Source: Macrostomum lignano (Eukaryota). Taken from it: DNA of 64,000 nucleotides. Under the pieces are notes generated by a model, which was not told where the DNA came from, did no database searches, and worked only from the letters and a program-made list of their open reading frames with translations. The translations under genes were made by a program, and so were the position numbers. The stretch spans positions 321,966-385,965 of the forward strand of contig NIVC01001101.1 in assembly GCA_002269645.1 (NCBI GenBank), in the 5' to 3' direction. Below are positions 1 to 64,000 of this stretch, piece by piece (the stretch's first letter is position 1; the number at the start of each line of letters is the position of its first letter).

Positions 1-81
1 TAATCCACCACTAAGAATCTCCCTAATCCCTCGTTAGTCCACCACTAAGAGTCACCCTAATCCCCTTTAAATCCTCCCCAG

Positions 82-2426
82 GCCGAGGCGGCAGCTCAGG
101 CCGCTCGGGAGCGCGAAGAAGCCGAGCGCCTTGAACGCCGTCGCAAACTCGAAGCCATCATGAATCGAGTCAAGACCACTCCGGCCTCGTTGCCTAGCAA
201 CGATCCCACATCCGGAGACTCGGCAGACAGTCAAGCTCAGATGCCTCAGCTACCCATGCCAGCCGCTGACGAGACGCCTTCAACAGCTGCAAACCAGATG
301 TCAGCCTCGATGCTGATCTCTTCAGCTGGCACCGCGGCATCTTTGTCGACGCCCAGCATGTCCGCTTCAATGATGTCCGCCTCCTCGTTGAGCACCAACG
401 GCAACGGCAGCAACCCTGCCCTGGCTCGGCTGGTTGCTACTGGCCGGCTCAAAGGCACCAAGGCGGCCGAGATTCTGGCTAGGCACGCTGTGCCGTCGAC
501 ACCGCGGGTGCCGCTGTCGCAGCAGCAGCAGCGGCAGGAAAAGGAGGAGGAGGGGGACACCTCCGTCAGCAGGTCTGCTGCCGCCGCCGCCGATGCAAGG
601 TAAGATTTTAGACCCGTTTATTGACATTGCCTCATTCTTGAGTCACCCCATTCTATGAATCGCCCCCTTTTATGAATCGCCCCACTCTATGAATCGCCCC
701 ATTATATAAATCGTATCATTCTATGAATCGCCCCATTCTATGAATCGCCCCATTCTATGAATCGCCCCATTCTATGAATCACCCCATTCTATGACTCATC
801 CCATTTTAAGAATCGCCCCATTCTATGAATCGCCCCTTTTTATGAATCGCCCCACTCTATGAATCGTCCCATTATATGAATCGTATCATTCTATGATTCG
901 CCCCATTCTTTGAATCGTCCCATTCTATGAATCACCCCATTCTATGACTCATCCCATTTTAAGAATCGCCACATTCTATGAATCGCCCCATTCCATGAAT
1001 CACCCCCATTCTATGACTCATCCCATTTTAAGAATCGCCACATTCTATGAATCGCCCCATTCCATGAATCACCCCATTCTATGACTCATCCCATTTTAAG
1101 AATCGCCACATTCTATGAATCGCCCCATTCTGTGAATCACCCCATTCTATGAGTCACCCCATTCTATGAATCACCTCATTCTATGAATCACCTCATTCTA
1201 TGAATCGCCCCATTCTATGAATCACTTCATTCTATGAATCACTTCATTCTATGAATCACTTCATTCTATGAATCACCCCATTCTATGAATCACTTCATTC
1301 TATGAATCACCCCATTCTATGAATCACCCCATTCTATAAATCACCCCATTCTATGAATCACTTCATTCTATGAATCGCCCCATTCCATGAATCACCCCCA
1401 TTCTATGACTCATCCCATTTTAAGAATCGCCACATTCTATGAATCGCCCCATTCCATGAATCACCCTATTCTATGACTCATCCCATTTTAAGAATCGCCA
1501 CATTCTATGAATCACCCCATTCTGTGAATCACCCCATTCTATGAGTCACCCCATTCTATGAATCACCTCATTCTATGAATCGCCCCATTCTATGAATCGC
1601 CCCATTCTATGAATCACCCCATTCTGTGAATCACCCCATTCTGTGAATCACCCCATTCTATGAATCACCCCATTTTAAGAATCACCCCATTCTATGAATC
1701 GCCCCATTTTAAGAATCGCCCCATTTTAAAAATCGTCATCAGTAAAAATCGAACTTTCTTAAGAATTGCCTCAGCTGAAAAAATCGCCCTAATCTACTTT
1801 CTATGGAATTTTTTTTTACAGAATAAATTACCTGTGTAAAAATAGTTTACTTTTTTCAATACCCTACTTGTAGTAGAAATATAAAGAAAAATACGTTAAA
1901 AATGATTCTCTACTATTAGTAAAAAATATCGTTTATAAACTCGAACGCATGCAGACTGAACGCCAATGCCAATCGATCGAATTCCGAGTCTCCAACAGTT
2001 GAATTTCAAGCCGAAGTTCGCGACCAGAACGACAATGACGACGACGATAGCAACAATGCTGCTGCTGCTGCTGCTGCTGCACAAGAAGACCAGGAAGTCG
2101 CCGAACAGGACGAAGACGTGGACCATCCGGCTTTAGTGGCCAGCAATGTTGAAACTCGCCTAGCCGAAGTTCGCGCCAGACTGGCGGCTTCGAGTACTCG
2201 AAGTCAAAAGCCTGACGGCCTGCTTGGCGAGACAATCTACTCAGTGAGAAGTTCAGCCGATGCTGTGCGGCAAGATGCAGGCCCGATAGCAGCTGCCTCT
2301 GTTGCAGACAATGCAGCAGACACTTCGGTTGCTAAGGATGAGAACACGGAGAGCGGGGTCAGCTCCCCGGGCGATGCAGGCCCGCACTCGCCATTGGCTG
2401 TCATGGCAACTGCAGGCAACAATTGA
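82..2426 (+). CDS. Last two exons (82-599, 1955-2426) of a MAP7/ensconsin-like gene, copy A
   Basis: Acceptor cctccccag|GCC at 81/82, donor AG|gtaaga at 599/600 (phase 2), acceptor gcag|A at 1954/1955 restores the frame into ORF 2118-2426. Peptide REEAERLERRRKLEAIMNRVK resembles the MAP7-domain end (EEQERLERKKRLEEIMKRTR). Family call from memory. Confidence 0.6.
638..1735. repeat. Intronic minisatellite, 17-bp unit ATTCTATGAATC(G/A)CCCC
   Basis: Direct tandem repeats visible between the two MAP7-like exons. Confidence 0.95.
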
Positions 2427-3715
2427 ATTATTATTGAGTGATTGTTATGTATATCATGCATATATTATGATATTGCCTATTGCTCAATATATTACTCATT
2501 TAGTAGTATGCTATTATACTGTTAATATATTTGCGCTGTGAATTAGTGAAAGTAAATTGGTTATTAATAAATCTATCTGTTTGCCCTTTGCTAATTTGTT
2601 GTTTTGGTCGCAGAAACTAATTTGCTTTTATGTTGGTCTTCATTCGCAATCTACCCCTATTTGATAAAGTTTTTTTTATGAATTTTATTTCTATTTTTAG
2701 TTGCTTTTATTGCCGTCTTTTTGTGTGTTTTTTGTTGGAAAATATAACAATTGCTCTGGTTACAAAAGCCATCCCAGACTCTGTGTCGGCTTCCCATTGT
2801 TGGTTCTCCGTCATCTCCCATGAGTATTTGTCATTCTTCATTGCCATTTAATCATTAAAAACCCCGAGTTTGATTCTGTGTTTTAGTCTGTTTATACTAC
2901 TGCAGCAGCGTGAGCAGTAGCGTGATGCAAATATTAATGCGGATATAAATTTAACTTGAACTGCTATTTTTAAAAGAACAACATAATCGACTTCTTAATT
3001 AATTGAATTGCTACTCAACTTGTCTTCAACCTAGCTACTAAAAGTAGTATTGATTCAATCTACAATGCAATGCAAATGAGCAACCGACTGCAATATACAA
3101 TCGTAAATACAAGCATTATTTACGAGTGTATTAACTCTATTTTTTAGCTTTTATTTATTTTGACTTCACTCTTACGAGCGTGCAATTTCTGATATAAACA
3201 GAACCCGCTTGCTCTAGTTTCACCTGGATGAAGTGTGTTTGCGTTTATTTTTCTTCATTTAGACTGTATAATTTGCTTATACGACCTACTAATCAGTAGT
3301 AATGAACGAATATTCGTATATATTTTTGGTGTGCTTTCCTAATTATAATCAAATTTTCTAATACTTAACTGAAGCATCATTGCTACTCAGTGTCCTGATT
3401 CGCTCTTTCGACTATTGCTACTTTCTCAGTAGTACCTTGTGTACATCCGTTACAAACTTTGTCGAGTTGAAAGCATCAATAAAACAAAATAAACTGACTG
3501 AAAAATGGGTTATTGTCCAAAAACTGCTTGACTAACGATCTGTGAGCTTTTCTACACTTGAACTGTGTACTTTGGCAGAACTAGCTCTAATTGATATTGC
3601 CTTGTGTTGTCATCTATTCATTTTTCCTCATTTTAGTTTACTAAGCCACATACAAACAACTCAGTTTTAGGATATAGGATTGAAGTATTTAAAGAGGGAA
3701 AGCCAACCACATTAC

Positions 3716-4150
3716 TCACCCGCAATGTACACTCGCTGCCAGACCAGACCCGCTACAACCCCCACCCCTCACCCGCAATGTACACTCGCTGCCAGGCCAA
3801 ACCCGCCACAACCCCCACCCATCACCCGCAATGTACACTCGCTGCCAGACCAGACCCGCTCCAACCCCCACCCATCACCCGCAATGTACACTCGCTGCCA
3901 GACCAGACCCGCTCCAACCCCCACCCATCACCCGCAATGTACAATCGCTGCCAGGCTAGACCCGCTACAACCCCCACCCATCACCCGCAATGTACACTCG
4001 CTGCCAGGCCAAACCCGCTCCAACCCCACACCTCACCCGCAATGTACACTCGCTGCAAGCCCAGGCCCGCTCCAACTCCAACCCCTCACCCGCAATGTAC
4101 ACTCGCTGCTAGGCCAGACCCGCTCCAACTCCAACCCCTCACCCGCAATG
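3716..4150. repeat. ~53-bp tandem repeat (CCCGCAATGTACACTCGCTGCCAGACCAGACCCGCTCCAACCCCCACCCATCA), ~8 units
   Basis: Visible tandem units; second copy at ~15395-15830 and one isolated unit at ~43725-43773. Confidence 0.9.
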
Positions 4151-5921
4151 TAAATTTAATCACAGCAGCCGCCGTTTTCAATCGATTTATTATTATTTGC
4201 CATCTGTCAAACGGGATGGGATTTCAAATCGCGAATTCGGTTTAGCAGCACGCTGAAGCCTCGTGGCTTTTACCATATGGCATGTCAGCCGTGCTACCTG
4301 CAGTTCATTCTCAACTGCCTCATGCACATGACATACCGGATGCAAATTAGTCAACTGCTTGCTGTTCCTCTTCAACCCTGCTCATTTGCAATACAGGCAG
4401 ATGGTGTAGACTCTACTAATGATTGATGAAGCAGATACTGCAACTTTGCCTGATGGTGATGGCTCATTCTCATCACCATCAAAGTCCATAATCACACTGC
4501 TTGTGTGATTTTTTGTACGACTGAAATAAAAGGTGAAAGAGAGAGGGTCCTGTCATGCAGTATATAAGTTTTTTGCCAGTTTACCAAATACATATATGCT
4601 AGATAAAGCCAGAAAAAGTAGTCAAGCATGGCTAATGCTACTACAGCCCCTTTCCTTATTTAAGCTGAGCTCTTTAGTTTTTTTAAAAGAACAAGATAGC
4701 AATTATTAATTTATAAAAGGATTACACATATTGTAAACAACATAAACAAACAACTATTTCTGAATTAATTATAATAAAAGGAAAATGATAATATAGTACA
4801 ATATAAATATCATAGTACCATCGAGATCTAACCTTTGCTTAAGTTGGCCAAAATAGTTATGAATAGTTTCTTAAATATTTAAACCCTTTAGCATAGAGAA
4901 ATTTCTTAGGAATGGCATATGTACCGTCACAGGAAAATTTCAAAGTGAACAGTGCAAGTCCCATGATAATTGGTTGATTCACATTTTAAAATTTATCACA
5001 TAAATAGAGACAATAGAGTCAGCATCAGTTTAATTCATGTGAATATGCCATGGGTAAATGCTTTAATGCTTATTAAAAAAGCCCTTTTGTCAAAAGAATA
5101 TAAGTTACGAAAGCTATAGCTAGTGAGCTACTATTTATACTAAACAGTGTTATGGAGATATATAGTTAATACAATGCTTATAGCCTGTCATAAATAATAT
5201 ATTTATAAATATTTATGGTATTAACTATTAACCCTGATGATGATGGCATATATGTATATGAGTATGCAAGCTACCATAATCGTGCAAATCTGACAAATGC
5301 ATTTTTGGCCAATATATATATTGTGTTATATATTCATATGCACATACCAACTGCAAATATACTTTGAATACTTGTTACTCGTAAAGTTGAATGAAAAAAA
5401 TTACGAGCGTACACAACTAATGCTATCTTACACTACCAGTACTAGGCCCTTATCCGAAGGCCCTATCCAATGTAATTATTGCAATGTGTATTGTACCTGG
5501 ATAAATTGCTAAAGGAAGTTTCTTTGAAAGATTTAAATTAGGATGGTTTTGCAGGGAAGTAATAGCTGAAAAAGGTATTTGGACGAGTCCGGGTCAGTTG
5601 AATATGTGCCATTTTATTATCGCAGACAGCAATACAATAATTATAAGAAAAATTATAACTCACATTGTGAGTTTTGTTCTAAAATTGTGTTGCATGAAAA
5701 CTATTGCAATAATAATTATTTTTTCAATTTTTTTCGACTAGTGCTCAGCTTCATCGGAAATGACTGGCTCGACGCTGCGCCCCCGCGCTGCCATCGCAAC
5801 GCCGCCACCCCAAATGATGAGTTGGGAAGCTGCATAAAGCCCGCAGTCCTGCAGCAGGCGAGAGGCACAAAAGCGACAAGCACATCCCATCTCCGTAAGA
5901 CTCCCCACAGCCGCTCTGACC

Positions 5922-6677
5922 ATGCAGACTTTGTCAATTCTGCCGCTGATTCTCTGCTGTTGCATCGCTCTCGGCCACTCGCTGGGCGCTGAATTCGGCC
6001 ATTTGGGCTGCTTCGTGGACGAAGGAACTCCAAACCGAGACCTCACCGGTCTTGTTGGCTTGTCCACCATCGGGCCCCACTCGAAGACGCCGGGCGCGGG
6101 CGACGTCGCACATAGCAGCATGACTTTGGAGCTTTGCAGCGAAATCTGCACGTATGGAAAATTCCGCTACTTTGGTGTTCAAAATTCAGCTGGTTGCTTC
6201 TGCGGAAACTCGTACGGCCGACACGGCAAGGCAGCCGACAGCGACTGCAACATGGCCTGCGCTGGAAACTCCGCCCAAATCTGCGGAGGGTCGGGGCGAA
6301 ACTCCGTGTACCGGCAGGTCTACAATCGTCCAGGTGAGCGTAGCGGAATTTACAATCAATGCTGTTCTACTTTTACATGTACATGCACTTCCCCACTTGC
6401 CCACCAGAGTAGCGGAGCAGTCGATATCTCTTCTGTCTTTTCAGATAGCGAATATTTTGCTTTGGCTGACCGAGACTACGTGAACGTGACCTCTACCCGC
6501 GGGCCCTTCTACCGCACCGAGCAGCCCGTCAGGAGTCTGACTGAATGCCTACTAGCTCGCTGCGTCACAGACTGCCAGGCCGTGCTGTTCCACCTGGACG
6601 CCTGCCACCTGCTGAGATTCCCCGTTCTGCCACACGAGCTGAAGAACGTCGCTGGGAAGTTCGCCACCCGCGTGTGA
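5922..6677 (+). CDS. Secreted WSC-domain + PAN/Apple-like protein, copy A (probable 111-nt intron 6334-6444)
   Basis: Hydrophobic signal peptide; WSC pattern LGCF..C..IC...YFGVQ....CFCG......C...C.G....CGG...SVY; GTGAG donor and TTTTCAG acceptor in frame; C-terminal ECLLARCVTDCQAVLF...CHL PAN-like Cys pattern. Confidence 0.85.
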   Translation: MQTLSILPLILCCCIALGHSLGAEFGHLGCFVDEGTPNRDLTGLVGLSTIGPHSKTPGAGDVAHSSMTLELCSEICTYGKFRYFGVQNSAGCFCGNSYGRHGKAADSDCNMACAGNSAQICGGSGRNSVYRQVYNRPGERSGIYNQCCSTFTCTCTSPLAHQSSGAVDISSVFSDSEYFALADRDYVNVTSTRGPFYRTEQPVRSLTECLLARCVTDCQAVLFHLDACHLLRFPVLPHELKNVAGKFATRV

Positions 6678-8012
6678 GGGACCACCTGATTCGAAGCAAG
6701 GAGTCTCGGCTGCTTAAGCCTTCTGGTTGCTGAACTCTGATTTCTGACACCATCCGATTGCTGCAAGTCTAACCATAGGGCATAGTTAATTTATACTCAA
6801 GACAAATCACCTGAGTTCAAATAAAATGACAATATTCACTGCCGAAAAGAAAGAACTTTAGCGGCTTCTGAGCAGTAGCTTATTGGCAAATAAATTCGTT
6901 TTTTATCCTGATCGATCGAGCCAGCTACAGCAGGCACAATGGCAGCAGTAGCAACCAAAGCATATTGCTGACACACTATTGACTCTAAGCAGTATCAGAT
7001 TCACAAGAACGAATCAGATCCAGAAGCCACTCAGTTCACTCACTCCTGTGTCAGCTCTTGCAACGCTCAATATTCACGCCAATTTCTCTGCATTGGAAAA
7101 CTTTTCTGCCTCCATAAGGCGCGCTGGCACCTCAGAGGTTGCAGAATAAATTTAGAGTGTTATGCTCCGAAATACTACTTGCACAGCTGAAGCCACAACA
7201 GCTTCTGGTAGCTGACATCCCAGGTTCACAATATGCTAGCATATGGTTTAAACGCCTTAAAACCTTTAGCACCTGCACATTAATAACTTCGTACTCATAT
7301 AAATGGAAGTGAGAATAGGAATCGCAGCATTCGATGGATAGGATGGCCGAGTACCGACTGACCGAAAGTACAAACTAGTCTGACGAAGCTGTTAATTAGT
7401 TTAACAGCAGTCAGTGAGCAGGCCAGATACAGGTGAAATAATTAACAGTGGAGCTCCAAGTTTTTTCTGCCCGTCTCCACCGCGGGGGCAGGGGGCGTGT
7501 TCCTCCCAGTAAGCTATAAAATTTGCGCATATTGGTTGCCATGGAAACGGGTAGGAGGCTTCTTCATTGATTTTTCAACTGCAGAAAAACCCACCAATTT
7601 ATCCCATTAGCATGCAGGCACTTCGTCTGTGCATGCAGCGTTTGGTGTATGAGGCTGAGCTCATCCCCAACGCATCATCCATTTTAACTGTAGCATTGAA
7701 CTACGCGCTGCCGACTCTCCTGTGTGTCCGACAGATAAAGTTTTTTTTCTGGGGTAGGGCGATCAGAAATAACTTAATGCATGTGAAGTGACATGGAGTG
7801 AGGTGTGGAGTTGGGAAGAGGCAATCAACAACCTCTCTGTAATGCAGTTGACAACTGGAAAATAGCAGACTGCTCAATTGCTTTCAGTTAGCTTAGCTTG
7901 CATTGATGGCTTTATACGAGCTTACATACTCGTACTAACGAAGCGCTTTGTACATGTTTTCGTTATTCCACACTTTTGAATCATGCTTCAATTGGCTGTA
8001 TTGAGTTAGTTT

Positions 8013-10462
8013 ACCATAAAGAACTGTGATGTGTCTTAGTTTGACCATAGACAACTGTGATGTGTCTTAGTTTGACCATAGACAACTGTGATGTGTGTCT
8101 TAGTTTGACTATAGACAACTGTGATGTGTGTCTTTGTTTGACCATAGAAAACACTGTGATGTGTGTCTTAGTTTGACAATAGAAAACTGTGATGTGTGTC
8201 TTAGTTTGACCATAGACAACACTGTGATGTGTGCCTTAGTTTGACAATAGACAACTGTGATGTGTGTCTAATTAGTTTGACTATAGACAACTGTGATGTT
8301 TGTCTTAGTTTGACCATAGAAAACACTGTGATGTGTGTCTTAGTTTGACCATAGACAACTGTGATGTGTGCCTTAGTTTGACCAAAGACAACTGTTATGT
8401 GTGTCTTAGTTTGACCATAGACAACACTGTGATGTGTGTATTAGTTTGACCATAGACAACTGTGATGTGTGCCTTAGTTTGACTATAGACAACTGTGATG
8501 TGTGCCTTAGTTTGACCAAAGACAACTGTGATGTGTGTCTTAGTTTGACCATAGACAACTGTGATGTGTGTCTTTGTTTGACCATGGACAGCACTGTGAT
8601 GTGTGTCTTAGTTTGACAATAGAAAACACTGTGATGTGTGTCTTAGTTTGACCATAGACAACTGTTATGTGTGTCTTAGTTTGACCATAGACAACACTGT
8701 GATGTGTGCCTTAGTTTGACCGTAGACAACTGTGATGTGTGTCTTAGTTTGACCATAGACGACTGTGATGTGTGTCTTAGTTTGACCATAGAAAACACTG
8801 TGATGTGTGTCTTAGTTTGACCATAGACAACTGTGATGTGTGCCTTAGTTTGACCAAAGACAACTGTTATGTCTGTCTTAGTTTGACCATAGACAACACT
8901 GTGATGTGTGTATTAGTTTGACCATAGACAACTGTGATGTGTGCCTTAGTTTGACTATAGACAACTGTGATGTGTGCCTTAGTTTGACTATAGACAACAC
9001 TGTGATGTGTGCCTTAGTTTGACCGTAGACAACACTGTGATGTGTGTCTTAGTTTGACCATAGACAACTGTTATGTGTGTCTTAGTTTGACCATAGACAA
9101 CACTGTGATGTGTGCTTTAGTTTGACCGTAGACAACTGTGATGTGTGCCTTAGTTTGACCAAAGACAACTGTGATGTGTGCCTTAGTTTGACTATAGACA
9201 ACTGTGATGTGTGTCTTAGTTTGACCATAGACAACTGTGATGTGTGTCTTTGTTTGACCATGGACAGCACTGTGATGTGTGTCTTAGTTTGACCATGGAC
9301 AGCACTGTGATGTGTGTCTTAGTTTGACAATAGACAACACTGTGATGTGTGTCTTAGTTTGACCATAGACAACTGTTATGTGTGTCTTAGTTTGACCATA
9401 GACAACACTGTGATGTGTGTCTTAGTTTGACCGTAGACAACTGTGATGTGTGTCTTAGTTTGACCATAGAAAACACTGTGATGTGTGCCTTAGTTTGACC
9501 ATAGACAACTGTGATGTGTGTCTTAGTTTGTCCATAGAAAACACTGTGATGTGTGTCTTAGTTTGACCATAGACAACTGTGATGTGTGCCTTAGTTTGAC
9601 CAAAGACAACTGTGATGTGTGTCTTAGTTTGACCATAGACAACTGTGATGTGTGTCTTTGTTTGACCATGGACAGCACTGTGATGTGTGTCTTAGTTTGA
9701 CAATAGACAACACTGTGATGTGTGTCTTAGTTTGACCATAGACAACTGTTATGTGTGCCTTAGTTTGACCGTAGACAACTGTGATGTGTGTCTTAGTTTG
9801 ACCATAGAAAACACTGTGATGTGTGCCTTAGTTTGACCATAGACAACTGTGATGTGTGTCTTAGTTTGACCATAGACAACTGTGATGTGTGTCTTAGTTT
9901 GACCATAGAAAACACTGTGATGTGGGTCTTAGTTTGACCATAGACAACTGTGATGTGTGTCTTAGTTTGACCGTTGACAACTGTGATGTGTGTCTTAGTT
10001 TGACAATAGACAACTGTGATGTGTGTCTTAGTTTGACCATAGAAAACACTGTGATGTGTGCCTTAGTTTGACCATAGACAACTGTGATGTGTGTCTTAGT
10101 TTGACCATAGACAACTGTGATGTGTGTCTTAGTTTGACCATAGAAAACACTGTGATGTGGGTCTTAGTTTGACCATAGACAACTGTGATGTGTGTCTTAG
10201 TTTGACCGTTGACAATTGTGATGTGTGTCTTAGTTTGACAATAGACAACTGTGATGTGTGTCTTAGTTTGACCATAGAAAACACTGTGATGTGTGTCTTA
10301 GTTTGACCATAGAAAACACTGTGATGTGGGTCTTAGTTTGACCATAGAAAACACTGTGATGTGTGTCTTAGTTTGATCATAGACAACATTGTGATGTGTG
10401 TCTTAGTTTGATCATAGACAACATTGTGATGTGTCTTAGTTTGACCATAGACAACATTTTGA
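8013..10462. repeat. Satellite, 33/35-bp unit GTTTGACCATAGACAAC(AC)TGTGATGTGTGTCTTA
   Basis: About 2.4 kb of direct tandem units. Confidence 0.97.
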
Positions 10463-10691
10463 TGAATGCTGAATTCTTCTAAGAAAGCAGTAAGAAAGAA
10501 ATTAAAAGCTGCTTGTGTGATTTCAAGCTACTATAGTGCTGGTGCCTCTCGTCAAACAGCTGTGCTTATTATAATTGGATTATTATTAATTAATCTTCCT
10601 TTCGACAGTCACAATGATTTCCAGATTGGATACCGGTACATCAAGAAAGCTCATCAGGAGAAGCAGTCTCTGAAAGCCAAGAAGCGCTCGG

Positions 10692-11745
10692 TAATCCGCC
10701 ACTAAGAGTCACCCTTATCCCTCGTTAGTCCATCCCTAAGAGTCACCCTAATCCCTCGTTAGTCCATCCCTAGGAGTCACCCTAATCCCTCGTTAATCCA
10801 TCACTAAGAGTCACCCTAATCCCTCGTTAATCCACCAGTAAGAGTCACCCTAATCCCTCGTTAATCCACCAGTAAAGAGTCACCCTAATCCCTCGTTAAT
10901 CCACCAGTAAGAATCTCCCTAATCCCTCGTTAATCCACCACTAAGAATCTCCCTAATCCCTCGTTAATCCACCACTAAGAATCTCCCTAATCCCTCGTTA
11001 ATCCACCAGTAAAGAGTCACCCTAATCCCTCGTTAATCCACCAGTAAGAATCTCCCTAATCCCTCGTTAATCCACCACTAAGACTCTCCCTAATCCCTCG
11101 TTAATCCACCACTAAGAATCTCCCTAATCCCTCGTTAATCCACCAGTAAAGAGTCACCCTAATCCCTCGTTAATCCACCAGTAAGAATCTCCCTAATCCC
11201 TCGTTAATCCACCACTAAGAATCTCCCTAATCCCTCGTTAATCCACCACTAAGAATCTCCCTAATCCCTCGTTAGTCCACCACTAAGAGTCACCCTAATC
11301 CTTCGTTAATCCACCACTAAGAATCTCCCTAATTCCTCGTTAATCCACCAGAAAGAGTCACCCTAATCTTTCGTTAATCCACCAGTAAGAATCTCCCTAA
11401 TCCCTCGTTAATCCACCACTAAGAATCTCCCTAATCCCTCGTTAATCCACCACTTAGAGTCACCCTAATCTTTCGTTAATCCACCACGAAGAATCTCCCT
11501 AATCCTTCGTTAATCCACCACTAAGAATCTCCCTAATCCCTCGTTAGTCCACCACTAAGAGTCACCCTAATCTTTCGTTAATCCACCACTAAGAATCTCC
11601 CTAATCCCTCGTTAATCCACCACTTAGAGTCACCCTAATCTTTCGTTAATCCACCACGAAGAATCTCCCTAATCCTTCGTTAATCCACCACTAAGAATCT
11701 CCCTAATCCCTCGTTAGTCCACCACTAAGAGTCACCCTAATCCCC
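10692..11745. repeat. Satellite, ~34-bp unit TAATCCACCACTAAGA(G/A)TC(A/T)CCCTAATCCCTCGT
   Basis: Direct tandem units; the same family occurs at 1-65, 23731-23804 and 43672-43723. Confidence 0.95.
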
Positions 11746-11761
11746 TTTAAATCCTCCCCAG

Positions 11762-14106
11762 GCCGAGGCGGCAGCTCAGGCCGCTCGGGAGCGCGAAGAA
11801 GCCGAGCGCCTTGAACGCCGTCGCAAACTCGAAGCCATCATGAATCGAGTCAAGACCACTCCGGCCTCGTTGCCTAGCAACGATCCCACATCCGGAGACT
11901 CGGCAGACAGTCAAGCTCAGATGCCTCAGCTACCCATGCCAGCCGCTGACGAGACGCCTTCAACAGCTGCAAACCAGATGTCAGCCTCGATGCTGATCTC
12001 TTCAGCTGGCACCGCGGCATCTTTGTCGACGCCCAGCATGTCCGCTTCAATGATGTCCGCCTCCTCGTTGAGCACCAACGGCAACGGCAGCAACCCTGCC
12101 CTGGCTCGGCTGGTTGCTACTGGCCGGCTCAAAGGCACCAAGGCGGCCGAGATTCTGGCTAGGCACGCTGTGCCGTCGACACCGCGGGTGCCGCTGTCGC
12201 AGCAGCAGCAGCGGCAGGAAAAGGAGGAGGAGGGGGACACCTCCGTCAGCAGGTCTGCTGCCGCCGCCGCCGATGCAAGGTAAGATTTTAGACCCGTTTA
12301 TTGACATTGCCTCATTCTTGAGTCACCCCATTCTATGAATCGCCCCCTTTTATGAATCGCCCCACTCTATGAATCGCCCCATTATATAAATCGTATCATT
12401 CTATGAATCGCCCCATTCTATGAATCGCCCCATTCTATGAATCGCCCCATTCTATGAATCACCCCATTCTATGACTCATCCCATTTTAAGAATCGCCCCA
12501 TTCTATGAATCGCCCCTTTTTATGAATCGCCCCACTCTATGAATCGTCCCATTATATGAATCGTATCATTCTATGATTCGCCCCATTCTTTGAATCGTCC
12601 CATTCTATGAATCACCCCATTCTATGACTCATCCCATTTTAAGAATCGCCACATTCTATGAATCGCCCCATTCCATGAATCACCCCCATTCTATGACTCA
12701 TCCCATTTTAAGAATCGCCACATTCTATGAATCGCCCCATTCCATGAATCACCCCATTCTATGACTCATCCCATTTTAAGAATCGCCACATTCTATGAAT
12801 CGCCCCATTCTGTGAATCACCCCATTCTATGAGTCACCCCATTCTATGAATCACCTCATTCTATGAATCACCTCATTCTATGAATCGCCCCATTCTATGA
12901 ATCACTTCATTCTATGAATCACTTCATTCTATGAATCACTTCATTCTATGAATCACCCCATTCTATGAATCACTTCATTCTATGAATCACCCCATTCTAT
13001 GAATCACCCCATTCTATAAATCACCCCATTCTATGAATCACTTCATTCTATGAATCGCCCCATTCCATGAATCACCCCCATTCTATGACTCATCCCATTT
13101 TAAGAATCGCCACATTCTATGAATCGCCCCATTCCATGAATCACCCCATTCTATGACTCATCCCATTTTAAGAATCGCCACATTCTATGAATCACCCCAT
13201 TCTGTGAATCACCCCATTCTATGAGTCACCCCATTCTATGAATCACCTCATTCTATGAATCGCCCCATTCTATGAATCGCCCCATTCTATGAATCACCCC
13301 ATTCTGTGAATCACCCCATTCTGTGAATCACCCCATTCTATGAATCACCCCATTTTAAGAATCACCCCATTCTATGAATCGCCCCATTTTAAGAATCGCC
13401 CCATTTTAAAAATCGTCATCAGTAAAAATCGAACTTTCTTAAGAATTGCCTCAGCTGAAAAAATCGCCCTAATCTACTTTCTATGGAATTTTTTTTTACA
13501 GAATAAATTACCTGTGTAAAAATAGTTTACTTTTTTCAATACCCTACTTGTAGTAGAAATATAAAGAAAAATACGTTAAAAATGATTCTCTACTATTAGT
13601 AAAAAATATCGTTTATAAACTCGAACGCATGCAGACTGAACGCCAATGCCAATCGATCGAATTCCGAGTCTCCAACAGTTGAATTTCAAGCCGAAGTTCG
13701 CGACCAGAACGACAATGACGACGACGATAGCAACAATGCTGCTGCTGCTGCTGCTGCTGCACAAGAAGACCAGGAAGTCGCCGAACAGGACGAAGACGTG
13801 GACCATCCGGCTTTAGTGGCCAGCAATGTTGAAACTCGCCTAGCCGAAGTTCGCGCCAGACTGGCGGCTTCGAGTACTCGAAGTCAAAAGCCTGACGGCC
13901 TGCTTGGCGAGACAATCTACTCAGTGAGAAGTTCAGCCGATGCTGTGCGGCAAGATGCAGGCCCGATAGCAGCTGCCTCTGTTGCAGACAATGCAGCAGA
14001 CACTTCGGTTGCTAAGGATGAGAACACGGAGAGCGGGGTCAGCTCCCCGGGCGATGCAGGCCCGCACTCGCCATTGGCTGTCATGGCAACTGCAGGCAAC
14101 AATTGA
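11762..14106 (+). CDS. Duplicated last two exons (11762-12279, 13635-14106) of the MAP7-like gene, copy B
   Basis: Same sequence and splice sites as copy A at offset 11,680; no 5-prime exons recognised in the duplicated unit. Confidence 0.55.
12318..13415. repeat. 17-bp minisatellite, copy B
   Basis: Copy of 638-1735. Confidence 0.95.
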
Positions 14107-17100
14107 ATTATTATTGAGTGATTGTTATGTATATCATGCATATATTATGATATTGCCTATTGCTCAATATATTACTCATTTAGTAGTATGCTATTATACT
14201 GTTAATATATTTGCGCTGTGAATTAGTGAAAGTAAATTGGTTATTAATAAATCTATCTGTTTGCCCTTTGCTAATTTGTTGTTTTGGTCGCAGAAACTAA
14301 TTTGCTTTTATGTTGGTCTTCATTCGCAATCTACCCCTATTTGATAAAGTTTTTTTATGAATTTTATTTCTATTTTTAGTTGCTTTTATTGCCGTCTTTT
14401 TGTGTGTTTTTTGTTGGAAAATATAACAATTGCTCTGGTTACAAAAGCCATCCCAGACTCTGTGTCGGCTTCCCATTGTTGGTTCTCCGTCATCTCCCAT
14501 GAGTATTTGTCATTCTTCATTGCCATTTAATCATTAAAAACCCCGAGTTTGATTCTGTGTTTTAGTCTGTTTATACTACTGCAGCAGCGTGAGCAGTAGC
14601 GTGATGCAAATATTAATGCGGATATAAATTTAACTTGAACTGCTATTTTTAAAAGAACAACATAATCGACTTCTTAATTAATTGAATTGCTACTCAACTT
14701 GTCTTCAACCTAGCTACTAAAAGTAGTATTGATTCAATCTACAATGCAATGCAAATGAGCAACCGACTGCAATATACAATCGTAAATACAAGCATTATTT
14801 ACGAGTGTATTAACTCTATTTTTTAGCTTTTATTTATTTTGACTTCACTCTTACGAGCGTGCAATTTCTGATATAAACAGAACCCGCTTGCTCTAGTTTC
14901 ACCTGGATGAAGTGTGTTTGCGTTTATTTTTCTTCATTTAGACTGTATAATTTGCTTATACGACCTACTAATCAGTAGTAATGAACGAATATTCGTATAT
15001 ATTTTTGGTGTGCTTTCCTAATTATAATCAAATTTTCTAATACTTAACTGAAGCATCATTGCTACTCAGTGTCCTGATTCGCTCTTTCGACTATTGCTAC
15101 TTTCTCAGTAGTACCTTGTGTACATCCGTTACAAACTTTGTCGAGTTGAAAGCATCAATAAAACAAAATAAACTGACTGAAAAATGGGTTATTGTCCAAA
15201 AACTGCTTGACTAACGATCTGTGAGCTTTTCTACACTTGAACTGTGTACTTTGGCAGAACTAGCTCTAATTGATATTGCCTTGTGTTGTCATCTATTCAT
15301 TTTTCCTCATTTTAGTTTACTAAGCCACATACAAACAACTCAGTTTTAGGATATAGGATTGAAGTATTTAAAGAGGGAAAGCCAACCACATTACTCACCC
15401 GCAATGTACACTCGCTGCCAGACCAGACCCGCTACAACCCCCACCCCTCACCCGCAATGTACACTCGCTGCCAGGCCAAACCCGCCACAACCCCCACCCA
15501 TCACCCGCAATGTACACTCGCTGCCAGACCAGACCCGCTCCAACCCCCACCCATCACCCGCAATGTACACTCGCTGCCAGACCAGACCCGCTCCAACCCC
15601 CACCCATCACCCGCAATGTACAATCGCTGCCAGGCTAGACCCGCTACAACCCCCACCCATCACCCGCAATGTACACTCGCTGCCAGGCCAAACCCGCTCC
15701 AACCCCCACACCTCACCCGCAATGTACACTCGCTGCAAGCCCAGGCCCGCTCCAACTCCAACCCCTCACCCGCAATGTACACTCGCTGCTAGGCCAGACC
15801 CGCTCCAACTCCAACCCCTCACCCGCAATGTAAATTTAATCACAGCAGCCGCCGTTTTCAATCGATTTATTATTATTTGCCATCTGTCAAACGGGATGGG
15901 ATTTCAAATCGCGAATTCGGTTTAGCAGCACGCTGAAGCCTCGTGGCTTTTACCATATGGCATGTCAGCCGTGCTACCTGCAGTTCATTCTCAACTGCCT
16001 CATGCACATGACATACCGGATGCAAATTAGTCAACTGCTTGCTGTTCCTCTTCAACCCTGCTCATTTGCAATACAGGCAGATGGTGTAGACTCTACTAAT
16101 GATTGATGAAGCAGATACTGCAACTTTGCCTGATGGTGATGGCTCATTCTCATCACCATCAAAGTCCATAATCACACTGCTTGTGTGATTTTTTGTACGA
16201 CTGAAATAAAAGGTGAAAGAGAGAGGGTCCTGTCATGCAGTATATAAGTTTTTTGCCAGTTTACCAAATACATATATGCTAGATAAAGCCAGAAAAAGTA
16301 GTCAAGCATGGCTAATGCTACTACAGCCCCTTTCCTTATTTAAGCTGAGCTCTTTAGTTTTTTTAAAAGAACAAGATAGCAATTATTAATTTATAAAAGG
16401 ATTACACATATTGTAAACAACATAAACAAACAACTATTTCTGAATTAATTATAATAAAAGGAAAATGATAATATAGTACAATATAAATATCATAGTACCA
16501 TCGAGATCTAACCTTTGCTTAAGTTGGCCAAAATAGTTATGAATAGTTTCTTAAATATTTAAACCCTTTAGCATAGAGAAATTTCTTAGGAATGGCATAT
16601 GTACCGTCACAGGAAAATTTCAAAGTGAACAGTGCAAGTCCCATGATAATTGGTTGATTCACATTTTAAAATTTATCACATAAATAGAGACAATAGAGTC
16701 AGCATCAGTTTAATTCATGTGAATATGCCATGGGTAAATGCTTTAATGCTTATTAAAAAAGCCCTTTTGTCAAAAGAATATAAGTTACGAAAGCTATAGC
16801 TAGTGAGCTACTATTTATACTAAACAGTGTTATGGAGATATATAGTTAATACAATGCTTATAGCCTGTCATAAATAATATATTTATAAATATTTATGGTA
16901 TTAACTATTAACCCTGATGATGATGGCATATATGTATATGAGTATGCAAGCTACCATAATCGTGCAAATCTGACAAATGCATTTTTGGCCAATATATATA
17001 TTGTGTTATATATTCATATGCACATACCAACTGCAAATATACTTTGAATACTTGTTACTCGTAAAGTTGAATGAAAAAAATTACGAGCGTACACAACTAA

Positions 17101-17601
17101 TGCTATCTTACACTACCAGTACTAGGCCCTTATCCGAAGGCCCTATCCAATGTAATTATTGCAATGTGTATTGTACCTGGATAAATTGCTAAAGGAAGTT
17201 TCTTTGAAAGATTTAAATTAGGATGGTTTTGCAGGGAAGTAATAGCTGAAAAAGGTATTTGGACGAGTCCGGGTCAGTTGAATATGTGCCATTTTATTAT
17301 CGCAGACAGCAATACAATAATTATAAGAAAAATTATAACTCACATTGTGAGTTTTGTTCTAAAATTGTGTTGCATGAAAACTATTGCAATAATAATTATT
17401 TTTTCAATTTTTTTCGACTAGTGCTCAGCTTCATCGGAAATGACTGGCTCGACGCTGCGCCCCCGCGCTGCCATCGCAACGCCGCCACCCCAAATGATGA
17501 GTTGGGAAGCTGCATAAAGCCCGCAGTCCTGCAGCAGGCGAGAGGCACAAAAGCGACAAGCACATCCCATCTCCGTAAGACTCCCCACAGCCGCTCTGAC
17601 C

Positions 17602-18357
17602 ATGCAGACTTTGTCAATTCTGCCGCTGATTCTCTGCTGTTGCATCGCTCTCGGCCACTCGCTGGGCGCTGAATTCGGCCATTTGGGCTGCTTCGTGGAC
17701 GAAGGAACTCCAAACCGAGACCTCACCGGTCTTGTTGGCTTGTCCACCATCGGGCCCCACTCGAAGACGCCGGGCGCGGGCGACGTCGCACATAGCAGCA
17801 TGACTTTGGAGCTTTGCAGCGAAATCTGCACGTATGGAAAATTCCGCTACTTTGGTGTTCAAAATTCAGCTGGTTGCTTCTGCGGAAACTCGTACGGCCG
17901 ACACGGCAAGGCAGCCGACAGCGACTGCAACATGGCCTGCGCTGGAAACTCCGCCCAAATCTGCGGAGGGTCGGGGCGAAACTCCGTGTACCGGCAGGTC
18001 TACAATCGTCCAGGTGAGCGTAGCGGAATTTACAATCAATGCTGTTCTACTTTTACATGTACATGCACTTCCCCACTTGCCCACCAGAGTAGCGGAGCAG
18101 TCGATATCTCTTCTGTCTTTTCAGATAGCGAATATTTTGCTTTGGCTGACCGAGACTACGTGAACGTGACCTCTACCCGCGGGCCCTTCTACCGCACCGA
18201 GCAGCCCGTCAGGAGTCTGACTGAATGCCTACTAGCTCGCTGCGTCACAGACTGCCAGGCCGTGCTGTTCCACCTGGACGCCTGCCACCTGCTGAGATTC
18301 CCCGTTCTGCCACACGAGCTGAAGAACGTCGCTGGGAAGTTCGCCACCCGCGTGTGA
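17602..18357 (+). CDS. Secreted WSC + PAN/Apple-like protein, copy B
   Basis: Translation identical to 5922-6677. Confidence 0.85.
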   Translation: MQTLSILPLILCCCIALGHSLGAEFGHLGCFVDEGTPNRDLTGLVGLSTIGPHSKTPGAGDVAHSSMTLELCSEICTYGKFRYFGVQNSAGCFCGNSYGRHGKAADSDCNMACAGNSAQICGGSGRNSVYRQVYNRPGERSGIYNQCCSTFTCTCTSPLAHQSSGAVDISSVFSDSEYFALADRDYVNVTSTRGPFYRTEQPVRSLTECLLARCVTDCQAVLFHLDACHLLRFPVLPHELKNVAGKFATRV

Positions 18358-20261
18358 GGGACCACCTGATTCGAAGCAAGGAGTCTCGGCTGCTTAAGCC
18401 TTCTGGTTGCTGAACTCTGATTTCTGACACCATCCGATTGCTGCAAGTCTAACCATAGGGCATAGTTAATTTATACTCAAGACAAATCACCTGAGTTCAA
18501 ATAAAATGACAATATTCACTGCCGAAAAGAAAGAACTTTAGCGGCTTCTGAGCAGTAGCTTATTGGCAAATAAATTCGTTTTTTATCCTGATCGATCGAG
18601 CCAGCTACAGCAGGCACAATGGCAGCAGTAGCAACCAAAGCATATTGCTGACACACTATTGACTCTAAGCAGTATCAGATTCACAAGAACGAATCAGATC
18701 CAGAAGCCACTCAGTTCACTCACTCCTGTGTCAGCTCTTGCAACGCTCAATATTCACGCCAATTTCTCTGCATTGGAAAACTTTTCTGCCTCCATAAGGC
18801 GCGCTGGCACCTCAGAGGTTGCAGAATAAATTTAGAGTGTTATGCTCCGAAATACTACTTGCACAGCTGAAGCCACAACAGCTTCTGGTAGCTGACATCC
18901 CAGGTTCACAATATGCTAGCATATGGTTTAAACGCCTTAAAACCTTTAGCACCTGCACATTTATAACTTCGTACTCATATAAATGGAAGTGAGAATAGGA
19001 ATCGCAGCATTCGATGGATAGGATGGCCGAGTACCGACTGACCGAAAGTACAAACTAGTCTGACGAAGCTGTTAATTAGTTTAACAGCAGTCAGTGAGCA
19101 GGCCAGATACAGGTGAAATAATTAACAGTGGAGTTCCAAGTTTGTTCTGCCCGTCTCCACCGCGGGGGGCATGCAGGGGGGCATGTTCCTCCCAGTAAGC
19201 TATAAAATTTGCGCATATTGGTTGCCATGGAAACGGGTAGGAGGCTTCTTCATTGATTTTTCAACTGCAGAAAAACCCACCAATTTATCCCATTAGCATG
19301 CAGGCGCTTCGTCTGTGCATGCAGCGTTTGGTGTATGAGGCTGAGCTCATCCCCAACGCATCATCCGTTTTAACTGTAGCATTGAACTACGCGCTGCCGA
19401 CTCTCCTGTGTGAGTCCGACAGATAAAGTTTTTTTTCTGGGGTAGGGCGATCAGAAATAAACTTAATGCATGTGAAGTGACATGGAGTGAGGTGTGGAGT
19501 TGGGAAGAGGCAATCAACAACCTCTCTGTAATGCAGTTGACAACTGGAAAATAGCAGACTGCTCAATTGCTTTCAGTTAGCTTAGCTTGCATTGATGGCT
19601 TTATACGAGCTTACATACTCGTACTAACGAAGCGCTTTGTACATGTTTTCGTTATTCCACACTTTTGAATCATGCTTCAATTGGCTGTATTGAGTTAGTT
19701 TACCATAAAGAACTGTGATGTGTCTTAGTTTGACCAAAGACAACTGTGATGTGTCTTAGTTTGACCATAGAAAACTGTGATGTGTGTCTTAGTTTGACCA
19801 TAGACAACTGTGATGTTTGTCTTAGTTTGACCATAGACAACTGTGATGTGTGTCTTAGTTTGACCATAGACAACTGTGATGTGTGTCTTAGTTTGACCAT
19901 AGACAACTGTGATGTTTGTCTTAGTTTGACCATAGACAACTGTGATGTTTGTCTTAGTTTGACCATAGACAACTGTGATGTGTGTCTTAGTTTGACCATA
20001 GACAACTGTGATGTGTGTCTTAGTTTGACCATAGACAACTGTGATGTGTGCCTTAGTTTGACTATAGACAACTGTGATGTGTGCCTTAGTTTGACTATAG
20101 ACAACTGTGATGTGTGCCTAATTAGTTTGACTATGGACAACTGTGATGTGTGTCTTAGTTTGACCATAGACAACTGTGATGTGTCTTAGTTTGACCATAG
20201 ACAACTGTGATGTTTGTCTTGTTTGACCATAGACAACTGTGATGTGTGTCTTAGTTTGACC

Positions 20262-21870
20262 CAAGGACTACTTAAGAACACAGGACGTTACACTTGCAAA
20301 TATTGGCAGAATTCTAAAAGGCCGCTTTGAATGCATGTGTCTATGGTTTTAGTGGCCTTTTTGCTTAGTAATTCGCATAGCAGCGTAGCATGATACTCAT
20401 AACCCATAAGTCTACGTTAGAGCACCAAGCAGTCAAGATCGCAAACAGCTCACTTTATTGTGTTCTCTGGATCTTTTATTTCTTTCTTCAAATTAAATTA
20501 TCAATTGAGTTATACAAGATGCCGACGAAGTGTTGCGTTCCAGGCTGCACAAGCAACTACAAAAGCGGTAAAAGGTGCACCGTATATACTTTTCCGAAAC
20601 AAGAGGCTGAAATTGACTCCTGGATGAAGGCTTTGCCCATTGCAGCTAAGGTAAGATAACATTTTATGCATTCTGGTATTTCCCATTTCGTCTCGAAGCA
20701 TAAATTAAATCGCTCGACTCGTATTACAGCAGGCTACTGCGTACATGGGCGGATGCCGCAAGCATTGGCCGGAGGATGCTAGAATGAAGCAAGCCGGGCG
20801 TCACATGCGACCTATCGACCCTCCATCTGTCTTTCAAGGCTGGCCATCCAGTAGCTTAGGGCTTTCTGCTTCCAGTAGGTGTATTTAATAAAAGTGCATT
20901 TGAAATGTGAGTTATCTTTTCAATGTTCCAGACTGCCCAACAACAACATTTTGCATTGTAGAGCGCTCAAGGGATGCCAGCCAACGAGGCGTTCTGCTTG
21001 CTGATACGCTCGTAGAGCAGCTATTGCTGACGAGATCGTTGCATTCAATGCCGTGACGTGCGTGACGTGATGGTTCCCGTCGCAGAGATGCTGGGATTTC
21101 AACGGCGACTTGAGCGGTACAGTCAACTAGAAGCTATTGCCAACAGAGTAAAAAACTTCCAACTGCCAGCAACCACAGCTGCAGCCGCTCATATTGAGGC
21201 ACTTGCGTCCATTTTAGAAAATTCTCCCGATCCACGCCAACAGTTTCTATTGCGACAGCTTCAACTCAGTTTTGTGTCCCCTGGAGGTGCTCGCTATGAT
21301 GGTAAGGACATCTTGATGGCTGCTAAAGTCTACTTTTCTGGCCGATTCGGCTATAGAATGGCAAGAGAAATAATGTGCCTTCCACATGCTAGCTTCTGCT
21401 ACGTCTTCTTTCTCGGCTCCGGACAGCGTTGCGTTAACAGTTCAGTTAATGTGTTTCTGAGAATTTTCGATCTTTTTTGGATATTGCACTTGGCAACGAG
21501 CTACTTATAAGAATATCTCGCCGGTTTGCAAATTCCTTTTACAAGGGTTTAGTAAGAAAGGAATCTGAATCTGTGTAGTTCCTATCATTCAATATTGTCA
21601 TTCTTGTTATTTTTGGGTATTTCTTCGTTTTTTGTTAAACTTCTACACCCTGTTCACGATCAATTTTTGGAGAAAATATAAATATTTTGTCGGTATACAT
21701 GCATATAAAAAGCTTTATTCACTAGGCTTTAATTTCTATTCATGTATTATACACATTGCTTCAAATAGCAAAAAGGCCACTAAAACCATAGACACATGCA
21801 TTCAAAGCGGCCTTTTAGAATTCTGCCAATATTTCCAAGTGTAACGTCCTGTGTTCTTAAGTAGTCCTTG
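20262..21870 (+). mobile_element. Internally deleted P-superfamily (THAP) DNA transposon, 1609 bp
   Basis: 104-bp TIRs (20262-20365 / 21767-21870, 1 mismatch) beginning CAAGG; 8-bp TSD GTTTGACC (20254-20261 / 21871-21878); THAP and P-transposase N-terminal coding remnants inside. Confidence 0.9.
20519..21510 (+). pseudogene. Truncated THAP-domain P-element transposase (spliced; catalytic domain absent)
   Basis: Exon 20519-20650 MPTKCCVPGC..TFPK..W, donor AAG|gtaaga, then exon from ~20730 with CRKHW..PSVF (C2CH THAP signature). Downstream QFLLRQLQL..RYDGKDILMAAKVY..GYRMAREIMCLP matches the P-transposase N-terminal region, then homology ends. Confidence 0.75.
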
Positions 21871-22134
21871 GTTTGACCATAGACAACACTGTGATGTGTG
21901 TTAGTTTGACTATAGACAACACTGTGATGTGTTTCTTAGTTTGACCATAGACAACATTGTGATGTGTGTCTTAGTTTGACCATAGACAACATTGTGATGT
22001 GTGTCTTAGTTTGATCATAGACAACATTGTGATGAGTGTCTTAGTTTGACCATAGACAACATTTTGATGAATGCTGAATTCTTCTAAGAAAGAAGGAAGA
22101 AAGAAATTAAAAGCCACTTGTGTGATTTCAAGCA

Positions 22135-23567
22135 TGAAGCGGGCAGTAGCTACTGCGTGCAGACTTGAAATTGTATTTGCGGAGAGCAAAAGGTTCTTAC
22201 AAGCGTCTGCGCACAATCAGGTTAAATAGGCCAACGCGCTAGTTAGTCAGTCAACCCCAACCCCCACGTAGCTCAGGCTGGGTGGGCGAACCCCCACCCC
22301 TAATCTCCGGGGTTGGTGGCGCATAGACGCGGCGTGATGAGCAGGGAGCGCGAGGGCATCTAAACTGCCGTCTTCAGGTGTGCTTGCACTTGTCCGCCAC
22401 ACGGCTCCCCCCCAGCGGTGGCCTCCGGTACTCGACGGCAACGGCGGCGTGGCTGGCGGCGCCGCGGCGGGCGGCGGCGCAGCGGTTCGGCCGTCGCGGC
22501 GCCCGGGACGGTGGGCTCACGCGGTGGGCGCCCCCTTGGCCGAATTTGAGGCGTCGAAACCGGGCTCGCAGGGTCAAGCGCCGCTGGCTTGAGCCGGTCC
22601 ACCGACACGAAGTCCCGCCTAGTGACGAGGTCGAGGAGGAAAGCCTTAGCGCCGCGCTCCAGCACCCTGAAGGGACCTAGATAAGGCGGTTGCAGCGCCG
22701 GTCGGTGCCCGTCGCGGCGGACGAAGACGTGCGTGCAGGTGTCCAAGACAGCAGGCAGGGCGGTGGGGCGGCGGCCATGCTGGGAGGTCGGTGGCGGGCG
22801 GAAAGCCTGCACGGCCTGGCGCAGGCGCGCGAGGAACCCGTCATGGCCCGTAGGCGAGCTGGTCTGCAGACACTCGCCCGGCACCGCCAGTGGGACTCCG
22901 TACACCAACTCCGCCGATGACGTGCCGAGATCCTCCTTGGGAGCGGTGCGGATGCCGAGCAACACCCAGGGCAGCTCGGCAGTCCAGGACGGCCCCGTCA
23001 GCCGCGCCATCAGGGAAGCCTTGAGCTGCCGGTGGAACCGCTCCACAAGCCCGTTGGCCTGTGGGTGGAAGGCCGTCGTCTGGTGCAGCTGCGTGCCAAG
23101 CAAGCGGGACACGTTGGACCACAGCTCCGAGGTGAACTGCGGGCCGCGGTCTGACGTGAGGTCGCTTGGCACACCGAAACGGACAATCCAGTGCGCGATG
23201 AATGCGGCCGCACAGGTAGCGGCGGACGTGTCTGCCAGCGGAATTGCTTCCGGCCAACGCGTGAACCGGTCGACAACGGTCAGCAGGTGCGAGCACCCTT
23301 GAGAGTGCGGAAGCGGGCCCACCAGGTCGATGTGCACGTGCGCGAAGCGGTCGCGGGGCACCGGGATGCTGTCTGGCGGGCTGACAACATGCTGCTGGAC
23401 CTTAGTCGTCTGGCAGGCGAGGCAGCTGCGAGCCCAACGGCCGACGTCGCGGTTGAGGCCGGGCCAGACGAAACGGTCTGCAACGAGGCGGCGGGAGCTG
23501 CGGATTGATGGGTGCGCGAGGCCATCTAAACGGCCGTCTTCAGGTGTGCTTGCACTTGTCCGCCACA
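22135..23567 (-). mobile_element. Deleted Gypsy-type LTR retrotransposon, 1433 bp
   Basis: Full 3-prime LTR 22135-22401 (TGTGGCGG...CCGCTTCA on minus), PPT GGGGGGGAGCCG at 22402-22413, ~50-bp 5-prime LTR stub at 23514-23567, 4-bp TSD AGCA (22131-22134 / 23568-23571). The empty site in copy A reads TTCA-AGCT-ACTATAG at ~10522-10536. Confidence 0.9.
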
Positions 23568-23568
23568 A
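22360..23568 (-). pseudogene. Gypsy integrase coding remnant (partial HHCC, DDE core)
   Basis: AHPSIR..WPGL..WARSCLACQ, HVHIDLVGPLP, LTSDRGPQFTS, HPQANGLVERFHRQLK. No ATG start; the frame begins in the LTR stub and runs into the 3-prime LTR. Confidence 0.85.
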
Positions 23569-24548
23569 GCAACTATAGTGCTGGTGCCTCTCGTCAAACA
23601 GCTGCGCTTATTATAATTGGATTATTATTAATTAATCTTCCTTTCGACAGTCACAATGGTTTCCAGAATGGATACCGGTACACCAAGAAAGCTCATCAAG
23701 TGAAGCAGTCACTGGAAGCCAAGAAGCGCTCGGTAATCCGCCACTAAGAGTCACCCTAATCCCTCGTTAATCCATCACTAAGAGTCACCCTAATCCCTCG
23801 TTAACCTTTTGGTAAACAAACCAGATAACACCACAAGATAACATTCACTCAAACAAGATAACATGCCCCATTCCGGTTATGCAAAATGTTCTCTTGTATG
23901 AATCCTGTTTGCGTGACGAAATCTTACGTTTCCTTTTTTCAAACAAGATTCAAATAGGATTCGCTGACCAGGTAACAGTCGGGTAATTCATGCGAATCCT
24001 GCAGGGAAACATCGTGTTATCCTGTTTGTTATCTTGTTTGTTATCTTGTTTGTTATCCTGTCTGACAAACAGGATTCGCTGACCAGGTAACAGTCGGGTA
24101 ATTCATGCAAAAAAATCCGCCATTGACATCAAATTTCGCAGTAAAGAAGCGTATAAAAGGTTGGTGCTTCAAGATTTTGTGAGTAGCATCTATTTAACAG
24201 CGGGGTGTTATTTGTAAGCTCCTTATAGACGGTAGCTCAACAGGAACGAGAACTTCTGGAGAGCAGCGTGGCATACGTCTGAGTTTCGGGAGTTCAGTTA
24301 CAAGTAGACCTACTTATACTGTGAATGCCAATGGATACTACTGAATTGGTGATCTGCTGCGAGCTGGTGTACTCGCTGGCGAGGTCGGACCTGCTGTACT
24401 CGGACGCGACTCTGACGGCAGTCGACGCGTGAGCCAGACGTTTGTAAGATCGGGTCGCGCGCACGGAAGGCGATTAATGAGACCACTTGCATTATATGCC
24501 GGCGCAATGGAACGACTCTGCATTATAAAGTTAAATTAAATGGTGATG

Positions 24549-25030
24549 AGTAGTAGGGCGAATTATGATACTGCCGCACTAGCACTGGCGAGATAGGCGG
24601 CAATGCAAATGTACAGGGAAAAATACACTGCGGAGATATGAGCCCTATCTCTGTGCATTGGGGACGGCTAAGCACTGCAGAGATATGAGCCCTATCTCTG
24701 TGCATTGGGGACGGCTAAGCACTGCAGAGATATGAGCCCTATCTCTGTGCATTGGGGACGGCTAAGCACTGCAGAGATATGAGCTCTATCTCTGTGCATT
24801 GGGGACGGCTAAGCACTGCAGAGATATGAGCTCTATCTCTGTGCATTGGGGACGGCTAAGCACTGCAGAGATATGAGCTCTATCTCTGTGCATTGGGGAC
24901 GGCTAAGCACTGCAGAGATATGAGCTCTATCTCTGTGCATTGGGGACGGCTAAGCACTGCAGAGATATGAGCTCTATCTCTGTGCATTGGGGACGGCTAA
25001 GCACTGCAGAGATATGAGCTCTATCTCTGC
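24549..25030 (+). repeat. Left TIR: 83-bp unique end plus 8 full and one partial 47-bp units
   Basis: Unit AGAGATATGAGC(C/T)CTATCTCTGTGCATTGGGGACGGCTAAGCACTGC from 24632. Confidence 0.93.
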
Positions 25031-25277
25031 TTAACACTGGAGTGATAGGAGGAGAGGCGGCCTATCTCTTTACACTGGAGATGGTTAACACTGCAGAGAT
25101 AGGAGGAGAGGCGGCCTATCTCTTTGCATTGGGGGTGGTTAACACTGCAGAGATAGGATGGAGTGGGTTAGCTTAGCTGAATGAATGTTAATCTATGTAA
25201 TTGGAAATAATGTTTGCGAAAGAGCCAATCACAGAGCCCGGAGTGGGATGGGTGGTTTGGGGTGGTTCGGTCGAGGG

Positions 25278-25286
25278 TATATAAGC
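25278..25286 (+). promoter_or_regulatory. TATA box TATATAAGC upstream of the PC4-like gene, with CCAAT at ~25225
   Basis: About 110 bp before the ATG at 25390; the same 9-mer faces inward at the other end (40601-40609). Confidence 0.55.
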
Positions 25287-25389
25287 CCCGAAATTGACAA
25301 GAAAGAATTCTCAATTTTTCAAATCCAAAATTTCATCCGAACTTTTCCTCAGCTTTTAACTTTTGTGAGTTTTCAATTGCGAAAGGAAA

Positions 25390-26157
25390 ATGGACATCTG
25401 TGAAGGCTATAAAACACAAGTCCAGGAGTTTGAAGGACAAAAATTTATCGCTATTCGCAAGTTTTACCGACACGGCAGCACGGCAAGTCTGAAGCCAGGC
25501 GTCCCAGGATTCAACCTGAATGTTCACCAATGGAAGAAATTGAAGGAGGTGAAACGCTCACTTGTGATTTCTGCACGCAACAACGAGCCCAAGGTCGTGA
25601 AACTCGGCTTCGATAAGTTTGTGGAAGTCAAAGGCGGCATCATTTGGCTCAAACGGCTGCCGGAAGATTGCTGCGAGGAGTTTTTGAGACGAAACGCCGT
25701 ACCACTGACTCCGCCGCTGTGGCAGAAGCTCTGGAAAATCGCCTCCTGGATCGACGGTCAGCTGGTGGCTCCCTTGAGGAACTCAATGCAGTACGAGCTG
25801 GAGTCTGATGAGGAAGAGGAGGAAGAGGACAAGAAGCTCAAGTTGGAGGCTGACCAGGACACGAAGCCCATAATGGAGACTGATGAGGGCGGAGAGCATG
25901 CTGATGACGAGGACGTTAGCTCGCCCACAAGGCCGCGCATTGTGACTGAGCCAATCACATCCACACCGATACCTTTGGTTGATTCTGATGCTGGACTGCT
26001 TCCGCAGCGGGACACCAACCTTGAGGAAGATCCGGTGTGGTATCAGTTCAGGGCGCATGCAGCGGCTTCGACGGTGAGCAGCAGGAAGCGAAAGCTGCCA
26101 TTTCAACTTCGTCGGCAGGACGCGATGAGGCTGCCCAATGTTCGCTTTGATAACTGA
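25390..26157 (+). CDS. PC4/Sub1-like protein with a probable second degenerate PC4 repeat and an acidic tail
   Basis: VQEFEGQKFIAIRKFY..KPGVPGFNLNVHQWKKLKE aligns by eye with PC4 VRDFKGKVLIDIREYW..KPGRKGISLNPEQWSQLKE; second repeat ends AVPLTPPLWQKLWKIASWID. Confidence 0.8.
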   Translation: MDICEGYKTQVQEFEGQKFIAIRKFYRHGSTASLKPGVPGFNLNVHQWKKLKEVKRSLVISARNNEPKVVKLGFDKFVEVKGGIIWLKRLPEDCCEEFLRRNAVPLTPPLWQKLWKIASWIDGQLVAPLRNSMQYELESDEEEEEEDKKLKLEADQDTKPIMETDEGGEHADDEDVSSPTRPRIVTEPITSTPIPLVDSDAGLLPQRDTNLEEDPVWYQFRAHAAASTVSSRKRKLPFQLRRQDAMRLPNVRFDN

Positions 26158-26483
26158 ACAGCTAGAATGCTTTGAATGCATTGGACTAACTAAATTACTT
26201 TTAGCTTGCACATGATTATCCAGCCTATATCTGACGGCACTATGCTGTTTTTTATCTCTGCTATTTCTGAAATGCTGGTGTGCGAGTGTTTTAGTGTTCG
26301 TTTTTATGGATTGTTTGCTTTCGGAAAATACACCGACTGTTACGATGTTAGAGGTTTCAATCTGACAGTAATAAATTAATTTGCCACTCGTTTCTCTATC
26401 ATTTAATTGGAATATAAATTTCTACTTAAGAAAAAATACTGTACAGCTAGAGCAGGTGGATAGGCACGTATCTTGATAAACCC

Positions 26484-27553
26484 ATGATGGAGAAAATTTA
26501 TTTGAAACCTGAGCAACCGGCTAGTTTTTCTTGTGCCTCAAAGTTGCTGCATGAAGTGAGGCAAAGAGGTGATCGAATATCTGCAAAGAGCATTGAGCAG
26601 TGGCTCAGCGAGCAGCCAGTGCACACTCTGCACAAGCCAGCTAGGAGGCGATATCCAAGGGCCCCAATCATAGTGCGCGCAATCGATGATCAGTGGGAAC
26701 TTGACTTAGTGGAAATGATTCCATTTGCAAAGCATAATAAAGGCTACAAATATATTCTCACATGCATTGACGTGCTCTCAAAATGTGCTTGGGCCAAGGC
26801 ACTGAAAAATAAATCTGCTGCAGAAGTGAAGTCAGCATTCGAGAGCATACTGAGAAGTTCAAAGCGACAGCCGCGCACAGTTCGCACAGATCAGGGGAAG
26901 GAATTTATCAACTCCACTTTCCGTCAATACTGCATTGACAGAGGGATTCTGGCTTTCCCAACTAACAGCGAGCAGAAGGCGGCTGTCATTGAGCGATGGA
27001 ATCGGACTCTGAAAAGTAGAATGTGGCGCTACTTCACCTACAAGAGCACACTGCACTGGCTTGATGTGCTGCCTAAGCTGGTAAAATCCTACAACAATAC
27101 CTACCACAGAAGCATCAAAATGGCACCCACTAGTGTCTGCAAAGAGAATGAATCTGAAGTGTGGATGAACCTGTACGACGGAAAAGCAGTCGAGACTCTA
27201 GAAAAATTAAGGAAGCCTAAATTCGCTGAAAACCAGTCAGTGAGAATTTCCAATGCTCCACGGCTATTCAAAAAGGGATACAAAGCGAGCTGGAGTGAGG
27301 AAGTGTACACCGTGGTGAGCAGAGCCCCAAAACATTATCCCTACATGTACAAGATTAAAGACATGCGGGGGCAAGAGATTCGAGGACTCTTCCATGAGCA
27401 CGAGCTGCAGGCTGTCCCGGACTCACAGCGGCTGTATGTGATTGAGAAGATCCTGAAAACGGAGAAGCGGAAGGGAAAAATTCGCTATCTGGTGAAATGA
27501 GCGGGCTACGACTCGACTGGCTGGGTGGATGAAAAAGACTTAAGAAAGGTTTA
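26484..27553 (+). CDS. int: Polinton DDE integrase with C-terminal chromodomain (TGA at 27498-27500 inside the chromodomain)
   Basis: YLKPEQPASF start, QWELDL (D), RTDQGKEF (D), VIERWNRTLK (E), KPKF..VRIS, WSEEVY, VIEKIL..YLVK*AGY..WV. Confidence 0.93.
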
Positions 27554-27591
27554 GCTTTGGCACATCCCTCATCTTGAAGTTTATCATTATA

Positions 27592-28396
27592 ATGCGAACT
27601 ATTTTGATTAACAGTGAGCATGCTGAAGGTACTCCTAGTGACTTTAATTTTTACCTGCCTTCACCTATTTACTTGGATCGAAATGTGGACTATGAGGCAG
27701 GTCTGGCTGAAATCCATCTGCCTGCTGCATGGTTCAATGTTGACGAGCCTTACTGCTTCACTGTCTCAGATGGAAGAGAGCATGAGGCCCTGGTTCTTCA
27801 ACCCGGACGCTTTGCTAGAGTGGAGGAGCTGGTGGAGCGCCTGAATGAGCTGCTGGCCAACTCTGATTCGCTGTTCTTTGATGCAATGAGTGACAGGGAG
27901 TCTGAGATGGAGGCTGATGAGTCCGGCCTGATGGGGCGTAGTGGCAACAGGGAATTCGGTATGAAGTTCGGACAACTCACGAACTGTGGTGCACAACAAC
28001 ACTGCGAGAGCAGAGCTGTTTCTTCCATCTAGTAAAATTCTGCATTGGCTGGGATTTGGAAACCAGGCTGTGAAAATCCAGCCAGGGAGCCGCGTGTCCG
28101 AGCATTGCATTGGCTGCCCGCGCACCAGCTTAATCAATGTGCACTGCAGTATCGTTGAGTCAACTAATTGCAACTGGAGCTCCTTGTTGAGAACAGTTGG
28201 AATGAAAGCCGGCATTGAATGGGGCAACTATCAAACAAAAATATTTAAGAAAACAATATTCTTCCCGATTCAACGAATCAGTCTTCTTCACAGCATTCGA
28301 GTTCAGCTGCGTGACATCTATGGTTGCCCACTGATTGCACAGACTCACAGCCCTGTTCTGCTTACAGTTCAACTTCAGGAGAAACGCATTCAATGA
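27592..28396 (+). CDS. Minor capsid protein (penton, PX), one frameshift near 27975-28010
   Basis: N-terminal TPSDFNFYLPSPIYL..YEAGLAEIHLP; C-terminal INVHCSIVE..LLRTV..IRVQLRDIYG..LTVQLQ, typical of Maverick single jelly-roll proteins. Confidence 0.8.
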
Positions 28397-28743
28397 ACTA
28401 CCAGCAGCTAATCCAGCAATATTCGGGGGTGAGGACAGGACACGAAAAGCCTGCACTCTATGGCTGTGGGAGCTTCCCAGGGATCATGACATACCAGCCT
28501 CCGCCAGCGGCTATATCATCATCATCAGCCTCGACGCTTAGCAACGTCAGGCGCAAAAGAAATACTGAAGCAAGTCCGAAACGATTGAAGAAAAAGAAGG
28601 GCACCCGAAAGGCAACTGGTGGAAATCGCAGTAAGAGGTCGAGCAAGGCTAGTGGGAAAAAGCTTAAGAATAGGAAGACGAAAGCAAAGAAGAATAGAGC
28701 AGGCGGAGGAAAGCGAAAGCAAAAGTCAGCAAGAAAACTGTGA
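28393..28743 (+). CDS. Small Lys/Arg-rich putative core (DNA-condensing) protein
   Basis: ATG overlaps the penton stop (ATGA). Very basic C-terminal half; LYGCG fits the adenain (M/L/I)XGX-G consensus; lies between the two capsid genes. Confidence 0.55.
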   Translation: MNYQQLIQQYSGVRTGHEKPALYGCGSFPGIMTYQPPPAAISSSSASTLSNVRRKRNTEASPKRLKKKKGTRKATGGNRSKRSSKASGKKLKNRKTKAKKNRAGGGKRKQKSARKL

Positions 28744-28771
28744 AACGCGTGCTCGACTCTCTGTCATAGAC

Positions 28772-30050
28772 ATGGCTTACGGATTCAATCCCAGACTTGA
28801 TTTATTTAAGACGCCCGTTCTACAAACCTGCATTGAAAAAGCTACTTATGTTGATATTCACCCAGTTAATTCCATTGTTGCAAACTCTCCCATTGAATTT
28901 GACTGCCACCAATCTGCCGATGAATACACAGATCTGCTGAATTCTTTTCTTTATATTCGCTGCCGCCTTGTGAGACTGGATGGGGGTTTGCTGAGGGAGG
29001 ATGTTCGAGATGGAGATGGCATCATCACCGAGCGCAGAGACAGTGACGTGCACCCAGAAAATTTTGTTCTGTCTACAGCCTTCTCAGATGTAATTGTGAG
29101 CATTAACCAGCGAGTGGTGTCTGGTGGAGACCAGCTCTATCCCTACCATGCGTACTTCAAAGCACTAATGAGCTCATCCGATGCCCAGCAACTAAAACTT
29201 TACCCTGCTGGCTTCCTGGAGCCGAACTCGGCAGCTGAAGAGCACACGGAGAGCCACAGGGAATCCCAATGGATGGAGTATGCGGGGCCGCTCTTCAGCG
29301 ATGTTTTCCAGTGCCCAGTGTTTCTGCTAAGCAATCTGCACCTGCACATCAAACTGGTCCCAGCGATGGGGCCTTTGCCATCAGAACCCGAATGCAAACA
29401 ACGCGGCATACCGAATGGAAATCTCTCACAGCATTCTGCATCTTCGCCGAGTCAAAGTGATGCCCCACATCAGCCTGGCCCATGAGCAGGGGCTGACAAA
29501 CCAAAATGCACTGTATCCCATCGAGCGAACTGAAATGCAGAACTTCATCCTACCCCAGGGCATTCAGTCAAAAACATTGAAGGATTCACTCATGGAAAAT
29601 TGCCGAAGTTTATCATGCTGGCCTTCGTGAGCCACCGAGCATTCAACGGTCATCATCACGCGAGCCCGTTCCAGTTCCAGAGCTTCAACCTTAGCCGATT
29701 GGCTCTAAAGAAAGGTGGGGAAACCGTGTGCCACGGCGCCTTCACACCTGAAAACAATTCCTTTGTAAGAGAATACTTGCACTACCTGAAAAGCTGTCAA
29801 TCTGCAAGCCACACAACTCGGTTCCGTGGATCCCCTACCAGCTCTTCTCCAACAAAAACACGGTGTTTGCATTCGATCTCACACCAGAGGGAGCGGCTCT
29901 GTGGTACGGACAGAAGGAGGGCAACCTGCGGCTGGAGATTCGCTTCCAACAGGCTCTGAATGAAGCGGTGTCCTGATTGCTATGTGCCTGTATGACTCAC
30001 TGATTGAGGTCACCAAGCACCGAGAGCTTTTGCTGGACTATTCATCTTAA
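28772..30050 (+). CDS. Major capsid protein (PY, double jelly-roll), split by ~5 single-base frameshifts
   Basis: LDLFKTP..IEK..YVDIHPV..SPIEF..YTDLLNSFLYIRCRLV; later LRRVKV..AH..ALYPIERTE, KLPKFIMLAFV, VFAFDLTP, GNLRLEIRF, ending LIEVTKHRELLLDYSS*. Confidence 0.9.
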
Positions 30051-30055
30051 TTGAC

Positions 30056-30568
30056 ATGGATGCAATTCAACTACTTAATCTCGCCAGAAAATTTTTGCCT
30101 TACCAAAAATTTCTCATAGTTACTTTACATTTGCGCTATAAAAATTCTCTGCCCTTGAATGTAAAAAGAAAATTTAGATCATCAATTTCCTTTGAAAACA
30201 AGTTTGTTTTTGTCCTACTTCAGCACAATGGCTCATTTGGTCACTGGGTGGTGTGCTATGTTGGGCAAGGAAATCGCATTGAGTTGTTCAACTCCCTCGG
30301 CTGGGAACCTGAAATTTTATCTTTGGTTTATAATTTGTTTCGAGAGATTAAAACAACTGGCTTTTGGCTCCGAAGCAATATAAACAGAGTTCAATGTGCT
30401 AACTCTAATAAATGCGGAGTGTTTTGCATCTATTTTGCTTATCAAAAGTTTCTGTTCAATCGGTCATTTGAGGGGATTTTGAAGCATTTGCATGCTAATG
30501 AAAAAAATCATTTGAATGATAGAATCTTACAGAGGTTTGAAGCCAACTTAAGAAAAAGATGTCCGTGA
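30056..30568 (+). CDS. Adenain-like cysteine maturation protease
   Basis: GHWVVCY (His), LFNSLG (Asp-site equivalent), VQ..NSNKCGVFC (Gln/Cys) in the expected order. Confidence 0.85.
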   Translation: MDAIQLLNLARKFLPYQKFLIVTLHLRYKNSLPLNVKRKFRSSISFENKFVFVLLQHNGSFGHWVVCYVGQGNRIELFNSLGWEPEILSLVYNLFREIKTTGFWLRSNINRVQCANSNKCGVFCIYFAYQKFLFNRSFEGILKHLHANEKNHLNDRILQRFEANLRKRCP

Positions 30569-31240
30569 TTTCTAATATTTATGCATTAAACATGGGAGAA
30601 AAGCAAGTTTGCTACGATATCCGCCTCAGGCAGGGAAGCTGCATGATTGTCTGCGGGCCCACCAATGCAGGAAAAACAACCTTTGTCAAACACCTGATCC
30701 AGTACAGAGACGTCATGTTTGATGTGAAGCCTGGCAGAGTTCTGTGGTACTATGGGATCTCACAGGCAGGCCATGCAGAACTGAGCAGCCTAGGTGTGCA
30801 GCTGCGCCAGGGATTTCCCACCAACATCGAGGCAGCACTTAGGCCCAATGACCTGGTTGTTTTCGATGACTTAATAGAGGAAACTTCAAACTCTGCTTCA
30901 ATGCGAAATTTTTTCACAGGAATCGCACATCACTTGCCGTGCTTTTTGGTGATGCTGACTCAGAATATATTTTTCAAGGGAAAAGAGTCGCGAACAATGA
31001 GCTTGAATGTAATGTATTTAGCTATCTTGAAAAACCCCAGAGACCAGCTGCAGATTGCAGCACTGGGCAGGCAGTGCTTTACAGAGAAGCCCGGCTTTCT
31101 GCTGTCAGTGTTCAAGCACGTGACCGCGCAGGGCAGGGGAGCTACCTGTTCCTGATTTCACCCATCAACTCCCGATGAGCTGCGAGTGCGGGCCAGAATT
31201 TTGCCCAACCAGCGACCCCATCTTGTATTTGAAAGTGAAA
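30559..31240 (+). CDS. A32/FtsK-HerA-type packaging ATPase; C-terminus frameshifted, end approximate
   Basis: Walker A GPTNAGKTT, Walker B LVVFDDL, HH..MLTQNIF, SRTMSLN, KNPRDQLQI; the tail YLFL..HPSTPDELRVR is recovered after frameshifts near 31135-31158. Confidence 0.9.
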
Positions 31241-31277
31241 GTGAAGCTTGTTTTTATCAGCTATTGTTTTCATCGCT

Positions 31278-31615
31278 ATGGAAGTGCTTGATTCACATGC
31301 AAGTTTTTTGCGGTTCTTGCGTCACCTAAATATACCGTGCGCTTCAAGCGGCTGTTGATAAAAAATTGTCCAAAAGAAGTGCGTTATTTTCTTGTCGAGG
31401 CCTGCCATAATCTCTTACAAAACAATCTATCGTTTTCGCTCGATGAAAAAGCTGTTCTTGCAAAGTCAAAAGAGATAATTCGAAAAATTACTCACAAAAG
31501 AAGAAAGACAGACTTGTTGAAGGCTGGCTTCATCAAAATACTCCCGATTCTGCTTAAGCTGGTAAAGAAGAAGAAGCAAAATGAACAAATTTTCAGAAAT
31601 GGTTCTGATTCCTAA
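31278..31615 (+). CDS. Conserved small basic Maverick protein (PW/PZ class), frameshift near 31337
   Basis: EACHNLLQNNLSFS..KEIIRKI..LLKAGFIKILPILL resembles the small Maverick protein pattern ECALNVLKGNVPL..QKGGFLPALL; naming uncertain. Confidence 0.55.
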
Positions 31616-32201
31616 AGCAGAGTATGAGATGTTGATGCAGAATTTGAAGCCAAATGAGACTACCACTGAAGCTGACTTGAAGCAGGCTCAGAAGAAATGC
31701 GATGACATCTTGTATGCCGAGGATTGTCCAGAAGATGTGAAAACCGCCATGTACCAAAGTGCAATGCAAAGTTTGCTGGCCAAGCGCAAGCACGCTGGAA
31801 AAGAAGGAGCACGCAATACTGAAGCCAAGTTGATGAAAACAGAGACACCCCAGATGAACACCTGGGAAGAGAAGATCAGCAAGTCGGTGCCACAGAAATT
31901 CAAAACCAGGGCTCGCAGTCTGTGGACGATCCTGTCCACCAATCCAGAGCTGATTCGAGTTTGTGAAAACGGGGAGGTGGAAATCGCAGGCACGTCAATC
32001 CCTTCCTCAAACATACTGGACTTGATTCAGCACGCAGTGAGGGATTCGCCATGTGAGCGTGAACCAGTTGGGTGGAACGAGTTCATCGATTTTCTGCAGC
32101 AGAAAAAGCTTAATGTTCCGCTTTCCGCTATTGGTAAATCAGTTAAGAAGAAAATGGCAACCAGCAGAGGGGTGAACTGGAGAAAGAACAGGAGAGTCTA
32201 G
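31581..32201 (+). CDS. Conserved Maverick protein of unknown function (PZ/PW class)
   Basis: MVLIPK start, EDVKTAMYQ, ENGEVEIAG..IPSSNILDLI..PVGWNEF..LNVP..IG motif string seen in Mavericks; naming uncertain. Confidence 0.65.
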   Translation: MNKFSEMVLIPKAEYEMLMQNLKPNETTTEADLKQAQKKCDDILYAEDCPEDVKTAMYQSAMQSLLAKRKHAGKEGARNTEAKLMKTETPQMNTWEEKISKSVPQKFKTRARSLWTILSTNPELIRVCENGEVEIAGTSIPSSNILDLIQHAVRDSPCEREPVGWNEFIDFLQQKKLNVPLSAIGKSVKKKMATSRGVNWRKNRRV

Positions 32202-32252
32202 TCAAGGGGTACGGGAGCAACACAGCCTGGCTGAAACTGCCTGCCAGAAAAG

Positions 32253-32260
32253 TATATAAG
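32253..32260 (+). promoter_or_regulatory. TATA box TATATAAG upstream of the exonuclease-like and TBP-like genes
   Basis: 49 bp before the ATG at 32302, in the short gap after the structural gene block. Confidence 0.5.
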
Positions 32261-32301
32261 AAGGTGGACTGACTCCGAAATTTTCGAAGGAAAGCTGCAT
32301 C

Positions 32302-32800
32302 ATGAACTACATTGACTTCCAAGGATTCCGTGCAACAGCACAAGCAAAAAATTTGTTGTGAAGGAGTTGGCAGTTGTTCAAATCAGAGCGGGGAGCTACC
32401 GCATTGCTCACCATGTGTACGCACCTCCGTATCCATGGGAGAGAGTCTCACCTGACATGCGAGTTTACTACAGACAGCTATCTAAGAGTCTGCACCAGTT
32501 TAAGTGGAATGATGGAACCCGTCCGTACATGGAACTGGCGGAAGACATTCTGAGCATTGCCAGTGGTCCGATCTGGTCAAATGGGGAAAGGAAGTCGATT
32601 TTCTGACTGAGCTGCTTGGAAGACAGGTTTATAACCTAGAAGATTTGGGAGCACCCTCGACTGAAGATTCAGATACTGGCTGTGCAGTGAGAAATTCGTT
32701 GCTGCACTACAGTTGGCTTAAGCCAAAGTTCTGCATCAACTTAAGAAGCGAGCAGTGTCCGTGGCACACGAGCAGTAAAGTTGGCAGAAGCAGATTTGGT
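32302..32800 (+). CDS. Putative DnaQ/DEDD-like exonuclease-fold protein, two frameshifts, end approximate
   Basis: MNYIDFQGF..FVVKELAVV..HHVYAPPY..LHQFKWNDG..(K)..FL..VYNLEDLGAP..C reconstructed across frames; fold assignment is inference. Confidence 0.5.
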
Positions 32801-32819
32801 GAAGAAGTTGACGATCGAA

Positions 32820-33392
32820 ATGAGCCCACCAGCTACAGCCCTAAGAGTGACCAATCTGGTTGGCGGAGTAGATCTGAGACTGGATGGTGGCAGGGGCGCT
32901 CAGCTGCCTCTACGGGAACTGGCTCTCAGCATGGCTCATGTGATCTACCGGCCCGTCTGGCCCCGGGTGCTCATCAAGCGGATGCGAAGTCCCAGAGTGA
33001 CTCTGCTACTCTACCCTACTGGGCAACTGAGCATCTGCGGTGCCAAGACCCACGCAGACGCCAAAAGGGCTGCCCGTCGCTTCGTGGCTATGCTGCATCG
33101 GAGAGTGCCGGCTCAACTGCTGCCTCATCAAACAATTTGTGTTCGAATTAAAACTATTACTGCTCATGGACAGCTCCCAGTTCATTCCGCACTTTCCTTA
33201 TTAATGTTAAAATCAATTATCCCAAACGCCGAATATGAACCAGAATCCTTTTCTGCTTTAATTTTCAATTTAAACTTTTGTAAATGTCTGCTTTTTCACA
33301 GCGGCTCTTTTGTTCTCAGTAGAGCTCGGTCCTTGAATCAGTTGCATACCGATAGCATGCGTCTACTCAATGTAGTTCTTTCCATTGAATAA
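32820..33392 (+). CDS. Divergent TATA-binding protein (TBP)-like protein, core only (190 aa from ATG)
   Basis: Both TBP pseudo-repeats are present. [58 protein letters not shown] matches [80 protein letters not shown] matches SYEPELFPGLIY..LIFVSGKIVL. Confidence 0.85.
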   Translation: [190 protein letters not shown]

Positions 33393-33973
33393 AAATAAAA
33401 GTCAAGTCAAGCAATTTGCCGCAAATATTTCAATGATTAGTGAAAAGTGAATAAAAGGATAAACTTAGTATTCTTTACATTCATTTTCCCAGGCAGACAG
33501 CTATGGAACACTTCAAAAACGTATTTAGCCCATCACCAAAAGTATCGCAAAACGCATATCAAATCCGAAAGTAAACAATACTACCATCGTTATAACAAAC
33601 GATGTGCACCGAGAGAAGAGAAATAGAAAAGTGATAGAGAAAATATGATTAAAACGCTGATTGAATTTACAGGAACAATTTATGTCAGATAAAAACCAAA
33701 AACACATTTTAAACAAGTAGTACACAAAGCAAACAAAAATGAATTAATATTGTATGAGCGCACTTGCCACAGCTTTATAAAAAGTAAAACTTAAATTGAT
33801 ATCAATATTTCACGCCGCAAAAACAAATTGACAGCTAAATCTAGCGCAATTAGCCAAGCATACAAATTTGTAAAAGTTACTACATGCAAGTCACTACATT
33901 TAAAACAGAATTTGGCAATTTAAACAACTCTAAAAGCAAGAAAAAGTACTAAACAGTCTGTTAAACACCCGCA

Positions 33974-36900
33974 CTAGACCAGTCGGATGCGCTTCAGCTG
34001 ATCGTGGGATGCGGGCGTCAGCGCATAGTGTCCGTAGGGCAGGCTTCGATTACTGCTAAGCCACACTCGCTTATCCTCCCACACCGATAGGCTTCTTTTC
34101 TCCATGACCGACGTGAAGATTTCGTGTTTCTTGGAAACAATCGCTGTCATGGCAACCATCTGCTCTTGCTTGGACTCGAACGCGTCGACATAGTTCGCAT
34201 GCGAAATTTGCTGTCTTACTACTGACTGCTTCACGCCTTTGGCAGTTTTCTTGATCTTTGCACTCGAATTCTCGGCAGGGAGAAACGAATAAAGTTTTGG
34301 ACGCAAAAGAATCCACTCCTGGTAAATTCCACCAGCAGATTCATCTTTAACGCAGCCCAAGCTTTCCTTTTAACTCTTCAGAGAAATGCGGATGGTCTCG
34401 AGAAATAGTTGGATGTGTCAAGTATTTTTCCTCTCTAAGCTTCGGGATTACCGTCCGATGTTAAATCACGATTCTTGAAAGCTAGAAAAATGAGTCAGTA
34501 TCACCTCCGCAAAAGCATCATGTCTCTGGAACCGTCTGAATGACAGAACAGCGGTCGGAGCCTGTCATATAGTGGCTGTACATGGCCATCTTAGAGAGAT
34601 CGAGAACTGCCTGGCCAACGAAAATGGCCTTGTCAGCGTGACTTTATCTTTTTTGAGCTGAAAAATGCTCACGACTCATTGATAATCGAGAATGCGGCAC
34701 AGTTTGGTCGAGAGGCGCAAGTTTCTGCTTGAGTCTGGTTAGTGCAAATTCGAACATCGCATCTTTTTCGAACGTTCTCCATAGTTTTTCCAAAGAGAGA
34801 ATTGTTTTTCAATTTGTAAAAATCCTTAGCAAACTCGGAAGTTGCCAAAGCTCTTTTTCATTGTTGCTGGCAATGTACGGCGCGAAAATATTTTCCTGCT
34901 TGAACGAAATCATTTTTTGACGCACTTGATCCGCATTCCGTGTTGCAGGTAAAATCTTAAAACGGTGCTGTGAACTACGTAAGAAATCCTTGTCGGTACA
35001 GGTGAGTAGAAGCTTCTCCGTTGCTTGAAACTTAGCTTCAGCATTGCCAGTTCGCTGTTCAGCAATCTCTTTCCATAGTTCGGCCATGTACGGCGAGAAT
35101 TGATCTGGCTGTGGTTTTGATTTTTCAGGTGCAAACGGTAACTCCTGAGTCGAATCGTGAATCTCAGCTGGGTATTCTAGATCGAGTTGAACAAGGTAGG
35201 CGATCTCGGCTTCTGGATTGAGTGACAGAAACCGATTGGAGTCCCAGAACTGGATTTTCCTGTTCCGGTACCCACCTGAATTCCCTGCATGGAAGCGGAA
35301 GGCGAAGGGCAAAGCCATACAAGTTGTTCATATCGATCGGCATGAGGCTTACACTCTCTTGCTGATCATCATAACTGGCAAGCTAGGATTATTACTTTGA
35401 CGCAAATGCACATTAATGAAGGACATGCCTCCTCGTATTCGCTTCTCAACAGATGATACATGTCAGCATCAGTCAGCTGCTCTAGAACCACTCCAGTCGA
35501 CTTTAGAGCTGAGTCGTAAGACAAAACCAGGAGTAGTAAAGTAGTGTACCGGATCCAATCCGTCTCCTTTCAGACTGGCCTGTCGGAATGTCTCAAAAAT
35601 GGTCAGCCAGCTGCCTTACATCCATTTCAAGATAGCGAGCATATAATCCTTCAAACTTTTGCATTGAAATGCCGCCCATGCCGCTCTTGCTCTATTGTAG
35701 TCGTCGTCGGAAATTCCCCTATCGGAAAGTCGATTAAAAAAAGCATCTTTAGGTGGCAAAACCGACTGCTCGAGAATCTCAAATCCTGTGAGGTAATCAT
35801 ATGGGAAAATCCCTTTTTTTCGAAGTAGCTCTCTTGAAAGATGTGGTCTTGACTCAAGCATTTGCATTGTCAGCTTGCATTCAGCTTCGGGAAGATTAGC
35901 AAACAAATTGGACAAACTTCCCTTCAAAAAGCAGAGCGAGTCGATGAACTGAATTGTAAACATGATTGGCACAACTTTTCCGTTCTTTACGTAACTTGCA
36001 ACAGGGAATTCCGCCCTTAGTGACAAGTATCGCTCGGATGATTGCGGAACAACACTAAGTTTCCAATTTTTCATGCTCCCAAGCGCAGTGGAAAGTAGAA
36101 GATGAAGGTCGTAGCCGCCTAAGTTGTGAAAAACCAGGGGCAGAAACCGGCGTCGGAGCTGTGCTCGCAGGTTGCATTCTTGACATGCTGCACCTTTGTA
36201 CTGTCCATTTAAATGATCGTGGTCAAAATGTTTATCTGTAGAACTTTTAAAGTTCTTCTTGCAGTAGTGACATACCTCAGCAGAATTGAAATCATCCATG
36301 ACGGTCGCGGATGATCGGTCAGCCGGCTGGTGGCTATGCTTCTGGTTCCAGTGAAATATATCCTGAGCCAGGCTTTCAAGAGATTTGAGAAAACCAAGGA
36401 TACACTCATCAGGGTCCGCATTGCAAAAGACCTTGTACATGTCTCCTTCTGGCCTAAGCGGAGGTCCTGTCATGCCTTCACGAGGCACTGCAAGAAAAGC
36501 TGCTGCACATGGTTCATGCTTTGAGATCAGGTTAGCAGGGTCTGTGTTCGCTCGCAAAATGGCTTCCAGGTCGGCATAGGCAACGAATGGTGGACTGACA
36601 GTGTTTTGACAGTTTCGGAACTTTATTTCATTCTGTCCTGGAACTGGAAGCGTTTCTTTGACAGGATTTTCTGCAGTAATGCTGCATTCGTTCCTGTGCT
36701 CTTGAAGCCTCTCGTTGCTATAAAATGATGTTAAACATTTCGTGCACCACTTCCTCATGGCGGGACCATTACGACTGTTCATTAACCTGTCAAAATTAGT
36801 AATTGCACACCAGTGCTCCGATCCGTAGCTGTCTTTAACTAGCAAAAGCATGAGGTGTCTTCGGTCATCTGACTCATGCTTGCGGCGACGGAGAAGAGTC

Positions 36901-38289
36901 ACACTGCCCTGCTGCCAAGAGAACGCAGAAATGCAAATTCCTGGATTGTTAGACTCGACGCGATCGATATCAGCGACACTCACTGGCATGGAGATTTCTG
37001 CAAAGTCCAGCTCACGCAACCATTCATCGTAAGAGGATATTCTGTTGGGCGATTTCTGAACTTTCGGATCGGCGCTGTGCAGTGCAGCGAGACAGGCGTA
37101 CAGGAAACAGTCTTTGCCTGTGCTCGGTGGATTGATAACAGCCTTTTTGTTCTTCAAACTGGCAGGAAGATTGAATCTAACGGCTCTGCCCTGGCGAAAT
37201 CGAATTGGATTGTACCTGGCAAGGTTGATGTCTAGAAAATTAATTTGTTTAATTGTCCAGCCACTGCCGTTCGTATTAATCATACTACAGATCCTCTCCA
37301 ACTCCTGCTCCTGCTCAATCAACCAGTTGTTTAAACGGCCTGCTTCACCACCTAGGTCTAGGGCCTGCATTTTACAGCTTATCCATCTGTCCTCTTCGGC
37401 AAGCATCTCCCCATCTCTTATTCGGACCATTCGAATATTCGCCTTTAGCTGAACTTTGTAATGATGTCTTGAAATTCTTTGCTGAACTGCCTCAATAATT
37501 TTGTCTCCAGCTTGGACAAAAAATTCTGACGGAAGCGTGTCTGGGTGACTCGATCTGAGCCTCAGTATTTCCAGTGATTGATCATAGGCTTGGGCAACTC
37601 TGCTGAAGCTGACTGTTGAACCTGGTTTGTGGTTTTAGGATAATATTTTTGTTTTTTGCTGCCTATAGTTTCAAATATCAAAGATACTAAACTAAACGTC
37701 TGTACCCAAGCATACATGTACAACCCTACCGGTATAAAGTCTTTTATCTCCCCTTCTCCCATTCTTTGGACTAAAATTTTAGACTGCATAATATACATCG
37801 CATTGATAAGAAAATTTTTAAGTAAGTTGAAAAGGATAAATAAAGGCACTTACCTTGGTGTGCATCAGTCACCGACTCGCTGTTGGCTGCTGACTCGCTG
37901 CTGGCTGCTGACTCGCTGCTGGCTGCTGACTCGCTGCTGGCTGCTGACTCGCTGCTGGCTGCTGACTCGCTGCTGGCTGCTGACTCGCTGCTGGCTGCTG
38001 ACTCGCTGCTGGCTGCCGACTCGCTGCTGGCTGCCGACTCGCTGCTGGCTGCCGACTCGCTGCTGGCTGCTGACTCGCTGCTGACGTCATGGTCCACCCA
38101 AGGGTGGTCATACTCGATCCACGAGTGGTCATCCTCCATCCACGAGTGGCCATTCTCCATCCACGAGTGGTCATTCTCCATCCATGAGTGGTCATTCTCC
38201 ATCCATGAGTGGTCATTCTCCATCCATGAGTGGTCATTCTCCATCCATGAGTGGTCATTCTCCTGCTCCATCCAGGAGTGCTCAACCAT
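33974..38289 (-). CDS. polB: Protein-primed family B DNA polymerase; probable exon 1 38289-37854, intron 37853-37622, exon 2 37621-33974; several frameshifts between ~34360 and 35620
   Basis: C2H2 finger, exonuclease YADLE / FHNLGGYD / FIDS, EndoVII-like CHYC..DHDH..CQECN insert, KKGIFPYDY, motif A IDMNNLYG (~35320), motif B YKLKNNSLFGKT (~34790), motif C GDTDS (~34500), C-terminal KG(V)K..EDKR..SLPYGH. Confidence 0.92.
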
Positions 38290-39176
38290 AGAAAAGGCAA
38301 GCAGTTAAAAGCTGACAGTGTTTACTGGCTGCAACTGAGTGTCATAAGCAACTGGGAGTGAATATTGGAAATCTTTTTCGTAAGTCTTTATTGCTGCAAT
38401 ACTGGTACAATATCCACACTTACAAGCTAGTAGATGCTGGTTATATTTTTTTGGTTCTCCCTTAAGCTAGCTCTCTGCATGCATATTCTATTGATCCCTA
38501 TTCGTAAAAGTTCGTTTCTATTTGCCTCCTACGCAGACTCAATCGGTAAAAAATGCAAAATGAAGCCAATAGTTAATTAACAAACCAATCACCGAGTGGA
38601 AAAATGCTGACATTATATATATATATATATTTTTTTAAAAATTATCGAATTCACATGGTGCAATCATAGTCAATAAACAATGCATGGAACAATGAATTAC
38701 AAATACAGACGAGAGTTTAGAAGCAGAAATATAGCTGAAAAGTTCAATAATTAAAGAATGAGGAAACACCGCGTCAAAGCAGTAGAAAGAAAATTATACC
38801 TAATCAATCGCACCAAGCATACGAAACCATCACCAATTTATTGAAAGTATGTTATGTTGATTTTAATTTGTTAAATTCAACTGTATAATGTTTCACCTAC
38901 TTTTCAAATAATTTTTTTTACCTCGGATACCAAAAAAATATTGGTTGCCACTACGAGCTACGAGCTTTTTTTAAAACTAATTTGGAAATGAAAACTGAAA
39001 ACTTATAAGCAAGATTCCTAGAAGCGAATACAGAGTTATGAGATGATCAAATCATTAATTAATGTACCTACTTCAACTTTAAAAAGCTAGTTGAAATAAA
39101 GTTTTAGCAATAATTGCAATAAATGGGTAGATTTCTCACTCCACACAGAAAGCAAAAAAGTACAAAAATTGCTTAG

Positions 39177-40499
39177 TCACAGCGGCACAATTCTAATACG
39201 ATTTTCGAAAATCGTTACCTCGTACCCAGCCCCGCCGACAGGAGGCAGAAAGAAGGCAACTCCAGCTGGCACGGGTGGAGTTTCGGATTGAGAAGCTGGA
39301 ATTGTAGAGGCTGCAGCTGGGGCGGCTGGAGCAGCTGGGGCAGCCAGAGCAGCTGGGGCGGCTGGAGCAGCTGGGGCGGCCAGAGCAGCTGGGGCGGCCA
39401 GAGCAGCTGGGGCGGCCAGAGCAGCTGGGGCGGCTGGAGCAGCTGGGGCGGCCAGAGCAGCTGGGGCGGACAGAGCAGCTGGGGCGGCCAGAGCAGCTGG
39501 GGCGGCCAGAGCAGCTGGGGCGGCTGGAGCAGCTGGGGCGGCCGGAGCAGCTGGGGCGGACAGAGCAGCTGGGGCGGCCAGAGCAGCTGGGGCGGCCAGA
39601 GCAGCTGGGGCGGCCAGAGCAGCTGGGGCGGCTGGAGCTGCAGGTGGCACAATTGCATTATGCGACTCATTGTCGCTGCCCTCCTCTTCTAGGATTTCCA
39701 TTTCGTGGTCGTCTTCAATTAGATGAAGTTGTTTTCCAGCAATCACCGGAACCGAAGAGACAGGTTGCTGCTGCTGCTGACCAGCGTTGAATTCCCTGAG
39801 GAACTGATCCAGGACATCTTCCTCTATGAAGTTTATGACAGCAGCAGCCTCGACTCCAGCAGCCTCGACTCCAGCAGCCTCGACTCCAGCAGCCTCGACT
39901 CCAGCAGCCTCGACTCCAGCAGCCTCGACTCCAGCAGCCTCGACTCCAGCAGCCTCGACTCCAGCAGCCTCGACTCCAGCAGCCTCGACTCCAGCAGCCT
40001 CGACTCCAGCAGCCTCGACTCCAGCAGCCTCGACTCCAGCAGCCTCGACTCCAGCAGCCTCGACTCCAGCAGCCTCGACTCCAGCAGACAGCTCAACTTC
40101 AAATTCTGCAGCTGCTGAAGACCCGCTTGGCCTCATCCTCTTCAATGTAGAGTCAATTACTTGACTCAAGTGAGCTGATAGCAGACTCCTGCTGGCTCCC
40201 TTTTTCTGCTGGATCTTCTTTTCTCTCTCGTTGCTCTTTTTGATGGCGCGGATTACTTTCCAGCGGTTACTTTCTTGCTTTTTCTTGTCATCGCTGACGA
40301 TCCTGTGTCCTCGATGATATGCTGGAATTTTTCCCTCCTGCAGAGCTTCGACGGTGCCGCACTGGTCGCATGCCAACCAGCATGAGACCAGACAGTTCTC
40401 ATTCTCGTGGTGTCTTGGGGACACGCCTCCAAGCAGGCACACTTCGCAGCTTATACAGACCTCATAGAGGTCTCTATGACAACTTTTAAAAGTTTTCAT
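39177..40499 (-). CDS. 440-aa accessory protein: Cys/His-rich N-terminus, (EAAGV)~16 and (APAA[L/P]A)n repeats
   Basis: ATG at 40499 about 100 bp downstream of an inward TATA box; unique N- and C-termini in one open frame across 15-bp and 18-bp repeats. Confidence 0.6.
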   Translation of the reverse strand: MKTFKSCHRDLYEVCISCEVCLLGGVSPRHHENENCLVSCWLACDQCGTVEALQEGKIPAYHRGHRIVSDDKKKQESNRWKVIRAIKKSNEREKKIQQKKGASRSLLSAHLSQVIDSTLKRMRPSGSSAAAEFEVELSAGVEAAGVEAAGVEAAGVEAAGVEAAGVEAAGVEAAGVEAAGVEAAGVEAAGVEAAGVEAAGVEAAGVEAAGVEAAGVEAAAVINFIEEDVLDQFLREFNAGQQQQQPVSSVPVIAGKQLHLIEDDHEMEILEEEGSDNESHNAIVPPAAPAAPAALAAPAALAAPAALAAPAALSAPAAPAAPAAPAAPAALAAPAALAAPAALSAPAALAAPAAPAAPAALAAPAALAAPAALAAPAAPAAPAALAAPAAPAAPAAASTIPASQSETPPVPAGVAFFLPPVGGAGYEVTIFENRIRIVPL

Positions 40500-40600
40500 T
40501 TTGAAAGAGAAAGAGTTGTTTTTTAGAAGTAGTAAGGTTTTTAAAAATCCTTTTATACAATTTTGTTTTTGTCTATTTGTTTATTTGTACTTGCGTGGCT

Positions 40601-40609
40601 GCTTATATA
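40601..40609 (-). promoter_or_regulatory. TATA box TATATAAGC upstream of the 440-aa gene
   Basis: Reverse complement of GCTTATATA; identical to 25278-25286. Confidence 0.55.
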
Positions 40610-40957
40610 GTAATTTGTACATGCATGCCCTCTCCTTATCATATCGTATATGAACATCCAGCCATGCTCAGGTAATAATTACTTTACCGTTATAGAGGCC
40701 ACCGGCTGTAATTAGTGTATCCCCCCGTCCCCTTATCCAGGTAAGCAACACCAGCCGTCCTCTGTGCAGTTGTAAAACTTTATAACCTTACCCTAACACA
40801 GAGCACAGAGATTGGCCACCCCTCTTATCTCTGCAATGTTTAGCCGTTCCCAATGCACAGAGATAGGATCCTCTCCGCAGTGTATTTTTCCTATATCCTT
40901 TTTGCCGCCTATCTCGCCAGTGCTAGTGCGGCAGTATCATGAATCGCCTCTATCTCC

Positions 40958-41322
40958 GCAGTGCTTAGCCGTCCCCAATGCACAGAGATAGAGCTCATAT
41001 CTCTGCAGTGCCTAGCCGTCCCCAATGCACAGAGATAGAGCTCATATCTCTGCAGTGCTTAGCCGTCCCCAATGCACAGAGATAGAGCTCATATCTCTGC
41101 AGTGCTTAGCCGTCCCCAATGCACAGAGATAGAGCTCATATCTCTGCAGTGCTTAGCCGTCCCCAATGCACAGAGATAGGGCTCATATCTCTGCAGTGCT
41201 TAGCCGTCCCCAATGCACAGAGATAGGGCTCATATCTCCGCAGTGTATTTTTCCCTGTACATTTGCATTGCCGCCTATCTCGCCAGTGCTAGTGCGGCAG
41301 TATCATAATTCGCCCTACTACT
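40958..41322 (-). repeat. Right TIR: 6 x 47-bp units plus 83-bp unique end
   Basis: Reverse complement of the left TIR; a degenerate extra subterminal copy lies at ~40850-40957. Confidence 0.93.
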
Positions 41323-44141
41323 GTGATGAAAGGCAGTTTCTGAGAAAAATACAAAATTATAAAGAAACAGTAATGTGCATACACATTCGATTGTCTCGCT
41401 CTAACAGACAGCGACGGTTCGCCGACAGGCAATGCCATATCATACGACTCACTAGTAATGTCAGCTGTGTCGATAGAATGTCATTCGTAGCATAGTCGTC
41501 ATCCGGAAACAACTGGCTTTCGTTGATCGGCTGCTGGTAGACCAGAGACGAAGTGAATGGCGTGCCATCTGATGCGCCGGCTCGCGCGGCGATGGCTTTG
41601 TCGCGCTGTTGCGTCCACGAAATGCCGACTGCGCTGGAAACTCTTATCTGATTGTCTTCGCAATCCCGTGTGCCAACGGTAATATCCAACCGACTTGGCG
41701 TTGCAGATGTCGCTAGTGCGATGGACGATCGTCCAACGGCGTCATCAACTGCGTCGTTCGAAGCAGTGACACCCTCCGAAAACAAGTGGCTGACAAGATT
41801 AAGATTACCGACACTCATGGCATGGTCTGTAACGACTACTCTCTTGACTTGTTCGAGGATTTATTAACCCTCGGCAAGATTACCGACACTACTCTCTTGA
41901 CTTGATCTGCTCACGGCTGGTGCAACTGCAAACGCCTTCGACAAACCAATGGAGCATGCACCGAAAAAAATCGGATTAGCGTCTATCTTAATAGGAAAGC
42001 TGCTTTGCATACTGGGCCAGTTGGAGCTATTTGGAACCATGCCACAGTCTCCGTCTAGACACCTAGCTGTGCCAAACAATATGGCTGGCTGACTCATGCT
42101 TCTAAGCGTCAAAGCCCGTTGACACACTAAGCAGCTGTGATAGACTACATGCCAGTGGTAGTCAAACCTCTCGCACACAATCAGCGCGCAACAATTTTTC
42201 AACAGCCTCACATTACGGACGCTACAGTGCCTCCGAAAAGCAGATCAACTCACCTTGCAATTTCGAGGCTTTATTACCCCTCGGATTAGATTGACCCGCG
42301 TAGTCAAATAAAAGTGACTACTCTTAGCAGCTGCCTTGAGCCACAACAGACGCGAGGATTGATAACCCCTCGTAGGTCAGCATTTTCAGTCAACTGCTCA
42401 ACTCTGATTCATCGGTTGAAGCGGGGTTCCATTATCCCTCGCTGGTGGCCATACACCAACACTGCAGACGCTTTAGACAACCCAATGGAGCATGCTCTAG
42501 CAAGAGCTAGAATAACGTCTGTCGTAAAAAAGAAACAGAAAGAAACAGAAAGAAAGAGACTACATGCCATTGGGAGTCAAACCTCTCCGGCACAATAAGA
42601 ATGCAATAGTTATGGCACTTTATGGCACTTTAACATATGACATTACCATATGGCACTTTATCCCTCGCAGGTCAGCATAGCAGCTGCCTTGAGCCACAAC
42701 AGACGGAAGACCAGTCTTATCCGTAACTTCATCGAGATTCGGGTCAATGGGAGCTGATCCCTGTGGATTTGCCAGATCACTTGGTCTAGATCACAGAGGA
42801 ATTCCGACTGAACCCCCAAAATCTCATCCAGAACATTTTCAATTGGAAAACCTGAAATTTGGGTCTACAATCAGAACTTAGAAGTGTTCCGGGTGAAAAA
42901 ATTTTGGAAAATGCAGCCGGAACAGCTTTCCTTTTTCCCGAACTTTTGCAGGATCACATTTTCCGGAAAAAAGGGACTATTCCGGGCCGAAAATGCTGAT
43001 CGGGGCCTTCACTTGGAAATCAATTAATAAATCGGGCCCGGATCACGAAATTCTGGGTGAAAAGTACAACGGGTTCTTACAGACCGGATAACACAAAGGC
43101 ATCTTGATTGAAATCTTTTTCCATTATCTGCTTTGCAAACCAGATTCGCATCATGTTATCCGGCAAATTTCAGATTCACACAGGTTTCTTACAAACCAGA
43201 TAACACACAGTTATCTTTATTTAAATCTTGTACTGTTATCTGTTTTTCAAACAAAATTCGCACCATTTTATCCTGTAAAATTCCGATTCAAACAAGATTC
43301 GATCAACCAAGATAACAGAGAATTATCTGGTGGCGAATCTTGTACTGTTATCTGTTTTTCAAACAAGATTCGCGCCATGTTATCCTGTAAAATTCAGATA
43401 ACTCACCAGATAACAGTCAAACAAGAAAACAAAAAATTATCTGGTGGTGAATCTTGTCATGTAATCTGATTTCTAAGCAAGATTCGGGCCACTTTATCTG
43501 GTGAAATTCAGATAACTCACCAGATAACAGGCAAACCAGATAACACTAAAATTACCTGGTGACGAATCTGATGGTTTCACCAGTTTCGCACCTCAAACAA
43601 GGAAATCGGTAGTGAATCTGACAAGATTCGAAAATTATCTTGTGGTGTTATCTGTTTTATTTATCAGAAGGAATCCACCACTAAGTATCACCCTAATCCC
43701 TCGTTAGTCCACCAGCAATGTTTGCGCAATGCACACTCGCTGCTAGGCCAGACCCGCTCCAACCCCCACCCACACGTAGCAGTAAATTTTGAGATTAGAA
43801 ATGATAAATAAGCGAATAAGCAGTGAAATAGAAATTATGTGACAGCGGAAGCTGCAGATGAGAAATAAAATAATCAAACAGTCCGTGGCAAGGCCGTGAA
43901 AGAAGCTTTCACTCATTTATTAATTATGACACAGAGCCGTCATCGGACACGAACTAAAAACGTCACCGACAAATATTTTATTGTCTGTTGAATATTTCAA
44001 CTTGTTTTTTTCCTAGAAATTTATTATTATTATTTGTCACCTGTAAAACGGAATTTCACGAAATGGAACATAAAATGGAGCGGCAAAAGTCGCGAGTTCG
44101 TCATGCCGTACCGATACAGCGAGTTGCTAGTTTTGCCTCCG

Positions 44142-45287
44142 TCAGCCTTTCCAGAACAGATTGTCAAACGGCTTATTTGGCACAGGCTTCAGTACGTAGA
44201 AGGCCCCAGGTTTCCTGGGATTAATTTTGCCCTTCTCAATCTGCAGAACGGCTCCATTGTTGTCGTGGGTGCCGCTGTAGCCCGGGGCGCTGAAGACGGT
44301 GACGCAGTGCCGGTTTAGCAGCACGTGGAAGCCTTCTTTAGCTACCTGGTGGCCGCGGACAACGAAGCTGACCCCGAACTGTTGCAGCACCGAGTCCAGG
44401 GCCTCGCTAGAGAACAGAAACGAGCAACCGCGTTTCGTAGGCGCCCAGTTGATTTTGGTTTTCTCGCCGGTTATCTGGAAGTGGTCGTAGATGACATTGT
44501 GCTGCGGATCTGCCCAGAGCAGGTCGCAGTGCACGCCGAACTGAGGCGGCTCGTACGGTCGGTCCATGCTGTTCAGAGCTTCAACACAGGCGTCCTGATC
44601 GCAGTCCAGAAATGGTGGCAGAGAAAAACTTGGCGATATGCCGCCGTGGCAGCAGAAGATCTGCCGGCCCACAACGGCACTCAGAGGCAGCCACTGGAAG
44701 CAGCGAAGGAAGCCGCGAAGCACCTGGATGCCTTTCTCCTCGCCGAAGCGCTGGTACAGCTCATCTTTGAAGCCGTACCGAAGGCAGACGTTGGCAGCTT
44801 CGTGATTTCCGCGCAGCAGGTAGACTGAGTCTGGATACAGCATCATTAAGCAGAGCAGGAGCATCATCACCTCAATTGAGTACTTGCCACGATCGATGTA
44901 GTCGCCCAGGAACAGATAGCGAGTTGCGGGCGGCTGGCCCAGCCCGTCGAAGTAGCGCAGCAGGTCGTGAAATTGGCCGTGTATGTCGCCGACAATGTTG
45001 ACGGGAGTGCTCACTCGCAGGCAGGGGTTCGTGTGCCTGCTCATGTACATCAGGGCAGCGTGGCACAGGACTAGGCACTCTTGGGCTGTCACCTTTGGGT
45101 GATTCACAAAGTCGTCAACTGGGAAGCTGAGCAGCCTCATCGCAAACTCTTTGAGGTTAAGTTCGTCTCTGATCACCAGATTGCTGGACGATTCGGTATT
45201 GTGATTCGAGCGCGGACCCTCGGTGACGTCAAGGCCACCGCCGTCGTCCTTATTTGGATCCGCCGTAGATGGCGCTTCTTGATCCAT
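44142..45287 (-). CDS. Intronless divergent PPP-family Ser/Thr phosphatase (PP1-like)
   Basis: GDIHGQ, GDYIDRG, LRGNHE, CHGG, DLLWADP, RGHQ and SAPGY motifs in one 381-aa ORF. Confidence 0.92.
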   Translation of the reverse strand: MDQEAPSTADPNKDDGGGLDVTEGPRSNHNTESSSNLVIRDELNLKEFAMRLLSFPVDDFVNHPKVTAQECLVLCHAALMYMSRHTNPCLRVSTPVNIVGDIHGQFHDLLRYFDGLGQPPATRYLFLGDYIDRGKYSIEVMMLLLCLMMLYPDSVYLLRGNHEAANVCLRYGFKDELYQRFGEEKGIQVLRGFLRCFQWLPLSAVVGRQIFCCHGGISPSFSLPPFLDCDQDACVEALNSMDRPYEPPQFGVHCDLLWADPQHNVIYDHFQITGEKTKINWAPTKRGCSFLFSSEALDSVLQQFGVSFVVRGHQVAKEGFHVLLNRHCVTVFSAPGYSGTHDNNGAVLQIEKGKINPRKPGAFYVLKPVPNKPFDNLFWKG

Positions 45288-47162
45288 TGCTGCTCTTGAC
45301 GCTTGCTGTGGTTCCGCTTCCTAATCGATCGAGCCGACTTAGAGGTAAAATAAATCCGTCTACTGCTCAAATTGAAATGCCTTGTACTCATATGCCCCCA
45401 TGCAAAATTCTTTTCAAGCTTCAAGCGCCAATTCTCTGTTCCATATTCCGAATAATAATAGTCTATGTCCCAAACGAACCTGAGGTTTGCCACGCATTGA
45501 GTGTGACTGCCCGCGCCCCTGCTACATTAACTCAGCACTTTTAATTGCCTCTTTGAGAGTTTTATTAAACAGAACTTCATACTTTCACTGCGATCGATAT
45601 GGATTTTGCACTCAATGCTCATCGCGGGTTCCTTGTGCAAGTGCAGCAAAGTAAATGTGCGTACGAGCTAATTCACGTGTACATGACTTAAACTGGGCAA
45701 TATGTTCGTGTTTTCACTTATCATTACCCTTCCCAATGCACTATAGCAAACTTGGTTAGTTTATTTATGCTGCTGAGCTATTTACTGCAGGCACAGCTTC
45801 ATGAACTTCATTTGCGTTCGAAAGTTGGTTCTGTTTCAGGTAACTTGTAAATGTAAAAATGGAATCCAGAAAATTACATGTTACATGTACATTGTACATT
45901 ACGAATGTCATTACGGATGTCATTTTGTAATGTCATTACAAAATTACATTTACGGAAGACTAAGACTAATTCACTTAGCATTAAATACCATTTTATCGCA
46001 TTTCAATCCAATTTACGGGCGTCTAATTATATCAAAAATGGATGGTTGGTTTAAGCAAACATGACTATGAAATAAACAGACATGCATTTTTGCGAAGTAA
46101 AATTATTCGTTCAATTACATGGGCTTATTTAAAAAATCACAAGCTCTAAAAGTCACAAAAAGTAAAAAAAATTATAATCTCAAGCCTGAAATTCACAACC
46201 TGAGACAAACACCGGCGTTAATATTGGTAGAACTTAACAATCGATTTTTGTGTAGAAAGAAATAATTTCAATACGAAAGCTCTGCAATCACCTAGTTTAA
46301 AAAATCCGGAAGATTTTTTCGTATTAACAAATGAATGTGCGCGCACAACAAAAACGTAACTCTAATTTTTGAAGCTAATCTAAGAATTATATTAAAATTA
46401 CTTGGTTACACTCATATTTTCTGTCGAAAGTAATTTAATTTCTAAATATTGTTCGCCTATAAAGGTTTACAGTAACAACAACATTTAACATGTCTAATGC
46501 ACGGTGTATCTTTTCGGAATTCACAGCTGTGGCAGTTTAGTGTTAGTGTAGTACTCAGATAGTTTGTTTGAAATGGTTTTTCTGTTGTCACTTAGGCCTA
46601 ATTAAAATTTAAAAGCTATTTGAGTACAAAATATTGATAGTTGCCTTTAGTCTTTTTTCTGCTATTAATTCACAGACTTCTGATAATAGTAAAAATGCAA
46701 ATCAACAATTTTTGTACATTCTTCACAATCTAATGTATTTAAAATACATTTTTGTCCCATTTAAATCATTATAAAGTATTTTTAGATTAAGTTTTCTGTG
46801 TTTTAAGTTTAAAATTATTTTTTGTAATGCATACTTGTATAACAGGTGTGGTTATAGTGAATTAATTTTGTATTTATTGTATGAAATTTTTAATGTGAAG
46901 CTCTGACAAGGATGCAAATAAAAAAATCTAATATTTTTTTGTAAAAAATTCTTATAGTTATTGCAAATTTGGCTCATATATTAAGACTAGATTTCTTGGT
47001 ATAGTTCTGAATTCCTTCAAATAATAAATTAGAGTAAATATATTTACTGTATTTTATTTGTAGAATATTTTATTGATTGTAAAAAATATTAAGCCAATTT
47101 AAGGCAACAATAATTAAAAAAAACATTTCATTTGTTTCCATTACCAGCTGAAGCAATCAGTT

Positions 47163-53228
<6,066 letters not shown>

Positions 53229-54693
53229 CTTCATGCAATTTTCCATGTAAATACATAAAAAATTCATGTAATTGTGGTGATGGGGCTCACGGGCTCGGTC
53301 CCTTCGTGGGCTGCTTGATGTGGGAGCTGCTTGGGGTGGGACCGGCGTACGACGCAATTAATCCCTCTAAGGTGCTTACTAGTACAGATGCAGACCCAAA
53401 TAACTAGCAGATTTTAAGGCTTACCAGCCGCGATTTCGGTCGTTTGACCCTCAAACGGCGCCGACAGAGCAGGTGGGAGTCTTCATTGTATTCTTTGTGT
53501 TTGTATTTGGGCGCCCGCGCCAGGATAACTTAATGGCAACCAACGCTAGCACAAATCACCGGGAGCGACGAGAACGACGTGAATGGGGTCTCACGGGGGT
53601 CTGAATATATAGGCAGCAAACTGGGGTCGAGGGCGCGGGATGAAGGTGGCAACAGGGGGCTTAGACAACAGCATGAGACCAAAATGAGAAGTGCCAGCCA
53701 ATTGCCGAGGGCGCAGCACGACAGACTGGGATTGGCAGCCAATCAAAAACTACAGGGGCGGGGCAGTATGAGTATTATGAGTAGGATATAGTGCACTCAT
53801 AAAAACACATTCATGACATATTAAAGTGTAATATACATGTAACATTTTAAACTTTCACTGATCTTCTGCTTCACATGTATGCAATTTTTTGAATAATAAA
53901 ATACAGTAAAGTAGAATTTGTGAATACATGATTTTTTTATTTATGAAGGTAAACTTAAATTAATATTTTAGGTTCGAAACGTCTATTTCATAACTGAATC
54001 AAAATTCTTGAAAACATTCTTGAAGACATGGACTCAAGGCGTGAATATTTTTGCACAACTTTTTTAGATACTTCTACTGCAAGGAATAAAGTATACAAGA
54101 AAATTCATTTCGTTAAGAAGCAGAAAATGTTCGCACAGTACAAGGTTTGTACAGGCAACAGAGCTAGGAAAATGACAAAGAAAAGAATATAGCCAGCCCG
54201 ATTTTTTGCTGCAAATGTTTTCTAGATTGTAAATTTGTTACAATATTAGTATACGTAACTCTAAAAAGAGCTTCAGTTCCTACTTTTCAAAATTCGGGTT
54301 TCTAAAGCCTACGAAAAGCCATCAGAATATAAAAGTTTGTACGTGTTTTTTACGTATAATTTTAACTTATTTTAACAAATTAGACATAAAGTTAGTGCTT
54401 ATTTGTTGCTGAATAAAACAGTTTGCCAGAATTTTTAGCATAATTAGACAATATTTTAAAATCCATATATTAGATCTAAATTGTAGTAGTATATTGTTTT
54501 GTTGTCTTTTTGTTGTTTTTCAACACGAATTTTTTTCTTGATTTAAATCAAAATCTTGATTTGAACTTAGCTTAGTACAGTAACAGCAGCGGGTTGATTC
54601 CCCTTCTGTCCCATCAAATATGGCTGTATTTTAGTCCCTTTATTAAAAGGATTAAAAGATTATCATTTTAAAAACCATCCATCTGCGCATTAG

Positions 54694-62099
<7,406 letters not shown>

Positions 62100-62304
62100 C
62101 GGCTTCGGGCAGGCGGCTGCCGCCTCTACGGTTCGGAAATCTGCCGCCGCTGTGATTGAAAATGAAAGAATATCGCTAGCTTGGTTTTCATGATACTACT
62201 GATTGTTATCTTTAGTAGGGGTCCCCTCTTCAAAAGTAGAATTATCGTGCAAAAATTGAAAATGAACGATTATTTATGATCTAGTCTATGAATTCATCTG
62301 CTCA

Positions 62305-62314
62305 GTTAGTTAGC

Positions 62315-62361
<47 letters not shown>

Positions 62362-62795
62362 CTAGTTAGTCAGTTAGTTAGTCAGTTAGTCAGTTAGTTA
62401 GTTAGTCAGTTAGTTAGTTAGTCAGTCAGTCAGTTAGTCAGTTAGTTAGTCAGTTAGTCAGTTAGTTAGTTAGTCAGTTAGTTAGTTAGTCAGTTAGTTA
62501 GTTAGTTAGTCAGTTAGTCAGTTAGTCAGTTAGTTAGTTAGTTAGTTAGTCAGTTAGTTAGTTAGTCAGTCAGTCAGTTAGTCAGTTAGTTAGTCAGTTA
62601 GTCAGTTAGTTAGTTAGTCAGTTAGTTAGTTAGTCAGTTAGTTAGTCAGTCAGTTAGTTAGTTAGTCAGTTAGTCAGTTAGTTAGTTAGTCAGTTAGTTA
62701 GTTAGTTAGTCAGTTAGTTAGTTAGTTAGTTAGTTAGTCAGTTAGTTAGTTAGTCAGTTAGTTTGTTAGTCAGTTAGTTAGTTAGTTAGTTAGTT
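62305..62795. repeat. Mixed (GTTA)/(GTCA) microsatellite
   Basis: Direct reading. Confidence 0.95.
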
Positions 62796-63294
62796 TATTT
62801 ATTAGCTAGCTAGTCAGCAGCGGCTGATTTTTGCACCGTAAGACGGATTAACACATCCTGAGGTTTGCACTCTTGTCTCCTTTTACGAGTAGCATAAAAA
62901 GAACAAATAACGAATATAATTGTCTGTGGTCAGAAGCCATGAGTCAATATTTTAATTACACACCTTTTTACCTAGAAGTTGCAGTTTTTTAACGCCGTCC
63001 AATTTCATTCTCTACGCTTGAATATATCTGTCGTGCAATTACTTAATTCTTCTCTAGTCAGCACAGTGATTTTACTCAACTTATCAGTGCAATGCTCCAC
63101 TACTTTTTGCTTGCTTATGCTTATAACAGAAAACTGTTTTATCTAAGCAGTTGTTACCTTAACGAGACCTATTTTATCTGTTTTATACCGTCCTACTTGT
63201 TGAATGCCAACGTTAAATGTCAGACTCATTTTTTTAATTTTTATTTAATGATTTAAGCCTTTTAAGGCAACTTAAAGCATTCCTGACCTTCAAA

Positions 63295-63420
63295 ATGGCA
63301 TCCCTGACACTCAGAATGGCATCCCTGACACTCAGAATTGGCACCCCTGACACTCAGAAGTGGCATCCCTGACACTCAGAAGTGGCACCCCTGACACTGA
63401 GAATGGCACCCTGACACTCA
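63295..63420. repeat. 21-22-bp short tandem repeat TGGCA(T/C)CCCTGACACTCAGAA
   Basis: About 6 units. Confidence 0.85.
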
Positions 63421-64000
63421 AAATTGTTACTAACACCCTAAAGTGACGTATCCAACATTACCATTTTTGCAACTTTTTAAGCGTTAACAAACGCGCTACT
63501 ACTTAAAGTAGCTCATAGGTACTCAGTGATTTAATATTCATTCAATTTATCAGGACGCACAGCTTAAGTCAAAATTATTTTACTTTGAGCCCGTCTTTGG
63601 AGTTTTTTGTAGAGTCTATTTATTTTTACTCAACTGTAAGCTTTTGTAAGTATAGAATAAATTGGCACAAAATTTTTTATTGCTTTTAAAAACTCGCTAA
63701 TCCGTCCTGAGCATGCCCTGCTATTAAATTACACAGAGTGTTCTTTTTATTGACATGCTTATTTTTGAGAGTTATGTCATAAAACTTTGAGGACAGGAGG
63801 ACGGACTACAGTAAAACCAGGCAGTAACGTGTACTAAAACATGGGGTCGCACTTCTTCACATACTCGTAGTTGCCCTTCAGCTGTACACACATGTGATGC
63901 CTCTCTGCAGACAGCTCCCTGATCCCATCAGCAAAGAGTTCTGTGAGAATCTCCTGTAGATTGCGGAACTCAGCCTAGACAGACTGCACATCTGCACATC

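Follow-up and report, generated by a model that had tools for sequence, protein, structure and literature searches.

A divergent TATA-binding protein gene carried by Maverick elements of Macrostomum lignano, and the family-specific TATA-like boxes upstream of their genes

The window, a 64,000-nt stretch of the Macrostomum lignano genome, contains a Maverick of 16.8 kb that spans 24549-41322 and has the ends AGTAGT ... ACTACT. Long terminal inverted repeats (TIRs) with AG...CT ends are a hallmark of Mavericks, or Polintons. The first-pass annotation had placed an uninterrupted 190-aa ORF with both halves of a TATA-binding protein (TBP) inside an element bounded by TIRs and a target site duplication (TSD), and both boundaries were recovered, with GTGATG at each end. 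The element belongs to family A of the Maverick families considered here, and its features are as follows.

24543-24548, + strand: left TSD, GTGATG, 6 bp, matching the right flank
24549-24920, + strand: left TIR, beginning AGTAGT; the 372-nt arms are 99% complementary
25275-25285, + strand: GGGTATATAAG box preceding the PC4-like gene; the 11-mer also lies 5' of left-end genes of family C
25390-26157, + strand: ORF with an N-terminal PC4 domain (Pfam PF02229, E 1.6e-7, above cut-off)
26426-26432, + strand: TTAAGAA box, integrase ATG 58 nt downstream
26484-27500, + strand: retroviral-like integrase (Pfam rve, E 2.8e-13)
27540-27546, + strand: TTAAGAA box, putative minor capsid ATG 52 nt downstream
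27592-28396, + strand: putative minor capsid gene, split over two frames here, with no database match
28245-28251, + strand: TTAAGAA box, basic ORF 148 nt downstream
28393-28743, + strand: small basic ORF, putatively a core protein
28664-28670, + strand: TTAAGAA box, putative major capsid ATG 108 nt downstream (102-104 nt in L062 and L061)
28772-30045 (end approximate), + strand: putative major capsid gene, in several frames here; a single frame of 426 aa in L062
30056-30568, + strand: adenovirus-type cysteine protease (Peptidase_C5, E 9.6e-5, 22.6 bits against a cut-off of 21.3)
30548-30554, + strand: TTAAGAA box, likely ATPase ATG 44 nt downstream
30592-31155, + strand: P-loop packaging-type ATPase, open part, with Walker A; Pfam matches sub-threshold only, including Pox_A32 (E 0.06)
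31292-32201, + strand: two conserved ORFs, termed small and X
32256-32262, + strand: ATAAGAA box within TATATAAGAAG, Maelstrom-like ORF 46 nt downstream
32302-33151, + strand: DEDD/Maelstrom-like ORF, frameshifted within 32.3-32.6 kb in this copy
32741-32747, + strand: TTAAGAA box, TBP ATG 79 nt downstream; seen in 12 of the 12 family-A representatives printed
32820-33392, + strand: TBP-fold gene, 190 aa, intronless, with AATAAA at the stop and after it
33974-37634, - strand: putative protein-primed DNA polymerase B region, in several frames here
39177-40499, - strand: right-end ORF, 440 aa, repeat-rich
40602-40609, - strand: TATATAAG box preceding the right-end ORF
40951-41322, - strand: right TIR, finishing ACTACT
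41323-41328, + strand: right TSD, GTGATG

The element has the TIRs, 6-bp TSD, rve integrase and C5 protease (the last just above its cut-off) of a Maverick and, by way of sister copies, polymerase B. The left TIR contains 47-bp tandem units that continue to about 25029, and the chromodomain of the integrase was found in the L062 copy. We take the reverse-strand region at 33974-37634 to be a putative polymerase B from its sequence motifs; an endonuclease VII domain was the sole domain to score in the window's polymerase pieces, and seven sister copies had a PF03175 match above cut-off at a distance of 1-3 kb from their TBP gene (91 of 974 candidates scored). The minor and major capsid labels are presumptive, following the Polinton gene order, and the candidate ORFs, which have the expected size and place, gave no match in Pfam, PHROGs or PDB sequences. 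The Maelstrom call for the ORF upstream of the TBP gene comes from an Atlas row (0.88) and is a lead only. Viral RNA polymerase and TFIIB had no Pfam match among the 16 element ORFs scanned.

Short-read contigs from several runs differed from the window by small indels across 25050-37700, so some of the frameshifts seen here may be assembly errors or private to this copy. Over the same interval, contigs of four runs gave flat cover across genes and gaps with no joints, which informs on expression neither way. The repeat-rich ORFs on the reverse strand (37771-38304 and 39177-40499) contain heptad, hexad and pentad repeats and are open in several frames. Elsewhere in the window, a WSC-domain ORF occurs in two copies 11.7 kb apart (5922-6677 and 17602-18357) within a larger tandem duplication of host DNA, an intronless calcineurin-like phosphoesterase ORF lies at 44142-45287 on the reverse strand (Pfam E 1.2e-36), and inverted repeats of 119 nt, 1.4 kb apart at 20247-21885, perhaps mark a small DNA transposon.

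No stop interrupts the 190 codons of the ORF at 32820-33392, which has two separate stretches matching PF00352 (E 2e-24; 85.6 bits, with the cut-off at 22.9). A protein 99% identical to it is recorded from Macrostomum lignano. TBPs accounted for 35 of the 36 matches in a search of PDB sequences at E<=1. An AlphaFold2 model from a 76-sequence alignment had a mean pLDDT of 95.1 and a pTM of 0.86 and superposed on solved TBPs at TM 0.82-0.84 (E about 1e-14), a fit biased towards the TBP fold because the alignment contains many true TBPs. Profile and predicted structure together confirmed the ORF as a two-repeat TBP, as had been proposed. The protein shares the two-repeat saddle of cellular TBP (TM 0.83), is 29% identical to the host TBP and 28% identical to a second host paralogue, which from its residue pattern is probably TRF2, and differs from cellular TBP in having no N-terminal extension and in being multicopy in Mavericks.

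A search of the genome gave at least 152 matches to the TBP gene (150 of 232 candidates scored), a number that haplotypes may inflate up to threefold because the host TBP (L031/L033) and the second paralogue (L037/L038), which occupy separate loci, appear three times each. Element DNA was present at every locus examined; together with the nearby PF03175 matches in sister copies, this set the homologues beside Maverick genes and not only at ordinary host loci. The 97 best rows covered at least 165 residues at 74-100% identity, and 95 of these had no stop. All 30 of the closest loci aligned to the element around the TBP gene, 29 over the whole 2.3-3.6 kb at about 99%, and their copies comprised three distinct coding sequences with a mean difference of 1.2 nt. 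The SRAR sequence that the first-pass annotation had read as a trait of the protein is not a family trait, since it occurred in six of these 30 copies and the other 24, like all subfamily representatives, keep the glycine (SGAR).

Two further families carry TBP-fold genes of greater divergence. The TBP of family B (L061) is 38% identical to that of family A and lies in the same gene order, with the PC4 gene on the opposite strand (one locus in full). Family C, reached via its capsid-like gene, contains a TBP-fold ORF at about 20% identity, and this ruled it out as a TBP-less control. The family-C ORF fell just below the Pfam cut-off in one of the two copies tested (E 1.2e-4), had profile E values of 7e-9 and 3.5e-7, and gave a model with a pLDDT of 81.7 and a TM of about 0.7 to TBPs; its own search returned 91 matches among 93 candidates. 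The family-C frame (L090 9080-9613; L091 8909-9499) has no starting ATG and overlaps the upstream ORF; splicing or frameshifting may yield it as part of a fusion protein, and most of helix 2 seems to be missing from its first repeat.

Several side observations concern these families. In two copies of family C (L090 5955-10000 with L088 1-10000; L091 6534-10000 with L089 1-6325) there was no polymerase ORF between the inverted repeats, and the family may be a non-autonomous, capsid-coding one; one copy held an inserted Fic-domain gene and a THAP9/P-element transposase. At least three further capsid-like families, 30-33% identical to family C, occur in the genome (L096), as do many more polymerase matches. 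A PC4-domain protein, which has a Pol II co-activator/single-strand DNA binding fold, is encoded in family A (25390-26157) and in family B (L061 6080-6757, - strand), in each case behind a TATATAA-type box. The family-B PC4 gene is followed by a reverse-transcriptase-like ORF (L061 7251-9149, - strand; label assigned by eye), probably an inserted retroelement.

The element TBP is under purifying selection. Pairwise dN/dS among nine family-A representatives was 0.06-0.45 where computable. Codon-model omega for the nine subfamily representatives was 0.16-0.18 over residues 7-111 and 0.05-0.08 over residues 112-186, the latter value being rough because synonymous sites are near saturation, and omega was 0.10 between two subfamilies of family C. 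Family A thus lies at 0.05-0.18, not near 1, the value that the first-pass annotation had named as counting against its proposal. The upstream Maelstrom-like ORF overlaps the TBP codons in the -1 frame, over the first 107-111 codons in 12 of 12 family-A representatives (32819-33151 in the window) and over 109-129 in family B. The -1 run is stop-free beyond the expectation from synonymous shuffles (0.001-0.046). The tail of that frame is not conserved as protein (dN/dS 1.0-4.4), and on these values it was rejected as a selected product.

The subfamilies are also mosaic in structure. Three loci (L007, L047 and L051) are mostly 94-99% alike over 1.4 kb upstream and through about codon 110, and 55-75% alike thereafter. 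A recombination junction lies between the TBP repeats, at about 33150-33175 (L047, L051 and L062), such that the left module and first repeat are common and the second repeat and downstream DNA differ. We rejected dual-coding constraint as the source of the low divergence of the first repeat, which is mostly recombination, because identity holds at 95-99% over the 1.4 kb upstream and falls away near codon 112-118.

These results bear on the proposal that the gene is a captured passenger, a functionless copy of a host TBP held open by amplification in the recent past or by the overlapping frame. Dual coding does extend over the first 110 codons, and the intactness of the 30 closest copies says little, given how few nucleotides separate them. 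The selection results already contradict such a passenger, which we regard as extremely improbable: the lower omega falls in the non-overlapping half, where synonymous sites are near saturation, the unconstrained frame is the -1 frame, and the protein, at 29% identity to host TBP, forms a separate clade and has been kept in three families. The TBP gene is element-borne, under selection and found in three Maverick families.

In a phylogeny with TBP and TRF2, a comparison the first-pass annotation had asked for, families A and B and the proteins P0003-P0005, P0010, P0016, P0110 and P0136 fell on one side of a branch (97/92) and host TBP and TRF2 fell apart from them, although branches were long, placement was unsure and the tree gives no origin for the TBP gene. 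The tree held 59 of 155 candidate rows, hand-picked as 13 element, element-like or host sequences, 10 near-canonical and 36 divergent ones, with family C left out. These relatives, which lie on contigs of only 0.8-3 kb, place this type of TBP beyond the present assembly too. Scans of IMG/VR with alignments A1 and A5 found no relatives, and a scan with A4 found two loci that resemble large DNA viruses and carry near-canonical TBPs. A metagenome scan returned 12 loci, and the seven examined (L074-L080) held archaeal, eukaryotic or other cellular TBPs, with none of the seven in a Maverick. A profile search with alignment A6 found 135 proteins, and among the 120 matches listed no protein bore a Maverick name.

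Ten divergent TBPs of 170-193 aa (P0110, P0136, P0068, P0091, P0022, P0035, P0093, P0118, P0014 and P0054) have some changes in common with the Maverick TBPs (Pro99, Thr159 or His208), and such short proteins may be the TBPs of other elements. The gene models P0007, P0008 and P0009 fuse an element TBP to adjoining element ORFs or to a long host-like protein and are probably annotation artefacts.

When the 130 nt 5' of each start were scanned, [AT]TAAGAA recurred. The sense strand of the gene module held eight copies in the window's element, eight in L062 and six in L061, and the antisense strand of each module held none; dinucleotide shuffles gave a mean of 0.7-1.5 copies and reached the observed counts in 0 of 300, and TAAGAA was the top-ranked enriched 6-mer common to all three. 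As a word the motif is not rare: the two strands of the AT-richer host flanks contain 34 copies over 47 kb. A copy lay 25-155 nt 5' of 7 of 9 starts in the window, 7 of 10 in L062 and 4 of 6 in L061 (18 of 25 in families A and B) against a random-window background of 0.12-0.14 (binomial 1e-5, 8e-5 and 3e-3, respectively), where the motif and the 25-155 nt interval were chosen after inspection, starts were assigned by the analyst, and the samples count as two, not three, because the window and L062 are related. A codon-shuffle control, of 1000 shuffles, was clear for L062 (5) and weak for L061 (85), L088 (184) and L089 (84). The boxes fall in differing reading frames. The putative major capsid gene has its box at 102-108 nt in the window, L062 and L061, though families B and A do not align as DNA. 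An upstream box was looked for and not found at the protease start, and ORF X had none.

Family C has a different motif, ATAAATA, with 10 and 10 copies against 0.7-0.8 expected, located 5' of 14 of 18 starts after one wrongly set start was dropped and with one box serving two starts; some of these boxes overlap AATAAA. The two motifs were exclusive, with [AT]TAAGAA at 0 of 18 family-C starts and ATAAATA at 0 of 25 A/B starts (Fisher 3.5e-4 and 7e-5, each family being represented by one locus set). Written as 8-mers, the boxes make up a series of TATAAATA in C, mostly TATAAGAA in B and mostly CTTAAGAA in A; the family-A box has three positions that differ from the TATA consensus, and the A/B box leaves position 1 free. 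A family-specific TATA-like box stands ahead of most of the integrase, packaging and putative capsid genes, and these boxes lend indirect support to the altered-specificity initiation factor that the first-pass annotation had put forward. The first-pass annotation had proposed TATATAAG as the site of the element TBP. The data favour [AT]TAAGAA, and TATATAAG, which lies upstream of both terminal genes of the window's element, is likely a host-TBP site. The GGGTATATAAG box is a candidate early (host TBP) promoter and the TATATAAG box near the right end a candidate early promoter. In family B, a canonical TATAAAAG stands 53 nt 5' of the TBP gene, and TATATAAGAAG, ahead of the Maelstrom-like ORF of family A, is readable as a canonical TATA box too.

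The placement of the boxes, along with the conserved stirrup, also argues against a role in non-transcriptional DNA bending, such as during integration, the initiation of replication or the packaging of the genome, since the boxes precede genes and are not at the termini. The TBP gene does sit between the morphogenesis module and the polymerase, and the family-C frame without an ATG may fuse the TBP to the upstream ORF, both of which speak for a bending role; even so, we judge such a role very unlikely.

Residues were compared in yeast numbering (host TBP position + 60). Families A and B keep N69, V71, T112, L114, G125, E186, P187, E188, F190, L193, F207 and G216, and cellular TBP is alike at N69, V71, T112, L114, E186, E188, F190 and F207. 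The changes common to A and B are F99P, A100R, F116Y, K120Q, V122S/T, T124C, Q158K, N159T, V161T/S and V208H, with the 98-100 stretch of family B aligned in this way in alignment A3 and differently in A6, and P191 is lost and is now S, T or N. Relative to cellular TBP the DNA face is thereby rebuilt (F99P, F116Y, V122S, T124C, N159T, V161T, V208H and loss of P191). The intercalating Phe positions 99, 116, 190 and 207 hold P, Y, F and F, and the equivalents of N69 and N159 and of T124 and T215 at the dyad are N, T, C and S, so neither set is the canonical one. The window's TBP has R98 changed to W, and R141 is A in family A, so that the convex basic face is partly changed. This residue table agrees with the first-pass reading that N69, E186/E188 and F190/F207 are kept, F99 is replaced (W/P), F116 becomes Y and N159 becomes T. 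TRF2/TBPL1 is likewise a TBP paralogue with an altered DNA face and the stirrup kept. It stands apart in the tree at 28% identity, and the host paralogue loses F116 and F190, whereas the element protein keeps F190 and F207.

The acidic stirrup of TBP has an established role in TFIIB binding. Family C keeps N69, F116, E186, E188 and F190 and has N159T, V161T and P191N in common with A/B, and E186, E188 and F190 are retained across all three Maverick families, including C at about 20% identity. Our mapping puts the acidic stirrup residues at E186 and E188; a preprint on the herpesvirus protein ORF24 gives the acidic TFIIB residues as E184 and E188 (10.1101/2025.08.25.672222). As the best-kept surface over three families, the stirrup could serve as a decoy in host shut-off, holding TFIIB (or Brf) off host promoters as TRF2 can, with the boxes unrelated. 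The loss of two to three intercalating Phe and of N159 fits such a decoy, as does an element that needs Pol II for only a dozen genes. We consider it distinctly unlikely, since N69, V71, T112, L114, F190 and F207 are invariant across A and B and the slower-evolving repeat at the protein level is the first; a decoy would also leave the family-specific boxes without a reason and would block the element's own genes.

The C-terminal TBP repeat reads the TATA box over its 5' half, and P191 is reported to permit only T at box position 1, with A100 as its counterpart (PMC1636458). The changes common to A and B include both of these residues. V122 reportedly lies opposite box position 6, according to work by Patikoglou and co-workers from 1999. 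On this residue and box pattern, the reading that we favour, if by a modest degree of confidence, is that the element-borne, core-only TBP is a late-promoter factor whose TFIIB stirrup is kept and whose DNA face is rebuilt. Host TBP would fire the TATATAAG promoters first. The element TBP would be made early, in family B from TATAAAAG and in family A perhaps from TATATAAGAAG ahead of the overlapping upstream gene, and would then bind the element box, where loss of P191 would free position 1 and Ser at 122 would give space for G at position 6. The kept stirrup would recruit TFIIB, driving the integrase, packaging and capsid genes, and the PC4 protein may act as a co-activator or single-strand binding protein. 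That the DNA-face changes are common to A and B despite only 38% identity supports this late factor. It is weakened by the position of the family-A TBP gene, which itself lies behind the box that its product would need to read, and the retention of only two of the four intercalating Phe, a third being Tyr, speaks against it.

The boxes may also be read by the host TBP, because wild-type TBP can accommodate G at positions 3 and 6 (PMC1636458) and, judging by their titles, some PDB entries show the wild-type protein on T(-30) and G(-26) variants. The element protein would then be a helper or anti-repressor: host TBP or TFIID would read weak TATA boxes, and the element TBP, binding DNA loosely or not at all, would boost the element's transcription, either by stabilising TFIIB or because it escapes or titrates regulators of TBP (TAF1, Mot1, NC2). 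The tolerated G at position 6 and the partly changed convex basic face (R141 as A in family A) are compatible with a helper of this kind. So is family C, in which the most divergent TBP-like protein accompanies a canonical box, the opposite of simple co-divergence. In a 7-kb part of a further family, D, TATAAG lies 5' of two or three genes and no frame resembling a TBP occurs over those 7 kb, so TATA-like boxes 5' of genes may be a general feature. We nonetheless think a helper unlikely, because the DNA-face changes are fixed and common to A and B, not variable, and because the family-A box has three departures from the TATA consensus.

The late-factor reading resembles a system described in herpesviruses, and TBP-plus-late-box logic is already known from much larger viruses. 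According to PMC7498053, KSHV ORF24, EBV BcRF1 and HCMV UL87 are beta/gamma-herpesvirus TBP mimics that act with TATT late promoters, so that a nuclear DNA virus that has no RNA polymerase of its own combines a TBP fold with a variant box 5' of structural genes. The mimics are large proteins that bind Pol II directly within a six-protein complex, and ORF24 has none of the acidic TFIIB residues and, in a model, clashes with TFIIB (10.1101/2025.08.25.672222). The Maverick protein, unlike these, consists of nothing more than a 190-aa core and retains the stirrup, and the A/B box is [AT]TAAGAA. By this comparison, we lean towards a Maverick TBP that works as the herpesvirus mimics do and yet is not a member of their group.

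Divergent TBPs are also encoded by Nucleocytoviricota (ASFV B263R, phycodnavirus, mimivirus), to which BFVD matches reached TM 0.5-0.73, a weaker structural match than to cellular TBP, and no sequence link was found. Most Nucleocytoviricota with a TBP carry their own RNA polymerase and TFIIB. TBP-like genes in large DNA viruses are described in PMC5825884. Mavericks and adintoviruses share with the present element TIRs, a 6-bp TSD, an rve integrase, pPolB and a protease, and the element has a putative packaging ATPase and putative capsid genes.

The novelty that the first-pass annotation had left open was borne out in part. A label 'TBP' for related viruses appears in the Fig. 5 legend of Starrett et al. 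2021 (PMC8502044), which in part reduces the novelty of a TBP-bearing Polinton; a bare TBP with a family-specific box in Mavericks was not found in the literature searched. In the part of that source available, the label is a single one, and there is no analysis of it, selection test or promoter box (PMC8502044). The first 4.0 million characters of its supplement gave no TBP match, and the remainder and the slides may bear on novelty. This legend was the sole relevant item on Maverick/Polinton TBPs in a literature search whose coverage ended short of subscription journals and Repbase. 'TBP' and 'TATA' are absent from the main text of PMC11161782 and 10.64898/2026.06.19.733378, PMC13134418 deals with host TBPs of tapeworms, and none of the Maverick/Polinton papers among the matches listed mentions Macrostomum.

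By what means the capsid and packaging genes of Mavericks are expressed is an open question, as is the existence of a regulated, virus-like cycle; in vertebrate Mavericks virions have not been seen, according to PMC8097293. If these elements do have a promoter factor of their own and a box to match it, this would be direct evidence for a late phase. More tentatively, and short of what we would call probable, animal Mavericks may have an early-to-late cascade run by a single 190-aa TBP that reads a family-specific box with host TFIIB, each family with its own TBP-box pair, and such a cascade may be widespread in Polintons. If so, the TBPs of these elements would be a series of altered-specificity variants provided by nature, and no smaller viral substitute for the core Pol II initiation factor would be known. 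TBP ranks with the most conserved proteins, and three element TBPs at 20-38% mutual identity, each with a different candidate box, would show its specificity shifting while the TFIIB contact stays.
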